Positions 1 to 64,000 of a stretch of DNA of 64,000 bases are shown here, one piece after another. The number at the start of each line of letters is the position of its first letter. Within the stretch, counting starts at the first letter, position 1. Where the stretch lies: positions 704,001-768,000 of the forward strand of contig CAXXJV010000001.1 of assembly GCA_963663475.2 (NCBI GenBank). The letters are read 5' to 3'. The DNA comes from Candidatus Cloacimonadales bacterium (lineage in GTDB: Bacteria; Cloacimonadota; Cloacimonadia; Cloacimonadales; JAFGVF01). The position numbers were made by a program, and so were the translations under genes. A model generated the notes under the pieces. The model was not told where the DNA came from, searched no databases, and worked only from the letters and a program-made list of their open reading frames with translations.

Positions 1-260
1 TAGAACTGGAAAGGCAATATATTAAAGCTAAATGCCAACTACCAATCAAAGTGTATTATCAGAATATAATAGTAGGTGATTACTTCGCAGATATTGTAGT
101 AGGAAATAAGATAATTTTAGAATTAAAACATGTTAATGAGCTAAACCTAGCACACGAAGCACATTTGTTAAATTACCTTAAAGCTACAGGTATAAAAGTT
201 GGCTATTGGATAAACTTTGGAAAACCAAATGGTTTAGATTTTAAAAGATTAGTCTTTTAA
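1..260 (+). CDS. GxxExxY family protein (5'-truncated by window edge)
   Basis: Frame is open back to the window edge (ELERQYIKAKCQLPIKVYYQ...). YFADIVV..KIILELK..AHEAHLLNYLKATG..G..INFG is the typical GxxExxY C-terminal half; paralog at 33570. Confidence 0.85.
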   Translation, partial: ELERQYIKAKCQLPIKVYYQNIIVGDYFADIVVGNKIILELKHVNELNLAHEAHLLNYLKATGIKVGYWINFGKPNGLDFKRLVF

Positions 261-271
261 AAATATTCTTT

Positions 272-300
272 TCAGTGTTTTCTGTGTATTCACTGGCTAA
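272..300 (-). repeat. Inverted copy of repeat module C (ttagccaccgaaaacaccga type)
   Basis: Reverse complement ttagccagtgaatacacagaaaacactga resembles the copies at 23861 and 36950. Confidence 0.65.
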
Positions 301-539
301 TTAAAATAGCAAGCTCATTTTTCTAAAATAGCATTTAGCTCATTAATAGAAGTTTTTGTCAGGTAATATATTTTTGAGTTAAGTTTTATTAAACGAGATA
401 AATATTTGGACATTAAAAAATTTGCTGAAGAAATATCAAATAAAATTAACTCTTTGTGAAATTATCATTTAAACAATTAAACAAAACCACAGTTCAACTC
501 TAATTGTTTTCAGTAGCTATACACAAAAAAGGAATATTT

Positions 540-1412
540 ATGAAGGGAATTATATTAGCAGGAGGAGCAGGTTCAAGGCTTCATCCTTTAACATTTAGTA
601 TTTCAAAGCAATTATTGCCAATATATAATAAACCAATGATTTATTATCCTATGTCAATTTTAATGTTGGCAGGGATTAGAGAGATTTTGATAATATCGAC
701 ACCTCATGATTTACCAAATTTTCAGAAATTATTTGGTGATGGGAGTCAATTAGGATTAAAATTAACTTATACCGAACAGGCTCAACCTAATGGATTGGCA
801 GAAGCTTTTATTATTGGAGAAGAATTTATTGATAATGATAATGTTAGCTTAATTCTTGGGGATAATATTTTTTATGGCCAGAATCTTCCAACCCTATTGA
901 CAAAAGTTTCAGGTTTAACAGATGGTGCAGAGATATTTGGTTATTATGTTCATGATCCAGAAAGATATGGCGTGGCTGAGGTAGATGAAAAATGGAATGT
1001 GTTAACAATAGAAGAAAAACCAGAAAAGCCGAAATCAAATTATGCTGTTGTTGGTTTATATTTCTATGATAATCAAGTAGTAGAAATAGCTAAGAATATA
1101 AAGCCTTCAAAAAGAGGTGAATTAGAGATAACTTCAGTCAATGAAGAGTACCTAAAACGAGGTCAGCTTAAACTTCATCCTTTGGGTAGAGGAACAACTT
1201 GGCTTGATACCGGAACGCACGAATCTTTGCTTGAAGCAGGAAAATTCGTAGAGATTATTGAAAAGAGACAAGGATTGAAAATAGCTTGTTTAGAAGAGAT
1301 TGCTTACCGTAAAGGTTATATAGATCATACACAACTAATTAAATGCAGTGAAGCATTTGGTAAGAGTGAGTATGGATCATATTTGAAAGAGCTAGTTAAG
1401 TTAAAATCATAG
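540..1412 (+). CDS. rfbA: Glucose-1-phosphate thymidylyltransferase
   Basis: [53 protein letters not shown] 540 follows an aagga SD. Confidence 0.97.
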
Positions 1413-1432
1413 CATAAAAGAGGTTTATTTAC

Positions 1433-1843
1433 ATGAAAGATAGTCATATAATTAATTTTAATGAGATTAAAGACACAAGAGGTAAGCTTGTATCTATCGA
1501 GAATTGTAAGAATATCCCATTTGAGATTAAAAGAGTATATTACTTATATGCTTTAAATATATCATTAAGTAGGGGGTATCATGCTCACAGAAAGTTAAAG
1601 CAAATTCTAATATGCATAAATGGAAATTGTGAAATTTTACTAGATGATGGATATATTAAAAAAACATATAGATTAGAAACAAGGAACAAGGGGATTTTGA
1701 TTGAACACATGGTTTGGCGAGAGATGTATAATTTCAGTAAAGATTGTGTTATTCTTGTTTTAGCATCTGATTATTATAATGAAGATGATTATATAAGAAA
1801 TTATGAACAGTTTATAGATTATTTAAAAAGAGATAATCACTAG
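1433..1843 (+). CDS. dTDP-4-keto-6-deoxyglucose 3,4-ketoisomerase (FdtA/QdtA cupin)
   Basis: DTRGKL..IPFEIKRVYYLY..RGYHAH..LVLASDYYNEDDYIRNY. Confidence 0.9.
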   Translation: MKDSHIINFNEIKDTRGKLVSIENCKNIPFEIKRVYYLYALNISLSRGYHAHRKLKQILICINGNCEILLDDGYIKKTYRLETRNKGILIEHMVWREMYNFSKDCVILVLASDYYNEDDYIRNYEQFIDYLKRDNH

Positions 1844-1853
1844 TGGAGCAATA

Positions 1854-2744
1854 ATGAAAAATAATTTGTATAGAAGCTTGATGTTCGTTCCAGGACATAA
1901 CGAAAAACTAATGTTAAGTGCATCAACTAGCAATGCTGATATATTGCTGTTAGATTTAGAGGATTCTGTTAGGCCTAATTCTAATAAAAAGGTTGCTCGA
2001 GATACAATTGAGAAGTTTATTGTTGCAGGAAAATTTGAACAATTTAAGGTTTTTCCTCGAGTTAATGACCGAGAGAGTGGTTACTTACTAAAAGATGTTC
2101 ATCAATTAGCAATAGATGGGATTGATGGTTTTATGTATCCTAAAGCACATACTGGGGAGGATATATATTTTTTTGATAAACTTCTTGAGACAATAGAATA
2201 TGAAAAGAACTTTCCTATAGGAAAGTTCAAGATAATACCTTTAATAGAGACTTCAGCAGCTGTATTAAATGCACAAGAAATTTGTAAAGCTTCAAAAAGA
2301 GTTGTGGCAATAGCATTTGGTTGTGAAGATTTTATAACAGATTTACAGGGAATTCACGACAATGTGGGATTGAGTATATTAAATCCAAGAGCCTTAATCG
2401 CTTTAGCTGCTCGGGCTAATAATGTAATTCCTGTTGATACAGTTCATATTAATGTACATGATTTAGAAGATTTAGAAAAGAATTTAATTTTAGCAAAGAA
2501 GTTGGGTTTTGAAGGCATGCTTGTATTACATCCAAAAGAAATAGAATTAGTTCATAAGTATTATTCTCCATCAAAAGAAGACTATGATGATGCAATTGAA
2601 ATGTTAAGATTATATAAAGATGCAGAACTTAATAACCAAGGGGTAGCTGTTAAAAATAACAAATTCATTGGTCCTCCGATGGTTGAAACTGCTAAGAGAA
2701 TCAAACAAAAATATGAAGGAATTCATGGAAAAAACAATGAGTAA
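1854..2744 (+). CDS. CoA-ester lyase (CitE/malyl-CoA lyase, HpcH/HpaI family)
   Basis: RSLMFVPG, LLDLEDSV, PRVN, PLIET, AFGCEDF, GFEGMLVLHP. Confidence 0.88.
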   Translation: MKNNLYRSLMFVPGHNEKLMLSASTSNADILLLDLEDSVRPNSNKKVARDTIEKFIVAGKFEQFKVFPRVNDRESGYLLKDVHQLAIDGIDGFMYPKAHTGEDIYFFDKLLETIEYEKNFPIGKFKIIPLIETSAAVLNAQEICKASKRVVAIAFGCEDFITDLQGIHDNVGLSILNPRALIALAARANNVIPVDTVHINVHDLEDLEKNLILAKKLGFEGMLVLHPKEIELVHKYYSPSKEDYDDAIEMLRLYKDAELNNQGVAVKNNKFIGPPMVETAKRIKQKYEGIHGKNNE

Positions 2745-3417
2745 CAAAGTAATAATCTTAGGTGGAGAAGGTAATGGTGGAGTAGTAGCTGCCTGTATTC
2801 AAGATATGAATTTGAGATACAAAAATACTAATTTTTCAGTTATGGGCTTTTTAAATGATATGGAAGAAATAGGTAGTGAAATTAATGGATTTCCAGTTTT
2901 AGGAAAAACAAAAGATTATGTCAATTTTATTAAAGATGATAATATTTTGTTTATGTTTGCAATTCACCCTGTAGGCCATGGATCTTTAAGGATTAAACTT
3001 TTTAATGCTTTAAATATACCACAAGAAAAATTAGCAACTATAATTCATCCTTCTGCATTCATTGGCTACAATGCGGTAATTGAGCCAGGGGCTATGATTA
3101 TGGCTAACTCGTATGTTGGTACTGCAACGAAGATTGGAAAGTGTGCATTATTGATGTCCAATACAGTAGTAGGACATAACACACAAATTGGTGATTTCTG
3201 TCATTTATCTGTTGGTTGTGTAGTGAGTTCTTATGTGAAAATAGCTGAAGCTTCTGATATTGCTTTGAATGCTACAGTTCTCGAAAAAATTACTATAGAA
3301 AAAAATGCGGTTGTAGGTGCCGGAGCTATGATAACCAAAGATATCAAAGAAAATCAAATTGTGGTAGGCAATCCCCAAAGAGTGCTCAGGTTAGCAAGTG
3401 ATAAAAGAAGGTATTGA
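2737..3417 (+). CDS. Sugar N/O-acyltransferase (NeuD/PglD-type left-handed beta helix)
   Basis: [10 protein letters not shown]-domain, ATIIHPSA, hexapeptide repeats, [18 protein letters not shown] 2725 is an alternative start. Confidence 0.85.
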
Positions 3418-4514
3418 TGATAAAGTTTTTAGACTTAAAAAAAATGAATCAGAAATATGAGAAGGAATTACTTCAATCTTATCAAAAGGTAATTAACTCA
3501 GGGTGGTTGGTTCTAGGAAATGAAGTAGAAGAATTTGAGAAAATGTTTGCAACTTATTGCGGTGTAGATCATTGCATTGGAGTTGGCAATGGCCTTGAAG
3601 CATTACATCTAATATTGCGAGCTTATGGTATTGGTGAAGGGCATGAAGTTATTGTTCCCTCAAACACATATATAGCAACATGGCTTGCTGTAACATACTC
3701 TGGAGCTATAGTAGTTCCTGTTGAACCAGATATTGATACATATAACATAGATTATACTAAAATAAAAGATAAAATTACAAGCAGAACAAAAGCAATAATT
3801 GCTGTACATTTGTATGGAAGAACATGCGAGATGGACGAGATAAAAAAGATAGCTAATATTAACGGTCTTAAGGTTATAGAAGATGCTGCTCAAGCACATG
3901 GGGCTATCTACAAAGGGAACAAAGTTGGGTCTTTAGGAGATGCTGCTGGGTTCAGTTTTTATCCAGGAAAAAATTTAGGAGCATTAGGAGATGCAGGTTG
4001 TGTTACAACTAACGATCCAGGACTTGCCAGAAAGATTAGGTCTTTAAGAAATTATGGATCTGAAGAAAAATATGTAAATAAGTTTCAAGGTTTTAATAGT
4101 AGATTAGATGAAATACAAGCTTCTTTTTTAAAAGTTAAGTTAAAATATTTAGAAGAAGAAAATAAGGCACGAAGAGAAATAGCAAAAAAGTACTTACAAG
4201 AGATCAATAATAAGAATATTATTCTTCCTGCATTATTTGAAGAAAGTTATGAATCTCATGTATGGCATCAGTTTGTAGTTAGAGCAAAGAATAGAAATAA
4301 CTTGCAAGATTATTTAAAAGATAATGCTATAGAAACTATGATTCATTATCCAATTCCTCCTCATAAGCAAGAAGCTTATCGTGAAATGAACAATTGGGAA
4401 TATCCAATATCTCAAAAAATACATGAGGAAGTTATTAGTTTACCTATTAATTCAAGCTTATATAAAAAAGAGATTGAACATATTGTGAAAACACTAAATA
4501 ACTACTTTAAATAA
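3414..4514 (+). CDS. DegT/DnrJ PLP aminotransferase (FdtB/QdtB-like)
   Basis: [42 protein letters not shown]. Confidence 0.93.
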
Positions 4515-4516
4515 AT

Positions 4517-4906
4517 ATGTATTCAGTTATCCATAAGTTTACAAAATTTTCAATAGTTGGATTGATTATAACAGGTACTTCCTTGTTCACTTCATTTTTG
4601 TTTTTGAAAGTTATTGGTACGCCACTAATTATTACTTACATTTTAAATTATTTTGCTATGATAACACTGTCTTATTTATTAAATGCATGGTTTGTTTTTA
4701 ATACAAATTATAATTTTAAGCATTTATTTCTATATTATTTGTCTTACATTATTGGAATGGTATTAGGTATTGTTCTGTTAAAAGTTTTTAGAGAGATGTT
4801 TACTTTCGAAAATTGGGTTCTGTCATATATGGTAATACCTTTCACCATGCTGTGTAATTTTACTTTTGCCAACAAAATTTTTAAGAGAAGGTCAAATGGA
4901 AAATAA
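4517..4906 (+). CDS. GtrA-family small flippase
   Basis: 129 aa, four hydrophobic segments, KFSIVG, SYLLNAWFVF, NF..NK.F. Confidence 0.8.
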   Translation: MYSVIHKFTKFSIVGLIITGTSLFTSFLFLKVIGTPLIITYILNYFAMITLSYLLNAWFVFNTNYNFKHLFLYYLSYIIGMVLGIVLLKVFREMFTFENWVLSYMVIPFTMLCNFTFANKIFKRRSNGK

Positions 4907-5837
4907 CCTTTATTCTATAGTTTTATTATCTTACTATAGTGAAAAAAGATTAAAAGATGTTTATAGAATCGCTAGTGAAAGCTTTGAAAAAGAAAGTATC
5001 CCTTTTGAGTTTATAATTATGGATGATGGCTCAAAAGATAAATCATTCGAAAAGGCATTGGAATTAGAAAAGCAATATGAGAACATTAGAGCATACCAGC
5101 TTAGCAAAAACTATAATAGTCAATATTCAAAATTTGCAGGCTTTTCAATAGCAAGAGGTTCATGTGTTACTTCAATGCCAGATGATGGACAAGTTCCGAT
5201 AGATGTATATGTTAAAATGTATAGGTTATGGCAAAAAGGAGAAAAGGTAATCATACCATATAGAGAAAAACGGAACGATGGCATTGTTTCAGATGCTTTT
5301 TCAAGTAGTTATTATAAGGTAATGAATTATTTTAGCGATGTGAAATTTCCTAAAGGTGGGGCAGATATCTTCACTATAGACAGGGAAGTATTAGATATAG
5401 TAAACAATAGGATCCATCCGATAAATACATCAATGCTTGTTGAGGTATTAAGGTTAGGGTTTGATCCTTATTTTTTTGGGTTTGAAAGACCACAAAATAA
5501 ATATTGCAAGTCTAGATGGACAATGAGAAAGAAAATTAAACATGCAAAAGATACTTTTTTTTCATCTTCATCTTTTCCTATAAAATTGATTACTGGGTTA
5601 GGTATTAGTTCTTCATTTTTTTCGATTTGCTTAATTTTTTTTTCAATTTGGTATAAGTTATATGGAAATATATACATAGCTGGATTTTCAATACCTGGTT
5701 GGACTACCACATTAATATTTATTTCGATGTTTTCTGGATTAATTTTGTTAAGTTTGGGAATCATTTCAGAATATATTTGGAGAATATATGAAGAAGTGAA
5801 AGATAGACCAGGATATATTATAAAGAAAAAAGAATAG
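4896..5837 (+). CDS. GT2 polyprenyl-phosphate glycosyltransferase (GtrB-like)
   Basis: IMDDGSKD, LSKNY, C-terminal TM pair, GIISEYIWRIYEEVKDRPGYI. Confidence 0.88.
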   Translation: MENNLYSIVLLSYYSEKRLKDVYRIASESFEKESIPFEFIIMDDGSKDKSFEKALELEKQYENIRAYQLSKNYNSQYSKFAGFSIARGSCVTSMPDDGQVPIDVYVKMYRLWQKGEKVIIPYREKRNDGIVSDAFSSSYYKVMNYFSDVKFPKGGADIFTIDREVLDIVNNRIHPINTSMLVEVLRLGFDPYFFGFERPQNKYCKSRWTMRKKIKHAKDTFFSSSSFPIKLITGLGISSSFFSICLIFFSIWYKLYGNIYIAGFSIPGWTTTLIFISMFSGLILLSLGIISEYIWRIYEEVKDRPGYIIKKKE

Positions 5838-5878
5838 GTTGTGTAGTATCTATAAATTCAGCAACATTTGGGGGAAAT

Positions 5879-7270
5879 ATGATAAGAGTATTAAGTAAAT
5901 TGAATGATGGAATGTTTTACATTCTAATAGTAGTAGTAACTGTGTTAATGGGTATATTTGCAATTAATAATCACGAGATGAATAAAATTCCTCCAGATTC
6001 TGTAGGGTATTATAATTATGGATATAATATTGTGTATAGAGGGCATTATAGTTATAAAATAGGTGCAGACCAAGAAAATTTTTTCCGAGAACCTGGTTAT
6101 CCTTATTTTGTTGCTTTTACGCTAAAGATATATCAGTTATTTGATACAATAAATCCAATTACTGAGTATGATAAAGATAAAAGAATGGTAGTTAGCAGGA
6201 TCAATAACGAATTAGATTTTATAAGATATTTTCAAATTGTTTTATTTATAATCACCAATTTATTTATATATAAATTTTTAAGTTTATTTAACAAAAGGGA
6301 CTTGTCTAGGATCGTTACTTTACTTACAGTATTTTTTTATCCCTTTATAGTGCATGTAAATGGTATACTTCGTGAGTCTTTGCTCACAGCACTTTTTACA
6401 GTTATGGTTTATTTTTATGCACTATTTATTAAAGAGAAGAGAACTGAAGTACTAGCTATTTCATCATTTTTTTTAGCTCTATCAATTTTAACTTTTCAAA
6501 TTATGGTAGCGTTTATTCCTATATATATAATAGTTATTTGTTTTGTTAAAGATAATTTACTGAGAAAAGCTAAAAATATTATTATTTTTTTACTGATTAT
6601 ATTCTTAACCATTGCTCCATGGATAACTAAAGTTTATAGGTATTATCCAAATGTGAAAATAATTAAGACCGTAGGCAGTAGTCTAACTTATGAAAGCCAA
6701 ACATGGAGAAAAGCTATTAATAATGCTGGTTATCAAGGGCATAACACAACTACTGAAAGAAAGAAACTTTTTAGTAAGTATTTGCACAATATGGAATCGA
6801 AAGAGCAGTTTGATCTTTCTTTTAATGGATGGTATTTAGAAGAAGCTAAAAAAATAAATTCTACATTAAATACACAAGGAAAAATTGTAAAAAAAATAAA
6901 GCAAGTACTTAATTACTATTATTATAATACCTTTAAACACAATTGGTCACCGTTAAATGCTAAAGAAATCATCAGTGAAAAAGAGTTTTATAAGTTAATT
7001 CCTTTTGCTATAAGTTTGATTTTAGGATTGATGAGCACTATTAGTTTTTTATATATTAGATGGAAGCATTTGCCATATTTATTTTTTCATTTGTTATATT
7101 ACATGGGAGTTATATGTGGTATAGGAGATGAAAGAAGAAGGTTTATACCTTTTATACCTATTCTGATCTATTTAGCTACAGTTGTTATTATTCGCAGTAT
7201 TACTATGGTAAAAAAAAATCATTTATATCTTACGATAAGAAGTAAAGAATGGAAAAACAACCAATTATAA
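5879..7270 (+). CDS. GT-C fold membrane glycosyltransferase (ArnT/PMT-like)
   Basis: PDSVGY, FFREPGYPYF, ILRESL, APW, RRFIPFIP in a polytopic membrane protein. Confidence 0.7.
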   Translation: MIRVLSKLNDGMFYILIVVVTVLMGIFAINNHEMNKIPPDSVGYYNYGYNIVYRGHYSYKIGADQENFFREPGYPYFVAFTLKIYQLFDTINPITEYDKDKRMVVSRINNELDFIRYFQIVLFIITNLFIYKFLSLFNKRDLSRIVTLLTVFFYPFIVHVNGILRESLLTALFTVMVYFYALFIKEKRTEVLAISSFFLALSILTFQIMVAFIPIYIIVICFVKDNLLRKAKNIIIFLLIIFLTIAPWITKVYRYYPNVKIIKTVGSSLTYESQTWRKAINNAGYQGHNTTTERKKLFSKYLHNMESKEQFDLSFNGWYLEEAKKINSTLNTQGKIVKKIKQVLNYYYYNTFKHNWSPLNAKEIISEKEFYKLIPFAISLILGLMSTISFLYIRWKHLPYLFFHLLYYMGVICGIGDERRRFIPFIPILIYLATVVIIRSITMVKKNHLYLTIRSKEWKNNQL

Positions 7271-8673
7271 TTAAACACAATAATATAACTAAAGAAATTG
7301 TAAAATTTCTTTTGGTATTTGTATTTACAATTATTGTAGTTTATAGGACAAATATTGCAATTACTAACATATATTTTATTTTAATAACTGCCATTGCATT
7401 CAAAAGCGAAAAGGATTTTTTTTGGGTTGCTTTTTATATTTTAATATATTCTTATCCTGGTAGGCTTTTTTATGGTGCAGATCAAGCTCTACATTATCGA
7501 TTACCATTATATAAAATCTTATCTGGTATTTCATTAGGGTTTAATGATATTTTTCCATTAGCATTGTTTTTGAAAGTTATAATCAAAAAAAAAACTAACG
7601 TGATGAAAAATAAATGGTTTATAGCTTTTATTGCATTATTTTTTATTTATCTTGTTATCTCAATTACTTGGGGATTATCCTCAAATAATTTTATTAAGCC
7701 AATGAGAAATTTTATACAATTATTGATATACTTTCCAATTGTATATTTGATAAAACGTGATGATATCCAAATTTTCATATATCTAATATCTTTAATAGTT
7801 GTACTAGGTTTTTGTTTCACAATATTTTTTTATATTAATGGCACCTCTTTTGGTAGCTTTTTTAGTGGTCAGAACTTAGAAAGACATTCATGGAGGCATG
7901 AAATTAAAGAAATAGAATCTTTTGAGGGATCAGGAGTTAATAGATATATTGATAGTTTAAATATTTTGTTTACAGCTTTAACTACTTCTTGGTATTTTTT
8001 GCTTAGTAAGTCAAAAATGTTTAATAAAAATTACCTTTCTATTATAATAATGGCTTCTTTATTTATAATTGTTCTAAGTGGAACTAGAGGTTGGAATATT
8101 GGATTTATAATGGTAATTGTTTTTCCTATTATATTTTTAAAACTAAAAAAAAATATTATTTATCGAATCATGTTATCAGGAATAGTATTAACTATAGGTA
8201 TTGCCTCTTATCAGCCATTTAGAATACAAATTAGTAATGCTTTCTTAAGGCTTGCAACTCTAGAAAAAGTGGTTCAGGGTGATGTTTCTGCTGGTGGAAC
8301 TAGTTCAAGAGTTGATGAAGGTCAAAGATATATTGATATGACTATCAAGGAGAGTCCTTTATTTGGTTTTGGATTTTCTGATAGGGCTCAAAAATATTAT
8401 AATTCAGATACAGGAATGTTTACTACATTCCTCGAAATAGGATTTTTTGGTTTAATCATTTTATCAATAGTAGCTCTTAGATATTTAGCTTTCTTAAAAA
8501 GCATTACAAGAAAAAATAAATATTATGGAGTCTTTGTTATAGGATTTTTAAGTATGTTATTTATGCATTCAACTACTAATATAATGTTTACCTTGATAGG
8601 TACTCTATATGCTTCATATTGGACCCCTTTTTATTTCGGAGTCACTCATTTAATTTTCAAAAACAGGATATAA
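7249..8673 (+). CDS. Wzy polymerase / O-antigen ligase family
   Basis: Multi-TM; LSGTRG, SPLFGFGF, LEIGFFG; adjacent to the flippase. Confidence 0.75.
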   Translation: MEKQPIIIKHNNITKEIVKFLLVFVFTIIVVYRTNIAITNIYFILITAIAFKSEKDFFWVAFYILIYSYPGRLFYGADQALHYRLPLYKILSGISLGFNDIFPLALFLKVIIKKKTNVMKNKWFIAFIALFFIYLVISITWGLSSNNFIKPMRNFIQLLIYFPIVYLIKRDDIQIFIYLISLIVVLGFCFTIFFYINGTSFGSFFSGQNLERHSWRHEIKEIESFEGSGVNRYIDSLNILFTALTTSWYFLLSKSKMFNKNYLSIIIMASLFIIVLSGTRGWNIGFIMVIVFPIIFLKLKKNIIYRIMLSGIVLTIGIASYQPFRIQISNAFLRLATLEKVVQGDVSAGGTSSRVDEGQRYIDMTIKESPLFGFGFSDRAQKYYNSDTGMFTTFLEIGFFGLIILSIVALRYLAFLKSITRKNKYYGVFVIGFLSMLFMHSTTNIMFTLIGTLYASYWTPFYFGVTHLIFKNRI

Positions 8674-8683
8674 AACCGAAAAC

Positions 8684-10177
8684 ATGTCATTAATAGAAAA
8701 AGCCACATCTAGCATGTTCTGGGTGTTTATGGAACAAATAGGAAATAAAGTAATTCAGTTTATTATAGGATTAATATTAGCTCGTTTATTAAGCCCATCA
8801 CAATTTGGATTACTTGGTATGCTAACTATTTTTATCTCTGTATCAGAAACTATATCTGTGGGTGGTTTTAATCAAGCCTTAATTAGAAAAAAAAAATGTA
8901 CTGAAGATGATTACAACACAAGTTTCATATTTAATATATTTGTAGGCTTAATTCTATATTCTCTTCTGTTTATTTCTTCTAATAGCATTGCTAAATTCTT
9001 CAATGAACCAATATTATCTCTACTTTTAAGGTTTTTAGCTCTACAAATAATTATAGACTCCTTATCATTTGTTCAAAATGCCAAGTTGACAAAAGATCTT
9101 AGGTTTAAGGACTCAGCAAAAATATCAGTCACTTCCCAATTGATTGGAGGATTACTTGGTATTATGTTAGCTTATCATGGAATTGGTGTTTGGAGTTTAG
9201 CTTTAAAAGTTATTATTAGTAGGAGTATTAGAACCGTCCTGTTAATTTATTATAACAAGTGGTTACCAAAACTAAGATTTTCCGCTAAATCATTTAGAGA
9301 TTTATTTGGATTTGGATCAAAAATGTTGTTAACATCGATTGTTGAACGCTTATACTCAAACATTTACAATGTGGTTATAGGTAAGTATTATAGTAAAGCA
9401 TCTTTAGGATATTATACCAGAGCTAATCAATTTAAAAAATTACTTTCTGAGCAAATTATTACTTCAATTCAAAGAGTTTCTATTCCTTTATTATCTACAA
9501 TACAAGATGAAAAGCAAAAGCTGCAAAGTGGATTTAAAAAAATGGTAAATGTTACTTATTTTATATCAATATTTGGGATGATGTTTTTACTATCTACTGC
9601 TAGATACATGATTTTGTTTTTACTAGGATATAAATGGAGTATGAGTATAAACTACTTACAGTTAATAGCTATATCTGGCATATTATACCCGGTGTCTCAA
9701 GTTAATTTAAACTATCTCCAGGTTACCGGTAAATCAAATCTTATTTTAAAATTACAGCTTTTAAAGAAAATCACAACAATACCTTTTATTGCAATAGGTA
9801 TAATTTGTGGAGTTAATTTCTTAATTTATGGCATGATAGCAATTTCAGTAACAGATTATGTAATTAGTTCGTGGTTTTCTGCTAAATTAGCTAATTACTC
9901 TATCTTTCAACAATTAAAACATTTTAGTATGAACACATTGATATTATCAGTTGTTTCTGGAATTATTTATTTTATAGGTTATTATATGGAAAAAAGTCTT
10001 TTGATACATAATGGAATTATATTTATGTTTCAAAGCATATCATATTTCATATTAGTTGTTTTACTCTTTGAATTTGCAAAATCACCTGATTATTTAGAAA
10101 CTAAAAGTGCTGTGTCTCTTATATTAAAAGATAAGTTAATAAAGCATATAAAAAACAATCATAATTATAAAATATAG
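8684..10177 (+). CDS. wzx: Wzx polysaccharide flippase (WzxC-like)
   Basis: LARLLSPSQFG, ALIRKK, GVWSL, IGKYYS..LGYYTRA. Confidence 0.9.
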   Translation: MSLIEKATSSMFWVFMEQIGNKVIQFIIGLILARLLSPSQFGLLGMLTIFISVSETISVGGFNQALIRKKKCTEDDYNTSFIFNIFVGLILYSLLFISSNSIAKFFNEPILSLLLRFLALQIIIDSLSFVQNAKLTKDLRFKDSAKISVTSQLIGGLLGIMLAYHGIGVWSLALKVIISRSIRTVLLIYYNKWLPKLRFSAKSFRDLFGFGSKMLLTSIVERLYSNIYNVVIGKYYSKASLGYYTRANQFKKLLSEQIITSIQRVSIPLLSTIQDEKQKLQSGFKKMVNVTYFISIFGMMFLLSTARYMILFLLGYKWSMSINYLQLIAISGILYPVSQVNLNYLQVTGKSNLILKLQLLKKITTIPFIAIGIICGVNFLIYGMIAISVTDYVISSWFSAKLANYSIFQQLKHFSMNTLILSVVSGIIYFIGYYMEKSLLIHNGIIFMFQSISYFILVVLLFEFAKSPDYLETKSAVSLILKDKLIKHIKNNHNYKI

Positions 10178-10203
10178 ATATAACAATTTGAAAGGAGTTG
10201 ATT

Positions 10204-11229
10204 GTGAAAGTTTGGCCAGGGGTTACTATTATTATTATAGGACATAACGAAGAAAAGAATCTCGAAAAAAGTCTGAAAGCTAGTAAAAACATTGATTATC
10301 CTAAAGATAAAATTGAAGTTATTTTTGTCAATTCTAAATCTACAGATAATTCACTTAATATAGCCAAAAAATATGCAGATGTTGTTTTATCTACTAAAAA
10401 CTTTTGGTCAACAGCTGGTGAAGCATTCAATTTAGGTATTAAAAGGTCAACGCATGATTATGTTCACATTTCAGCTGGAGATATTATTCTTGATAAAGAT
10501 TATCTTAAAAAGGCAATATTGAAGATAACGTCGTCACCTAATATTGACTGTGTTACAGGTTATTTTACAGAGAAAAAAATGAGCAAATGGAATAGATTAA
10601 TTTCTTATCGAAGAGAAGAAAACTCTCATAAAAAACCTGGGTATGTGTTAACTCCCAATGGAGGTACTTTTAGAAAAAAGGTTCTTTTTGAGTTAGACGG
10701 ATATGATGAAAGAATTAAAAAAGGGCAAGAGAGTGAATTAGGTATGAGGATGCAAGAAGAGGGGTATAGAATCTGGCATCTACAAATTCCACAGGGTGTT
10801 CATGATTTCGATTTGCGTAAGTTTAGTGATCTTTTGAAGAGATACTACATGTATGGATTTTCTTCTGCTCTAATATTTTTTTTATCATTTTCAGAAAAAA
10901 AAATTTTTTTTCTGAAAATGAGGTTTAATGTTTTTAAAACAATATTTAAGTACTTAATGCTTTTTTTTGTAGTTTTACTTTTAACAATAATCTATAATTG
11001 GAAAATTGGAATTGGATCCTTAGTACTATATTTGCTTTTTGTTGTAGTTAGTGTTATGATTAAGCATTCAGATAAAACTGTTAATTATCGGAAATATATG
11101 ATATTAAATAATATTTTATCTTTTATGAATTTTGTAGGTATTGTTAAATTTCTATTTTTAGCAACAATCTCAAGAAAATACCGTAATCTTATAAAAGGTA
11201 AAAAGGTTGGTCTGTCCATTGAAAAATAA
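10204..11229 (+). CDS. GT2 glycosyltransferase with C-terminal TM helices
   Basis: VTIIIIGHNEE, IDYPKDKIEVIFV..STD, GYDE..GQESELG; GTG 10204 fits the aaggag SD. Confidence 0.85.
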   Translation: MKVWPGVTIIIIGHNEEKNLEKSLKASKNIDYPKDKIEVIFVNSKSTDNSLNIAKKYADVVLSTKNFWSTAGEAFNLGIKRSTHDYVHISAGDIILDKDYLKKAILKITSSPNIDCVTGYFTEKKMSKWNRLISYRREENSHKKPGYVLTPNGGTFRKKVLFELDGYDERIKKGQESELGMRMQEEGYRIWHLQIPQGVHDFDLRKFSDLLKRYYMYGFSSALIFFLSFSEKKIFFLKMRFNVFKTIFKYLMLFFVVLLLTIIYNWKIGIGSLVLYLLFVVVSVMIKHSDKTVNYRKYMILNNILSFMNFVGIVKFLFLATISRKYRNLIKGKKVGLSIEK

Positions 11230-12331
11230 AATTATTATAAGTGGTGATTTTGTACCAGATGAGAAACTTTTCGGAGATAAGGATTTCTTAAAAGATTTTA
11301 ATGAAATTGTAGATGAGGAAACTATTCATATTACTAACTTAGAGTGTCCTTTATCTTCAAGTAAGGAAAAGATACTAAAAACAGGACCACATCTAAGAGC
11401 TAATACTGAATTAGTAAAATGTTTAAAGGATGCTAATGTATCTGTTGCATGTTTAGCTAATAACCATATTAAAGATTACGGCTCAATAGGAATCAAAGAA
11501 ACTGAAATAGCCTGCAATAACGTAAGTATCGAGACAATAGGTGCAAGTAACTCAGAATGTAAAGCTACTAAGCCTTTAATTCTCCTCTTAAATAGTTATA
11601 AAATAGGTGTTTTAAATTATTGTGAAGAAGAATATAATGGGATGACATACAACTCGTACGGAGCTAACATAATAAATGAAATTAATATTTATAATGATAT
11701 CAATTCTCTAAAAGGAAAGGTTGATAAAATTATTGTTATTATCCATTGGGGAAAAGAATTGTATCGATATCCTACACCAGGTCAACAAAAATTAGCTAGA
11801 TTTATTATTGATATAGGAGCTAATGCAATAATTGGACATCATTCTCATGTAAGAGGATGTTATGAAATATATAAAGATAAAACTATCATATATTCATTGG
11901 GAAACTTCTACTTTAATTTTGCAGGAAAATCAAAAGAATGGTATGAAGGCTTAATAGTACAATTAGAATTAGATAAACAAAATTTTATAGTCTCTGTCTA
12001 TCCGATGTCTAATAGGGCTCACAAAATTACAATAGGCAAAAAATGTGATATCAATGAAGAAATTGATGAAAAAGTTTTAATAAAAGTAGATGAGCATACT
12101 GTCAAGAGTAAATGGAACAATTTAATTAAGAATAGTAATTGCAGAGAAATAGAAAACATTCTTAATTATGGAAAGTTAAAGAAAGGGATATCGAGATATA
12201 TTACAAAAAGAGTGAGCAGAAAAAATTTCAAGTTTCTTTTAGTGTTAAGAAATAAATACAGATGCAGAACTCATTTCGAATATTTGAAATCAATAATAGA
12301 AGAATATTTTAATCAAAAGAAAAAGAAGTAA
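11207..12331 (+). CDS. CapA/PgsA-family metallophosphoesterase
   Basis: GD, NLECP, LANNHIKDYG, IHWG.E, GHHSH, YSLGNF; TTG 11219 is an alternative start. Confidence 0.88.
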   Translation: MVCPLKNKIIISGDFVPDEKLFGDKDFLKDFNEIVDEETIHITNLECPLSSSKEKILKTGPHLRANTELVKCLKDANVSVACLANNHIKDYGSIGIKETEIACNNVSIETIGASNSECKATKPLILLLNSYKIGVLNYCEEEYNGMTYNSYGANIINEINIYNDINSLKGKVDKIIVIIHWGKELYRYPTPGQQKLARFIIDIGANAIIGHHSHVRGCYEIYKDKTIIYSLGNFYFNFAGKSKEWYEGLIVQLELDKQNFIVSVYPMSNRAHKITIGKKCDINEEIDEKVLIKVDEHTVKSKWNNLIKNSNCREIENILNYGKLKKGISRYITKRVSRKNFKFLLVLRNKYRCRTHFEYLKSIIEEYFNQKKKK

Positions 12332-12356
12332 TACAGTCTAGTTTAGGAATATTTAC

Positions 12357-13430
12357 ATGTTAATAATTCACATAATTTCATCAATGATAAGGGGTGGTCG
12401 AGAACGCCAGCTTGCTACAATAGTAAAGTACTCTTCTTTTGAAAACAGGATTGTTTATTTTAATGAGAATGCGAGTAACTCATATATAACAGAATATGGG
12501 TTACAAAATACTATTTATAGAATTGATATTGAACCTAAAAAGAGAATAGTAAGCTTATTTAAATATTGCAGAGAAATTAAACCAGATGTCATAATTTCGT
12601 GGGGAAACTATGAAGCTATAATGTGTTTAATAGTCAGTTTTGTACTTAAAATAAAATTCATTAATGCGTCAATTAGACATGGTATCAGAGATAGAAAATT
12701 TAGTCATTATCTAAGAACTTTTGTTTTACACCTATCACCATACGTTATTGCTAATTCTTATGCTGGATTTGAAGCTAATAATCTTAGTATGAGAAATAAC
12801 AGGTATGTTTTATATAATGGAAAGGAACTTTTATACAAAGACAAAATTGATAAAACTGAAAAATTGTCACGGTTGTATGAGTTTTTTCCAAAGATAAGAG
12901 ATGATGAGATAATCTTTATCTCCGTTGCTAATTTAGTTCCATTTAAAGATTACAAAACCGTTTTTCATGCTTTAGCTAAAATAAAAGAAGAAAAGTCTTT
13001 TAGATATCTAATTATTGGTGATGGACCAATGAAAGAAGATTTAGCTAAGCTTGCTAAAGATTTGGAAATCATTGATAGAGTTTATTTTGCTGGTAGTGTT
13101 GAAAATGTTTTGTTTTATTTGCAAATGGCAGATATAATGATACACTCCTCAAAAGGTGAAGGAATTTCTAACGCTATTCTTGAAGGTATGTTTGCTGGCT
13201 TACCAATAATTGCTACCAATGTTGGTGGTATTCCTGAAACAGTTTTTGATAAAACAAGTGAGTTATTTGAATATAGAGATGTAGAAGGTTTGGTAAGGAA
13301 AATTCAGCTTGCGGATAAATTAATAAGAGATAGCTATAAAACACAAAACGAACTTGAAGAATGGTTAAGAAAATTTTCAATTGAGACTATGATATCAAAT
13401 TACGAAAAAATAATAAAAAAAGTCGTGTGA
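12357..13430 (+). CDS. GT4 glycosyltransferase
   Basis: GGRERQ, IGDGP, EGISNAILEGM..GLPIIATNVGG. Confidence 0.9.
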   Translation: MLIIHIISSMIRGGRERQLATIVKYSSFENRIVYFNENASNSYITEYGLQNTIYRIDIEPKKRIVSLFKYCREIKPDVIISWGNYEAIMCLIVSFVLKIKFINASIRHGIRDRKFSHYLRTFVLHLSPYVIANSYAGFEANNLSMRNNRYVLYNGKELLYKDKIDKTEKLSRLYEFFPKIRDDEIIFISVANLVPFKDYKTVFHALAKIKEEKSFRYLIIGDGPMKEDLAKLAKDLEIIDRVYFAGSVENVLFYLQMADIMIHSSKGEGISNAILEGMFAGLPIIATNVGGIPETVFDKTSELFEYRDVEGLVRKIQLADKLIRDSYKTQNELEEWLRKFSIETMISNYEKIIKKVV

Positions 13431-13434
13431 AGCA

Positions 13435-14763
13435 ATGAATAAATTATATAAACTAATAGACATTTTGAAAGGACAGAAGGTAACATATTACTTTAAAGAG
13501 TTCTATGATACTTTAAAGTTTACTTCAAGTCAAGTCCAAAATTACCAGCTTGAGAAATTGAAAAAATTACTAATATATTCTTATGAAAATACTGAATTTT
13601 ATAAGAAAAGGTTTGATAATAGCAATTTTAATCCATATGAGTTTAAAGATATCAATGAACTGAAAATAATCCCAGTTTTGACAAGAGAAGATATTCAACA
13701 AAACATAGATATTATGCTAAGTAGTAATATTGATAAATCTTGTTATCATGGATCGTCAAGCGGTTCTACAGGAACTCCAGTTCATTATTATCATGATAAG
13801 AATGGTTCAAGTGCTGGTAAAGCAGCATTATATATAGGTTGGAAATTGTCAGGTTGGAAGCAATCAGATAAAGGACTGCATATTTGGGGTAATCCCAGTG
13901 TTGTTAATAAAGAGTGGAAAAGAATGAGTTCAATTCTTAAAGCTAAGCTTACTAGACAACACAAATTTCCCGCCTATAAAATAACTAATAATGGACAGAT
14001 GGATATTTTATATAAGAAGGTTATTGCCAATAAGTATGATTATTTAGATGGGTATACAAATGCAATTTATCAGTTTGCAGAGTATTTAAAAGAGAGCAAA
14101 AAGAATGTACCTACTGTTAAATATGTTATCACTACTGGGGAAACACTTCATGATTATCAAAGACTAGTCATAGAAAATTATATTGGCCCAGTTTACGATA
14201 TGTATGGATGTGGTGAAATAAATGGAATTGCTAATCAATGCAAGCTGTGTGGTGAGTATCATATTATTGATCCCCATGTTATTGTTGAGTTTAGCGAAAA
14301 ACCAATTTATGGAAATAGTTTTTCATTATATGTAACAGACTTAGATAACTATATTATGCCATTGATTCGATATCAAAATGGAGATGTTGCTAAAAAAAGT
14401 AATAATAATAACTGTAAAATACCTTTCAAAACATTAGAAAGGGTAGAAGGTAGAGAATCGGATATAATTCACTTACCTGCAGGTGGAATACTGTCTGTTC
14501 CTAGTTTCTTTGGTAGTGTTTTATTAAAAGAAATTACATCGATCTCTCAATATCAGATTGTTAGAAATAAACCAGATTTGTTAACTATAAATTTAGTAAT
14601 AAGTAAAACTTTAGATGATTTCGAAAACAAAAAAATTGAAAGAAACCTAAAAGAATATTTAGGTGGCAAGATAGATTGGGAAATTAAAATAGTTGATAAA
14701 ATATTACCAGCAAAAAATGGTAAATACAAACTGTTAATAGATAATACAAGAGAAAGAAAATGA
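13435..14763 (+). CDS. Phenylacetate-CoA ligase-like (CapK-type) adenylating enzyme
   Basis: SSSGSTGTP, YGCGE, TDLDNYIMPLIRYQNGD, VEGRESD, NGKY. Confidence 0.85.
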   Translation: MNKLYKLIDILKGQKVTYYFKEFYDTLKFTSSQVQNYQLEKLKKLLIYSYENTEFYKKRFDNSNFNPYEFKDINELKIIPVLTREDIQQNIDIMLSSNIDKSCYHGSSSGSTGTPVHYYHDKNGSSAGKAALYIGWKLSGWKQSDKGLHIWGNPSVVNKEWKRMSSILKAKLTRQHKFPAYKITNNGQMDILYKKVIANKYDYLDGYTNAIYQFAEYLKESKKNVPTVKYVITTGETLHDYQRLVIENYIGPVYDMYGCGEINGIANQCKLCGEYHIIDPHVIVEFSEKPIYGNSFSLYVTDLDNYIMPLIRYQNGDVAKKSNNNNCKIPFKTLERVEGRESDIIHLPAGGILSVPSFFGSVLLKEITSISQYQIVRNKPDLLTINLVISKTLDDFENKKIERNLKEYLGGKIDWEIKIVDKILPAKNGKYKLLIDNTRERK

Positions 14764-15770
14764 GAAAACTTTATAAAACCTTAAGAAAGATAGCCAATAA
14801 TAAACAAAAGTCATTCATAACAAAACTACTATTTGATATTGGTGTTACACCTTCGGTTCTTAAACATGGTATAAAAAATACCTTTCCAAATGGAGAAAAG
14901 GGAGGTTTTATAATTTCTGCTGATTTTGAAATGGCATGGGCTTTTAGATATTCTAAGAATGATGTTGACCCCATTGAGAAAGCCATGGCTGAAAGGAAAA
15001 ATATCCCTGTAATGCTTAGGCTATTTGAAAGATATAATATTCCGATAACTTGGGCTACTGTCGGTCACTTATTTCTGACTGAATGTAAAAAAGGTGATCA
15101 TGACTGGATGGCTAGGATACCTCATTTTGATGACCATTGGAAGTTTACTGAGGGTGATTGGTTTGACCATGATCCTTATTCAAATTATAAAAAAGACCCT
15201 GCATGGTATGCTCCTGATATGGTTGATCTAATTTTAAATTCCTCAATAAAACATGAGATTGGTTGCCATACATTCAGCCACATTGATTGTTTGTATAAAA
15301 ATTGCCCAGCACAAGTTCTTGAAGATGAACTTAAAGCTTGTCAAGAATTAGCTGATAAAAATAATATTAGACTTAAATCATTAGTTTTTCCAGGAGGAAC
15401 TGCAGGAAATTACGAGGTACTTAAAAAATTAGGATATAAAATATATCGAAAAAATATAAAATATAATCTGGTTTATCCATATAGAGACAAGCATGGTTTA
15501 TTAGTTACTGCAAGTACTTCAAGTTGGGGAAGAAATGCTAACTGGACCCAAGAATATTATATCAAAAGGTACAAAAAGATAATTAATAAGGCTATCCAAA
15601 CTAATACTATTGCTCATATCTGGTTACATCCCTCGATTGATGAATGGACTCTAATCAATGTTATTCCAAAAGTCCTTGAGTATGCAGCTAAAAGGAGAGA
15701 TGAAAATAAATTATGGATAGGGACGATGGGACAAATTGCTGAATATATAAATAAAAATGAGGTTGTCTGA
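14760..15770 (+). CDS. Polysaccharide deacetylase family
   Basis: ISADFEMAW, PITWATVG, HEIGCHTFSH, HIWLHP. Confidence 0.82.
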   Translation: MRKLYKTLRKIANNKQKSFITKLLFDIGVTPSVLKHGIKNTFPNGEKGGFIISADFEMAWAFRYSKNDVDPIEKAMAERKNIPVMLRLFERYNIPITWATVGHLFLTECKKGDHDWMARIPHFDDHWKFTEGDWFDHDPYSNYKKDPAWYAPDMVDLILNSSIKHEIGCHTFSHIDCLYKNCPAQVLEDELKACQELADKNNIRLKSLVFPGGTAGNYEVLKKLGYKIYRKNIKYNLVYPYRDKHGLLVTASTSSWGRNANWTQEYYIKRYKKIINKAIQTNTIAHIWLHPSIDEWTLINVIPKVLEYAAKRRDENKLWIGTMGQIAEYINKNEVV

Positions 15771-17575
15771 TGGCAGGTATATTTGGGGTTATCTACAAAA
15801 ATAAAGACATTACTCATAAAGAAAACTTTGAAGTTTCTCTCAAGAAGATACAATATAATGAAAAGCAAGGAAAATATTATTATCAGGATGATTATATTGA
15901 AATTGGGGTAGTTACTCAGATTAACAGAAATATCAAAGCAAATTATTATTGGGATGAAGAAAATGATGTGTTACTTCTTTTGGATGGTTTGTGTTTTGTT
16001 GATAAGGCCGAAAAAGAACTCCTCAAAAGTGATAAAGGATTTAAAGGGGACTACAGTGAAATAGAATACATAAACTTATTATTAAAAAAATATAATTATA
16101 AAGAAATAGTTAATAATCTCCTTTGTGGTAACTATAATATTGTTATTTATTTTAAAAAGAAAAAAAAAACAATAATATATAATGACTACTTAGGTATGTT
16201 ACCGTTATATCTCCACGAGAACAAAGAAAATATAATATTTTCTTCGAAGTTAGATCCGCTCTTATCATATATTAAAAATCCTAGTATTGATAAGGTTTCG
16301 GTATTAGAAGCAGTTATATTTAATTACATAATATCAGATAACACCATCATAGAAAATATCCAGACTATCGAAAATGCCTCAAGTATCGAAATAATAAATG
16401 GTTCCTTAATTAAAAAGAAATACTGGGATATTAATGAATTTTTCAGAAGTGATCAATATGAGAGGAAAGAAAGTCAAAGAGTTTTTTTGGATTCTCTAAA
16501 AAAGTCTTGTTTATCAATATTTGATAAGCAGGATGAACAATTTTCATTATCATTCACAGGAGGATGGGATAGCAGAGTAATTTTATCTAATGTAATTAAG
16601 GAACATAGAGATAAATTATTATTGTATTCATTTGGCAGAAAAGATAGTTCTGATATCAAGATACCTGAAGAAATATCCCATAAAGAAAACTTGCATTATA
16701 CGCCTTATGTGTTGGATGATAAATACCTAGATAATAAATTTATTAATAATGCAATTGACACGATATCCTTGTCAAGTGGTACTCGAAATTATAAAAGAGC
16801 ACATTACTTATATTCAATAAAAGAGGTTTCTAAAAATAGTACTGTTATGATATCTGGAATTTACGGAGATCAAGTATATAAAGTTGGAAAACCAAAAGCA
16901 AATCAAGTAATTTCTCAGAGTGCTTTGGAATTAATACAAAAGAGATTTAATGCTAAAGACAGTGAATATTTCATGGTTTTACTGAAAGAGAATGCACATA
17001 AATTGGGCTATAAGGAGAATATAATTGAAAGTATGCTTTCCAGATTAAGCAATATAAGTTATCAATATAAGGATTGTAAAAATGCTGAAGAAATATATGC
17101 AAAATTTAGATTTGAATGTAATTTACGGAAATATTTTGGTGCAGAAGTTAATAGTTATAATGATTTTATTCTGGTATATTCTCCATTTATAGAAAGACCT
17201 TTTCTCAAGGAGTATTTTAAAACGACATATTCTGTTGAGAAAACAAAATTCAATAAAGCATCTCTTTTTGCTAAAGATAAGACAAATTTACTCTACTATA
17301 AGACGGTGCAATCTAATTATCCAAACCTAGCATTATATAACAGTGCTAGGAATTATAGTATGAGGGATAGTACAACAAAATTAGGAAAAATTAAAATACT
17401 TGCTTATCATTTTATTGGAGATAAAGAAAAGAACTCCTTTAATACAGATAAAACTCAAGAAATATTTATTAGACATATTTTCAAAGATGGATTTGTAAAC
17501 AAAAAAAGGATATATAATGCAAATTATCTAAGCATTGTTGCTTTTTGTTTATTGAATGATATTAAATTTATTTAA
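15770..17575 (+). CDS. Asparagine synthase-like (AsnB) amidotransferase homolog
   Basis: MAGIFG Ntn-like start, NDYLGMLPLY, FSSKL, LSFTGGWDSR PP-loop, SGIYGD. Confidence 0.75.
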   Translation: MAGIFGVIYKNKDITHKENFEVSLKKIQYNEKQGKYYYQDDYIEIGVVTQINRNIKANYYWDEENDVLLLLDGLCFVDKAEKELLKSDKGFKGDYSEIEYINLLLKKYNYKEIVNNLLCGNYNIVIYFKKKKKTIIYNDYLGMLPLYLHENKENIIFSSKLDPLLSYIKNPSIDKVSVLEAVIFNYIISDNTIIENIQTIENASSIEIINGSLIKKKYWDINEFFRSDQYERKESQRVFLDSLKKSCLSIFDKQDEQFSLSFTGGWDSRVILSNVIKEHRDKLLLYSFGRKDSSDIKIPEEISHKENLHYTPYVLDDKYLDNKFINNAIDTISLSSGTRNYKRAHYLYSIKEVSKNSTVMISGIYGDQVYKVGKPKANQVISQSALELIQKRFNAKDSEYFMVLLKENAHKLGYKENIIESMLSRLSNISYQYKDCKNAEEIYAKFRFECNLRKYFGAEVNSYNDFILVYSPFIERPFLKEYFKTTYSVEKTKFNKASLFAKDKTNLLYYKTVQSNYPNLALYNSARNYSMRDSTTKLGKIKILAYHFIGDKEKNSFNTDKTQEIFIRHIFKDGFVNKKRIYNANYLSIVAFCLLNDIKFI

Positions 17576-17590
17576 AAAGGGGTTAAACAA

Positions 17591-18550
17591 ATGAAAGTAC
17601 TTTTTGTAGCCTCGGGAAATGCAAATACACCTAATAGAATAACATCGATTGTCTACAATCAGGGTAAATCTCTTGAAAAAGAAGGGATTGAGGTTGATTA
17701 CTTTGGGATTAAAGGACACGGAATAACTAGTTATTTCAGAGCTATAAAAGAAATAAAAGATGTTCTAAAAAAAAAAAAATATGATGTTATTCATTCTCAC
17801 TATGGACTTTGTGGCATTGTTTCTTATTATGCTCATAGAAAGGAAAAATTAGTACAATCCTTTATGGGTAGTGATATTTACGGAAATTTTCAAGAAAAGG
17901 ATAAATCATCATTTTCAAGTGAATTTTTAGCTTGGTTAAGTCGTATTCATAAAGGAAAATATGATTATTGCATAACCAAGTCGGAGAAAATGAAAAATCT
18001 TTTCAAAAATAGAGATAGAATTGAAGTGATACCTAATGGTGTTGATTTAAGCAATTTTTATCACATAGAAAAAGAGGTTGCAAGAAAAGAATTGAAATTA
18101 GATTTAAATAAGAAATATGTGATTTTTCCAGCAAGAAGATCAATTAAAAGAAAAAATATTACTTTAGTTGAAAAAGCTGTGGCTGCACTAAATGACTCTT
18201 ATGTAGAGATTTTAGCATATGATGGAATTTCGTTTGATTTAGTTAATCTCTATTTAAACGCTGGAGATGTTTGTATGTTACCTTCCTTTGCAGAAGGTTC
18301 TCCTAATGCGATAAAAGAGGCAATGGCTTTATCAATTCCTATAGTTGCTTCTGATGTAGGAGATGTTAGAGAACTGATTGGCAGCACGGAAGGATGCTAT
18401 ATATGTGACTTTACAGTTAAAGATGCTTCAGAAAAGTTAAAATTTGCTTTAGAATTTGGAACAAAAACAACAGGTAGAAAAGATATTAATCACTTAGATT
18501 CTAGAAAAGTAGCAAAAAAAATAATAGATATTTATAATAAAATAATTTAG
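17591..18550 (+). CDS. GT4 glycosyltransferase
   Basis: [34 protein letters not shown]. Confidence 0.9.
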
Positions 18551-18563
18551 CAAAGGATTAGCT

Positions 18564-19883
18564 ATGAAATTGACAGTAATTGGGACTGGTTATGTTGGTT
18601 TAGTAACTGGAACGTGTTTCGCCGAAATGGGGAATAATGTAATTTGTGTTGATAATGATAAAAGTAAAATCGATCTTTTAAACAAGGGTGGTATTCCTAT
18701 TTGGGAGCCTGGTTTAGAAGATATGGTGAAAAATAATTCAAAAGAAGGAAGACTTACCTTTACTACTGATATAGCAAAAGCAGTAAAAAATTCTGATATC
18801 TGTTTCATTGCAGTTGGTACACCACCTGATGAAGATGGTTCTGCAGACCTTCAATATGTTTTATCAGTAGCTAAGGATATAGCTACTCATATGGAAAGCC
18901 ATAAAATTATTGTTGATAAATCAACCGTTCCTATAGGAACAGCAGACAAAGTAAGAGCAGCAGTTCAAAATATTTTAGATGAAAGAGGACTTGATTTAAC
19001 CTTTGATGTTGTTTCTAATCCTGAGTTTTTAAAAGAAGGTGATGCTATTTCTGACAGTATGAAACCTGACAGGGTTGTTGTAGGTACTGATAATCCAAAA
19101 TGTGCTGAGATTATGCATGAATTATATCAACCATTTGCTCGTACTAGAGAAAAGGTTATTATAATGTCTATCAAGAGTGCAGAAATGACTAAGTATGCAG
19201 CAAACTGTATGCTTGCAACTAAAATTTCATTTATGAATGATATAGCCAGACTTTGTGAGTTAGTTGGTGCTGATGTATCAGAAGTAAGACATGGTATAGG
19301 ATCTGATTCTCGTATTGGTTATCAGTTTATTTATCCAGGAGCAGGTTATGGAGGATCTTGTTTCCCTAAAGATGTCAAAGCATTAATTAAGATTGCTGAG
19401 AAAGAAGGTATGACAGCTAGAGTTCTTACAGCCGTAGAAGATGTTAATGAAGATCAAAAAAGAGTTTTAGCAGAAAAAACAATGCAACACTTTGGCAAAG
19501 ACCTTACAGGTAAAACATTTGCAATATGGGGCCTATCTTTCAAACCTAAAACTGATGATATGCGAGAAGCTCCTTCCAGAGTTATAATTAAAATGCTTAT
19601 TGATGCAGGTGCTAAAGTTGTTGCTTATGATCCTGTAGCTATGGAAGAAGCTAAGAGAATCTTTGGTGATAATCCTGCAATTACTTATGCAGAAGGTAAT
19701 TATGAAGCTCTTAAGGATGCAGATGCTCTGCTTTTAGTAACTGAATGGAATCAATTTAGAAATCCTGATTTCCAATCTATCAAAGAAAGATTAAAAAATC
19801 CAATTATATTTGATGGTAGAAATCAATATGACCCAAATGAACTAGAAAAACTTGGTTTTGAATATTATAGTATTGGAAGATAA
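18564..19883 (+). CDS. ugd: UDP-glucose 6-dehydrogenase
   Basis: [42 protein letters not shown]. Confidence 0.95.
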
Positions 19884-19894
19884 GGCAAGAAATA

Positions 19895-20860
19895 ATGAAT
19901 ATCTTAATAACAGGAGTTGCTGGATTTATTGGTTCACATCTAGCTGATTCTCTTATAAAATCTAATAAGATTATTGGTGTAGATAATTTTTGTGATTTTT
20001 ATGACCCCAAAATCAAAGAGACTAATTTAAAAAAATTATTAAAAAGCGATAATTTTAAATTATATAGAATTGATATTAGAGATTTCCAGCTGCTAAAAAA
20101 AGTTTTTAGTGAAAATAAGATTGATATAGTTATTCATTTAGCAGCAATGGCAGGGGTTAGACCTTCTATTGAAAATCCTCAATTATATACAGAAGTTAAT
20201 ATAAATGGAACGGTTAATATTTTAGAATTATGCAAAATAAACAAAATTAATAAATTAATCTTTGCCTCGTCTTCAAGTGTATATGGAAATAACAAGAAGG
20301 TTCCATTCTCAGAAGAGGATTCAGTTGATAACCCAATATCTCCATACGCTACAACTAAAAAGGCTGGTGAATTATTATGTCATACTTATTATAGCTTATA
20401 TAATATTTCAGTAGCCTGCTTAAGATTTTTCACAGTCTATGGTCCAAGACAGAGACCAGATTTAGCAATACATAAATTTACTAAAATGATATATGCTAAT
20501 GAGGAAATACCCGTATTTGGTGATGGATCTACAATGCGAGATTATACTTATATATCTGATATTGTGGACGGTATTAATAGAAGTGTTGCTTATATAATGA
20601 AGAAAACAAATGTATTTGAAATCTTTAATTTAGGAGAATCTCAGACAATCAGTTTATCTCGAATGATAAGCACAATCGAGGATGTTTCAGGGATTAAAGC
20701 AATTAAGAACATTTTACCTGTCCAACCAGGTGATGTGGAAAGAACATTTGCTGATATTACTAAAAGTAAATCTATATTAGGATATGACCCACAAACAGAC
20801 TTTAATACTGGTATTAATCAATTTTATGACTGGTTTATGAATCAAGAAGATAAGAGCTAA
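19895..20860 (+). CDS. NAD-dependent epimerase (UDP-glucuronate 4-epimerase-like)
   Basis: GVAGFIG, LAAMAGVRPS, ASSSSVYG, YATTK, FFTVYGPRQRPDLA. Confidence 0.9.
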   Translation: MNILITGVAGFIGSHLADSLIKSNKIIGVDNFCDFYDPKIKETNLKKLLKSDNFKLYRIDIRDFQLLKKVFSENKIDIVIHLAAMAGVRPSIENPQLYTEVNINGTVNILELCKINKINKLIFASSSSVYGNNKKVPFSEEDSVDNPISPYATTKKAGELLCHTYYSLYNISVACLRFFTVYGPRQRPDLAIHKFTKMIYANEEIPVFGDGSTMRDYTYISDIVDGINRSVAYIMKKTNVFEIFNLGESQTISLSRMISTIEDVSGIKAIKNILPVQPGDVERTFADITKSKSILGYDPQTDFNTGINQFYDWFMNQEDKS

Positions 20861-20863
20861 ATT

Positions 20864-22024
20864 ATGAGTTTGAAAATTGGAGCTATAATTATTGAAGGCC
20901 ATGTTCAAGGACTGGCAAACACTAGATCTTTAGGATCAAAAGGAATACCAGTTTATGTTATTGATACTGGAAACTGTGTAGCTAGATATTCAAAATACTG
21001 CAAAAAGTTCTTTAAATGTCCAGAGTACAATTCGGATGGGTTAGCTAAGTTTTTAATCGATTTAGCTAAATCAGAAAACATCAAGGATTGGGTGCTTATT
21101 CCATCAAATGATCATGCAGTTTATACTATTGCTAAACATAAAGAAAAGTTAGAACAGTATTATAAAGTGATAACTGAAGATTTTGAAACTGTTAAAAAGA
21201 TATATGACAAATCGAAACTGATTAAAATTGCTGATTCCTTAGGTGTACCTATTCCTAAGACTTGTACTTTTAATAATATAAAACCTTCTGAAATTAGTTT
21301 TCAGTTTCCGATTTTGACAAGAGGTAAAGAAGGGAAATCTTTTTATCATGCAACTGGGAAAAAAGCTTTTAAAGCTAGTAATAATGAAGAATTATATGAG
21401 CAATTAGATTTTATTGAAAAAAAAATAGGCTTACAAAGAAGTATAAGTCAAGAGTTAATACCCTATGATGGCTCGAATAAAACTATCTCATTCACTGCTT
21501 TTTGTGAAAAGGGTTATATTAAAACTTATTGGATGGGGATTAAATTAAGAGAACATCCTATAGATTTTGGAACAGCTACTTTTACTGAAAGTGTTTTTGT
21601 AGAAGATTGTTTAAGTCAATCGAGATTATTACTACACGAACTTGAATATACCGGTGTTTGTGAAGTCGAGTATTTGTGTGACCCAAGAGATGGAAAGTAT
21701 AAGCTTATTGAAATTAATCCCCGTACCTGGTTATGGGTTGGGCAAGCTATCGCTAATTGTATTGACTATCCTATGATGATTTATAATTACGTTAATGGAA
21801 TCAAGAATGAATATCCTAACAGCTATGAAATAGGACTCAAGTGGTATAATCCTTATACAGATTTAATTTATGGGTTGATTGGTATCTGGAGTGGTGTCTT
21901 TTCTGTAAAGGATTTCTTATCAAAATATTCAGGAAGAAAAGTTAATTCTTTAACATATAAAAGAGATAATTTCCCTTTGATAATGTATGGTTTTTTATTG
22001 TTAAAAATGGTGAGGAGTAGATGA
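20864..22024 (+). CDS. ATP-grasp carboxylate-amine ligase (D-Asp ligase-like)
   Basis: RSLG..GIPV, SKY, QELIP, EVEY..DPRDGKYKLIEINPR. Confidence 0.8.
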   Translation: MSLKIGAIIIEGHVQGLANTRSLGSKGIPVYVIDTGNCVARYSKYCKKFFKCPEYNSDGLAKFLIDLAKSENIKDWVLIPSNDHAVYTIAKHKEKLEQYYKVITEDFETVKKIYDKSKLIKIADSLGVPIPKTCTFNNIKPSEISFQFPILTRGKEGKSFYHATGKKAFKASNNEELYEQLDFIEKKIGLQRSISQELIPYDGSNKTISFTAFCEKGYIKTYWMGIKLREHPIDFGTATFTESVFVEDCLSQSRLLLHELEYTGVCEVEYLCDPRDGKYKLIEINPRTWLWVGQAIANCIDYPMMIYNYVNGIKNEYPNSYEIGLKWYNPYTDLIYGLIGIWSGVFSVKDFLSKYSGRKVNSLTYKRDNFPLIMYGFLLLKMVRSR

Positions 22025-22066
22025 GAATCCTTTACCGTTAATACTTGGGTTTTGTGAGGAAAAACT

Positions 22067-23131
22067 GTGAAAAAAATAGAAAGAGTTTTAATTTCTGTTG
22101 GACACCCTGCTCAAGTTCATCAGTTCAAATATGTATATAGAGAGTTGAACAAGTTAAATATTAGAATTTTATTTGTCGCTCAAGATAAGGAAATATCATT
22201 ATACCTTCTAGATGTTTATAAGCTACCATTTGTATCTATAAGTAAACCTAGAAAGGGTTTGATAAAAAAAATTTCAAATATTCCAGGCAACTGTGTTAAG
22301 TTTTTAGGAATTTGTAAAAGTTTTAAACCAAATCTTATTTTAAGTAGAGGAGCGATATATACAACTTGGATAGCAAAACTACTGAAGATACCGCACTTGA
22401 GTTTTGCAGATACTGAACATATAAATATTGTTGATAAGATAACAGTTCCTTTTATAACTTACAAGCTAACTTCCTTATCATATAACAAAAATTTAGGAAA
22501 AAATCATTTTAAATTTTCAGGTAATATTGAACTTTTTTATATGCACCCAAATTATTTTAAACCAAGAAAACAGCCAAAAGGAAAGGGTAAAAAGATTTTA
22601 CTGAGATTTGTTGCTTGGGATGCATATCATGATGTAGGTCATCATGGCCTAACTCTAGAATTTAAGCTAAAACTGATTAATACTTTAATTAAGTATGGAG
22701 AAGTTTTAATCTCTTGTGAAACTGTTCTACCTGGGCAGTTAGAACAGTTTAGAATTACTATAAAACCAGAAGAAATGCATTCTTTGATGTATAATGTTGA
22801 TTTATTCATTGGAGAAGGGGCATCTATGGTATCAGAATGTGCCTGTATAGGAACACCAGCTATATATGTAAATCCTTTAAGTACTGGTTATATCGATGAA
22901 CTTGAAACATATAACCTTGTTTTTCAGTATCGAAATTCTGTCGGAGTTATTAGCAAAGCTATAGAACTATTAGAAATGAATAATATCAAAGAAGAGTGGC
23001 TAGATAGACTTAATGTTTTCATTAATAATTGTATTGACCCAACTGCATTAACAGTTTGGTTTGTTGAAAATTATCCTAAAAGTGTAGAAGTTCTAAAAAA
23101 AGACCCAAACTATCAAATGAGATTTAAATAA
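22067..23131 (+). CDS. DUF354 GT-B fold protein
   Basis: HPAQVH.FK, DTEH, LRFVAWDAYHD, GEGASMVSECACIGTPAI. Confidence 0.8.
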   Translation: MKKIERVLISVGHPAQVHQFKYVYRELNKLNIRILFVAQDKEISLYLLDVYKLPFVSISKPRKGLIKKISNIPGNCVKFLGICKSFKPNLILSRGAIYTTWIAKLLKIPHLSFADTEHINIVDKITVPFITYKLTSLSYNKNLGKNHFKFSGNIELFYMHPNYFKPRKQPKGKGKKILLRFVAWDAYHDVGHHGLTLEFKLKLINTLIKYGEVLISCETVLPGQLEQFRITIKPEEMHSLMYNVDLFIGEGASMVSECACIGTPAIYVNPLSTGYIDELETYNLVFQYRNSVGVISKAIELLEMNNIKEEWLDRLNVFINNCIDPTALTVWFVENYPKSVEVLKKDPNYQMRFK

Positions 23132-23859
23132 TGGATTTCACCTTTACCCAATACCAAAATTTACTTAAATATAAGCAAATCTCTTTTCGGCACGACGTAG
23201 ATAGAAAGCCTGAAAAATCACTTAAAATGGCTCAGTTGGAACATCAGTATGATGTTCAAGCAACCTACTATTTTAGGATGAAGCCAGAGTCATATAATGA
23301 AAATATAATCAAAGAAATTATCAATTTGGGGCATGAAATAGGATATCATTATGAATCTTTATGTGATTCAAAAGGTGATTTTGCTTTAGGTATTGAAGAT
23401 TTTAAACAAAACTTAGCTAAGCTGAGAAAACTTTATCCTGTTAAGAAAATTGCTATGCATGGTAGGCCTACAAGTCCTTATGATAGTCGAGATTTATGGA
23501 AGAAGTATGATTATCGAGAGTTTGGGATTGAGTATGAACCATACTTTGATACTGATTATAATGAAGTATTGTACATAACTGATGCTGGAAGAGCTTGGGG
23601 AGATGATTCTATTAATAGAAGGGATAGGGTTACTAGTAAGTATGATTTTGATTTGACATCGCTAGATAAGATATTGAAGCTTTTAGAGAATGGTCAGCTT
23701 CCGGAAAAGATTATTATGAATATACATCCGGAGCATTGGGCTGAGAGTAATTTAGAGTGGTGGATAATCTGGGGGAAGAGGAAGGTGAGAAACTTCGTTA
23801 AGAGGGTGTATCTGATTTTCACCACAGAGACACAAAGAACACAAAAAAAGAAAGAGTAA
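23131..23859 (+). CDS. Polysaccharide deacetylase-like protein (paralog 1)
   Basis: RHDVD, TYYFR, GHEIGYHYE, MHGRP, YITDAG, HPEHW. Confidence 0.7.
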   Translation: MDFTFTQYQNLLKYKQISFRHDVDRKPEKSLKMAQLEHQYDVQATYYFRMKPESYNENIIKEIINLGHEIGYHYESLCDSKGDFALGIEDFKQNLAKLRKLYPVKKIAMHGRPTSPYDSRDLWKKYDYREFGIEYEPYFDTDYNEVLYITDAGRAWGDDSINRRDRVTSKYDFDLTSLDKILKLLENGQLPEKIIMNIHPEHWAESNLEWWIIWGKRKVRNFVKRVYLIFTTETQRTQKKKE

Positions 23860-24155
23860 ATTAGCCACCGAAAACACTGAAAACACCGATAAGAGGAAGA
23901 TTTTAACACAAAAACTCGAAAAATTCACAAAAACACAGCTTGCTATGCAAGAACGAAAAGATAAAAGTGAAAAACTATAAGAGGTTTAGTGTTGAGAGTT
24001 TAGGGTTTAGATGGAGTGATAAAGAGATTAAATAATTTAAATTCTTCACACGAATTTCACGAATAAGAAATCCCTTACATCGCTTGCTGCGCCAAAATGA
24101 TAAATTAAAGAAAGTTTATCACCAAACCAAGAAAATTCACAAAAACACAAAAAAA
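23818..24155. repeat. Modular repeat mosaic block (degenerate)
   Basis: ttcaccacagagacacaaagaacacaaa, ttagccaccgaaaacactga, cttgctatgcaag, ggtttagtgttgagagttta, cacacgaatttcacgaat; all recur elsewhere in the window. Confidence 0.8.
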
Positions 24156-24255
24156 GAAAGTAAAAGCCTCCGAAATAGATGAAAAATATAAAATCTATAA
24201 ACAGTAATAAATATTTTTTTGTAAAATAGTATAGTAATGAATAATGTAAAGGTTT

Positions 24256-25023
24256 TTGAAAAAAATGAAAGATTTAACGTTGAAAATCTATAAAAGGTTA
24301 ATAAAATCTCTAAAAGATAATGGGTATATTTTTACAACAGATATCAATATTCTGCACAAAAATAAATCAATTATGATGAGACATGATGTAGATTCTTGGC
24401 CTATTAATGCCTTAAAGATGGCAAGAATGGAAAGAGAGTTAGGTGTTAAATCTATATACTATTTTAGAAAGAAAAGAATAAGTTTAAATATTGGATATCT
24501 TAAACAAATTGCTGATTTAGGGCATGAAATTGGTTATCATTATGAAGACTTGTGTGACACAAGAGGTAATATAAATAAGGCTTTTATAAGATTTACAGAA
24601 AATTTAGCATTCTTAAGGAAGCTTGTTTCAATCAAGTCTATTGCTATGCATGGAAGACCTCTATCAAAGTGGGATAGTAAAGATATTTGGAAAAAATACA
24701 ATTATAAAGAATTAAATATTGATTTTGAGCCGTACTTAGATATTGATTACACAAAGGTTGCATATTTAACTGATACTGGTGGGTGCTGGGATGGAGGAAA
24801 GTACAGTGTAAGAGATAATGTCTCTTCGATATTTGATATTCCTGCACATTCTACAGAACAACTAATTGGGTTAATTAATAATAACAAATTACCAAATAAT
24901 ATTCTCATAAATGTTCATCCAGCTAGATGGAATGACAATATGATAAATTGGCTAATTAGAAAGTATGTATTGACTTTGCCAAAATTACAAGCTAAAAAGA
25001 TATTGAAACGATTTAGGAGTTGA
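24256..25023 (+). CDS. Polysaccharide deacetylase-like protein (paralog 2)
   Basis: RHDVD, YYFR, GHEIGYHYE, MHGRP, YLTDTG, HPARW; ATG 24265 is an alternative start. Confidence 0.7.
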   Translation: MKKMKDLTLKIYKRLIKSLKDNGYIFTTDINILHKNKSIMMRHDVDSWPINALKMARMERELGVKSIYYFRKKRISLNIGYLKQIADLGHEIGYHYEDLCDTRGNINKAFIRFTENLAFLRKLVSIKSIAMHGRPLSKWDSKDIWKKYNYKELNIDFEPYLDIDYTKVAYLTDTGGCWDGGKYSVRDNVSSIFDIPAHSTEQLIGLINNNKLPNNILINVHPARWNDNMINWLIRKYVLTLPKLQAKKILKRFRS

Positions 25024-25556
25024 AATTGAAGTCAATCCCTTATTATGAGCCGAAAGATAAATTATCCCAGCAAATTAAACATTCTTCAGAAAGACGCAAA
25101 ATATCTAAAATTTTTTTTATATTCCGGAAGCTTAATAATTGGCTGCTAGCTACATTTGCTTGGAACTGTCCTCTAAATAGCTTAAGAGTTAAGTTTCACA
25201 GAAAAAGAGGAGTAACGATTGGTAAAGGCGTAATGCTTGGTTTTCGTTGTACTCTTGATCATGCTTATCCAGAATATATTACTCTCAAAGATAATAGTGC
25301 ATTAGCAGGTAATGTTTATTTGATAGCTCATAGTAATCCTTATAAGCATTTTAAAGGTAGATTACTTTCTTATGTGGCTCCTATTGTGATTGAGGAAGGT
25401 GCATGGGTAGGAGTAAATGCAACTATTTTACCAGGAGTTACAATAGGGAAAAATTCTGTAGTTAGTGCAGGAGCAGTAGTTACAGAAAATGTTCCTGATA
25501 ATTGTATTGTAGCAGGAAATCCCGCTACAATTATACGAAGGTTTCCAGAAATATGA
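25020..25556 (+). CDS. Hexapeptide-repeat acyltransferase
   Basis: AWVGVNATILPGVTIGKNSVVSAGAVVT..VAGNPA. Confidence 0.9.
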   Translation: MKLKSIPYYEPKDKLSQQIKHSSERRKISKIFFIFRKLNNWLLATFAWNCPLNSLRVKFHRKRGVTIGKGVMLGFRCTLDHAYPEYITLKDNSALAGNVYLIAHSNPYKHFKGRLLSYVAPIVIEEGAWVGVNATILPGVTIGKNSVVSAGAVVTENVPDNCIVAGNPATIIRRFPEI

Positions 25557-26479
25557 AATATTGCATATTAACTAATGATGTTGAGCTAACATCAATAGTA
25601 AATAATAATCTTAACACCGATACTGGAAAAAAGGTGCTAGAGGATGGACTACCTAAATTATTAAATTTATATAGAAAATATGGTATTAAATCTACTTTTT
25701 TTATTACAGGAAAATATATTGAAGAATTTCATGAAGTAATTCCTTTGATTGAAAATGAAGGTCATGAGATTGGATGTCATGGTTATAGTCATGAAATTGA
25801 TCAAGCTTTTGATATGTTGAGTCTAAAAGAACAAATTAACAATTTGAACAAAGTAAGAAATCTTTATGAGAAACACTCCAATAATGCACTAGTATCATTT
25901 AGAGCTCCAGCATTAAGGACAAATGAATTTACTGTAAATGCCTTGGAGTCAGCAGGTTTCAAATTTGATAGTTCTGTTGCTTCACAAAGGTTTGACTTTT
26001 TTCTTTCCTTTGGAGGATTAAAGAAGTTAAAATGGTTGTTTTCTCCAAGGATGCCATATAACGCTTATCAAAAATCTTTGGCTAAAAAAGGATTTTCAAA
26101 AATCATGGAAATTCCAATTTCTGCTTTATTAATGCCATATATTGGAACTACAATGAGAGTTTTTCCTCTTTTAACAAAGTTTCTCAGATATATTCTGCAC
26201 TATGAAGCGATATTTACTGGTAAACCTATTGTCTTCTTGATTCATCCTGTTGAACTTATTACAGAATCAAAAAAAGGTAAGTTTAATAGACGTAGTAAAA
26301 ATCTACTAAAGTATTTATTAACTGATAAACTTAGAAGATGGTTAAAAATGAAAAATCTTGGTGATGATGCCTTATTCTTATATGAAGAGGAAATTAGGTT
26401 TTTCCAGAAAAAAGGATATAAATTTTTAACCATAAAAGAATATGGAGACTTATATGGAAAAATTAGAGAAAATAATTAA
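25553..26479 (+). CDS. Polysaccharide deacetylase family
   Basis: TNDVE, KSTFFITG, HEIGCHGYSH, FRAP, FDSS, IHP; ATGA overlap with the upstream stop. Confidence 0.85.
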   Translation: MKYCILTNDVELTSIVNNNLNTDTGKKVLEDGLPKLLNLYRKYGIKSTFFITGKYIEEFHEVIPLIENEGHEIGCHGYSHEIDQAFDMLSLKEQINNLNKVRNLYEKHSNNALVSFRAPALRTNEFTVNALESAGFKFDSSVASQRFDFFLSFGGLKKLKWLFSPRMPYNAYQKSLAKKGFSKIMEIPISALLMPYIGTTMRVFPLLTKFLRYILHYEAIFTGKPIVFLIHPVELITESKKGKFNRRSKNLLKYLLTDKLRRWLKMKNLGDDALFLYEEEIRFFQKKGYKFLTIKEYGDLYGKIRENN

Positions 26480-26675
26480 ATTAATGCTTGATAATAAAGG
26501 TTCAGTTATTAAACTAAATTTGGAAGATAAAACAGATTTGCGAAATGATTTAGGATTTGATTCATTAGATTTAGCTGAGTTAACTGTAAGAATTGAAAAA
26601 GAATTTGGGATTGATGTGTTTACTGATGGGATTGTAACAACGATAGGTGAAATAAGAGCAAAATTAGGAATATGA
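26454..26675 (+). CDS. Acyl carrier protein
   Basis: DLGFDSLDLAEL phosphopantetheine motif; ggag SD. Confidence 0.9.
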   Translation: MEKLEKIIKLMLDNKGSVIKLNLEDKTDLRNDLGFDSLDLAELTVRIEKEFGIDVFTDGIVTTIGEIRAKLGI

Positions 26676-27880
26676 TATTTTATAAAAATCAAGTATTAAT
26701 CAAGACATATGATGACTTGATTAATGATATCAACAATTTTTATGAGGTGAATCTAGTAATAAGAGATTTAAATTCTTATGATATATTTCTTAAAATAATT
26801 GTAGCTATTTTAAATAAGATAGATGTTATATTAATTGATAGTGATTTCACAGCAAGAGAGATTGAAAGCTTAGGTCTTTTAGAAGAAAATTTATTACTTG
26901 TCAAAAAAGTAACCAAAAAACACGTTAAAGATGTAAGCGACTTAAAAAGAAGATTACTGAATAGCCAAGATTGGTCATTAACACTTTATACTTCAGGTAC
27001 AACAGGTATTCCTAAAAAGGTAACTCATAATTTCAGAAACGTAACAAGAAATGTCAAAATTGCAGATAAATTCTCATCTAATGTTTGGGGTTTTGCTTTT
27101 AATCCGACACATATTGCTGGAATCCAAGTATTTTTTCAGGCTCTATTAAATCTTAATCCAATAATTGATATATTTGATAAACCAAGAGATATTGTAATAG
27201 AAGAGATTAAAGAGAATGGGATAACGAACATCTCTGCTACTTCAACCTACTATAGACTTATGGGACCTTTTAATTTTAAGTGTGTATCAGTTCAAATGCT
27301 TACTTCTGGTGGAGAAAAGTTTGACCTTGATACTATTAATAAACTTAAAATCTGCTTTCCCAATGCTAAGGTTAGGAATATTTATGCTTCTACAGAGGCG
27401 GGGACTATATTCACAACTCAGGGAGATTTATTTGTTGTCCCTCGTGAACTGAGGAGCAAAATAAAGATTAGTAATGGTGAGTTATTGTTAAAATCAGAGT
27501 TGATTGGGAAAATATCCTCAGATCTTGATGAATGGTATCCCACTGGAGATATTGTTGAAATAATTGAATCAGAGCCATTAAAAATCAAATTTTTATGTCG
27601 TAAAAATGAGATGATTAATGTCGGTGGTTATAAGGTTAATCCTCTAGAGGTTGAAGAGATTGTTAGATTATATGATGGTGTTAAAGATGTGCTTGTGTAT
27701 GGGAAGAAGAACTCTGTTTTAGGTACTATACTATGTGCCGATATTGTCGCACAAAAAGATATTAGTGAGAAAGATATCAAAGAATATCTGAATGGGAAAC
27801 TACAGAAATTCAAAGTCCCTAGAATAATAAATTTCGTTGAATCACTAACAACTACCAAAACAGGGAAAATAAAAAGATGA
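26672..27880 (+). CDS. AMP-binding acyl-CoA/ACP ligase
   Basis: YTSGTTGIPK, YASTEAG, WYPTGD, INVGGYKVNPLEVE, TGKI. Confidence 0.9.
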   Translation: MIFYKNQVLIKTYDDLINDINNFYEVNLVIRDLNSYDIFLKIIVAILNKIDVILIDSDFTAREIESLGLLEENLLLVKKVTKKHVKDVSDLKRRLLNSQDWSLTLYTSGTTGIPKKVTHNFRNVTRNVKIADKFSSNVWGFAFNPTHIAGIQVFFQALLNLNPIIDIFDKPRDIVIEEIKENGITNISATSTYYRLMGPFNFKCVSVQMLTSGGEKFDLDTINKLKICFPNAKVRNIYASTEAGTIFTTQGDLFVVPRELRSKIKISNGELLLKSELIGKISSDLDEWYPTGDIVEIIESEPLKIKFLCRKNEMINVGGYKVNPLEVEEIVRLYDGVKDVLVYGKKNSVLGTILCADIVAQKDISEKDIKEYLNGKLQKFKVPRIINFVESLTTTKTGKIKR

Positions 27881-28605
27881 AAAATATATTAGTTACAGGT
27901 GTTTCAAAAGGTTTGGGTTTAGAAATAAGTAAGATTTTACTTGCAGCAGGATATTCAGTATATGGTGTAGCAAGAAGCATTAATAATGATATTGAAGACC
28001 TCATACTAAAATATAAAGGTTTTTTTTTCTTCAAAAAAGTAGATTTATCTGCCCCTGAAAAAGCTAAAGAAGCAATTTTTAATGATGATTTTATTAGTTT
28101 TGAAATTCCTCTTTTAGGTTTTGTTAATAATGCTGCTAAGGCTTATGATGATATTGTTACAAACTTAAATGTAGATAAATTAGAGCAAATGTATAGGACA
28201 AATGTTTTCACTCCTATGTTGTTAACTAAATATGCTATTCGAAATATGCTGTTGAATAGAACAAGTGGATCAATTATCCATTTATCATCAATTAGTGTTC
28301 ATACTGGATATAAGGGGTTAGCAATGTATGCTTCGACAAAAGGAGCACTAGAAGCTTTTTCTAAGAATACAGCCAGGGAGTGGGGTAGCAAGAAAATAAG
28401 ATCAAATTGTCTTGTTGCTGGATTTATGGAAACAGCTATGAGCTCTACCTTAACAGATGATCAGAAAAATAGAATCTACCAAAGAACTTCAATGAAGGAT
28501 GCAACTAGCGTAACTTCTGTGGCTAATACTGTTGAATTTTTGCTATCAGATAAAGCTCAGTCTATTACAGGGCAGAATATATTTGTGGATAATGGGACTA
28601 TATAG
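27877..28605 (+). CDS. SDR oxidoreductase (FabG-like)
   Basis: VTGVSKGLG, VNNA, YASTK, ITGQNIFVDNG. Confidence 0.9.
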   Translation: MKNILVTGVSKGLGLEISKILLAAGYSVYGVARSINNDIEDLILKYKGFFFFKKVDLSAPEKAKEAIFNDDFISFEIPLLGFVNNAAKAYDDIVTNLNVDKLEQMYRTNVFTPMLLTKYAIRNMLLNRTSGSIIHLSSISVHTGYKGLAMYASTKGALEAFSKNTAREWGSKKIRSNCLVAGFMETAMSSTLTDDQKNRIYQRTSMKDATSVTSVANTVEFLLSDKAQSITGQNIFVDNGTI

Positions 28606-28619
28606 CAATCCTTTGGATT

Positions 28620-29155
28620 GAATGAAAAGATAAAAATGAAAAATGAAAGAGCTTTTACACGAATTAACTCGAATTAAAACGAATTTACTTGCTTCGCAAG
28701 AATGAAAAATTAAAAGTGAAAAATGAAGAATAAGAATAGAACACAGATGACTCTGATTGAACAGATTAAAACTGATAAGAATGATTAAATAAGGTGAGGG
28801 TTGAGAGTATAGTGTATAGGAAGAATATCGGTGTATTCGGTGTGTTCGGTGGCTAATTTTTTTGTGTTCTTTGTGTCTTTGTGGTGAAAGAGAGATGCTT
28901 GCTTCGCAAGAAAAATAAGAATAGAACACAGACGGCTTGCTTCGCAAGAATGAAAAATTAAAAGTGAAAAATGAAGAATAAGAATAGAACACAGATGACT
29001 CTGATTTAACAGATTTACACTGATATGAAGATTTAAAAATGTAAAAGTTTTATTTATCAATATGATAAAACTCTGTGTTAAGGGTTTTCTTCTTTCAGTG
29101 ATTTCGATGGCTATTTTATTTTCTTTTCAGTGAAATTAGCGTAATTCGTGGATAA
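28620..29155. repeat. Modular repeat mosaic block
   Basis: Module A acacgaattaactcgaattaaaacgaat, three cttgcttcgcaag hairpins, 7-mer tgaaaa(a/g) runs, inverted modules B and C. Confidence 0.9.
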
Positions 29156-29174
29156 TATACCTTAAGGGGAAATT

Positions 29175-30551
29175 ATGAAAAAGACATTGTATTTGATATT
29201 AGTTATTATTTTAGTCTTGATTCTAAATAGTTGTGATAGTTCTACGTCATCTTCTGATGATAAAGTTACTTATAGTGGTGTGGTAAAACTTATAGATTTA
29301 GATGGAAATGAAACTGTTTCAGATGAAGTTACTGTAGCTGTCTTTGAAAAAGATATGGATGATGTGGCCTGGGATTATAGAGTAAATAATCCAATACTTG
29401 TTACAACTACTAATGAATTTGGTGAATTTTCCTATAAAGCTAAGGAAAGAGAAAATTATTATACATACTTTTTGAAAGAAGGGTATTCTATTAAGTCCTT
29501 CAATCAGAATAATTTGCCAGAAAACATTCTACTGTATGAAGATTTGGTCGTGGAAGGAACTATTACAGAGCAAATCATTTTAGAGGGAAAATCTGACTTA
29601 CTTGTTACAGATGATGTAATTTTTACAGAAACTGCTTCCTTAATTATTCAAGAAACATCGCAGATTAGGATTGCACCAGGAAAAAAAATAACAGTTTATG
29701 GAAGTGTGGATTTTCAAGATCCAGTAGATATTACGTCTAATGATAAATCATATTCTTATGGAGAAGACCAAATAAGTGAGTTTTTATCTTTTGAGATAAC
29801 TCCAACTGCTAACATTCAAACTAATACTATTGATAACCTAAAGTGTTCTTTAACAAATTATGGCTTTGTTATAAGAAAAGATAATATCCAAATCAGTAAT
29901 TCAATTTTTGTCAATTCTTCGAACGGGCTCTATATTCTTAATTCAAGTGGTCATATTTTAACACATATCACTGCAAAGAATATAAAAAATGAAAGCAATG
30001 GTGGGATTTATTTAGACTTTGTAGAAAATGCCACTATTAGTAGATGTTTGCTTCAGGGTAATTATAATGGGGTTAAAGTTAAAGAAGTTAGAAATGTTGA
30101 TATTAATAATACTCTTTTTGAAAATAATAGTGCTGGATATCTGAGTTATTATTCAACGGGAGTTGTTACTAATAACAGTTTTGAAAAAAATGATTACGGG
30201 CTAGAATTACTAGCTAACAGAGGAGCTGGTGTCCTAACTATTAAGTATAATAAAATTGAATATAGTGATGTCGGTGTATATCAACATGAGGCTGGTTCAT
30301 GGAATACATTTAATTCAATGATTATTAATAATAATAATTTCATAGATGTTGATACATTTATTAAATATGATTCTTCTGGAATTCAACAAGACTTAGATGC
30401 TAAAAACAATTATTTTGATGGATTAGCTGCTGAAAGTAGTATTCAAGATAGAATTATTGATACTACATGGCAGGATTATGGTTTTATTGATGTAAATATT
30501 ATTCCTTTTAAGACAAGGCCGATTAGTGGAGCAGGGATAATTCAAGAGTGA
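29175..30551 (+). CDS. Putative lipoprotein with right-handed parallel beta-helix
   Basis: Signal peptide with LILNS-C lipobox; Asn-rich beta-helix repeats (NTLFENN, NNSFEKN, NNNNF), LDAKNNYF. Confidence 0.7.
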   Translation: MKKTLYLILVIILVLILNSCDSSTSSSDDKVTYSGVVKLIDLDGNETVSDEVTVAVFEKDMDDVAWDYRVNNPILVTTTNEFGEFSYKAKERENYYTYFLKEGYSIKSFNQNNLPENILLYEDLVVEGTITEQIILEGKSDLLVTDDVIFTETASLIIQETSQIRIAPGKKITVYGSVDFQDPVDITSNDKSYSYGEDQISEFLSFEITPTANIQTNTIDNLKCSLTNYGFVIRKDNIQISNSIFVNSSNGLYILNSSGHILTHITAKNIKNESNGGIYLDFVENATISRCLLQGNYNGVKVKEVRNVDINNTLFENNSAGYLSYYSTGVVTNNSFEKNDYGLELLANRGAGVLTIKYNKIEYSDVGVYQHEAGSWNTFNSMIINNNNFIDVDTFIKYDSSGIQQDLDAKNNYFDGLAAESSIQDRIIDTTWQDYGFIDVNIIPFKTRPISGAGIIQE

Positions 30552-30559
30552 TACTCTTG

Positions 30560-31675
30560 AAAGTGAAAAGATAAAAGTGAAAAATGAAAAATATTTTGCT
30601 TCGCAAAAAAGACGGGGTGACAGGAAGATGGGGTGATGAGGAGATGCTTGCTTCGCAAGAAAATAAGAATAGAACACAGACTGCTTGCTTCGCAAGAATG
30701 AAAAATTAAAAGTGAAAAATGAAGAATAATATATGAAGACTGATTAATAGGCATAGGGCCTGTAATCAGTCTTTTTTTTTTGCTGAAAATTATTTACACG
30801 AATTAAACTTGCTTCGCAAGAATGAAAAATGAAAAGATAAAAATGAAAAATTAAGATATTTAGCCACCGATAACACCGAAAAACACCGAGAAGAGGAAGA
30901 TTTTTATCCACTAATGGGCACTGATTAACACGAATAAGTTTTTAGCCATTTGGCTAAAAGAAGGGGTGACGGGAAGACGGAGAGACGGGGAGATGCTTGC
31001 TTCGCAAGAATGAAAAATGAAAAGTGAAAAATGAAAAGTTTAATATTTTTTATTTGACATGTAGGATTAGCTTGCAAGAATGAAAAAAGGAATGATTTTG
31101 CTTTGCAAAATGACGGGGAGACTGCTTGCTTACGCAAGAATGAAAAATTAAAAGTGAAAAGTGAAAAATAGGTTTAGTGTTGAGAGTTTATGAATTTAAA
31201 AAACTCTGTGAAACACCTCTTGCCCTCTGTGTAACTCTGTGTTAAGGATCTTAGTGAAATTAGTGTAATTAGTGGATAGGTTCTCATTTCATGAGAGTGA
31301 ATAATGAAAAGATAAAAATGAAAAGTATAATATTTTTTATTTGACATGTAGGATTAGCTTGCAAGAATGAAAAAGATGAATTTTGCTTTGCAAAATGACG
31401 GGGAGACTGCTTGCTTCGCAAGAATGAAAAATTAAAAGTGAAAAGTGAAAAATAGGTTTAGTGTTGAGAGTTTATGAATTTAAAAAAAACTCTGTGAAAC
31501 ACCTCTTGCCCTCTGTGTAACTCTGTGTTAAGGATCTTAGTGTAATTAGTGGATAGGTTCTCATTTCATGAGAGTGAATAATGAAAAGCTAAAAGTGAAA
31601 AATGAAAAATTATCTGTGTTAATCTGTGTAATCTGTGGACAGAAAACTTAATTCGAGTTAATTCGTGTGAAGAAT
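30560..31675. repeat. Modular repeat mosaic block containing a 287-bp-period tandem duplication
   Basis: 31041-31325 is nearly identical to 31328-31600; several cttgcttcgcaag, gacgggga 8-mers, inverted modules D, G and A. Confidence 0.9.
30736..30781 (+). terminator. Intrinsic terminator downstream of the lipoprotein gene
   Basis: aagactgatta...taatcagtctt stem followed by a T run. Confidence 0.75.
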
Positions 31676-31712
31676 TTCTGTTAAATAAATAAATTTGAGA
31701 GAAGGTAGCGTG

Positions 31713-33320
31713 ATGAAAAAGAAGGTTTGGTATTTATTGTATTTACTGTTAGATATAGGGATAGTGCTATTTGCCTTTGCGATTGTCGCATGGCTAAGGA
31801 ATGGAACACGTCGTGTTTTAGTTGATTATTCTAAGCCAGTGTTGGGGTTATCACTTGCTTGGGTAGGGGCTGGTTTTTTAGGAGGGAAGTTTTCTATTAA
31901 GAACAAGCCTAGGTTAAGGGCCTTGTGGGCTTCTATTATCAAGTGTGATGCCATAGCGATTGCGGTTGTCTTTGGGGCAATGTTCTTTTTTCATAGATTT
32001 CAGTATTCCCGTTATGTTACTTTTGGAACTATAGGTTTAACAATATTTATAGAACTGATAATATTTGGTTTATTGTATTATTCTTTCCAATTCCATAAGG
32101 ATAATCCATCTTTTGCTAAAACTACTTTTATTACTAAGTCTAAGAAGTTAGAGGAAGAGGGATCTGCTTATGAGTTAGCTAAGTTTGAATCTTCTGATAA
32201 GGTTCCTGATAGTCCAGTTAAGCTAGTAAAGCATTATTGCTTAGAAGATAAAAAGCACAAGGAATCTATTAAGCAAGTTTTAAGGGATAAGTATTTACAT
32301 AATGATGATAAGGTTTTTGAGTTTATTAATAAATACTTAGATCTAGATTGTTTTTGTAAGGATAAAGCACTGGTATTGAACAGTCATGCTCTTTATAACA
32401 TAGAAAACATTGAAGAGCAATCACAAGCTCTCTTTATAAATTTACACAAGGCTAATAATTTTCGCAGGATAAATAAGTATATAATTCAGGTGAATGATAA
32501 CCTGACTCAGGGAGGTGTCTTTGTTGGTTGTGTGGAGACTAAGGCTCAGCGTCGGAGACGATTTATTGAGTCTTATACTGTCGTTTTTGGGAATATTTTC
32601 TATTTAATTGATTTCTTTTTACGTCGTGTCTTTCCTAAAATAGCCTTACTCAAAGGACTCTACTTCTTCATTACTAAGGGAAAGAATAGGGCTTTTAGTG
32701 AGACTGAGATTTTGGGCAGGCTTTACTTCTGTGGTTTTGAGCTTTTAGCTAAGAGAGAGATTCATGGGATAAATTATTTCATTGCTATCAAGACTAAAGA
32801 ACCTTCTCGAGATGAGAATCCATCTTATGGTCCTATTATTCAGCTTAAGCGTAAGGGGAAGAATGGTAAACTTCTCTATGTTAATAAATTCAGGACTATG
32901 CATCCTTACTCTGAATATCTACAGGACTATGTGTATAAGACCTGTAGTTTACAGGAAGGTGGGAAGTTTAAGAATGATTTCCGGGTTACTAGGTGGGGAA
33001 AGGTATTTCGGAAGTTATGGATTGATGAGTTGCCGCAGTTTATTAATTTCTTTAAGGGTGAGCTTAATTTGGTAGGGGTAAGGGCCTTGAGTGAGCATTA
33101 TTTTGGGCTTTATCCACAAGATGTAAGAGAGTTGAGGGTGAAGGTTAAGCCGGGGTTGTTGCCTCCTTTTTATGCGGATATGCCGAAGACTTTTGAGGAG
33201 ATCGTGGAATCGGAGAGGAAGTATTTGGTGCAGAAGATAGAGAGGCCGGTGTGGACGGATTTTAAGTATTTCTGGTTGGTGCTGTGGAATATACTCGTAA
33301 AGAAAGCACGCAGTAATTAA
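31713..33320 (+). CDS. Priming sugar transferase (Bac_transf C-terminal domain, N-terminal TMs)
   Basis: KFRTM, DFRVTRWGKVFRKLWIDELPQ..GELNLVGVR, VKPGL. Confidence 0.85.
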   Translation: MKKKVWYLLYLLLDIGIVLFAFAIVAWLRNGTRRVLVDYSKPVLGLSLAWVGAGFLGGKFSIKNKPRLRALWASIIKCDAIAIAVVFGAMFFFHRFQYSRYVTFGTIGLTIFIELIIFGLLYYSFQFHKDNPSFAKTTFITKSKKLEEEGSAYELAKFESSDKVPDSPVKLVKHYCLEDKKHKESIKQVLRDKYLHNDDKVFEFINKYLDLDCFCKDKALVLNSHALYNIENIEEQSQALFINLHKANNFRRINKYIIQVNDNLTQGGVFVGCVETKAQRRRRFIESYTVVFGNIFYLIDFFLRRVFPKIALLKGLYFFITKGKNRAFSETEILGRLYFCGFELLAKREIHGINYFIAIKTKEPSRDENPSYGPIIQLKRKGKNGKLLYVNKFRTMHPYSEYLQDYVYKTCSLQEGGKFKNDFRVTRWGKVFRKLWIDELPQFINFFKGELNLVGVRALSEHYFGLYPQDVRELRVKVKPGLLPPFYADMPKTFEEIVESERKYLVQKIERPVWTDFKYFWLVLWNILVKKARSN

Positions 33321-33332
33321 GAGAATCAAGAT

Positions 33333-33525
33333 TCTTTACACGAATTAACACGAATGAAAACGAATTTCTCGAATTTTCTTTTTGCTAAGAGTAAAAAGGA
33401 AAGAGACATAAATAACAGAAAAAGAAATAAAAAGAACTAAAAAAAAGAAAAAAATAAAAGTAAGAATATGAAGAAAACTGAGAATTATGACATAACTTAT
33501 TTAAGGTATATTCGTGTGAAGCATT
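33333..33525. repeat. Left repeat flank of the GxxExxY gene
   Basis: Module A forward + A-rich spacer + partial inverted module A; 33338-33513 matches 34084-34260. Confidence 0.9.
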
Positions 33526-33569
33526 TAGTGTGAAAAATTTAGTTTTAAGTAATAAATTATAGAGAAGAG

Positions 33570-33950
33570 GTGGTTGTGATTTTATACAAAGAGGAGAGTT
33601 ATAAGATAATTGGCCGTTGTTTTACTGTTCATACTAATCTAGGTGTCGGTTTTAGTGAGCTAGTCTATCATGAAGCTTTAATGAAGGAATTTGATAAATA
33701 TAATATACCTTATGAACACGAAGCAAAAATTGAAATTGAATATAAAAATGAAAAATTAGAAAAAAAATACTATGCTGATTTTTGTTGTTATGATAAAATA
33801 CTGTTAGAAATAAAGGCATGTTCTCATATAAATGATGAGCATGTTAAACAGGTTCTTAATTATCTAGCTGCTACTAAGCTAAAGTTAGGGATTATTATTA
33901 ATTTTGGAGAAAAAAGCTTAACTTATAAAAGAGTGATATTTGATAAATAA
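33570..33950 (+). CDS. GxxExxY family protein (PD-(D/E)XK-like)
   Basis: LYKEESYKIIG..VH..LGVGFSELVY (GxxExxY), YYADF, LLEIKA, QVLNYL..G.IINFG. Confidence 0.92.
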   Translation: MVVILYKEESYKIIGRCFTVHTNLGVGFSELVYHEALMKEFDKYNIPYEHEAKIEIEYKNEKLEKKYYADFCCYDKILLEIKACSHINDEHVKQVLNYLAATKLKLGIIINFGEKSLTYKRVIFDK

Positions 33951-33964
33951 AGACAAGATAAAAG

Positions 33965-34483
33965 CTACTACACGAATTAACTCAAGTTAAAACGAATAAG
34001 ATGCTTTACACGAATTAACTCGAAGGAGGCTTCATACATTATGCCCTCCCAGGTTAAAACGAATTTCTCGAATAAGATGCTCTACACTAATTAACACGAA
34101 TGAAAACGAATTTCTCGAATTTTTTTTTTGCTAAGATTAAAAAGGAAAGAGATATAAAGAACAGAAAAAGATAATAAAAAGAACTAAAAAAAGAAAAAAA
34201 ATAAAAGTAAGAATATGAAGAAAACTGAGAATTATGACATAACTTATTTAAGCTATATTCAGATTAATTAGTGAAATTCGTTTTCATTCGAGTTAATTTG
34301 TGTGAAGAATTTATTTGAAGCATTTAGGAGAAAAAATGCAGACAAACACGAAAAATAATAAATATCAAAAAAGATAAAAAGTGTGCAGATAATAAACAAG
34401 TGGACAAGAAAGTGTTGACTTTATACTTACAAAAAAAAATAATTCGTGAAATTCGTTTTAATTTGCGTTAATTCGTGTGAAGA
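33965..34483. repeat. Right repeat flank of the GxxExxY gene
   Basis: Several forward module-A arms, second copy of the ~176-bp repeat, inverted arms at ~34268-34308 and 34441-34483. Confidence 0.9.
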
Positions 34484-34524
34484 AATTATTTGAAGTATTA
34501 AGTTTGAAGAATTTAGGAGAAAAG

Positions 34525-35580
34525 ATGAAGATATTAATAACAGGAACTGCTGGTTTTATCGGCTTTCATTTAGCGAACAGGTTGCTCCTCGAGCAAGATG
34601 TTGAGATAATAGGTTTAGATGTAATTAATGATTATTATGATTTAAGAGTGAAGTTTGGTAGATTAGCTGAACATGGTTTCCCCATGCAGAATATTAGGTA
34701 TGGGGAGATTCTGCAGAGTGAGAAATACGCAAATTATAGATTTATTAAATTAGATTTATGTGATAGGGCCAAGCTATATAACTTATTCATAGATGAAAAA
34801 TTTGATGTGGTAGTAAATTTAGCTGCTCAAGCAGGTGTTCGGTATAGTATTACAAATCCGGAGGCCTATCTAGAGAGTAATATTATCGGTTTCTTTAATA
34901 TTTTAGAGGCAGCACGTAAGAATAAAATTAAGCATTTAGTCTATGCCTCCAGCTCTAGTGTATATGGCTGGAATGACAAACTTCCTTTCTGCACTACTGA
35001 TAACGTGGATCACCCTATCTCTCTCTATGCTGCTAGTAAGAAATCTAATGAACTCCTAGCTCATTCTTATAGTGCCCTGTATGATTTACCTACTACTGGA
35101 TTAAGATTCTTCACTGTGTATGGTCCTTGGGGCAGACCAGATATGGCTCTTTTCCTTTTTGCCAAAGCAATTGCTGAAGGAAAGGCAATCGATGTTTATA
35201 ATCATGGTAAGATGAAAAGAGATTTTACTTACATTGATGATATTGTAGAAGGTATTAAAAGAGTAATCTATCATCCTGCTCAAGCTATGCCAGAGTGGAA
35301 TGGCCAGAATCCTACTCCAGGAGCTTCAAAAGCACCGTATAAAATCTATAATATTGGGAATAATGATACAGTATTGCTTATGGATTTTATCGAGGCTATA
35401 GAGGAGGAAATGGGCAAGAAGGCTATAAAGAATATGCTACCATTGCAGCCAGGAGATGTGCCTGCTTCGCATGCGGATGTTACGGATTTGGTGGAGGATT
35501 TGGGGTATAGACCTAATACGCCTATTCGGGAAGGGGTGAAGAGGTTTATTGAGTGGTATCGGGATTTTTATAAAATCTAA
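34525..35580 (+). CDS. NAD-dependent epimerase (UDP-glucuronate 4-epimerase family)
   Basis: GTAGFIG, LAAQAGVRYS, YAASKK, FFTVYGPWGRPDMA, QPGDV; ATG 34525 follows an aggag SD. Confidence 0.93.
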   Translation: MKILITGTAGFIGFHLANRLLLEQDVEIIGLDVINDYYDLRVKFGRLAEHGFPMQNIRYGEILQSEKYANYRFIKLDLCDRAKLYNLFIDEKFDVVVNLAAQAGVRYSITNPEAYLESNIIGFFNILEAARKNKIKHLVYASSSSVYGWNDKLPFCTTDNVDHPISLYAASKKSNELLAHSYSALYDLPTTGLRFFTVYGPWGRPDMALFLFAKAIAEGKAIDVYNHGKMKRDFTYIDDIVEGIKRVIYHPAQAMPEWNGQNPTPGASKAPYKIYNIGNNDTVLLMDFIEAIEEEMGKKAIKNMLPLQPGDVPASHADVTDLVEDLGYRPNTPIREGVKRFIEWYRDFYKI

Positions 35581-35585
35581 AAGAT

Positions 35586-35817
35586 TCTTTACACGAATTA
35601 ACTCGAATTAAAACGAATTTCACGAATAAGATACTCTACACTAATTAACACGAATTAAAACGAATTACTTTTGCTAAAAGCAAAAATAAAAGAGGAAAAA
35701 AAGAAAATGATAAAAAGAGGGCTGATAAATAACAAATGGACAAAAAGTATTAACTTCTTATTTCGAAAAAGGTTAATTCGAGAAATTCGTTTTAATTCGT
35801 TTTAATTCGTGTGAAGA
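35586..35817. repeat. 42-bp imperfect inverted repeat (module A) spanning the intergenic gap
   Basis: 35586-35627 pairs with 35776-35817: 38 Watson-Crick, 1 U.G, 3 mismatches. Confidence 0.92.
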
Positions 35818-35835
35818 CTTTTGATAGGATAAAAT

Positions 35836-36225
35836 ATGATAAATACTTCGAAATATACAAGATGGGGTTTATTTCTCTATCTTATAACGCTGGTTACTGT
35901 TTCGGTGATGCCACTGGGAAATGCCAGTAAAGAATTGACAGATATTACTGTGATTCGAATTAGAGGGGATTACTTTCTCCATATGTTGGTGTATTTGCCT
36001 ATGATTAGTCTGATGCTGCTTAGTTTTCCTAAATGGAAATGGGGGATGGTGGTTATTGCACTTGGCTTGGGGGTAGGACTTGAATACTTGCAGATGCTGC
36101 TTAGTTATAGGGCCTTTAATATTAATGATTTGGTGGCGAATCTTGGGGGAGTGGTTATTGGAGGAGGGATTTTCGCCTTTCGGCTCAAAGATGCTTGCTT
36201 CGCAAGAATTAAAAATGAAAAATAA
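35836..36225 (+). CDS. VanZ-family membrane protein
   Basis: DYFLHMLVY, LEYLQ..LSYRAFNINDLVAN.GG. Confidence 0.85.
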   Translation: MINTSKYTRWGLFLYLITLVTVSVMPLGNASKELTDITVIRIRGDYFLHMLVYLPMISLMLLSFPKWKWGMVVIALGLGVGLEYLQMLLSYRAFNINDLVANLGGVVIGGGIFAFRLKDACFARIKNEK

Positions 36226-36342
36226 TAGAGCTTTTTACCTTTCGGCTCAAAGACGGGGAGACGGGGTGACGGGGAGAAATGAGAACCTATCCACAAATAA
36301 ACACAAATTAACGCGAATTAAGACGAATTTCTCGAATTTTAT

Positions 36343-37517
36343 TTCACCACAAAGACACAAAGACACAAAAAAAATTATCCACGAATAAACACAAATTAAC
36401 ACTAATAATCTATATCTTAAAATCCTTAACACAGAGTTTCACAGAGGTCCCACAGAGTTACACAGAGTTTTTTAATTCCTAAACGCTAAACTCTCAACAT
36501 TACTAAACTTTTAAATCTTTAAATCATTCTTCACCACAAAGACACAAAGAACACAAAAAAAATTATCCACGAATAAACACAAATTAACACTAATAATCTA
36601 TATCTTAAAATCCTTAACACAGAGTTACACAGAGATCACCACAGAGTTACACAGAGATCACCACAGAGTTACACAGAGTTTTTTAATTCCTAAACGCTAA
36701 ACTCTCAACATTACTAAACTTTTAAATCTTTAAATCATTCTTCACCACAAAGACACAAAGAATACAAAAAATTTATCCACGAATAAACACAAATTAACAC
36801 TAATAATCTATATCTTAAAATCCTTAACACAGAGGGCAAGAGGAGTTTCACAGAGTTTTTTAATTCCTAAACGCTAAACTCTCAACATTACTAAACTTTT
36901 AAATCTTTAAATCATTCTTCACCACAAAGACACAAAGAACACAAAATAATTAGCCACCGAAAACACCGAATACACCGATATTTTTCCTATACGCTATACT
37001 CTCAACCCTCACCTTATTAAATCATTAAACTCTTAAATCTTTAAATCAATCTTATCAGTTTTAATCTGTTCAATCAGAGTCATCTGTGTTCTATTCTTAT
37101 TTTCTTGCGAAGCAAGCATCTCTCTTTCACCACAAAGACACAAAGAACACAAAAAAAATTATCCACGAATAAACACAAATTAACACTAATAATCTATATC
37201 TTAAAATCTTTAACACAGAGTTACACAGAGGGCAAGAGGAGTTTCACAGAGTTTTTTAATTCCTAAACGCTAAACTCTCAACACTACTAAACTTTTAAAT
37301 CTTTAAATCATTCTTCACCACAAAGACACAAAGAACACAAAATAATTAGCCACCGAAAACACCGAATACACCGATATTTTTCCTATACGCTATACTCTCA
37401 ACCCTCACCTTATTAAATCATTAAACTCTTAAATCTTTAAATCAATCTTATCAGTTTTAATCTGTTCAATCAGAGTCATCTGTGTTCTATTCTTATTTTC
37501 TTGCGAAGCAAGCATCT
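36343..37517. repeat. Higher-order tandem array of 177-211 bp composite units (A-A-A-B-A-B)
   Basis: Units start with ttcaccacaaagacacaaag at 36343, 36530, 36741, 36918, 37126 and 37314. Confidence 0.95.
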
Positions 37518-37632
37518 TAGTGGTGAATATATATTTTTTTAACTTTTTTTGAGAAAAGTGACCATTTTTAAAAAAAAGGCCTCTTAAAGATTATGAAGGC
37601 TATAAGCCAAATAAAAAAAATGAGGTAATAAA

Positions 37633-38067
37633 ATGATGGTATCAAAAAAAGGTAAAGAGGAAAAAAGAGCTTTTGGCAGAAACAAGGGAAATGTAGCAAA
37701 TTGCTTATTTGCTGAAGATGTAGTGAGTGATGTAAATAAGGTAGTTAGTAATTTATCTGGTTTGGATGCTTATTTAGAAATTGTGGAATCAACTCTTGAT
37801 TATTTTACAGCAAATATGAAGTCTATGATTGCTGATCTGAAGGGAAATATCTTGAATGATATTTTTGAACTTAATCTTGTAATTGATGAGGCGGAAGAAG
37901 TTGATTGTGATGGGTGTTTGTATTCTGAAGCAGATGAAGATTCTACTGAAGATGAGGAGGAGATGCTGGATGAGGATGCATGGAGTCTAGCTTTAGCAAA
38001 AGAACTTATTACTAAGGTTAAAAAAGTAATTGAAAAAATTGATTTTTTAAATTATGAAAAAGTATAA
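37633..38067 (+). CDS. Hypothetical acidic protein
   Basis: 144-aa ORF with gaggt SD, non-repetitive, lying between repeat blocks; family not recognised. Confidence 0.65.
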   Translation: MMVSKKGKEEKRAFGRNKGNVANCLFAEDVVSDVNKVVSNLSGLDAYLEIVESTLDYFTANMKSMIADLKGNILNDIFELNLVIDEAEEVDCDGCLYSEADEDSTEDEEEMLDEDAWSLALAKELITKVKKVIEKIDFLNYEKV

Positions 38068-38071
38068 GACA

Positions 38072-38149
38072 ATGATTGCCTGGCTAGTTTTAATTATTAT
38101 TTGGGGATTTTTTATACTTGATATCCATATTCTTAATAGGATGGGATGA
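38072..38149 (+). CDS. Possible 25-aa hydrophobic peptide
   Basis: MIAWLVLIIIWGFFILDIHILNRMG starts 4 nt after the upstream stop; no clear SD. Confidence 0.25.
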   Translation: MIAWLVLIIIWGFFILDIHILNRMG

Positions 38150-38204
38150 TAAGAGTGGTTTAGGTGGAGGAAGAGACAGTGCCCTCTTTGTTCTTGTGAA
38201 TGAA

Positions 38205-38565
38205 GAGGGATTTTCGCCTTTCAGCTCAAAGATGTTTGCTTCGCAAGAATTAAAAATGAAAAATAAGAAGATTCTTTACACGAATTAACACGAATTAAAA
38301 CGAATTACACGAATTTTATTTCACCACAAAGACACAAAGAACACAAAGAAGAAGATTCTTAACACAGAGTTACACAGAGGTCACCACAGAGTTACACAGA
38401 GGTCACCACAGAGTTACACAGAGTTTTTAAGATATTGATTATTAGTGTTAATATGTGTTTATTCGTGGATAAGTTCTCATTTCATGAGAGTGAATAATGA
38501 AAAGATAAAAATGAAAAATAAAAGAGCTTTGCTCAAAGACGGGGAGACGGGGTGACGGGGAGAGT
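38205..38565. repeat. Modular repeat mosaic block
   Basis: Copy of 36164-36225, modules A, B, D, inverted G, tctcatttcatgaga hairpin, gacgggg 8-mers. Confidence 0.9.
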
Positions 38566-38814
38566 AAACATTCCTTACACAGACCGGAGTTCCTCAGCCG
38601 TAGGCAAGGGACTTCGGGCGAAGAGTGTCGGAAGTCGCTACTCCGTGAGCAACTCCCGTCACTCCTAATTAGGGTAAAGAATCTCTTTTTTTCTTATCAG
38701 TGTTTTCAGTTACTAAATCTTCTAACTAGTAGATTCTAAAAGGCTCAAGTTCAAGTCTGGTGGGAATAATATAGGAAAATGAGAATATTTCATTACTATA
38801 TTGATTCATCAAAA

Positions 38815-38915
38815 ATCCCTGAAAGGGATAAAATAATTTAGCCCAGGGTAAGATGCTGAAAGTATCGCAACCCTGGGTAATGATGGCTAGCCCAAAGATA
38901 TTACCCTGTAAGGGT
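38815..38915. repeat. REP-like multi-hairpin element
   Basis: atccct-gaa-agggat; cccagggt...accctggg enclosing gatgct-gaa-agtatc; accct-gta-agggt. Confidence 0.7.
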
Positions 38916-38941
38916 TTAATAAAAGGATAAATAATGAAAGA

Positions 38942-39205
38942 GCTTTTACTCGAATTAACACGAATTAAGACGAATTTCACGAATTTTATTTCACCACAAA
39001 GACACAAAGAACACAAAGAAGTAGATCCTTAACACAGAGTTACGCAGAGTTTTTAAGAGAAGGGAGGGAGAAAATTGCCACCGAAAACACGAAGAAGGTT
39101 TTCACCTTTCGGCTCAAAGACGGAGTGATGGAGTGATGGAGAGATAGAGAGACGGAGAGATAGAGAGACGGAGAGACGGAGAGACGGAGATAGAGATTGA
39201 GAGAG
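38942..39205. repeat. Modular repeat block ending in nine tandem 8-mers
   Basis: 38948-39050 matches 38278-38380; ga(c/t)(g/a)gag(a/t) x9 at 39119-39190. Confidence 0.9.
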
Positions 39206-39222
39206 AAAAAAATCCTTTTATC

Positions 39223-39251
39223 TTGACACTAATTCTTAGGAAAGACATAGT
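39223..39251 (+). promoter_or_regulatory. Putative sigma70-type promoter for murA
   Basis: TTGACA-N17-CATAGT; the same hexamer pair occurs at 59631. Confidence 0.5.
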
Positions 39252-39372
39252 GACAAAATAAAGCCAAATAATGCAGTAGGGTTTTATGGAAGAGTGGAGA
39301 AGAATATTTTGCTAGTCATAAAAACCTACTAGACTATTTGGGATAAATTAAGAGATAGGAAATGGTGATATA

Positions 39373-40626
39373 ATGAAGAAGTTTTTAATAAAGGGTGGAA
39401 AGAAATTAGCAGGTAGTGTAGAAGTAAGTGGAGCTAAGAATGCAATATTGCCTATTTTAGCTGCTTGTTTGCTTACTCGGGGAAAGTGTGTTTTAACTAA
39501 TGTTCCTAAGTTAGTTGATTTGAAAACCATGGCCCATTTGCTAAGAATTATTGGAGCTAGAGTTGATTATTTAGAGGGTAGAATGGAAGTTGATACTGCT
39601 GATGTTTGTTTTCCTGAAGCTCCTTATGAACTTGTTTCACAGATGCGGGCTTCTATCTATGTATTAGGTCCACTATTAGTAAAGTTTAAGAAGGCTAAAG
39701 TTTCCTTCCCTGGTGGTTGTGCTATTGGGGCTAGACCTATTGATTTACATTTAAAGGCTTTGGAAAAAATGGGAGCAAGTTTCGAAACTAAGAAGGGTTA
39801 TCTCTATGCTAAAACTGCAGAATTGCAGGGGGCAGAAATTGACTTTGAAAATGTTTCGGTAGGAGCTACTTGTCATATTTTAATGACAGCTACTTTAGCT
39901 AAGGGGAAGACTATCATGAGAAATTGTGCCAGAGAGCCAGAAATTGATAGTTTGATAGACTTTTTAGTCAAGATGGGAGCTAAGATAAAAGGAAAAGGCA
40001 CTTCTACTTTAGAGGTTGAAGGTGTTAAAGAGCTTTTTCCGGTAGGCATGGAAATGATGCCTGATAGAATAGAAGCAGGAACATTTTTAATTGCTGGTGC
40101 TATTACTAAGAGTGAAATTACTATAGATAAGTGTAATCCTCAACATTTAGAAGCTTTGATTCTCAAGATGCAACAGGCTGGTTTTCAGGTTGATTGTGAG
40201 GAAAATAAGATGAAGATTTTCCCAGCTAAAAGAATTTTGCCAGTTAATATTGTTACTGATCCTTATCCAGCTTTTCCTACTGATTTGCAAGCTCAGTTTT
40301 TAGCTTTAATGACTCTTGCTCAAGGGACTTCTTACATAGAAGATACTATTTTTCCTGATAGATTCATGCATGTTCCAGAATTAAATAGATTGCAGGCTAA
40401 TATTTCTCAAGAGAAAGGAAAGGCTAAGGTTGAAGGAGTTAAAGAATTATCAGGGGCAGAAGTAATGGCTACTGATCTAAGAGCAAGCGCTGCTTTGGTC
40501 TTGGCAGGTTTAGCTGCAGAGGGAGAGACGATAGTGTCTAGAATCTACCATATTGATAGAGGTTATGATAATATTGAAGGTAAATTAAGATTATTAGGAG
40601 CGGACATTGAAAGGATTGAAGAATAA
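39373..40626 (+). CDS. murA: UDP-N-acetylglucosamine 1-carboxyvinyltransferase
   Basis: SGAKNA, MRAS, PGGCAIGARPIDLH, PDRIEAGT, FPTDLQ, DLRA, HIDRGY. Confidence 0.97.
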   Translation: MKKFLIKGGKKLAGSVEVSGAKNAILPILAACLLTRGKCVLTNVPKLVDLKTMAHLLRIIGARVDYLEGRMEVDTADVCFPEAPYELVSQMRASIYVLGPLLVKFKKAKVSFPGGCAIGARPIDLHLKALEKMGASFETKKGYLYAKTAELQGAEIDFENVSVGATCHILMTATLAKGKTIMRNCAREPEIDSLIDFLVKMGAKIKGKGTSTLEVEGVKELFPVGMEMMPDRIEAGTFLIAGAITKSEITIDKCNPQHLEALILKMQQAGFQVDCEENKMKIFPAKRILPVNIVTDPYPAFPTDLQAQFLALMTLAQGTSYIEDTIFPDRFMHVPELNRLQANISQEKGKAKVEGVKELSGAEVMATDLRASAALVLAGLAAEGETIVSRIYHIDRGYDNIEGKLRLLGADIERIEE

Positions 40627-41674
40627 GAAAATAGCTGTTGCAATGAGTGGGGGGGTGGATAGCTCAGTTGTGGCTTGTCTGCTTAAAAAAGAAGGCTATG
40701 ATATTGCTGGTTTTACTATGGTTCAATACGATGATGAGGAGTTTGGCTATAGTCCAAATGAAGGAGCTTTGGCTGCAGCTAAGGATGCCCAGAAGATTTG
40801 TGACCAACTTAATATAAAACATCTTGTGATTAATGTTAAAGATCAGTTTAAAAGAATCGTTTTGAATGATTTTGTTGATCAATATAAAAGAGGTTATACT
40901 CCTAATCCTTGTACTCTTTGCAATCCTACCATAAAGTGGGGTGCTTTCTTTGATAAAATTAAGGAATTTGGTTTTGAATATTTTGCAACTGGACATTATG
41001 TTAAATTGATTCAGGGGGAAGATAGACCTCATGTTTATCGGGCAGATAATTCTAAAGACCAAACTTATATGTTATGGAGGGTGAGGAAAGAGCAATTCGC
41101 TAAGACTATTTTCCCGCTTTATCAACTTAATAAAGATGAGGTTAGAAAAATTGCTTTAGAAAATCACTTACATGTTGCTGAAAAAAAGGATTCTCAAGAA
41201 ATATGTTTTATCAAAGATCACTATTTAGATTTTGTTAATAAGCTAGTGCCAGCAAAAGCAGGAAAGATAAAGCTTCTTTCTGGGGAAACAATAGGTCAAC
41301 ATCAAGGGCTAACTGCTTATACTATTGGACAGAGGAAGGGACTGCAAACTAAGTTAAATATTACTCTTTATGTTCATTCTATGGATATTAGCAACAATAT
41401 TCTTTATGTTACTTCTGATAGGGAGGATTTGAAAGTTACTTCCTTCAGGATTAAAGAATGTCATTTCTTAGAAACAAATATGACGCTGGTCAAGAAGAGT
41501 CTGGTGCAAATAAGATATAATTCAAAGGCGGTTCAAGTTAGGGATCTTATTTTTGAAGGTAAAGAAGCCTTAGTTGTTTTAGAAGATGCAGTTGAATCTG
41601 TAACACCTGGTCAATCAGCTGTCTTTTATTCTTTAGATAATGAATTGCTGGGTGGCGGGATAATTAGTAAGTAG
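40607..41674 (+). CDS. mnmA: tRNA 2-thiouridylase
   Basis: AMSGGVDSS, TPNPC..CN, ATGHY, KDQTY, DSQEICF, YTIGQRKG, TPGQSAVFY. Confidence 0.96.
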   Translation: MKGLKNKKIAVAMSGGVDSSVVACLLKKEGYDIAGFTMVQYDDEEFGYSPNEGALAAAKDAQKICDQLNIKHLVINVKDQFKRIVLNDFVDQYKRGYTPNPCTLCNPTIKWGAFFDKIKEFGFEYFATGHYVKLIQGEDRPHVYRADNSKDQTYMLWRVRKEQFAKTIFPLYQLNKDEVRKIALENHLHVAEKKDSQEICFIKDHYLDFVNKLVPAKAGKIKLLSGETIGQHQGLTAYTIGQRKGLQTKLNITLYVHSMDISNNILYVTSDREDLKVTSFRIKECHFLETNMTLVKKSLVQIRYNSKAVQVRDLIFEGKEALVVLEDAVESVTPGQSAVFYSLDNELLGGGIISK

Positions 41675-41684
41675 TCTGGATTAA

Positions 41685-42590
41685 ATGCTAGAACTTATCA
41701 AAAAGTGGACAGGTCTTTTTCTCTTGGGGGCGGTAGGATTAGGCTTTCTTTTCCCAATTTTCTCTAGCTTCAAGCCAGTGATGATTCCGCTTCTCATGGT
41801 CCTGCTTTATTGCTCTTTCGTGAGGATGAAGTTTCAAAGAAAGAAGTTTATCCGTAGGGAATTGTTAATTTTTCCTGTAATCTCTTGGCTTATTTTTCCT
41901 CCTCTAATTTATTATGGAACAGGTTGGTTGGGGACTGATTTACAGATAGGTTTTCTATTAGCAGTGATAACTCCTCCTGCCCTAGGTTCGCCAGTAATGG
42001 TTTCTTTAGCTAAGGGGGATTTAGAGTTTACTGTGGCGAATGTTACTTTATTTAACTTACTTTCTCCCCTTATATTTGCCTTAATTCCTAGCATTTTTTT
42101 GCTAAAAACGGATATGGAAATTAACTTTCTTAATATTTTCCTGAGGGTAACAATGATAATTTTTATACCTTTGCTGCTAGCTTATTTTACAGAAAAATCT
42201 AATAGGTTAAAAGATTTTATTCTCAAGAAAGTAGATCCATTTAAAGCATTAATTCAGATGTTCTTAATTGTTATAGCTGTGGCAAATTCTGCTAAACAAA
42301 TTAGAGAAATGCCCAATTCCCACCTTTTGCAGGTTTTTATTACTAGTTTTCTGATTAGTGGGATACTCTATTTAACAGGCTGGCTACTGGCAAATTCAAA
42401 GAAAATGAAATATACCTTACCAATAACAAGTGGACATAAGAATACCCTTTTAACTATCACGCTAGCAATAGGGACTTTTAATGAAATTACTGCTCTCCCA
42501 GCAGTCTTTTACTTAATTGCTCATCATACTTTCAATGGAATAATTATTAACCTTAGTCGAAAAACTAAAGAAGAAGAGATACCTGCATGA
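41685..42590 (+). CDS. Bile acid:Na+ symporter (SBF/BASS)-like membrane protein
   Basis: Multi-TM; TPPALGSP, NLLSP, GHKN..L, PAV.Y. Confidence 0.7.
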   Translation: MLELIKKWTGLFLLGAVGLGFLFPIFSSFKPVMIPLLMVLLYCSFVRMKFQRKKFIRRELLIFPVISWLIFPPLIYYGTGWLGTDLQIGFLLAVITPPALGSPVMVSLAKGDLEFTVANVTLFNLLSPLIFALIPSIFLLKTDMEINFLNIFLRVTMIIFIPLLLAYFTEKSNRLKDFILKKVDPFKALIQMFLIVIAVANSAKQIREMPNSHLLQVFITSFLISGILYLTGWLLANSKKMKYTLPITSGHKNTLLTITLAIGTFNEITALPAVFYLIAHHTFNGIIINLSRKTKEEEIPA

Positions 42591-43297
42591 AACAAAACAA
42601 AGACTTAATTAAAGCTTATCTTAAAGAAGTGGTTAGGCCCTTATATAATAAATTTGCTAATAAATATGCTACAGAATTGGGTTACTGGAAGAAAATATAT
42701 CTGAGGGATGGAGAGTCTTTTGAGAATGATTTTTATAAGAAAATATTCTTAAACTTAGCTCAAGAGAATGATGATAAATTCTTAGAGAATAAAATTGTTG
42801 CAGACTTCGGGTGCGGTCCTAGGGGCAGTCTTAAATGGATTAAATCTGCTAAACAGAAGATTGGTATTGATGTCTTAGCTGACCAATATTTAGATTCTTT
42901 CGGACAAGACATGCTTACCCATGATATGGTATATCTTAAATCAACAGAGAAAATTATACCACTTCCTAATGAATCGCTAGATGTTATGTTTACTCTTAAT
43001 GCTATGGACCATGTTGATAACTTTCCCCAAATGTGTAATGAAATTTATCGAACAATCAGGAAGAAGGGTGTCTTGTATGCTTCTTTTAACCTGGAAGAAA
43101 AAGCAACTTCTGCAGAACCTCAGTGTCTTAGTGAAAAGTTAATACATAAATATTTACTTGATAAATTTGAAATTCTTACTTATAGGGTTACTAATCAAGG
43201 ACCACAAGGAAATCTCTTCCAACCATTGTATGAAGATGATCTTCATTATGATCCTGGGCAAGAAGGTATTCTTTGGGTTAAGGCTAGAAAAGAGTGA
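42587..43297 (+). CDS. Class I SAM-dependent methyltransferase
   Basis: VADFGCGPRG, GIDVL, IPLPNESLDV..NAMDHV. Confidence 0.85.
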   Translation: MKQNKDLIKAYLKEVVRPLYNKFANKYATELGYWKKIYLRDGESFENDFYKKIFLNLAQENDDKFLENKIVADFGCGPRGSLKWIKSAKQKIGIDVLADQYLDSFGQDMLTHDMVYLKSTEKIIPLPNESLDVMFTLNAMDHVDNFPQMCNEIYRTIRKKGVLYASFNLEEKATSAEPQCLSEKLIHKYLLDKFEILTYRVTNQGPQGNLFQPLYEDDLHYDPGQEGILWVKARKE

Positions 43298-43354
43298 TAG
43301 TATCCACGAATTACACTAATTATACTAAAAAGATGGTAAATGGGAAGAATGGGG

Positions 43355-43513
43355 AAGCAGGGATGCTTATGGACTGATGGCATCCTGCCATCAGATTTGT
43401 GCAAGCAGGGATGCTTATGGACTGATGGCATCCTGCCATCAGATTTGTGCAAGCAAGGATGCTTATGGACTGATGGCATCCTGCCATCAGATTTGTGCAA
43501 GCAAGGATGCTTA
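43355..43513. repeat. 48-bp REP-like tandem repeat x3 plus partial copy
   Basis: aagcagggatgcttatggactgatggcatcctgccatcagatttgtgc at 43355, 43403, 43451; palindrome ctgatggca-tcc-tgccatcag; further partial copy at 43931-43980. Confidence 0.92.
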
Positions 43514-43612
43514 CACTCCATAGGCTCCGTAACCACTTGTCATCTGCGTAAAAGCGGGCTGGAATCTCACGACTCAAATACGGGCAGACTTTTAGCAAGC
43601 TAATTTTTTCCT

Positions 43613-43680
43613 AAACTCTGTGTAACTCTGTGATAACCTCTGTGGACTCTGTGTTAAGGTTCTTAAAAAATCCGTGGATA
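43613..43680 (-). repeat. Inverted module D/G repeat
   Basis: ctctgtg x4 and aatccgtggata, which pairs with tatccacgaatt at 43301. Confidence 0.8.
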
Positions 43681-43744
43681 GACTTCTTTTGTAGGTAGTA
43701 TTATACTGCCTACTGCGGGCAAGGATGCCCGCCTTCCCAGTTAG

Positions 43745-43914
43745 TCCCGCGACCCAATCCCGTAACCACTTGTCACCTGCGTAAACGCGGGCTAGAATCC
43801 CGCGACCCAATCCCGTAACCACTTGTCACCTGCGTAAACGCGGGCTAGAATCCCGCGACCCAATCCCGTAACCACTTGTCACCTGCGTAAACGCGGGCTA
43901 GAATCCCGCGACCC
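43745..43914. repeat. 53-bp REP-like tandem repeat x3 plus partial copy
   Basis: tcccgcgacccaatcccgtaaccacttgtcacctgcgtaaacgcgggctagaa at 43745, 43798, 43851; diverged copy at ~43527-43575. Confidence 0.92.
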
Positions 43915-44415
43915 CTTTTTACACAGTCTGGGCATCTTGCCATCAGATTTGTGCAAGCAAAGATGCTTCCACTCCATAGGCCAGCAAAGAATCTAGCACT
44001 CTTCACCTGTAATACGTAGCGTTAGCGAAGTATTATCAAAGTTTTAATGCACTATTCGGGTATAATATTAGAGGAAATAGATAAAATAGGCAAAAAAATA
44101 ATGATAAAAATCAGAATAAAAGCAGAAAAAAATTAAAAAACACAAAAAAAATAAAAAAAAGTTAAAATAAGAAAATTAAAATGCTAAAAGCATATATTCC
44201 AGATAAATAACAGGCTAAAAAACCTAAAAGCACAAAATAGAGAAAAAAGGCTATTTATAAGCTTTTTAGGAAGATAAGAAAGTGAAAAAGATATTCCCAA
44301 CTTATTGAATAATAACATTTTTTCAAAAAAGTATTTGACAGTAAAGGGGGTAAAATAAAGCTTGTTTAAGAATTTGGTACGATATTTGAAAAATACAGAG
44401 TGTGAAAAATAATTC

Positions 44416-44446
44416 TTGACAAGAAATGTGAGTTTGATTTTATAGC
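44416..44446 (+). promoter_or_regulatory. Possible promoter of the tRNA-tuf operon
   Basis: TTGACA at 44416 (another at 44335) directly upstream of tRNA-Thr; -10 element weak. Confidence 0.35.
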
Positions 44447-44457
44447 AATACATTCAC

Positions 44458-44532
44458 GCCAACGTGGCTCAATGGTAGAGCAGCTGATTTGTAATCAGCA
44501 GGTTGGGGGTTCGATTCCCTTCGTTGGCTCCA
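44458..44532 (+). tRNA. tRNA-Thr (TGT)
   Basis: Cloverleaf; ctgat-tTGTaa-tcag anticodon arm, ggttcgattcc T arm, encoded CCA. Confidence 0.96.
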
Positions 44533-44538
44533 TGTTGT

Positions 44539-44623
44539 GGAGAGGTTCCCGAGTGGTCAAAGGGAACAGACTGTAAATCTGTCGGCGAAGCCTTCGGAGG
44601 TTCAAATCCTCCTCTCTCCACCA
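44539..44623 (+). tRNA. tRNA-Tyr (GTA)
   Basis: acaga-ctGTAaa-tctgt, long variable arm, CCA. Confidence 0.96.
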
Positions 44624-44678
44624 TTTTTTTTATGTGGATGAAAAGCTATTTTAAATAGATATAATAACGAGCTAGATT

Positions 44679-44755
44679 GCGGGAGTAGCTCAGTTGGCTA
44701 GAGCATCAGCCTTCCAAGCTGAGGGTCGCGGGTTCGAATCCCGTTTCCCGCTCCA
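44679..44755 (+). tRNA. tRNA-Gly (TCC)
   Basis: tcagc-ctTCCaa-gctga, ggttcgaatcc, CCA. Confidence 0.96.
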
Positions 44756-44765
44756 TTTTCATGAA

Positions 44766-44841
<76 letters not shown>

Positions 44842-45022
44842 CTTGAAATAATAATTAGAGACAATCACTAAGATAAATTCAGTAACTATAAAGTATTAAA
44901 ATGAAGTTTATTCTTAGTATAAATTAAGGAAAAGACCGCACAAGTGCGGTGTATTTGTGTTTAAACAAAGTCCTTACAAACCATAAACAAAATAAGAAAG
45001 ATAAGAAAATCCGGGAGGAAAC

Positions 45023-46204
45023 ATGGCAAAGGCAAAATTTGTTAGAACTAAACCTCATGTTAATGTTGGAACTATTGGTCACGTTGACCACGGTAAAACA
45101 ACTTTAACTGCTGCAATAACACTATATTTAAGTAAGAAGAACGGTGCTACTTTCAGATCATTCGATTCTATTGATAATGCACCTGAAGAAAAAGAACGTG
45201 GAATCACTATTGCAACTGCTCACGTTGAATATGAATCAGAAAAAAGACACTATGCTCACGTTGACTGTCCTGGTCACGCTGACTATGTTAAAAATATGAT
45301 TACTGGTGCTGCTCAGATGGACGGTGCTATCCTTGTTGTTAGTGCTGCTGACGGTCCTATGCCTCAAACAAAAGAGCATATCCTCCTTGCAAGACAAGTT
45401 GGTGTTCCAGCTATCGTTGTTTTCATGAACAAGTGTGATCTTGTTGATGATGAAGAACTTCTTGAATTAGTTGAAATGGAAGTTAGAGAAATTCTTGAAA
45501 AATATGAATTCCCAGAAGATGTTCCATTTATCCGTGGTTCAGCTCTTAAAGGTCTTAATGGAGATCCTGAAGGTGAAGCACAAATTCAAGAACTTGTTGA
45601 TGCAATTGATTCTTATATTCCAGAACCAGATAGAGATCGTGACAAGCCATTCTTAATGCCTGTTGAAGACGTTTTCTCAATTCCTGGTCGTGGAACAGTT
45701 GCAACTGGTCGTGTTGAACGTGGTGTAATTAAAACTGGTGACAAGATCGAAAGAGTTGGTATCAGAGAAACTGTTGAAACAACATGTACTGGTGTTGAGA
45801 TGTTCAGAAAAATCATGGATCAAGCTGAAGCTGGTGATAACATTGGTTGTCTTCTTCGTGGTTTTGCTAAAACTGACGTTGAAAGAGGTATGGTTCTTGC
45901 TAAACCAAAATCAGTTAATCCTCACACAAAATTCACAGGTGAAACATATATTTTAACTAAAGATGAAGGTGGAAGACACAAACCTTTCTTCGATGGTTAC
46001 AGACCTCAATTCTATTTCAGAACAACTGACGTTACAGGTTCTTTATCACTTCCAGAAGGTGTAGAGATGATTATGCCTGGTGATAACGTTTCTATCGGTG
46101 CAGAACTTATCGTTCCTATCGCTTTAGAGCAAGGTCTTCGTTTCGCTATTCGTGAAGGTGGAAGAACTATCGGTGCAGGTGTTGTTGCAACCGTTATTGA
46201 CTAA
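45023..46204 (+). CDS. tuf: Elongation factor Tu
   Basis: [40 protein letters not shown]. Confidence 0.99.
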
Positions 46205-46233
46205 TTAATCATAATTAGCTAAGAAGGTAAATA

Positions 46234-46383
46234 ATGAGAGATATTATAATTCTGGAATGTACAGAGTGTAAAAACAGAAACTATACTACAACCAGAAATA
46301 AAAGAAAAAATCCAGGTAAACTGGAGTTGAAAAAATTCTGTCCAGCTTGTAGAAAACATACTACACACAAGCAGAATAAATAA
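46234..46383 (+). CDS. rpmG: 50S ribosomal protein L33 (Zn-ribbon type); too short for the ORF track
   Basis: Translated by eye: [49 protein letters not shown]. Confidence 0.95.
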
Positions 46384-46393
46384 GTAGAAATAC

Positions 46394-46469
46394 AGGATAG
46401 TAGTTCAATTGGTAGAGCACTGGTCTCCAAAACCAGGTGTTGCGGGTTCGAGTCCTGCCTGTCCTGCCA
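46394..46469 (+). tRNA. tRNA-Trp (CCA)
   Basis: ctggt-ctCCAaa-accag, ggttcgagtcc, CCA end. Confidence 0.96.
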
Positions 46470-46476
46470 TAGATTA

Positions 46477-46515
46477 GGCAAAGTCAGTAGGTAACTACTG
46501 GCTTTTTGCCCATTT
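46477..46515 (+). terminator. Hairpin/terminator-like structure after tRNA-Trp
   Basis: aagtcagtag-gtaa-ctactggctt followed by ttt. Confidence 0.55.
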
Positions 46516-46554
46516 AAAAATTTACATAATCTGCAAAAAAAAGACGGAAGAAAC

Positions 46555-46740
46555 ATGGGAAAAATATCAACATTTTTAAAAGAAGTTCGCCAAGAACTTG
46601 GAACAATATCATGGCCTAAAAAGCCTGATATTACAGAAGGTACAACAGTTGTTTTAACAATGACTGTCATTACAAGCATATTTTTAATGGTAGTTGATTT
46701 TGTTTTTAATACCGTGATAACAGAAACCTTATTTAGATAA
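46555..46740 (+). CDS. secE: Preprotein translocase SecE
   Basis: FLKEVRQEL..ISWP, one TM, position between tRNA-Trp and nusG. Confidence 0.93.
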   Translation: MGKISTFLKEVRQELGTISWPKKPDITEGTTVVLTMTVITSIFLMVVDFVFNTVITETLFR

Positions 46741-46751
46741 GGGGATCTATT

Positions 46752-47273
46752 ATGCAATGGTATGTTGTACACACTTTCTCATCTCATGAAAATAGGATCA
46801 AAGAAACTATAGAAAAAAGTATTATTGGAACTGATTTAGAAGATTCAATCGGGCAGATCTTAGTTCCAACTCAGAAAACTTTTATTATTAGAGATGGAAA
46901 GAAAATCGAGACAGAAAAAAAAGTTTTTAACTCATACATCATTATTGAAGCAGAGATGGAACCAAAGGTCTATGCTTTTATAAAATCAATTTCAGGTGTA
47001 ACAAATTTTCTAGGATATGGGAAAAAACCTATTCCTTTAGATGAAAAAGAAGTTAATCGTCTTCTAGGTATTAATGATAGAGATGATTCTACAACCCAAT
47101 TTGATTTTATTCCTGGCGATATGGTAAAGATTATCGCTGGTGCATTTACAGATTTTGAGGGAGTGGTCGATAAGGTTGACCAATCTTCTGGAAAAATTAC
47201 TGTAAATGTTTCTGTTTTTGGCAGAATTACTCCTGTTGAAGTTAATGGTGAACAGGTTGAAAGAAAAAAATAG
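46752..47273 (+). CDS. nusG: Transcription factor NusG
   Basis: WYVVHTFSSHE, GVTNFLG, KOW domain, VSVFGRITPVE. Confidence 0.97.
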   Translation: MQWYVVHTFSSHENRIKETIEKSIIGTDLEDSIGQILVPTQKTFIIRDGKKIETEKKVFNSYIIIEAEMEPKVYAFIKSISGVTNFLGYGKKPIPLDEKEVNRLLGINDRDDSTTQFDFIPGDMVKIIAGAFTDFEGVVDKVDQSSGKITVNVSVFGRITPVEVNGEQVERKK

Positions 47274-47278
47274 TTGGA

Positions 47279-47328
47279 TTAAGTTCAAAGTCGTAAGTTT
47301 TTAACTTTGAACTTAAGACTTTGGACTA
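47279..47328. repeat. Heptamer-period inverted repeat
   Basis: ttaagttcaaagt / actttgaacttaa perfect 13-bp stem. Confidence 0.75.
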
Positions 47329-47347
47329 ATAAAAAAAAGAGGTAGTT

Positions 47348-47779
47348 ATGGCTAAATTAAAAGGTGTAACAAACGTTGTCAAACTTCAGTTACCTGCTGG
47401 AAAAGCAACCCCGGCACCTCCCGTGGGACCTGCATTAGGTCAAGCTGGAGTGAATATTCCTGATTTTTGTAAACAGTTTAATGCTAAAACAGCTGACCAG
47501 CCAGGAATGATATTCCCTGTTGTTATCAGCGTGTTTAAAAACAAGTCTTTTGTATTTGAAATTAAGACTCCTCCGGCAGCTGTCCTAATTAAGAAAGAAG
47601 CAGGCCTTGCAAAAGGTTCTTCTGTTCCTAATAAGGATAAAGTTGGAAAGATTACTAAAGAACAATGCAAAAAAATTGCTGAATTAAAAGCACAAGATTT
47701 AAATAGTTTTTCCCTTGAATCTGCTATGCGCATGATCGCTGGGACTGCAAGGAGTATGGGAGTATTGGTCGAGGACTAA
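47348..47779 (+). CDS. rplK: 50S ribosomal protein L11
   Basis: [28 protein letters not shown]. Confidence 0.98.
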
Positions 47780-47836
47780 TACTGAGGTAAGAAATATCTC
47801 AATTTGCAGGAGATTATAATCAAAGGAGAATAGTGG

Positions 47837-48544
47837 ATGAAGAGAAGTAAACGCTACAGAGAAGCATTTTCAAAAGTTGATCGCCAAAGTAGATATGATT
47901 TAACAACCGCTATCAATTTGTTAAAGGAAGTTCCTGTAACAAAATTTGATGAAACAGTTGAAATTCATATGAATTTAGGTGTTGACCCAAGAAAAGCTGA
48001 TCAGCAAATTAGAAGCTCTCTTGTTCTTCCTCACGGAACTGGAAAACAAGTTAGAGTTCTAGTCTTTGCTGAAGGAGAAAAAGCAGACCAAGCTAAGGCA
48101 GCTGGTGCAGAATTCGTTGGTGTTGATGAGTATATCAATAAAATAACCAAAGAGAATTGGATGGAATTCGATACTGTTATCGCAACTCCAAACTTAATGG
48201 GTAAGATTGGTAGATTAGGTAGAGTTTTAGGACCAAGAGGTCTTATGCCTAACCCTAAGGTTGGTACCGTTACTATGGATGTTGAGAAAGCAGTTACAGA
48301 AGCAAAATCTGGTAAAGTCGTATATAGGGTTGATAAATTTTCAAATATTCATGTTCCTGCAGGTAAATTAAGTTTTGCAGCAGACAACATTAAGGAAAAT
48401 TTAATCACAATTATTGCAGCTATTTTGAAAGATAGACCTTCCACAGTGAAGGGTACTTTTATCAAAAGTATGACATTGACCTCAACCATGGGACCTGGTG
48501 TAAAGCTTGATGTTCCTGGTGTAACCTTAGAAGCAAAAGCATAG
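47837..48544 (+). CDS. rplA: 50S ribosomal protein L1
   Basis: [34 protein letters not shown]. Confidence 0.98.
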
Positions 48545-48553
48545 GAGAGGATC

Positions 48554-49063
48554 ATGGTACAACCTTATAAAGTAAGTGTAGTAAAAGATTTAAAAGAACG
48601 ACTTGACAGTGCCAAAGCGATAGTCTTAGTAGATTATAAGGGAATAAATATTGAAGAAGTAGATGAGCTTCGCAAAAGATTCAGAAATAATGATGTTGAT
48701 TATTTTGTACAGAAAAACACTTTAGTTAAAATAGCACTAAATGAATTAGGTATCAATGATTTAGATAGTCATTTAGTTGGCCCTACAGGGGTAGCTGTTT
48801 GTAAGAGTGATGAGATATCAGCAGCAAGAGAAATGGCAAAATTCGTTAAAGAAGTAATGGAAGAGAAGCCTTTCCCTACATTTAAAGCTGGATTAGTTGA
48901 TGGAGTTTTATATTTAAAGGAAGATCTTAGTAAACTTTCTAAAATTCCGTCTAGAGATGAATTGTTGGCTAAAATGTTTGGTAGCATGAAAGCCCCAATT
49001 TCAAGCTTCGTACGCTTAATTGATGCGATAGCTAAGAAAGACGAAGAAGCAAAAGCTGAATAA
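48554..49063 (+). CDS. rplJ: 50S ribosomal protein L10
   Basis: [23 protein letters not shown]. Confidence 0.96.
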
Positions 49064-49086
49064 AAAATATAATCATGGAGGAATAC

Positions 49087-49452
49087 ATGTCCGATAAAAA
49101 ACAGCAAATTATTGATCTTGTAAAAGAGATGAGTGTAATGGAGTTATCCGAATTAGTTACTGAAATGGAAGAAATTTTTGGTGTATCAGCAGCAGCTGCT
49201 GTTGCTGTAGCTGCAGGTCCTGCAGAAGCTGCAGAAGAGAAAACAGAATTTGATGTTGTTCTTGTAAGCGCAGGTGCTAAAAAGATTAATGTAATTAAGG
49301 CTGTAAGAGAAATCACCAAACTTGGTCTTAAAGAAGCAAAAGGCTTGGTAGATACAGCTCCACAAACAGTTGCAGAAGCAGTCACAAAAGATGAAGCTGA
49401 AGCAATGAAGAAATCATTTGAAGATGCTGGTGCAACAGTAGAAATCAAATAA
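49087..49452 (+). CDS. rplL: 50S ribosomal protein L7/L12
   Basis: [37 protein letters not shown]; ggagga SD before ATG 49087. Confidence 0.98.
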
Positions 49453-49475
49453 GACAATTAGAAACAACTATAGAT

Positions 49476-49513
49476 GGAAGTGGGCCTTTAGGCTCATTTC
49501 CCTATTTTATTTT
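49476..49513 (+). terminator. rplL-rpoB attenuator/terminator-like hairpin
   Basis: ggaagtgggcc-ttta-ggctcatttcc followed by a T-rich tail. Confidence 0.6.
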
Positions 49514-49642
49514 AATATATTAGAAAACATAGTGTCGAAATCAAAAAGAGTCTAAATATAATTTACTTACAATGGTTTCGTTTTTTGTTACAAAAAACAA
49601 CAGTCGATCTTTAATCTATGAACATTATAAAGGAGTGGGCTT

Positions 49643-52600
49643 TTGAAAAAGTTCAAAAGTTATTCCAGAATATCCAAGAAATTTATCGAGTTGGGAATAC
49701 CGCAAGTAGAAGTACCAAATCTTTTATCTATGCAGGTTGATTCTTTTGAAGATTTTATTCAAAAAGATGTTCATCCCCAACAGCGAACTAATTTCGGATT
49801 GCAAGCTGTTTTTGAGAATTTATTTCCCATCACAGACCCAAAAGAAAACTATGAATTAGAATTTGTAGAATACCGAATCTTAAAAGAAAAATATTCAATT
49901 GATGAATGTATTGAAAGAAATTTATCGTACCAAGTTCCCTTAAAAATAAAATTAAGATTAAAAGTCTATGAAGTTGATGAAAATGAAAGTTTTGATATCA
50001 TCGTAGATTCTGTCGGTAGTAATACAAATGATGTAAAGCAGTTTTTAATAACAGGTCTAAATTGGGATGAAGTTTCAGCTACAAATATACTGGAAGCAGT
50101 AGAAACTAATGAAGATACCAATAGGATAATTAATTCTTGTGATGAAGCTGAAGACGCAAAACAAATTCTGAACACCTTAAAAACTTTCGGAGTAACAGGA
50201 AGAATCCAAAAGAGGATTGATAAAACAAGAACTCTGAGAGATATAATGGAACAAGAAGTTTTCCTAGGTGATATTCCTTTAATTACAGAACAAGGAACGT
50301 TCGTAATTAACGGAGCTGAAAGAGTCATTATATCACAGTTACAAAGATCACCTGGTGTGTATTTTTCTGAAGAGAAACACCCAAGTGGAAAGATGCTTAT
50401 ATCATCAAAAATTATCCCATATAATGGAAGCTGGTTAGAATTCCATATCGACATACATGATGTTGTATTTGTGAATATCGATAAAAGAAGAAAGTTACCT
50501 GTGTCTATTCTGCTTAGAGCTGTTGGATATATTCCAGACAACTATACAGAAATTCCTGAAGCTAGAGAAACTCTCCGTCTCTCTGACGAAAAAGGTAATG
50601 TTTCCTTAAAAGCAAAAAATTCTTATGCATATGCTGATATTTATGATCCTCGTGAGGGTCGTGAAGACCAGATATTAGTTAAGGCAAAAACAAAACTTAA
50701 CAACGAAATTGTTGAAGAATTATTAAGTGCTGGTATCATTGAAATTGATACAATAAATAATAAATATATCTCTACAGATACAGTTCTTAGAGAAATCTTC
50801 TATGATATTGAAGAAATCTCTACCAATAAGGCTGAAAAGAGATTTACTGCTTATGAAATCATCGCATCTGATGGTTCTTTATTAGCAGAAGCTAATACTG
50901 AAATTGATAAAGAACTTATTAAAGATCTTATTGATTGTGGTATTAAAAAAGTTAAAGTTGTTTCTGAAGAGAGTGATTTTAATCGTAAGATTTTAGAGAA
51001 GACACTCCTTAAAGATCCAACACGTAATCAAGAAGAAGCTGCTCAAAAAATCTATAGTTTAGTTAGACCAGGCGAAGATGAAGTGCCTATTGAAAATGCT
51101 ATGGATCTTATTGATAAAATGTTCTTTAACTCAAAAAGATATAATTTAGGTAATGTGGGAAGACATAAGTTAAATGCTAAATTAGGTTTTGAGCCTGATT
51201 ATGGTACTAATGTTCTTACCCAGAAAGATTTTACAGAAATTATTCATTATATGATTGCTATTTTCAAGGATGAAAAAGATATCGATGATATTGATCACCT
51301 TGCAAATAGAAGAGTTAGAACTGTTGGCGAACTCTTAGAAGAGCAATATAAGACAGGTCTATCTATGATAGCTAGAATTGCTTTAGAAAGAATGGCTATT
51401 GCTAATCCTGATGAGGTTACTGTTCATGATTTGATTAACAGTAATGCGCTTATCACAGTTATTGATTCATTCTTCTTAACAGGTCAGCTTTCACAGTTTA
51501 TGGACCAAACTAATCCTCTTTCTGCTCTTACTCATAAGAGAAGATTGTCTGCTTTAGGACCTGGTGGTTTGGCCAGAGATAGAGCTGGTTTTGAAGTACG
51601 TGATATTCACTACTCTCATTACGGCAGAATCTGTCCGATTGAAACACCTGAAGGACCAAGTATTGGACTTCTAAATTCTCCAGCTATTTATTCGCGTATT
51701 AATGAGTTTGGCTTCTTAGAAACTCCTTATATTAGAGTAGAAAATGGTGTAATTACTAATAGAGTTGATTATTTAGATGCTCATGAAGAGGATAAGTATA
51801 TTATTGCTCAGCATGTAAATATTGATGATGATTTAGTTATTACAGATAAATATATCTTTGCTCGTGAAAAGGATGAATATGTCAATGTTACTCCAGAACA
51901 AATTGATTACATTGATGTTTCTCCACAGCAAGTTGTATCAGTATCAGCAGCATTGGTTCCATTCTTGGAACATGATGATGCTAACCGTGCTTTGATGGGA
52001 TCTAACATGCAGAGACAATCTGTTCCACTGTTAAATCCTCAAACACCTATTATAGGTACTGGTATTGAGAAGATAGTTGCCAGAGAATCTGGTGCTGTTA
52101 TTTTAGCTAAATATAATGGTGAAGTAACTAATGTTACTGCTGAATATATTGATATTAAACCTGATGCATCTAATGATGATATCGATTTAATTAGAGAAGA
52201 AAGAGTTTACTTAAAGAAATATGTGAGATCTAATCAAGATACATGTATTAACCAACGTCCTATTGTCAAGATTGGAGATAAGGTTACTAAAGGACAGCCA
52301 ATATCTGATGGGCCTGGTATCGAAGGAGATAGATTAGCCCTTGGTTCTAATATGGTTGTTGCTTTCATGCCTTGGTATGGATATAACTATGAGGATGCTA
52401 TTATTCTTAGTGAACATGTGGCACGTAAAGATACTCTTACCTCAATCTATATCGAAGAGTTAGAAGTTCTTGTTAGAGATTTAAAGAACGGAAAAGAAGA
52501 GCTAGCAAGTGATATTCCTAATGTCCCTGTTAATTCTTTAAGAAACTTAGATAAATCTGGTATTATCAGAGTTGGTTCTGTTATTACTGCTGGCGATGTT

Positions 52601-53887
52601 ATCGTTGGTAAAATAACACCTAAGTCTGTTGAAATTGATCCTTCTCCAGAAGAAAACTTAATGAGAGCTCTCTTTGGTGATCGAGCTGGTGACTATACTA
52701 ATAGTTCATTAAAAGCAAAACCTGGAATGGAAGGTGTTGTTCTTGATGTAAAAGTTTTCTCTCGTTATGAAGATATTATTGAATTTGAAGAAGATCATAA
52801 GGCTCAAATAGCTAAACTTAAAAAAGATAATATAGAAAGAAAGAAAAAGATCGAAAACTTTAAGAAAGAGAAACTTAGTGAACTTCTATTAGGACAGGTT
52901 GCTAAGAACATCGTTGATTCTAAAGATGGTAGATTCTATATTCTTTCTGGAAAGAAAATTACTGCTTCTGACTTAGAAAAGATTAACTTCTCAAGAGTTA
53001 ATTTAGAAGTTGAGATGGTGGCAGATCCTGAGAAATATAAAGAGATATACAAAACTGTAGCTTTGAAAGCAAATGAAGCTATGGAAGAGAGCGAAAATAT
53101 CTATAAGAAGTCAAGAGATAGAATCAAACATGGTGATGAACTTCCTTATGGTGTTCGCAAAATGGTCAAAGTCTATATTGCTAAAAAGAGAAAAATTCAA
53201 GTTGGTGATAAGATGGCTGGACGTCATGGTAACAAAGGTGTTATATCTATCGTTGCTCCAATTGAAGATATGCCATTCATGAGCGACGGTACTCCAGTTG
53301 ATATCGTACTTAATCCACTTGGTGTTCCTTCTCGTATGAATATCGGACAGATCATGGAAACTCACCTTGGTATGGCAGCTAAAACTTTAGGATTCCATGT
53401 GGAAACTCCTATATTTGATGGTGCTAAAATTGAGGATATTGAAGCTGAACTTAGAGAGGCTAATTTACCTACTGATGGTAAACAAGTCCTATATGATGGA
53501 AAAACTGGTGAACCTTTCAAAGAAAGAGTTACTGTTGGCGTCATGTATATGATGAAACTTAATCACTTGGTTGCAGATAAAATGCATGCCCGTTCAACTG
53601 GGCCATACTCATTGATTACCCAACAACCTCTTGGTGGTAAGGCTCAACATGGTGGACAACGTCTTGGAGAGATGGAAGTCTGGGCTTTAGAAGCTTATGG
53701 TGCTGCCCATCTTTTAGAAGAGATGTTAACAATCAAATCTGATGATGTCGATGGAAGAACTAATGCTTTCAAAGCGATAACCAATGGACAGAACCCACCT
53801 GCACCAGGTACTCCAGAATCATTTAATGTCTTAATTAGTGAATTAAAGTCTCTTGCTTTTGATATAGAGTTCTTAAAAGATGAGTAG
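49643..53887 (+). CDS. rpoB: RNA polymerase beta subunit
   Basis: QLSQFMDQTNPL, HDDANRALMGSNMQRQ, GDKMAGRHGNKG, GQRLGEMEVWALEAYG; contains insertions. Confidence 0.99.
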   Translation: MKKFKSYSRISKKFIELGIPQVEVPNLLSMQVDSFEDFIQKDVHPQQRTNFGLQAVFENLFPITDPKENYELEFVEYRILKEKYSIDECIERNLSYQVPLKIKLRLKVYEVDENESFDIIVDSVGSNTNDVKQFLITGLNWDEVSATNILEAVETNEDTNRIINSCDEAEDAKQILNTLKTFGVTGRIQKRIDKTRTLRDIMEQEVFLGDIPLITEQGTFVINGAERVIISQLQRSPGVYFSEEKHPSGKMLISSKIIPYNGSWLEFHIDIHDVVFVNIDKRRKLPVSILLRAVGYIPDNYTEIPEARETLRLSDEKGNVSLKAKNSYAYADIYDPREGREDQILVKAKTKLNNEIVEELLSAGIIEIDTINNKYISTDTVLREIFYDIEEISTNKAEKRFTAYEIIASDGSLLAEANTEIDKELIKDLIDCGIKKVKVVSEESDFNRKILEKTLLKDPTRNQEEAAQKIYSLVRPGEDEVPIENAMDLIDKMFFNSKRYNLGNVGRHKLNAKLGFEPDYGTNVLTQKDFTEIIHYMIAIFKDEKDIDDIDHLANRRVRTVGELLEEQYKTGLSMIARIALERMAIANPDEVTVHDLINSNALITVIDSFFLTGQLSQFMDQTNPLSALTHKRRLSALGPGGLARDRAGFEVRDIHYSHYGRICPIETPEGPSIGLLNSPAIYSRINEFGFLETPYIRVENGVITNRVDYLDAHEEDKYIIAQHVNIDDDLVITDKYIFAREKDEYVNVTPEQIDYIDVSPQQVVSVSAALVPFLEHDDANRALMGSNMQRQSVPLLNPQTPIIGTGIEKIVARESGAVILAKYNGEVTNVTAEYIDIKPDASNDDIDLIREERVYLKKYVRSNQDTCINQRPIVKIGDKVTKGQPISDGPGIEGDRLALGSNMVVAFMPWYGYNYEDAIILSEHVARKDTLTSIYIEELEVLVRDLKNGKEELASDIPNVPVNSLRNLDKSGIIRVGSVITAGDVIVGKITPKSVEIDPSPEENLMRALFGDRAGDYTNSSLKAKPGMEGVVLDVKVFSRYEDIIEFEEDHKAQIAKLKKDNIERKKKIENFKKEKLSELLLGQVAKNIVDSKDGRFYILSGKKITASDLEKINFSRVNLEVEMVADPEKYKEIYKTVALKANEAMEESENIYKKSRDRIKHGDELPYGVRKMVKVYIAKKRKIQVGDKMAGRHGNKGVISIVAPIEDMPFMSDGTPVDIVLNPLGVPSRMNIGQIMETHLGMAAKTLGFHVETPIFDGAKIEDIEAELREANLPTDGKQVLYDGKTGEPFKERVTVGVMYMMKLNHLVADKMHARSTGPYSLITQQPLGGKAQHGGQRLGEMEVWALEAYGAAHLLEEMLTIKSDDVDGRTNAFKAITNGQNPPAPGTPESFNVLISELKSLAFDIEFLKDE

Positions 53888-53919
53888 AAATCGTTGGAAC
53901 AGAAACGGAGGATTTCTCA

Positions 53920-56900
53920 GTGAATAGAAATATTAAACGAGAAAAAAAGATAGAAAATTATGATGCCGTTCGTATTCGTATTGCGTCACCAGATGCAATA
54001 AGATCTTGGTCTTATGGAGAAGTCGTAAAACCAGATACACTAAATTACCGTACTTTAAAACCGGAAAAAGATGGTCTCTTCTGTGAAAGAATTTTTGGAC
54101 CAGAGAAAGACTACGAATGCTCATGTGGAAAGTATAAGAAAAAAAGATTTGCAGGTACTATATGCGACCGTTGTGGAGTAGAAGTTACTTCCTCACGAGT
54201 AAGAAGAACACGTATGGGGCACATTGAATTAGCTGTTCCAGTTGCTCATATCTCATTCGTGAAAAGTGCTCCAAGTAAAATTGGAACATTGTTAGGTCTA
54301 ACTATTAGTAACCTTGAGAAAATCTTAGTATATGAATCTTATGTTGTCTTAAATCCAGGAGACCAAGATTATAGTGTAAACGAATTAATCGATACTGAAG
54401 AGTTTTATGAAATACGTGACCAAGTTTCACGTGACCCAAACTTCTCAGCAAAGATTGGTGCAGAAGCAGTTAAAGAAATGCTTCAATCATTAAATCTTGA
54501 TGATATAGCTGCTGATTTAAGAACCCGTATCAAATGGGAAACTTCAACCATGCGTAAGCAAAAGATGATTAAGCGTCTCAAAGTTGTTGAGGCTTTCAGA
54601 CAGTCTGGTAATAAACCAGAATGGATGATATTAGAAGTATTACCTGTACTTCCTCCAACTTTAAGACCATTAGTACCTCTTGATGGTGGTAAGTTTGCAA
54701 CAGCTGACTTTAATGATTTATACAGACGTGTTATCACTAGAAATAATAGATTAAAAGGTCTTATTGAAATAAGAGCACCTGAGGTTATTCTTAGGAATGA
54801 AAAGAGAATGCTACAGGAAGCTGTTGATGCTTTAATTGATAATTCCAAGAAAGCAAGACCTGTTAAAGGTAGAGGAAACAGAGCTCTAAAGAGTCTTACC
54901 GACCAACTCAAAGGTAAGCAAGGTCGTTTCCGTCAAAACCTCTTAGGTAAACGTGTAGATTACTCAGGACGTTCAGTTATAACTGTTGGTCCTCACCTAA
55001 AAATCTATGAAATGGGTTTACCTAAAGATATGGCTGTTGAGCTTTTCAAACCATTTATAATTGAAAGATTAGAGAAAATGGGAACTGCTGAAAAAACTAA
55101 AACAGCTAAAAAAATGGTAGAAAAAAAACAGCCTGAAATCTGGAAGATCTTAGAAGAAATTATTCAAGATTATCCTGTAATGTTAAACCGTGCTCCTACT
55201 CTTCACAGACTAGGTATTCAAGCTTTTATGCCTGTTTTAACAGAAGGAAAGTCTTTACAGTTACATCCTATGGTTTGTACACCTTTCAATGCTGACTTTG
55301 ATGGTGACCAAATGGGTTGTTATATCCCTCTATCTCAAGAAGCAAGAATGGAAGCAAGAATCTTGATGCTATCATCAAGAAACTTATTACTTCCAGCTAG
55401 TGGACGCCTAGCTATGGCTCCTTCACAAGATATTGTGCTTGGTTGCTTCTATTTGACTATGGAAGGATCTCCTCAACCTAAAGAGGAAGAGGAAATTAAC
55501 AAACTTAAATGGTTTGGTTCTGCCGAAGAAATGGTGAATTATTACGAAAGCGAAGAAATGCTCTTTGACCAGAAAAGAGAATCTGAAGCAATGAGAGCTG
55601 AAGATGTTAGTAAAAGAACAATAAATCTTCATACTTGGATTCGGATTAAAATTAAAGGAAAATGGATTGTTACTACTGTTGGTAGAGTTCTCTTTAATGA
55701 AGCTTTACCAGAGGCAATTCCTTTCCAAAACAAGGTATTTGATAAAGGTTCCTTAAATGACTTAGCTATGGTTTGTTTCCATCAGGTAGGACAATGGGAA
55801 ACTGCTATCTTCCTTGATAAAATGAAAGAAACAGGTTTCAAATATGCTACTCGTGGTGGTATCACATTTAGTTTTGGTGATATTATTGTTCCCGAGAAGA
55901 AATATGAAATCATTGAAAATACTCAGAAAATCGTTGATGAAATAACTGATACCTATAATATGGGTATTATTACTGATAGTGAACGCTCATCACGTGTTGT
56001 GGATAGCTGGAAAATTGCTACTGAAGAGGTTACTGATAGCTTAATGGATGAGCTTAAAGTAAGTGAAGGTGGATATAACTCAATTTATATGATGTATCTA
56101 TCTGGTGCTCGTGGTAGTAAAACTCAGATTAAACAGCTTGGTGGTATGCGTGGTCTTATGGATAAACCATCAGCTAAGGGTGGTGGAAACGAAGTTATTG
56201 AAACACCTATTAAATCAAACTTTAAAGAAGGTTTGAGCGTGTTAGAATTCTTCATTTCTACTCACGGATCTAGAAAAGGTCTTGCTGATACAGCTTTGAA
56301 AACAGCTGGTGCTGGTTACCTGACAAGAAGACTAGTTGACGTAGCTCAAAACTCTATGATTGTAGAAGATGATTGTGGTACTATTGATGGTATCGTGATG
56401 TCTGCTTTAAAAGAGGGTAATGAGGTTATTGAATCTTTGAAAGATAGAATTACTGGTAGAACTGCAGTTGATGATGTTGAAGACCCAAGAACAGGTAAAA
56501 TCATTGTCCATGCTGGAGAGGAAATCTCAGGTGAAACTGCGGAAACTATCCAAAAACATGGTGTTTTAAGTGTGAGAGTTAGATCAGTTCTAACTTGTCA
56601 ATCAGAGAAAGGTGTTTGTGCTAAATGTTACGGTATTAACCTTTCAACCCACAAACCTGTGTCTGCTGGTGAACCTGTTGGTATCATCGCTGCCCAGTCT
56701 ATTGGTGAACCTGGTACTCAATTGACACTTAGAACTTTCCATATTGGTGGTACTGCTTCTACTGATGTTGATTCTGCTTCCGTTGAAGCTAAAAATGATG
56801 GTTATATCAGATTTGATAATGTTCAGTTTGTTGTAGATAGTCAAGGACAGATGATTTCATCTTCTCACTTGGGTAAGCTATTTGTTGTTCCTGAACCAGA

Positions 56901-58665
56901 TTCTGATATTATCTTAGAAGAATATAAAGTTGAATATGCTGCTATTATTGAAGTTAAAGATGGACAAAAAGTCGTAGCAGATACAAAATTATTCTCTTGG
57001 GATCAATATAATAATACTCTTATTTCAACTGTTAAAGGTGTTCTTTATTATGATAACTTTGTGAAAAATGTTACCTATAAAGAAGAATTTAATGATTTAA
57101 CAGGATCTAAAGAGCTTACTATTATTGAATCTAAAGATAGAATTCAACCACAGTTCAAAATTGAAACAGAAGATGGACAGACTGTTCTAGTTCCACTTCA
57201 AACTGGTTTGAGCGTCTTGGTTGATAATGAACAAACTGTTCAAGTTGGACAGAAAATCGGTCAAACATCACGTGTTACTATTAAACAGGGTGATATTACT
57301 GGTGGTCTTCCACGAGTTGAAGACCTCTTTGAAGCTAGAATACCTAAAGAAAAAGCTGTTATCTCTGAGATTGAAGGTAGAATCTCTATCGGTAATCTAA
57401 AACGTAATGGCCGTGATATTTATATCACTCCTCCTACTGGTATTTTCGCCCTAGAAGATGGTGTAATGCAAGCTGTAGATGATCTTCCTTTAATTTCATC
57501 TAGTAACATTATAAAATCTGGAAATGAAACTCTTTCTCCTGTTACAGGAACCATCATTGCTATTGAAAGTATTAATAAGATGGCTAAAGTTTCAATTAAA
57601 GATGATGAAGGTAATGTCAGCCTTGTAGAATGCGAAGATGGTCAAGATATCGGTTTACTTACTTACGTTGGACAGAGAGTTCAAAAAGATGATGCTATTG
57701 CTGGTGCAAAAACTTACTCACCAACTATTAGGCTTATACCTGCTAGTGGCGTGAAAGCTAAATCTGCTGGCAAAGTTGTCAAAATTGAAAAAGTCGAGAA
57801 TGGTTTTGAAGTAACTGTAGAACCAAAATCTACAAAGAAATCAACCGCTACTGTTTATACAATAAGTGACGGACATAAACCATTCAACCTTCTTGGTAGT
57901 AATGTTAAAAAGAATGATATCTTAGGTGGATATGTACATTATATTGCCACTGGACAAGAAGCAATCCTACCTAGTGGAACAAAAGTTACTAAAGGTCAAG
58001 CCCTAGCTGGTAGAAACCATGTAATTCCAATAGGTAAAAGAATTATTATTCACGAAGGTGATAATGTTAATTCTGGTACTGCCCTATGTGATGGACCTAT
58101 TGATCCTCACGATATTCTTAGAATTCGTGGTATCAAAGAATCCCAAAAACTTATTCTTGATGAAATCCAAGAAGTTTATCGTAAACAAGGTGTGAAAATC
58201 GATGATAAACACATCGGTATTATTGTGAGACAGATGTTCAAGAAAGTTAAAATTCTTGATCCTGGTGATACTTATTTCCTTGAAGGCGATACAGTTGATA
58301 AACTTATCGCAACTAAAGAAAATGCTAGACAAGAAGGATTAGGTGGCAAAGGTGCTACATTCGAACAACTTCTTCTTGGTATTACCAAAACTTCTTTGTT
58401 GACAGAATCATGGCTTTCTGCAGCTTCGTTCATGGAGACTACAAAGGTCCTAACTCAAGCTGCTGTTGAAGGCAAAGTTGATAACTTAGAAGGTCTCAAA
58501 GAAAGCATAATCCTTGGTCACAAAATCCCTGTTGGTACAGGCTCTAAGTTCTATACTAACAAGATCAAGGAACTAGAAAAAAGCGGCAAAACGGTTGCCG
58601 AAATGGTTGAGCTTTTAGCTCACAAATCTGATGACGAGTCCATGGAAGACTTGTTAGACTTTTAA
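53920..58665 (+). CDS. rpoC: RNA polymerase beta' subunit
   Basis: Zn fingers, GKRVDYSGR, NADFDGD, GEPGTQLTLRTFH, trigger-loop SBHM insertion, extended jaw. Confidence 0.99.
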   Translation: MNRNIKREKKIENYDAVRIRIASPDAIRSWSYGEVVKPDTLNYRTLKPEKDGLFCERIFGPEKDYECSCGKYKKKRFAGTICDRCGVEVTSSRVRRTRMGHIELAVPVAHISFVKSAPSKIGTLLGLTISNLEKILVYESYVVLNPGDQDYSVNELIDTEEFYEIRDQVSRDPNFSAKIGAEAVKEMLQSLNLDDIAADLRTRIKWETSTMRKQKMIKRLKVVEAFRQSGNKPEWMILEVLPVLPPTLRPLVPLDGGKFATADFNDLYRRVITRNNRLKGLIEIRAPEVILRNEKRMLQEAVDALIDNSKKARPVKGRGNRALKSLTDQLKGKQGRFRQNLLGKRVDYSGRSVITVGPHLKIYEMGLPKDMAVELFKPFIIERLEKMGTAEKTKTAKKMVEKKQPEIWKILEEIIQDYPVMLNRAPTLHRLGIQAFMPVLTEGKSLQLHPMVCTPFNADFDGDQMGCYIPLSQEARMEARILMLSSRNLLLPASGRLAMAPSQDIVLGCFYLTMEGSPQPKEEEEINKLKWFGSAEEMVNYYESEEMLFDQKRESEAMRAEDVSKRTINLHTWIRIKIKGKWIVTTVGRVLFNEALPEAIPFQNKVFDKGSLNDLAMVCFHQVGQWETAIFLDKMKETGFKYATRGGITFSFGDIIVPEKKYEIIENTQKIVDEITDTYNMGIITDSERSSRVVDSWKIATEEVTDSLMDELKVSEGGYNSIYMMYLSGARGSKTQIKQLGGMRGLMDKPSAKGGGNEVIETPIKSNFKEGLSVLEFFISTHGSRKGLADTALKTAGAGYLTRRLVDVAQNSMIVEDDCGTIDGIVMSALKEGNEVIESLKDRITGRTAVDDVEDPRTGKIIVHAGEEISGETAETIQKHGVLSVRVRSVLTCQSEKGVCAKCYGINLSTHKPVSAGEPVGIIAAQSIGEPGTQLTLRTFHIGGTASTDVDSASVEAKNDGYIRFDNVQFVVDSQGQMISSSHLGKLFVVPEPDSDIILEEYKVEYAAIIEVKDGQKVVADTKLFSWDQYNNTLISTVKGVLYYDNFVKNVTYKEEFNDLTGSKELTIIESKDRIQPQFKIETEDGQTVLVPLQTGLSVLVDNEQTVQVGQKIGQTSRVTIKQGDITGGLPRVEDLFEARIPKEKAVISEIEGRISIGNLKRNGRDIYITPPTGIFALEDGVMQAVDDLPLISSSNIIKSGNETLSPVTGTIIAIESINKMAKVSIKDDEGNVSLVECEDGQDIGLLTYVGQRVQKDDAIAGAKTYSPTIRLIPASGVKAKSAGKVVKIEKVENGFEVTVEPKSTKKSTATVYTISDGHKPFNLLGSNVKKNDILGGYVHYIATGQEAILPSGTKVTKGQALAGRNHVIPIGKRIIIHEGDNVNSGTALCDGPIDPHDILRIRGIKESQKLILDEIQEVYRKQGVKIDDKHIGIIVRQMFKKVKILDPGDTYFLEGDTVDKLIATKENARQEGLGGKGATFEQLLLGITKTSLLTESWLSAASFMETTKVLTQAAVEGKVDNLEGLKESIILGHKIPVGTGSKFYTNKIKELEKSGKTVAEMVELLAHKSDDESMEDLLDF

Positions 58666-58684
58666 TAAAGGATGGAGGTAGATT

Positions 58685-59059
58685 GTGCCTACAATTAACC
58701 AGTTAATTAGAAAAGGTAGAAAATCGGTTGAGAAAAAGAAAAACAACCGCGCATTAAATAGTTGCCCACAGAGAAGGGGTGTTTGTACAAGAGTGTACAC
58801 AACAACACCTAAGAAACCTAACTCAGCCTTGCGTAAGGTTGCTCGTGTTCGTTTATCTAACGGTATTGAAGTTACTGCTTATATACCAGGTGAAGGACAT
58901 AACTTACAAGAGCATTCACTTGTATTAGTTCGTGGTGGTCGTGTTAAGGATTTACCTGGTGTGAGATATCACATCGTTCGTGGATCTTTAGACTGTTCAG
59001 GTGTTGAAAACAGAACTAAATCTCGTTCTAAATACGGAACAAGACGACCAAAAAAATAG
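58685..59059 (+). CDS. rpsL: 30S ribosomal protein S12
   Basis: [27 protein letters not shown]. Confidence 0.99.
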
Positions 59060-59068
59060 GAGAATGAT

Positions 59069-59539
59069 ATGCCAAGAAAACGCAAAGCCATAGAAAGAAC
59101 AGTATTACCTGATCCAAAATATAATGATGTAATACTCAGTAAATTCATCAACGGTGTAATGGAAGATGGAAAAAAATCTATTGCAGAACAAATTGTTTAT
59201 GGAGCATTTGAAATAATTGAAGAGAAAATGAAAAAAGATCCTCTTGAAGTATTTAAAGAAGCATTAACTAATGCTAGACCTCTTGTAAAAGTTACTTCTC
59301 GTCGTGTTGGTGGTGCTAACTACCAAGTTCCTGAAGAAGTTTCTGAAAAAGCTGGTAGAGCTATTGCATTCAGATGGATCATCTCAGTTGCTCGTAATCG
59401 TAATGAAAAGAACATGAGAGATAAATTAGCTGCAGAGTTAATGGCTATCTATAAAAAAGAGGGTGCAACTATCAAGAAAAGAGAAGACACTCACAAAATG
59501 GCTGAAGCTAACAAAGCTTTTGCTCACTTAAGATTCTAA
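59069..59539 (+). CDS. rpsG: 30S ribosomal protein S7
   Basis: PRKRK, GKKS.A, SRRVGGANYQVP, HKMAEANKAFAH. Confidence 0.99.
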   Translation: MPRKRKAIERTVLPDPKYNDVILSKFINGVMEDGKKSIAEQIVYGAFEIIEEKMKKDPLEVFKEALTNARPLVKVTSRRVGGANYQVPEEVSEKAGRAIAFRWIISVARNRNEKNMRDKLAAELMAIYKKEGATIKKREDTHKMAEANKAFAHLRF

Positions 59540-59557
59540 GTAAATTAGATATATATA

Positions 59558-59587
59558 AAGCGGAAGATTATCTTCCGCTTTTTTTTT
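59558..59587 (+). terminator. Intrinsic terminator after rpsG
   Basis: aaagcggaaga-tta-tcttccgcttt followed by a T run. Confidence 0.9.
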
Positions 59588-59630
59588 GTTTACCCAGAAT
59601 CTTATCTGAGACGATAGGCTGAAAGAAGTC

Positions 59631-59659
59631 TTGACATCTAACCGGCAAGAAATCATAGT
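59631..59659 (+). promoter_or_regulatory. Putative promoter for the LytS/LytTR operon
   Basis: TTGACA-N17-CATAGT. Confidence 0.5.
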
Positions 59660-59873
59660 TAGTAATAATTCCAAATAAGGCATAGGCTTTTGCTAAAAGA
59701 ATTGGCACTCTTCTCTATAGCTCTACTACACTATCTGAGTTAATCACTGTATTTCATCTCAATATATTTGCTACTCAGCAAGCATTATAAGTAAAAATCA
59801 AATAAAAACTTGCCAAAAAAAGCTCTTTATCCTAAATAAGGAAAATGGAAATTAGTTACTTAGGAAAGAAAAT

Positions 59874-61682
59874 TTGAAAATAAATAGATTACTGCTTATT
59901 ATTATATCACTCTTTGGTCTTACACTTCTTTTAAGTGAAGAACCAATTCTTCATTATCTACTTGAGCCTGGTAAACTGTCTTATCATGTTGTAGAAAAGA
60001 AGGATATATTAAATACAGACAATCTAAATTCTGATTTATTAAATTGGAAAGAGATTGATTATCTGACTTACAAAGAGAAAAAGACAATAGATAAACTCCT
60101 TTATAGATTAGAGTTACCTGATAGTCTCTCAACAGATAAAAACCGAGTATTCTTTATCGGTTATTACACCCCTTTTAGGGTTTATTATAATTCTCAAGAA
60201 GTTTATGCCGATACAAGTCGGTCACAATTTGTTCATCTCTTTACCTTAGATTATTCGCAGGATGAGAGATTTGTATATTTTTTATACGACGAAGTAATTG
60301 CTGGTTATCCAGTTCCCTTTTCTCTTGTTTTTTTAAATGAAGACTTAACTGATACCCCATTCGTATATTTGATTATAGAACTTATCTTTGTTCAAATGCT
60401 CAACTATTCAGTATCCATCTTCTTCTTTCTAATTTCCTTGATAAGTCTCTTTCTTCTTCTGAGAAGCTCAAAATCTATAAAAAAATACGTTTTTGCTGTC
60501 TTTATCTATTCTCTTATTATTGGATTAGATCATGGGCTAAACACCCTGCTTATGGCCTATTTTGGAATATCTCCTAAAATATTCTATTGGATAGATTCAA
60601 TGATGTTCCAACTCTTCTTAATAATGATTGTTACAATGGCCGATTATGTTTTTTCAGATGGTAGATCAAGATTCTTACGCTTTTTAAAATATCTAATTAT
60701 TGCTATAACAATAGTTAATTTCCTTGTTACTAATTATGTTCAATTTTATAAAATATTCGATTTCTTCAACATTTCCCTCTATATTACTACTATACTTTAT
60801 CTCATCTTCTACCTAATCAAAAAGTTTAAATATATTAGGGAGAAACTAAACATCTTTATAGCTTTAATCTTTATTCTAGCTCCTCTATTAATGTTTGTAA
60901 CCAGAAATTTTAAATATGTACCTTATATATCTTCAGTATATGTTTTAATCTCAGTTTCTATCCTCTATATTTTTGTTTATAACTTCTTTGCTAGGTTTAG
61001 GAAAAATGAAGCAAGCTTGGTAAATACCAAGATTGATTTACAGGAAAAGGAAAATGAAATTCTTAGACTTGAGAAAGATAGACTGAAAAAAAGTGTATCA
61101 CACCTCAAAGGCCAGTTAAATCCTCACTTCTTATTTAATAGCTTATCTACTCTTACAGGGATTATTCCTACTGATACAGACAAAGCTGTAAGTTATGTAG
61201 AAGAACTATCAAATATGTATCGCTACATTTTGCAAACAGATAATAAAGAACTCATTGATTTAGAATCTGAACTTGAACTTTTAGATTCCTATAATTACTT
61301 AGTAAGTATGAAATATGGTAAGAATTACCAGCTAGATGTCAATATAGATGATGATTATCTAGACTGTAAATTACCACCTCTCTCTATTCAAACCATGATC
61401 GAAAATATATTTAAGCATAACACTATTGATCAGAATCATAAAATGAAGATTGACATTTTTATTGATAGTATGTATATTGTAATTATCAATGATATTCATA
61501 AAAAAGAATCAGCTTTCCAATATAAAGAAAAGAAAGCTGGTATTGGTCAGCAAAACATTACAGCTATTTATCAATATTATAGTGAAAGAAAGCCTATTTA
61601 TGAGATAAAGAATAATAAATACATTGTTAAAATACCCCTAATAAATAAGGATGTACAATATGTTAAAGATATTAATTATTGA
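59874..61682 (+). CDS. LytS/YehU-type membrane histidine kinase
   Basis: Periplasmic N-domain, about 7 TMs, LKGQLNPHFLFNSL, YRYIL, LPPLSIQTMIENIFKHN, GIG. Confidence 0.9.
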   Translation: MKINRLLLIIISLFGLTLLLSEEPILHYLLEPGKLSYHVVEKKDILNTDNLNSDLLNWKEIDYLTYKEKKTIDKLLYRLELPDSLSTDKNRVFFIGYYTPFRVYYNSQEVYADTSRSQFVHLFTLDYSQDERFVYFLYDEVIAGYPVPFSLVFLNEDLTDTPFVYLIIELIFVQMLNYSVSIFFFLISLISLFLLLRSSKSIKKYVFAVFIYSLIIGLDHGLNTLLMAYFGISPKIFYWIDSMMFQLFLIMIVTMADYVFSDGRSRFLRFLKYLIIAITIVNFLVTNYVQFYKIFDFFNISLYITTILYLIFYLIKKFKYIREKLNIFIALIFILAPLLMFVTRNFKYVPYISSVYVLISVSILYIFVYNFFARFRKNEASLVNTKIDLQEKENEILRLEKDRLKKSVSHLKGQLNPHFLFNSLSTLTGIIPTDTDKAVSYVEELSNMYRYILQTDNKELIDLESELELLDSYNYLVSMKYGKNYQLDVNIDDDYLDCKLPPLSIQTMIENIFKHNTIDQNHKMKIDIFIDSMYIVIINDIHKKESAFQYKEKKAGIGQQNITAIYQYYSERKPIYEIKNNKYIVKIPLINKDVQYVKDINY

Positions 61683-62448
61683 AGATGAAGAAATAATTGC
61701 CCAAAGATTAGTACAGTTGCTTGATCAGATTAATTTTGATTACCAATTATGTAAGATTATTGGGTCAGTTCAAGAATCTATTGAGTGGTTATCAGAAAAT
61801 GAACATCCAGATCTTATTTTTGCTGATATACAACTTTCTGATGGAAATAGCTTCTCAATTTTTAAAGCCATAAATGTTAGCTCAAAAATTATCTTTACTA
61901 CCTCTTATGATGAGTTTGCTCTTGATGCTTTTAAAGTTAATAGTATAGATTACCTGCTCAAACCTATCACAGCAAAAAAACTTGAAAAATCATTTGCTAA
62001 GCTGGAAGAGATGTCCAAAATATTTTCCCAAGATAATGAAAATGGGGTAGAGAATAATCAAAATGAAATTAATAATTTACTAGAGTACCTAGATACTAAG
62101 GATAAAGACTATAGAAATAGATTCTTAATTAAAATGGGTAATGCTTATAAATCGATTCCTGCTAACGAAATTGCTTACTTCTTTGTTTCAAATAAAACGA
62201 CATATTTACTAACATTTAATAAGAAAAAATACTCTCTAGATACACCTTTAGATGAGCTAGACAAAGAGTTAGATCCAAAACTATTCTTTAGAATAAACCG
62301 CCAAATGATAATCAATATTAATGCTATAAAAGAAATTCATACCTTCTTCAATAGCAGACTTCTCTTAAACATTGAACCAGAATTTGATGAAGATGTTCTA
62401 GTTACCAGGTCTAATATAGCAAACTTTAAAGAGTGGATGAATACTTAA
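61660..62448 (+). CDS. LytTR-family response regulator
   Basis: IIEDE, DIQLSDG, FTTSYDE, DYLLKP, FFRINRQ. Confidence 0.93.
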   Translation: MLKILIIEDEEIIAQRLVQLLDQINFDYQLCKIIGSVQESIEWLSENEHPDLIFADIQLSDGNSFSIFKAINVSSKIIFTTSYDEFALDAFKVNSIDYLLKPITAKKLEKSFAKLEEMSKIFSQDNENGVENNQNEINNLLEYLDTKDKDYRNRFLIKMGNAYKSIPANEIAYFFVSNKTTYLLTFNKKKYSLDTPLDELDKELDPKLFFRINRQMIININAIKEIHTFFNSRLLLNIEPEFDEDVLVTRSNIANFKEWMNT

Positions 62449-62557
62449 ACCCAAATAAAGCTCTACTGCATTATTGGTTAAAATCCTACTACACTACTTA
62501 GGATAATCCACTTTGTTTTCTCTAGGAAAGGGAGGAAGAAAAAAAATATTTGACAAA

Positions 62558-62591
62558 TTAACTAAACGATTAATATTTACCATATAGTTAA
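62558..62591. promoter_or_regulatory. Tandem putative TetR operators overlapping a TTGACA (62550) promoter
   Basis: ttaactaaacgattaa and tttaccatatagttaa: related imperfect 16-bp palindromes just upstream of tetR. Confidence 0.5.
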
Positions 62592-62619
62592 AATTTATAT
62601 TAAATCTTAAGAGGTAAAT

Positions 62620-63237
62620 ATGAAAAGATACAATAAGGATACAGAAACTAAGATACTACAAGTAGCAGAGACCATCTTCAGAGAAAAGGGTTATAGTGGT
62701 TGCAAAACTCAAGAAATAGCTGATCGAGCTGGCATTAATAAGGCTCTTCTTCACTATTATTTTAAAAGTAAAAGAGTTTTATTTGAAAGAGTTTTCTTGT
62801 TAGCTCTAGAAGAAGTTTTTCAAGTATTAGCTACTTACCTCAATAGTGATCAACCTTTAATAGAAAAGACTCCTTCTTTAGTAGCATCCTATCTAGAATA
62901 TGCAAGTAAAAATGTAAATCTGTTTGTTTTTGTCATATCAGAAGTATGGCAGAATCAAGATTTCCCTCAGAAATTCGTTCAGGTAGCTTTAGAGAAGGTT
63001 GATTTTAGTAACTTCTTTGCCTCATATAAAAGGGAAGTAGAGGCAGGTATCTTGCGAGATATAAATCCAATTCATTATTTAGTAAATCTAATTTCACTTT
63101 CAATATTTCCATTTTTAATATCTCCAATTATGAAAAACATGTTAGCTACACTAGGAATTTCATCTGCTAGCATTTTGAAAGAACGCCAGGAGATAATAAG
63201 TCAAAGTCTTTTAACTCTAATTACTACTAGGAGCTAG
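62620..63237 (+). CDS. TetR/AcrR-family regulator
   Basis: ILQVAETIFREKGY..TQEIADRAGINKALLHYYFKSK. Confidence 0.95.
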   Translation: MKRYNKDTETKILQVAETIFREKGYSGCKTQEIADRAGINKALLHYYFKSKRVLFERVFLLALEEVFQVLATYLNSDQPLIEKTPSLVASYLEYASKNVNLFVFVISEVWQNQDFPQKFVQVALEKVDFSNFFASYKREVEAGILRDINPIHYLVNLISLSIFPFLISPIMKNMLATLGISSASILKERQEIISQSLLTLITTRS

Positions 63238-63238
63238 A

Positions 63239-64000
63239 ATGCAAAAATTGTTACTATGTTTAATGGCTGTAACTTTATTATTTGCCTGTGAGAATTCAGA
63301 TAAACTTAGTGATGCTTATGGTAACTTTCAATGTGATGAAGTAATAATAAGCTCAGAAAGTATGGGGCTAATTCAAATCCTTGATATAGAAGAAGGAGAA
63401 GACTTGGAAAGAATGGAAATCATAGCAGTAATAGACACTACTACTAAGCATGATTTAATCGAAGAATTAAAGATCCAGAAGGAACTCCTAGAAATAAAAT
63501 ATGCCAAAGGTTTGGCAGACCAGGGAAAAATAGCTCTGGAATTAGACAAGGCTAAGAAGGATAGCAAACGCTATCAAATTCTCTATTCTCAGAATGCAAT
63601 AGCCAAGGATATTTTGGAAAATTATCAGCATAAGCAAGAACTGCTTGAACAGGATTTAAAGGCATCTGATATTTCACTTTCACTTATAATAAAGGAGATT
63701 GAACAAATTGATATCAAAATAGGGCAAGCAAGTCACCAACTAAAGAAATCATATATTAGAAGCCCAATAAGTGGAAAAGTCATAGCTAAGTATGCCCAAG
63801 CAGGGGAATATGTATCAGTCGGCAAACCCATATGTAAGATTGCTAACTTACAAGCCAGCTATTTACAGGCCTATATCAGTGAGAAACAGTTAAGTCAAAT
63901 TTCTCTTAATGAAGAAGTAACAATATTGTATGATAGCATTTCAGGAATGAATAAACTTAAAGGAAGAATATCATTTATAAGCGATAAAGCAGAATTTACA
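63239..64000 (+). CDS. HlyD-family efflux periplasmic adaptor (lipoprotein, 3'-truncated)
   Basis: Translated by eye: MQKLLLCLMAVTLLFAC..SDAYGNF..EVIISSE, coiled coil, IRSPISGKV..GEYV..GKP, ISFISDKAEFT at the window end. Confidence 0.85.
   Translation, partial: MQKLLLCLMAVTLLFACENSDKLSDAYGNFQCDEVIISSESMGLIQILDIEEGEDLERMEIIAVIDTTTKHDLIEELKIQKELLEIKYAKGLADQGKIALELDKAKKDSKRYQILYSQNAIAKDILENYQHKQELLEQDLKASDISLSLIIKEIEQIDIKIGQASHQLKKSYIRSPISGKVIAKYAQAGEYVSVGKPICKIANLQASYLQAYISEKQLSQISLNEEVTILYDSISGMNKLKGRISFISDKAEFT

Follow-up and report, generated by a model that had tools for sequence, protein, structure and literature searches.

Short repeat modules that recur, shuffled, in a surface-glycan locus of a Candidatus Cloacimonadales genome probably represent the arms on either side of small, selfish gene cassettes, accompanied by many gene-less copies of these arms. 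Such a cassette would consist of one short open reading frame (ORF) between two inverted arms, each comprising about three phased 7–10-nucleotide (nt) units, with the CAC strand on the 5′ side and the GTG strand on the 3′ side. The ORF would encode a 125-residue GxxExxY protein with a PD-(D/E)XK nuclease fold or, in relatives, a four-helix-bundle protein, and the cassettes would lie in the sense direction within operons, mainly in the glycan locus. We observe an association between genes and arms, arm units that are specific to GxxExxY subfamilies across lineages, conservation of the unit cores, turnover of the genes that occupy fixed slots and dispersal of gene-less arms. The literature that we searched yielded no description of arms around GxxExxY genes.

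Repeat modules in the window and the genome

The analysed window is a 64,000-nt stretch of a 3.30-Mb genome. Reading of the sequence and a map of the repeat units located the modules where the first-pass annotation had placed them, in both orientations (Table 1), and both GxxExxY genes of the window, one intact and one a pseudogene, are directly abutted by modules, again in agreement with that annotation. The modules occur far more often than expected by chance. Exact module words of 13–18 nt have 9–20 occurrences in the genome, as compared with 0.00–0.02 expected per strand, and the CAC-N-R-AT and CAC-N-R-AG double-unit patterns gave 129 and 191 raw matches in this genome, as compared with 9 and 3, respectively, when the patterns were reversed. 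Arrays with periods of 7–12 nt, detected with TRF, have a density of 0.88 per kb in intergenic DNA and 0.15 per kb in coding DNA. CAC/GTG-rich arrays make up 129 of the 339 intergenic arrays and 41 of the 437 coding arrays, and 40 of these 129 lie in the region C1:650–750 kb, which includes the window. An assembly artefact is excluded, because identical module families recur at matching places in six same-genus Cloacimonadales genomes that were assembled independently. A strict triple-CAC detector, which returned 105 arrays and showed overlap with control cores, was discarded.

Among the 230 arrays of the genome, 43 reside in copies of a multicopy prophage, and 116 are in neither the prophage nor the glycan region. 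An Rfam scan of the window at gathering thresholds detected five tRNAs and no other match, and a scan of a neighbouring locus (L142) with permissive E-values returned only sub-threshold microRNA-precursor models, which represent generic hairpins.

Table 1 Repeat modules, arms and GxxExxY genes of the window
Feature	Position	Strand	Details
GxxExxY (PF13366) pseudogene, 3′ part	1..260	+	Full match C1:703904-704248; one in-frame TGA
3′ arm, GTG orientation, three ~9-nt units	269..300	-	Forms an inverted pair with the CCACAGAA-type 5′ arm immediately upstream of the window
B (CACAAAG) and C (CACCGA) modules	23817..23900	+	Final codons and stop of ORF 23131-23859 come from the B module
Mosaic gap	28620..29160	.	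TGAAAAR 7-mers, A module, CTTGCTTCGCAAG hairpin x3, C and B modules in GTG orientation
Mosaic gap	30552..31694	.	7-mers, hairpins, C module, GACGGRGA module, then GTG-oriented D, G, H and A, which precede the sugar-transferase gene; direct duplication within the gap
A-type element upstream of the GxxExxY gene	33321..33569	+	ACGAAT units x4, small hairpin, A-rich loop, partial inverse arm; most of the element recurs directly downstream of the gene, from ~34075
Intact GxxExxY gene, subfamily 1	33570..33950	+	PF13366 E 1.8e-37; TIGR04256 E 2.1e-39; catalytic residues D70, E80 and K82 present
Region after the GxxExxY gene	33951..34476	.	CAC-oriented A-type arms 34059-34122; copy of the upstream element; GTG-oriented A arms at 34276-34293 and 34442-34458, before the epimerase gene
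Gene-less hairpin element occupying the epimerase–VanZ gap	35581..35835	.	A arms 35593-35667 (CAC) and 35776-35812 (GTG) close a long stem
CAC-sense module run	36197..37520	+	Hairpin, GACGGGGA x3, G, A, then repeated composites B-G-D and B-C; inverse partners absent nearby
Module gap	38198..38570	.	Hairpin, A x4, B x3, D x6 (CAC-sense), GTG-oriented G-type stretch, 7-mers, GACGGGGA x3
Module gap	38940..39205	+	A x4, B x3, D unit, then GAYRGRGW 8-mers x10; this 8-mer arm is an orphan here and flanks four-helix-bundle genes in relatives
D-type modules x4, GTG orientation	43606..43680	-	Among unrelated GC-rich REP-like repeats

Inverted arms around small genes

The intact gene scored 128.7 bits against PF13366 (cut-off 22) and 134.5 bits against TIGR04256 (cut-off 35). 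The PD-(D/E)XK-like core proposed for its product in the first pass agrees with our modelling: D70, E80 and K82 do not vary among 82 sequences, and the predicted structure (pLDDT 95.9) has PD-(D/E)XK nucleases as its best fold matches (BpuSI, Z 8.1; Cas4 SSO0001, Z 8.0; Hjc, Z 6.3). G25, G27 and E30 are likewise invariant in the 82 sequences, and Y33 is at least 90% conserved. A search by sequence found no solved structure for the family, which a 2012 survey of the PD-(D/E)XK superfamily gives as being of unknown function (PMC3424549). PF13366 is present in 88 of the 121 genomes sampled from the phylum, at up to 19 copies per genome, and in many other phyla too.

A genome-wide scan for inverted repeats with exact 9-nt seeds recovered 203 pairs, of which 9 were CAC/GTG-rich; since the arms are too imperfect for such seeds, we used local alignment to score inverted arms. 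We thus examined 24 GxxExxY loci in seven same-genus genomes, with 2,622 genes of this genome as the control. The upstream and downstream arm scores reached at least the 99th percentile in 12 of the 24 loci; the 12 loci below the control threshold include the five broken genes of the set, the ends of which were misplaced in the scoring. Terminal inverted repeats are present around the cassettes, with arm ends read as TTRNCCAC...GTGGNYAA, and in many cases the cassette ORF begins and stops directly against its arms. Of the nine vocabulary items, seven correspond to arms on both sides of a small gene in this or a same-genus genome, and six of these seven flank GxxExxY (PF13366) genes. In the genus, subfamily 1 genes are flanked by A, G and H modules and subfamily 2 genes by D and B modules, and the C module flanks the gene at locus L023. 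The GACGGGGA and GATTGAGA 8-mers, previously grouped with the GxxExxY-linked modules, instead belong to cassettes of four-helix-bundle (PF05635) genes, a family absent from this genome; GACGGGGA-type 8-mers flank such genes in the genus. Furthermore, the epimerase, VanZ and sugar-transferase genes of the locus are bracketed by A arms as well.

The link between modules and GxxExxY genes put forward in the first pass thus stands in part: arms bracket the genes in a subfamily-specific manner, but 205 of the 230 arrays are more than 2 kb from any GxxExxY gene and only 25 are nearer. The glycan-locus setting that it described applies to all 4 GxxExxY genes of this genome and to all of the 2–5 genes in each of the six same-genus genomes.

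Beyond this lineage, arm type follows the GxxExxY subfamily. Among subfamily 1 loci from genomes of many phyla, the arms are of the CAC-N-R-AT type in 54 of 74 and of the CAC-N-R-AG type in 2; among subfamily 2 loci from metagenomes (GC content 35–65%), they are of the CAC-N-R-AG type in 64 of 69 and of the AAT type in 1. Subfamily and arm type are concordant in 118 of the 143 loci and cross-type in 3 (Fisher's exact test, 9e-31, with kinship ignored and the two subfamilies sampled from different collections, genomes and metagenomes). Each subfamily keeps its own arm type even inside the same genomes. We had considered whether the GxxExxY link is a coincidence, and dropped this idea after reading the arms at the loci and seeing this covariation. 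The strict motif occurred close to the gene in 46 of the 74 subfamily 1 loci, within the ORF in 4 and in the far flanks in 15. Across the 121 phylum genomes, gene copies and AAT-type pattern counts correlate moderately (Spearman 0.44, phylogeny ignored); 8 of the 33 sampled phylum genomes that lack the gene have at least five pattern matches, one of them 97, and three phylum genomes carrying 8–11 genes have 0–2 matches.

The unit consensus is CAC-R-A-A-T, with a spacing of 9–10 nt. Arm-to-arm mismatches amount to 1–8% at core positions, 28% at offset 3 and 23–31% in the spacer. As the mismatches fall in the spacer and not in the unit core, the pattern points to sequence-specific recognition of the arms rather than simple base pairing. 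Mismatches between the arms of type I loci showed no bias towards G·U wobble (28 G·U-compatible in the sense RNA, 37 A·C and 86 transversions).

Tandem-unit inverted arms also exceed the 95th percentile of the null distribution at 19 of 28 four-helix-bundle loci of the phylum, and the two gene types share slots. The Bac_transf–epimerase slot holds a subfamily 1 gene in three genomes, a subfamily 2 gene in two and a four-helix-bundle gene in one, and a second slot is occupied by GxxExxY in this genome and, in a relative (G001), by a four-helix-bundle gene whose arms are 16-mers. As the four-helix bundle is not a nuclease, the architecture does not require a nuclease encoded by the cassette. In one genome (G002), an older GxxExxY gene has left its last ~30 nt and its outer arm beside a newer cassette. 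Two 527-bp cassette copies with 92% identity flank two genes that are missing from another genome (G006). The cassettes sit where blocks of glycan genes differ between species, and most glycan genes hold the same order. The comparison of filled and empty junctions in sister genomes, suggested in the first pass, gave no clean pair with exact boundaries, all orthologous slots in the genus being occupied; a sister genus has the same operon in a different, compact gene order, with junctions that overlap or span 10–22 nt. No target-site duplication was seen at the arm ends that were read.

Function of the arms and alternative explanations

In the model that we favour, the protein encoded by a cassette would read its phased units as a duplex, in either the double-stranded arm or the stem formed by two arms, and GxxExxY may act enzymatically on the modules. 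Through the arms, the protein would maintain or disseminate the cassette, and the mechanism could be homing-like repair, transposition or recombination. Gene-less arms would be relics or non-autonomous copies, with the relationship that REPs have to RAYT genes. When transcribed with the operon, the paired arms would probably also form a stem, similar to that of an intervening sequence, which sets the guest ORF apart. Repeated insertion, replacement and inter-arm recombination could produce the shuffled grammar and assist the reshuffling of glycan genes.

We extend this model only tentatively, and with less than even confidence, to the family as a whole. GxxExxY cassettes might represent unrecognised, phylum-spanning minimal selfish elements of ~0.45–0.55 kb, in which a PD-(D/E)XK gene lies between two inverted arms of phased 8–10-nt units, with a unit for each subfamily, that are read by its own nuclease and mediate spread or maintenance. 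Gene-less arms would multiply in a REP-like manner, prophages included, and inter-arm recombination would reshuffle glycan loci, with four-helix-bundle (S23p) cassettes and the intervening sequences of rRNA as sister forms. For the widespread GxxExxY family, the arms offer a first testable candidate for what it recognises, namely inverted pairs of three phased units, with CAC-R-AAT and CAC-R-GAG as candidate units for subfamilies 1 and 2, respectively. In the favoured model, the puzzling repeat grammar would be explained as layered cassette arms, one architecture would join GxxExxY genes, four-helix-bundle genes and rRNA intervening sequences, and a possible source of rearrangement in surface-glycan loci would be indicated.

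Alternatively, the arms could function only as RNA, forming an ~30-bp stem in the operon transcript that is cut by host RNase III or a similar enzyme, with solo CAC-sense arrays after stop codons acting as 3′-untranslated-region elements and GxxExxY not reading the arms. The cassettes do resemble the Coxiella intervening sequence in size and shape (PMC4990558), and genes of the S23p family occupy the same slots in the genus. Neighbouring genes are mostly on the same strand (44 versus 6 loci upstream and 49 versus 4 downstream), the abutment of arms on start and stop codons is as expected, and the gap at 35581–35835 folds as RNA with a minimum free energy of −60.4 kcal/mol (z −6.98; none of 200 shuffled sequences is as stable). 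Moreover, solo arrays between co-directional genes are CAC-sense in 102 cases and GTG-sense in 37, and this polarity with transcription is compatible with a role at the RNA level no less than with one at the DNA level. However, the arm mismatches of type I loci lack a G·U bias, pairing alone does not explain the conservation of the core far above that of the spacer, a general host RNase does not account for a subfamily-specific unit across lineages, and many arrays, such as those at 36.3–37.5 kb, have no inverse partner nearby. We therefore consider an RNA-only role unlikely.

Still less probable, in our judgement, is that the modules are ordinary lineage-specific mosaic repeats of the BIME or REP kind with no tie to GxxExxY, small selfish genes having merely gathered in permissive, repeat-rich gaps. 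The remoteness of most arrays from GxxExxY genes, the prophage arrays, the genomes that have many arrays without the gene, and the A arms around the epimerase, VanZ and sugar-transferase genes would all fit such repeats, whereas family members from other phyla and from metagenomes with 35–65% GC content have these same unit types at their flanks, neutral flanks are not expected to persist at 50–60% protein identity, and the agreement between subfamily and arm type is not explained. A final reading, in which the hairpins serve as attC-like sites for recombination in an array of integron-like cassettes, would account for imperfect palindromes after co-oriented ORFs and for gene content that differs between species. 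We regard it as highly improbable: the Pfam scan of the 39 ORFs in the window detected no integrase and, as the first-pass annotation had stated, no transposase, cas or reverse transcriptase gene either; the arms bracket the ORF and do not merely follow it; the arm ends that were read are unlike the attC core boxes; and the order of most glycan genes is stable between species.

Relation to known systems

By analogy, the cassettes are best read as selfish, hairpin-armed elements with REP-like gene-less progeny, akin to both REP/RAYT systems and ORF-bearing 23S rRNA intervening sequences. Free-standing homing endonuclease genes are small nuclease genes wedged between host genes that undergo cycles of gain, decay and replacement; the cassettes share these traits and the clustering in variable regions, but have their own conserved arms on both sides, and we know of no cleavage site in an empty allele for GxxExxY cassettes. 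The ends of Tn7 and Mu carry several phased transposase-binding sites. Such transposons and MITEs resemble the cassettes in their inverted ends, with about three sites per end approximately one helical turn apart, and in their gene-less derivatives, whereas the cassettes have no DDE transposase or visible target-site duplication and are oriented with host transcription. BIMEs of enterobacteria combine a few motif types in varied order and orientation, intergenically and mostly after genes. The mosaic here is similarly composed, but its motifs are different, are tandem arrays rather than REP palindromes and are tied to specific gene cassettes.

The Coxiella 23S intervening sequence spans 428–444 nt, with a 28-bp terminal stem, within which RNase III cuts, and an S23p ORF in the loop (PMC4990558). 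Such ORF-bearing intervening sequences, as in Coxiella and Leptospira, share with the cassettes a length of ~0.45 kb, a terminal stem of ~28–30 bp, a small loop ORF, a sporadic distribution and decaying ORFs. In addition, their ORF family, S23p (four-helix bundle, PF05635), occurs in GxxExxY slots of the genus. The cassettes differ in lying between protein-coding glycan genes in mRNA operons, the rRNA operons being elsewhere as judged from the 16S positions, in having a mostly nuclease-fold ORF and in having arms of phased units with a conserved core.

REP/REPIN–RAYT systems, the subject of PMC3337134 and PMC3116915, share with the cassettes a low-copy gene flanked by its own short inverted repeats, the dispersal of these repeats as many gene-less intergenic copies and a repeat type for each gene group. 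By contrast, the gene here encodes a 125-residue PD-(D/E)XK protein (or a PF05635 protein) and not a Y1/HUH transposase, each arm consists of about three phased 7–10-nt units in direct repetition and becomes palindromic only in combination with a second arm, and the genes cluster in one glycan locus, where they are often broken or replaced. This genome has four RAYT-like Y1_Tnp genes, located away from the cassettes; a RAYT was rejected as the mobiliser, as the one Y1 gene examined has different, GC-rich flanking repeats.

Repeat modules across the genome

The genome of this Candidatus Cloacimonadales bacterium (G000) comprises 3.30 Mb in two contigs (C1 and C2) with 33% GC. The window corresponds to C1:704001-768000. 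A polysaccharide locus occupies window 0–36 kb and encodes nucleotidyl-, glycosyl- and acyltransferases, a flippase-type protein, epimerases and a Bac_transf sugar transferase; murA, mnmA, a tRNA cluster and tuf lie downstream. A Pfam scan of the 39 window ORFs detected no transposase, integrase, cas or reverse transcriptase gene, in agreement with the first-pass annotation, and its description of the intergenic gaps as a small vocabulary of phased CAC-type units (modules A, B, C, D, G and H, with further short repeats) was borne out by sequence reading and a unit map for every gap named. Exact 13–18-nt words occur 9–20 times in the genome, against 0.00–0.02 expected per strand, and double-unit patterns gave 129 and 191 raw matches, versus 9 and 3 with the patterns reversed. 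Arrays of period 7–12 (TRF) are six times denser in intergenic than in coding DNA, and the stretch C1:650–750 kb holds 40 of the 129 intergenic arrays rich in CAC/GTG. Across six same-genus genomes, the A module is 83–98% identical, whereas the adjoining genes are only 77–89% identical. The repeats are therefore neither an artefact nor neutral leftovers. In two sister-genus genomes (G009, locus L228; G007, locus L229), the sugar transferase, a 316–318-aa gene and the epimerase are consecutive, with an overlap and gaps of 10–22 nt and no repeats. Repeat-filled gaps are a trait of this genus and not of the operon.

The 230 G000 arrays comprise 100 of AAT-type (CAC-N-R-AT), 118 of AG-type (CAC-N-R-AG) and 12 of CACCGA-type. 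Seventy-one lie inside C1:664–744 kb (2.4% of the genome), 43 in the summed copies of a 23-kb multicopy element and 116 elsewhere. Genes for terminase, portal, head protease and tape measure mark the multicopy element as a tailed prophage, in which a PF13366 search of G000 found no GxxExxY gene; its intergenic gaps contain CACGAAG, CACAGAG and other phased modules. Between co-directional genes, 77 CAC-sense arrays lie in the half following the upstream stop and 31 GTG-sense arrays in the half preceding the next start, whereas the reverse placements account for only 25 CAC-sense and 6 GTG-sense arrays.

Cognate inverted arms of GxxExxY genes

All four G000 matches to the GxxExxY family (PF13366) lie within C1:697–738 kb, among them the window's subfamily 1 gene (33570-33950) and a subfamily 2 gene (C1:697413-697808), and each same-genus genome has 2–5 matches grouped at the same locus; 5 of the 24 distinct loci are broken by stops or split. 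Reading 260 nt upstream and downstream of every one of the 24 loci showed the genes enclosed by a CAC-strand array on one side and the reverse complement of that array on the other, in either an arm–ORF–arm (Type I) or a hairpin–ORF–hairpin (Type II) layout. Type I arms often abut the start and stop codons, as at loci L017, L024 and L027. At 12 of the 24 loci, the inverted-arm score was at or above 28.8, the 99th percentile over the 2622 genes of G000, a count in which the 5 broken genes are scored wrongly because truncated ORF ends were used as gene ends. The epimerase, VanZ and sugar transferase genes of the glycan locus also score highly, because A arms occupy every gap there. Arm type varies between genes, and this explains most of the vocabulary, with the TGAAAAR 7-mers and the CTTGCTTCGCAAG hairpin outside the mapping (table below).

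Arm modules, prophage copies and the ~45-nt motif in G000 and same-genus genomes
Feature	Coordinates or loci	Remark
Module A (CACGAAT)	Window GxxExxY gene; orthologues in G004 and G006	Arms
Module G (CACTAAT / CACAAAT)	L017, L024, L027	Arms
Module H (CACAGAT)	L029, L031	Arms
Module D (CACAGAG)	Two other intact G000 genes; L013, L016, L019, L022	Arms
Module B (CACAAAG)	L026	Arms
Module C (CACCGA)	L023	Arms
Prophage copies, three to four	C1:1-23300; C1:1367842-1391200; C2:1-10700 (reversed); C2:307565-331000	Identity 94–100%
~45-nt motif	L142:2134-2152, 2936-2954, 5003-5021; also L019, L022, L026, L031, L143, L144, L145	L142 = G000 C1:697–700 kb

The arms recur beyond the phylum. We sampled 80 loci around relatives of subfamily 1 in one-per-species genomes (by record title, among others Bacteroidota, Planctomycetota, Verrucomicrobiota, Ignavibacteria, Omnitrophota, Lentisphaerae and Atribacteria), and among the 74 whose flanks were complete the best upstream–downstream inverted alignment again consisted of CCAC-G/A/T-AAT units. 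Twenty of the 74 real pairs exceeded the 99th percentile of mismatched locus pairs (38.4), which themselves score highly because the arms of different phyla are alike. A strict double CAC-N-R-AT motif occurs within 200 nt of the gene in 46 of the 74 loci, while the ORF itself contains it in 4 and the far flanks in 15; the arm order is that of Type I in 22 loci and the reverse in 7. The consensus unit reads CAC, R, A (79%), A (95%) and T (76%), spaced by 9–10 nt. Loci of subfamily 2, which is marked by an NFN...NG(I/V)KR tail, were retrieved from metagenome contigs (GC 35–65%) and are instead flanked by CAC-R-GAG, CACGAAG or CACCAAG units spaced by 8–9 nt. AG-type arms accompany 64 of 69 subfamily 2 loci (AAT-type, 1), whereas AAT-type arms accompany 54 of 74 subfamily 1 loci (AG-type, 2; Fisher 9e-31, with kinship ignored and the two samples drawn from different collections). 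In the genus, both subfamilies retain their own arm type within the same genomes, which controls for genome background.

The link of the modules to GxxExxY genes is real and specific, and the earlier proposal of such a tie holds for the cognate inverted arms and their subfamily-matched units. Against a simple scheme of an enzyme and its sites, only 25 of the 230 G000 arrays have a GxxExxY gene within 2 kb. The 121 phylum genomes sampled show only a moderate correlation (Spearman 0.44) between GxxExxY copy number and AAT-type pattern counts, which do not catch other unit types, and 8 of 33 genomes with no GxxExxY gene still have at least five pattern matches, one of them 97; draft assemblies may have dropped such genes.

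A second cassette family and turnover

What lies between the sugar transferase and the epimerase varies: in this slot, G000, G004 and G006 have a subfamily 1 GxxExxY gene, G002 and G003 a gene only 29–32% identical to it, and G001 a 23S_rRNA_IVP/four-helix-bundle gene (PF05635, TIGR02436). This last gene, and another in G004, have inverted arrays of purine-rich 8-mers on both sides (GACGGGGA; GATTGAGA / GATGGAGA). These 8-mers, previously assigned to the GxxExxY-associated grammar, belong with PF05635 genes; a genome search found none in G000, so its 8-mer arrays are orphans. At a second slot, where G000 has GxxExxY, the occupant in G001 is a four-helix-bundle gene flanked by 16-mer arms. PF05635 is present in 94 of the 121 phylum genomes sampled. 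Of 28 PF05635 loci whose flanks were complete, 19 carry inverted arms of tandem units that score above the 95th percentile for mismatched pairs, and the units vary greatly. The four-helix-bundle genes are a second family built on the same cassette design. At one G001 cassette (L015:3640-3730), the 5′ arm is GACGGGGAGACGGGGTGACGGGGTGACGGGGAG, with four G4 runs separated by 4-nt spacers, which we take to fit the usual G-quadruplex pattern.

The cassettes also bear signs of selfish turnover and recombination. In G002, a newer G-armed cassette adjoins what is left of an older GxxExxY gene: ~30 nt from its 3′ end, together with its outer arm. The two subfamily 2 copies of G000 share 527 bp at 92% identity, corresponding to the ORF plus arms; G006 has a single such copy, without the two genes found between the copies in G000, and in G004 some 10 kb separates the two flanking matches at this site.

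Modules have taken the place of native 3′ ends of two window ORFs. The C terminus of ORF 23131-23859 (...TTETQRTQKKKE) is encoded by a B module (23817-23859), and the VanZ-like ORF 35836-36225 terminates in a hairpin module (36170-36225) that recurs at 38210-38265.

Constraint on the arms and ranking of readings

Between the two arms of each cassette, the Type I loci together show 28 G.U-compatible mismatches, 37 A.C mismatches and 86 transversions, a tally without G.U bias. Mismatch rates are 28% at unit offset 3 and 23–31% in the spacer, but 1–8% at core positions. As pairing alone would not shield the core, a sequence-specific reader is the simplest explanation for its conservation, and since the arm unit tracks the protein subfamily, the cassette's own GxxExxY protein is the obvious candidate. 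The PD-(D/E)XK-like core ascribed to this protein at first pass is confirmed: D70, E80 and K82 are retained in all 82 aligned sequences, and the predicted model (pLDDT 95.9) most closely resembles PD-(D/E)XK nucleases (BpuSI nuclease domain, Z 8.1; Cas4 SSO0001, Z 8.0; Hjc, Z 6.3). At this level, the matches show only the superfamily fold; sequence searches detected no solved structure for the family, and a 2012 superfamily survey gives PF13366 as of unknown function (PMC3424549).

We regard the repeat grammar as layered cassette arms, for which a putative REP/RAYT-like and homing-like mechanism ranks first. A role at the RNA level fits as well, given the array polarity and the same-strand neighbours (among the cross-phylum genes, 44 versus 6 loci upstream and 49 versus 4 downstream). 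The gene-less A-armed gap 35581-35835 folds with a long closing stem (MFE −60.4 kcal/mol, z −6.98), and gap 33321-33569 folds more weakly (z −2.08). The closest described object to the GxxExxY cassettes is the ORF-bearing 23S rRNA intervening sequence, which spans 428–444 nt, carries an S23p ORF in the loop of its 28-bp terminal stem, and is cut by RNase III within that stem (PMC4990558). An intervening-sequence-like RNA role is likely to be an additional function rather than an alternative to the REP/RAYT-like and homing-like mechanism. The literature searched contained no account of GxxExxY or four-helix-bundle cassette arms; new here are the mapping of the vocabulary onto cassette types, the co-variation of GxxExxY subfamily with arm unit, the constraint on unit core versus spacer, and the four-helix-bundle cassettes as a parallel.

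Other repeats and ORFs occur nearby. A Y1_Tnp (RAYT-like) gene outside the window (C1:198709-199278, region C1:198300-199800) has GC-rich palindromic repeats on both sides (units with ...CCGCGGGCTGGAATCCCGCGACCC...), and tandem units of this family also occur at window 43720-43910 (region 43350-43980); this REP-like family is distinct from the CAC modules. A conserved motif of ~45 nt (GGTGCTTCAGAT...ATCTGTAAGTCATAGGGCGAAGCTTGC), apparently two nested stems and without an Rfam match, stands beside GxxExxY cassettes in G000 and same-genus genomes. ORF 37633-38067 (144 aa, with an acidic C-terminal half and no match in Pfam or NCBIfam) stands alone, with a module-filled gap on either side. Genome-wide BLAST gives up to 93 matches per position in region 38198-39207, and two GC-richer, seemingly structured stretches stand among modules at 38560-38660, partly copied in the prophage (C1:5860-5900), and at 38820-38900.

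What the first reader, a model, noticed from the sequence alone, without database searches (positions are those of the whole stretch)
35586..35817. Module-A arms close a stem from just after one stop codon to just before the next start, looping out the insert
Seen: 35586-35627 pairs with 35776-35817 (42 bp). The stem begins 5 nt after the epimerase stop and ends 18 nt before the vanZ ATG. The same family forms the outermost arms at two more junctions: 33333 with 34441-34483 (encloses the GxxExxY gene, ends 41 nt before the epimerase ATG) and ~28653 with 31650-31673 (encloses the 1.4-kb lipoprotein, ends 39 nt before the transferase ATG). Module G similarly opens 3 nt after the methyltransferase stop (43301 with 43669-43680) around a REP array. 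Inference: an intervening-sequence-like architecture that leaves the host operon compact once folded or excised, analogous to RNase III-excised rRNA intervening sequences but in an mRNA. The GxxExxY-carrying copy would be autonomous and the 35.6 kb copy a cargo-less derivative.
Basis: partly seen in the sequence, partly recalled or inferred. Interest (0 to 1): 0.8.

Follow-up and report, generated by a model that had tools for sequence, protein, structure and literature searches.

The report
Hairpin-armed spacer cassette, IVS-like
A 240-base insert between two genes of a sugar-coat operon is closed by inverted repeat arms and belongs to a little-described class of hitchhiker cassettes that resemble the intervening sequences of ribosomal RNA genes; whether the RNA is really cut out is untested.

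Summary
The inverted repeat is real: 35581-35627 pairs with 35776-35822 (47 nt, 87%; fold z -7.8), filling the epimerase-vanZ spacer of a Cloacimonadales polysaccharide operon. Module A (four phased CACGAATT-type decamers) has about 47 copies in the genome, mostly solo. Inverted pairs occur only in this region.

The same two junctions in six same-genus genomes hold other arm families. They also hold cargo. Junction 1 carries a GxxExxY nuclease gene or a 23S-rRNA-IVS-protein (IVP) gene in 7 of 7 genomes. Junction 2 carries IVP, an IVP remnant or nothing.

Matched inverted arms of short tandem words bracket 16 of 30 GxxExxY genes and 14 of 27 IVP genes in relatives (nulls 27/600 and 2/600). The same design brackets IVP genes on cyanobacterial plasmids and in a true Azospirillum 23S IVS.

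So the IVS analogy holds in architecture. RNA excision is unshown: no RNA runs were listed, arm mismatches show no G.U bias, and partner arms are no more alike than random copies. "Autonomous GxxExxY" is unsupported. "Cargo-less derivative" is plausible, because the subterminal sequences are shared.

The scan has noted such cassettes before in at least 25 other genomes. I found no paper describing them.

The parts
35581..35627 (+). Left arm: full forward copy of module A (four phased decamers of the CACGAATT type), starting 1 nt after the epimerase stop codon
   Evidence: the repeat finder I1; nhmmer model positions 1-45, E 3e-14
35630..35666 (+). Second, partial forward copy of module A (model positions 1-37); absent from the orthologous element in L001
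35668..35686 (.). Small hairpin module (TTTTGC..GCAAAA) that also follows solo module A copies elsewhere in the genome
35704..35770 (+). Right subterminal segment, shared with 34368-34435 (78% over 68 nt) and with L001 and L006; always in the same orientation
35776..35822 (-). Right arm: reverse copy of module A, ending 13 nt before the vanZ-like ATG and leaving the AGGA ribosome-binding site free
33330..33374 (+). Outer left arm of the junction-1 array (module A), 9 nt after the sugar-transferase stop
33570..33950 (+). GxxExxY / PDDEXK_3 gene (126 aa), cargo of the junction-1 array; D70, E80, K82 and the GxGxxExxY motif are intact
   Evidence: Pfam E 1.8e-37; TIGR04256 E 2.1e-39; invariant residues; model pLDDT 95.4 with a Cas4-like fold
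34076..34310 (.). Nested cargo-less unit: forward arm 34076-34120, interior, reverse arm 34267-34310. Its interior is 94% identical to 33375-33513
34368..34435 (+). Right subterminal segment of the junction-1 array, homologous to 35704-35770
34442..34484 (-). Outer right arm of the junction-1 array (module A), ending 40 nt before the epimerase ATG at 34525
28650..28686 (+). Partial forward module A copy after the short-chain dehydrogenase gene; weak left arm of the third pair
31647..31675 (-). Partial reverse module A copy before the sugar-transferase gene; weak right arm of the third pair
34525..35580 (+). Host gene upstream of the finding: NAD-dependent epimerase/dehydratase
   Evidence: orthologues 86-95% identical in L001-L006
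35836..36225 (+). Host gene downstream of the finding: VanZ-like protein
   Evidence: E 2.2e-09

Best explanation
The 242-bp unit at 35581-35822 is a gene-less member of a class of hitchhiker cassettes. These cassettes occupy the spacers between co-directional genes. Each consists of two inverted arms built from three or four tandem 7-10-nt words, with a small gene or nothing between them. The gene, when present, is a GxxExxY PD-(D/E)XK nuclease or a four-helix-bundle 23S-rRNA-IVS protein. This is the same design as the ORF-bearing intervening sequences of 23S rRNA, here sitting in an operon spacer.

Shown:
- The arms and their fold.
- The cassette states at the same two junctions in six sister genomes.
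- The statistical association of both gene families with matched arms.
- The arm word tracks the GxxExxY protein clade.
- The gene-less copy shares both ends with the neighbouring gene-carrying array.

Inferred:
- The cassette is selfish or neutral DNA that arrives, decays and is replaced at the DNA level.
- The arms are kept matched by the way they are made or homogenised, rather than by base-by-base selection on RNA.
- Because the cassette is transcribed inside the operon, the 47-bp stem forms in the RNA and is a likely RNase III substrate, as in rRNA IVS and Correia elements. That would make the insert tolerable.

I give about 0.4 to the RNA-cleavage step and about 0.8 to class membership.
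For: Arms and fold.

Junction 1 (sugar transferase to epimerase). All 7 genomes carry cargo between outer inverted arms:
- GxxExxY with module A arms in the window, L003 and L006.
- A GxxExxY only 29-32% identical, with CACAGAG arms, in L002 and L004.
- IVP with purine-rich octamer arms in L001 and L005.

Junction 2 (epimerase to vanZ):
- Module A arms without cargo in the window and L001.
- IVP with (GAGAGATT)n arms in L003.
- A 20-aa IVP remnant in L002 (E 0.001-0.002).
- Two other arm families in L004.
- Arms only, 63 nt, in L006.

Predicted folds. 12 of 14 of these spacers have 17 or more pairs joining the first 70 nt to the last 90 nt, and 10 of 14 have 30 or more. In 260 of 435 other co-directional spacers, under a laxer rule, the counts are 55 and 12 of 260.

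Inverted arms within 300 nt (alignment score 18 or more):
- GxxExxY: 16 of 30 loci, against 27 of 600 mismatched flanks.
- All G000 genes: 40 of 2420. Small genes: 6 of 411.
- IVP: 14 of 27, against 2 of 600.

Other phyla. 6 of 8 IVP genes show such arms, among them a true 23S IVS in Azospirillum (L109). 1 of 5 GxxExxY genes does.

Arm word follows the GxxExxY tree: 16 label changes against a shuffled mean of 20.0, with 0 of 200 shuffles as low.

The upstream gene is co-directional in 26 of 26 determinable GxxExxY loci.

Shared ends of the gene-less and gene-carrying copies.

The Coxiella IVS has a 28-bp terminal stem, tandem heptamers before the ORF, and is excised by RNase III (PMC4990558, abstract and passages). 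The host has RNase III and a stem-closed insert in its 23S rRNA that I read as an IVS.
Against: - There are no RNA data of any kind.
- In 33 arm pairs the mismatches are 93 transversions, 37 sense-strand G.U and 30 antisense G.U (p 0.46). Pairing shows no RNA-type conservation.
- The three partner pairs in the window are 82-87% identical, below the 91% median of all 561 pairs of module A copies.
- About 40 of 47 module A copies are solo.
- Closure of spacers is not a genome-wide rule: 7 of 568 against 64 of 1500 mismatched ends.
- No remnant of GxxExxY or IVP is detectable inside 35581-35835 (best E above 1).
- The interior of the unit has no copies outside this locus.
- In L004 the two arm pairs at junction 2 are crossed, not nested.
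- 14 of 30 GxxExxY genes and 13 of 27 IVP genes show no arms at the threshold used.
- An 84%-identical IVP gene has different arm words at two junctions, so arms do not simply travel unchanged with the gene.
Confidence: 0.6

Rival explanations
1. Passive mosaic repeat debris. Module A is one of many short intergenic modules of this lineage (BIME-like). The inverted pairs arose by local inverted duplication of spacer DNA. Neither the stem nor the unit has any role in RNA or any mobility of its own.
For: - Spacers all over the genome are mosaics of many module families.
- A 2.5-kb spacer 40 kb upstream is one nested palindrome.
- Most module A copies are solo.
- Partner arms are not especially alike.
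- There is no G.U bias.
- There is no genome-wide closure rule.
- The unit's interior is confined to this locus.
Against: - It does not explain why both junctions are closed by arms of at least four different families in sister genomes.
- It does not explain why two unrelated small-gene families are bracketed by cassette-specific matched arms at about 50%, against 0.3-4.5% for mismatched flanks.
- It does not explain why the same design occurs in cyanobacteria and in a true 23S IVS.
Confidence: 0.22
2. A host-selected cis-acting RNA structure. The long stem would protect, insulate or couple the flanking cistrons of the long polysaccharide operon, and module A would be kept for that purpose.
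For: - The stem begins right after the stop codon and ends before the ribosome-binding site.
- Forward copies follow stop codons in gene orientation, 21 against 6.
- The element is orthologous and about 88-90% conserved in L001.
- Closure recurs at both junctions.
Against: - No compensatory or G.U pattern.
- Partner arms are below the family median in identity.
- L006 manages with a 63-nt spacer.
- The content of the spacer is freely replaced between species.
Confidence: 0.08
3. A miniature inverted-repeat transposable element or REPIN, mobilised in trans by a transposase that recognises module A as its terminal repeat.
For: - 47-nt terminal inverted repeats on a 242-bp unit without a gene.
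- Four Y1_Tnp genes in the genome, two of them flanked by REP-like inverted repeats.
Against: - The whole unit is not dispersed. Its interior matches only the neighbouring spacer.
- No target duplication is visible at the junction.
- The Y1 transposase genes are flanked by a different module family, and none lies near module A.
Confidence: 0.07
4. An invertible DNA switch. The 148-bp interior would flip between the arms and carry a promoter for vanZ, as in the phase-variable polysaccharide loci of Bacteroides (recalled, not read here).
For: - Inverted repeats flank a short segment inside a polysaccharide locus.
- A promoter-like site TTGACT-17-AATAAT lies at the homologous place of junction 1 (34415-34443).
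Against: - All 13 of 13 matches of the interiors in L001, L003 and L006 are collinear with the window.
- The window and L001 align collinearly.
- Promoter-like sites are not enriched: 13 found, 12.9 expected.
- The DNA contigs that were laid follow the reference orientation (pieces 8, 15, 24).
Confidence: 0.03

Closest known systems
ORF-bearing intervening sequences (IVS) of 23S rRNA (Coxiella; Leptospira named in that paper). PMC4990558, abstract and passages read. An Azospirillum example, L109, was examined here.
   Same: - Terminal inverted repeats close the insert into a long stem.
- The arms contain tandem short words.
- An optional small ORF of the S23p/IVP family is present. That family occupies these very junctions in L001, L003 and L005.
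- The ORF decays, and ORF-less versions exist.
   Different: - The unit lies between protein-coding genes of an operon, not in helix 25 or 45 of rRNA.
- This copy has no ORF.
- Its sister array carries a GxxExxY nuclease instead of IVP.
- RNase III excision is shown for rRNA IVS and not tested here.
Correia repeat-enclosed elements (CREE/NEMIS) of Neisseria. PMC2649163, abstract as shown in the search listing.
   Same: - A small element bounded by inverted repeats, in intergenic DNA, co-transcribed with its neighbours.
- According to that abstract, the folded repeat binds RNase III and may be cleaved, and the ends can create promoters.
   Different: - No sequence relation.
- CREE are hundreds of near-identical dispersed copies. 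This unit is local, and only its 45-nt arm is dispersed.
- CREE never carry a gene.
REP / REPIN elements with RAYT transposases, and BIME mosaics (recalled: Bertels and Rainey 2011, Gilson and co-workers; not read here).
   Same: - Short extragenic modules in both orientations that form hairpin doublets and mosaics.
- An orientation bias relative to flanking genes.
- The genome does hold RAYT-like genes flanked by their own REP-like repeats.
   Different: - Module A is a phased tandem-word array, not a palindromic unit.
- No Y1 transposase gene is flanked by it.
- The cargo genes are a PD-(D/E)XK nuclease and a four-helix-bundle protein, not a transposase.
Repeat-armed GxxExxY cassettes noted earlier in this scan (e1-1288746, e1-4980788 and others); not in print as far as my searches reach.
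   Same: Inverted arms of repeated short words around a GxxExxY gene or around nothing, in spacers between co-directional genes, with the IVP family as alternative cargo.
   Different: New in this window:
- A pair of adjacent junctions with a gene-carrying and a gene-less copy of one arm family.
- Six sister genomes with alternative states at the same sites.
- Negative tests for RNA-level selection.

Membership tests
23S rRNA intervening sequence (IVS) | Inserted in a helix of a 23S (or 16S) rRNA gene | tested here: not met
   The unit lies between an epimerase gene and a vanZ-like gene. There is no rRNA match in 28000-45000.
23S rRNA intervening sequence (IVS) | Terminal inverted repeats that close the insert into a long stem | tested here: met
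   47 nt, 87%; fold z -7.76
23S rRNA intervening sequence (IVS) | Excision from the precursor RNA by RNase III | not testable with these tools
   No RNA run was listed. An RNase III gene is present.
23S rRNA intervening sequence (IVS) | Optional ORF of the S23p / 23S_rRNA_IVP family in the loop | tested here: not met
   No IVP remnant in 35581-35835, and PF05635 is absent from G000. The feature is met at the same junction in L003, and at junction 1 in L001 and L005.
Repeat-armed GxxExxY / IVP cassette (class seen in this scan, not in print) | Two inverted arms, each of three or four tandem 7-10-nt words | tested here: met
   Module A is four phased decamers. Arms of 16 GxxExxY and 14 IVP cassettes have the same format with other words.
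Repeat-armed GxxExxY / IVP cassette (class seen in this scan, not in print) | Encloses a GxxExxY or IVP gene, or is a gene-less copy sharing ends with a gene-carrying one | tested here: met
   The junction-1 array with the same arms holds the GxxExxY gene. The 68-nt subterminal segment is shared.
Repeat-armed GxxExxY / IVP cassette (class seen in this scan, not in print) | Lies in a spacer between co-directional genes | tested here: met
   26 of 26 determinable GxxExxY loci have a co-directional upstream gene.
MITE | Many dispersed copies of the whole unit | tested here: not met
   The interior matches only 34368-34435 plus a short hairpin module.
MITE | Target-site duplication at the ends | tested here: inconclusive
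   No direct repeat is evident at the borders when compared with L006 and L001. No truly empty site is available.
REPIN-RAYT | A cognate Y1 (RAYT) gene flanked by the same repeat | tested here: not met
   Of four Y1_Tnp matches, two are flanked by a different hairpin family and none lies near module A.
Invertible promoter switch | Both orientations of the segment between the repeats occur | tested here: not met
   13 of 13 interior matches in relatives are collinear. The laid contigs follow the reference.
Correia element (CREE) | Sequence family of Neisseria with a conserved core | not tested
   No CREE sequence was compared. The resemblance is functional only (abstract).

The most novel reading that the evidence does not exclude
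Repeat-armed cassettes are one cross-phylum class of selfish elements, of which the classical 23S rRNA IVS is only the best-known habitat. They settle in hairpin-forming spots of highly transcribed units, namely rRNA helices and operon spacers. RNase III cuts them out of the transcript at the arm stem, so operons contain true mRNA intervening sequences. The conserved GxxExxY nuclease, or the IVP protein, acts on the arm hairpin or cruciform to move the cassette or to keep its arms matched. On this reading the 35.6-kb unit is a gene-less copy that still depends on RNA excision.
Probability: 0.2. Interest if true: 0.85.

Novelty: new variant of a known kind. Interest (0 to 1): 0.6.

Why it matters
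The origin and meaning of rRNA intervening sequences, and of the S23p/IVP and GxxExxY orphan families, have stayed open since IVS were found. PMC4990558 still lists only hypotheses.

This locus shows the same element design outside rRNA. It gives a natural series at two fixed junctions: a gene-carrying copy, a gene remnant, arms only, and replacement by another arm family. Insertion, decay and replacement can be read from that series, and RNase III processing of an operon transcript can be tested on it directly.

In practice, such cassettes explain a good part of the orphan small genes and repeat clutter inside polysaccharide, cas and fab operons. They also break short-read assemblies at these sites.

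Tried and rejected
- RNA evidence: no RNA holder was listed for 31600-36300.
- Laying four DNA runs (contigs) on 28400-36500 gave contigs that break at the repeats. The joints had sides of 19-39 letters and are best read as other genomic copies of the modules. This shows nothing about excision or empty sites.
- Rfam at E up to 1 over 28000-45000 found no family at the arms, only four tRNAs and sub-threshold matches.
- The sigma-70 scan found 13 sites against 12.9 expected, so there is no promoter signal.
- PADLOC gave only a weak partial match of GxxExxY (PDC-M36A, E 2e-4) and nothing for IVP.
- The PDB sequence search found no match for GxxExxY. The fold search gave only generic Cas4 / lambda-exonuclease-type PD-(D/E)XK cores (best E 1.5e-4, TM 0.60), which does not name a substrate.
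- My first closure test mixed spacer classes and gave an inflated null. I redid it within co-directional spacers.
- I looked for a remnant of cargo inside the gene-less unit and found none.
- I considered integron attC sites, iterons and bent-DNA sites for the phased decamers. I dropped them without a test, because other cassettes use words with no A-tracts and periods of 7-9 nt.
- Literature searches found no description of GxxExxY or IVP cassettes in operon spacers:
  - GxxExxY: 3 papers, the two listed mention it only in passing.
  - PDDEXK_3 / PF13366 / TIGR04256: 2 papers; the one read (PMC3424549) lists the family's function as unknown.
  - 23S IVS plus four-helix bundle plus inverted repeat.
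  - IVP names: 9 papers.
  - STRR / heptamer / S23.
  - IVS / RNase III / intergenic / operon / selfish.
  Subscription journals and supplements were not covered.

Full report
OBSERVATION

The arms are there. The repeat finder gives 35581-35627 against 35776-35822: 47 nt, 87% complementary, 148 nt between them. The epimerase stop codon ends at 35580 and the vanZ-like ATG is at 35836. The stem therefore spans the whole spacer and leaves the AGGA before the ATG free. As RNA, 35570-35840 folds to -63.1 kcal/mol, against -32.9 (sd 3.9) for 200 shuffles, z -7.76.

The second pairing is equally real: 33332-33383 with 34433-34484, 52 nt, 87%. The third consists of two partial copies that share about 26 nt across 3 kb (28650-28686 with 31647-31675). 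The module G pairing is about 10 of 11 nt and is not reported at a minimum of 12, which is chance level.

Any forward copy pairs with any reverse copy. 34442-34493 with 35576-35627 would loop out the epimerase gene just as well.

THE ORGANISM AND THE REPEAT

The window is C1:704001-768000 of a 3.30-Mb, 33% G+C genome in two contigs. The closest epimerase loci are Candidatus Cloacimonadales assemblies at 86-95% protein identity.

The genes around the finding form one long co-directional polysaccharide-type operon: AMP-binding enzyme, short-chain dehydrogenase, NosD-like protein, sugar transferase, GxxExxY, epimerase and VanZ-like protein.

Module A is a 45-nt unit of four phased decamers. A profile finds 47 copies at E below 1e-5. 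Between co-directional genes, 21 point the way of the genes and 6 the other way. The forward ones sit close to the upstream stop. Five of the 6 opposite copies are right arms of inverted pairs in this polysaccharide region: three in the window, and two facing forward copies about 40 kb upstream. Elsewhere module A is solo, inside mosaics of many other short modules.

Genome-wide, closing stems are not a rule. Only 7 of 568 co-directional spacers reach -40 kcal/mol between their two ends. Among 1500 pairs of ends taken from different spacers, 64 do.

WHAT THE SISTER GENOMES SHOW

The order sugar transferase, epimerase, vanZ is kept in L001-L006.

Junction 1 (sugar transferase to epimerase) holds a small extra gene between outer inverted arms in 7 of 7 genomes:
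- A GxxExxY gene with module A arms in the window, L003 and L006.
- A GxxExxY gene only 29-32% identical, with CACAGAG-word arms, in L002 and L004.
- A 23S_rRNA_IVP gene with purine-rich octamer arms in L001 and L005.

Junction 2 (epimerase to vanZ), the site of the finding, holds:
- Module A arms without a gene in the window and L001. The two are orthologous: they align collinearly and differ by module-sized insertions and deletions.
- An IVP gene (Pfam E 8.8e-33) between (GAGAGATT)n arms in L003.
- A 20-residue IVP remnant between similar arms in L002.
- Two other arm families in L004, crossed rather than nested.
- A complex array in L005.
- Just 63 nt of arms in L006.

In predicted folds, 10 of the 14 spacers have 30 or more pairs joining their first 70 nt to their last 90 nt. 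Under a laxer rule, 12 of 260 other co-directional spacers of the genome do (260 sampled of 435). The 14 are not independent, but at least four arm families are involved.

THE GENERAL PATTERN

I asked whether the two gene families are bracketed by inverted arms more often than expected. The test was a local alignment of the 300 nt before the gene with the reverse complement of the 300 nt after it, with a score of 18 or more.

- GxxExxY genes of 20 related genomes: 16 of 30. Flanks from different loci: 27 of 600.
- All called genes of this genome: 40 of 2420. Small genes: 6 of 411.
- IVP genes: 14 of 27, against 2 of 600 (28 of 30 fetched loci were given and one was dropped for a short flank).

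The arms are always three or more tandem words of 6-10 nt. GxxExxY arms use words of the CAC-plus-four type. IVP arms use purine-rich words before the gene and their complement after it. The word differs from cassette to cassette.

On a GxxExxY tree the arm word follows the protein clade: 16 changes, shuffled mean 20.0, and 0 of 200 shuffles as low. Orthologous sites inflate this figure.

Outside the phylum, 6 of 8 IVP genes sampled from plasmids have such arms. They include genes between cas6 and cas4 in two cyanobacteria. One gene, on an Azospirillum plasmid, lies inside a 23S rRNA gene and so is a true IVS. Of 5 GxxExxY genes sampled in the same way, 1 passes (Bernardetia, CACAGAG words) and 4 do not.

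The Coxiella IVS is described with a 28-bp terminal stem, AGAAGA plus three tandem heptamers before the S23p ORF, RNase III excision and a decaying ORF (PMC4990558, abstract and passages).

HOW IT MOST LIKELY WORKS, AND WHAT SPEAKS AGAINST THE RNA STEP

The cassette genes depend on the host operon. The nearest large upstream ORF is co-directional in 26 of 26 determinable GxxExxY loci, so the arms are transcribed.

The host has RNase III. Its four 23S genes carry an ORF-less, AT-rich insert of about 230 nt closed by a 23-bp stem. I read it as an IVS, and by position it is probably in helix 45, though I did not map it onto the rRNA structure. Cleavage of the 47-bp stem is therefore plausible, and Correia elements give a precedent in mRNA (abstract of PMC2649163).

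Nothing here shows that cleavage happens.
- In 33 arm pairs the mismatches are 93 transversions, 37 that would be G.U in the sense RNA and 30 that would be G.U only in the antisense (p 0.46).
- The window's partner arms are 82-87% identical, below the 91% median for all 561 pairs of copies.

Complementarity thus looks like a by-product of family membership or of the way arms are generated, not of base-by-base selection. The cassette-specific matching of words still needs an explanation. Candidates are homogenisation within a DNA hairpin, inverted duplication at insertion, and selection on the stem as a whole.

An IVP gene 84% identical sits at junction 1 in L001 and at junction 2 in L003, with different though related octamer words. 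This shows movement between spacers and fast turnover of arms.

AUTONOMY AND THE GENE-LESS COPY

The GxxExxY protein has an intact PD-(D/E)XK set: G25, G27, E30, Y33, D70, E80 and K82 are invariant in 27 sequences. It gives a confident model (pLDDT 95.4) whose nearest solved folds are Cas4 and lambda-exonuclease cores. It is probably an active nuclease.

Nothing ties it to module A, however. The genome has four GxxExxY genes, all within C1:697-738 kb. None of the other three has module A within 1 kb. One has CACAGAG-type arms, one has CACAGAA-type arms, and one has no arms within 300 nt.

The gene-less unit shares more than the arms with the junction-1 array: the small hairpin after the left arm, and a 68-nt segment before the right arm at 78% identity. 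That fits a derivative that lost, or never had, the cargo. No gene remnant is detectable in it, and its interior has no other copy in the genome. It is therefore not a dispersed MITE.

An invertible switch is unlikely, since 13 of 13 interior matches in relatives are collinear.

COMPARISON AND NOVELTY

The unit works like an rRNA IVS or a Correia element. It fails IVS membership on location and on the ORF, and it fails MITE and REPIN membership on dispersal and on a cognate transposase.

It fits the repeat-armed GxxExxY / IVP cassette class. This scan has noted that class before in at least 25 other genomes, and one note concerns the same CGAAT module in another Cloacimonadales genome. I looked these up after my own tests. 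They agree with my reading and did not shape it.

My six literature searches found no description of such cassettes in operon spacers.

VERDICT

The reading as an IVS-like architecture is right in kind and unproven in mechanism. The autonomy claim is unsupported. I rate it a new variant of a known kind, with interest 0.6.

Noticed in passing
L040:2674-2924 (G000 C1:986979-987229), and the three other 23S genes: All four 23S rRNA genes are about 190 nt longer than the Rfam model. They carry an AT-rich, ORF-less insert of about 230 nt closed by a 23-bp stem (91%). It folds at z -8.6. It looks like a classical helix-45-type IVS.
   Followed up: partly
L039:527-3017 (G000 C1:693026-695516): A 2.5-kb spacer that is one nested palindrome. 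Several module families, module A among them, run forward on the left and mirrored in reverse order on the right. A 37-nt central hairpin sits at 1899-1979.
   Followed up: partly
G000 C1:703904-704248 (window -96 to 248; L039:11405-11749): A GxxExxY reading frame with one in-frame TGA, bracketed tightly by 46-nt inverted arms of CACAGAA/CACTGAA words (L039:11360-11405 and 11756-11801).
   Followed up: partly
G000 C1:2619189-2619539 and C1:1464160-1464510: Two Y1_Tnp (IS200/RAYT-like) genes, each flanked by about 70-nt inverted repeats made of REP-like hairpins. This module family also litters other spacers and may be a REPIN-RAYT system of its own.
   Followed up: partly
window 43350-43513 and 43745-43914: Tandem arrays of a 48-nt unit (3-4 copies, each with a 21-nt palindrome) and of a 53-nt unit (3 identical copies), between the methyltransferase gene and a tRNA cluster.
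   Followed up: no
L110 and L111 (plasmids of Pseudanabaena galeata and Anabaena sp. 90): Four-helix-bundle (IVP) genes sit between cas6 and cas4 in both, each between inverted arrays of a different heptamer word.
   Followed up: partly
L116 (Sphingomonas parapaucimobilis plasmid): A GxxExxY gene lies between fabD and fabG. It has a triple CGCGA-type word before it. No right arm is present, and fabG starts 3 nt after its stop.
   Followed up: no
window, the eight module A copies aligned: All four reverse copies read TTCACAC where all four forward copies read TTTACAC. This makes a U.G at that position in each predicted stem.
   Followed up: no
L074-L103 and L104-L111: The left arms of IVP cassettes are purine-rich words that resemble Shine-Dalgarno cores (GAGG, GGAG, AGGT). 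The right arms are their pyrimidine complement.
   Followed up: no
relatives G001-G030: GxxExxY and IVP genes cluster within 40-60 kb in each genome. Examples are 10 GxxExxY matches in G014 C1:786-827 kb and 7 IVP matches on G028 C13. In G000 the cluster lies in the polysaccharide locus.
   Followed up: partly
L005:4295-4600 and 5533-5838: The vanZ-like gene is duplicated in this relative, with a repeated spacer array of about 1.2 kb between the copies.
   Followed up: no
window 38814-38877 (-): A sub-threshold Rfam match to Acido-Lenti-1 RNA (33.4 bits, gathering score 37, E 2e-4) in the repeat-rich region after the vanZ-like gene.
   Followed up: no
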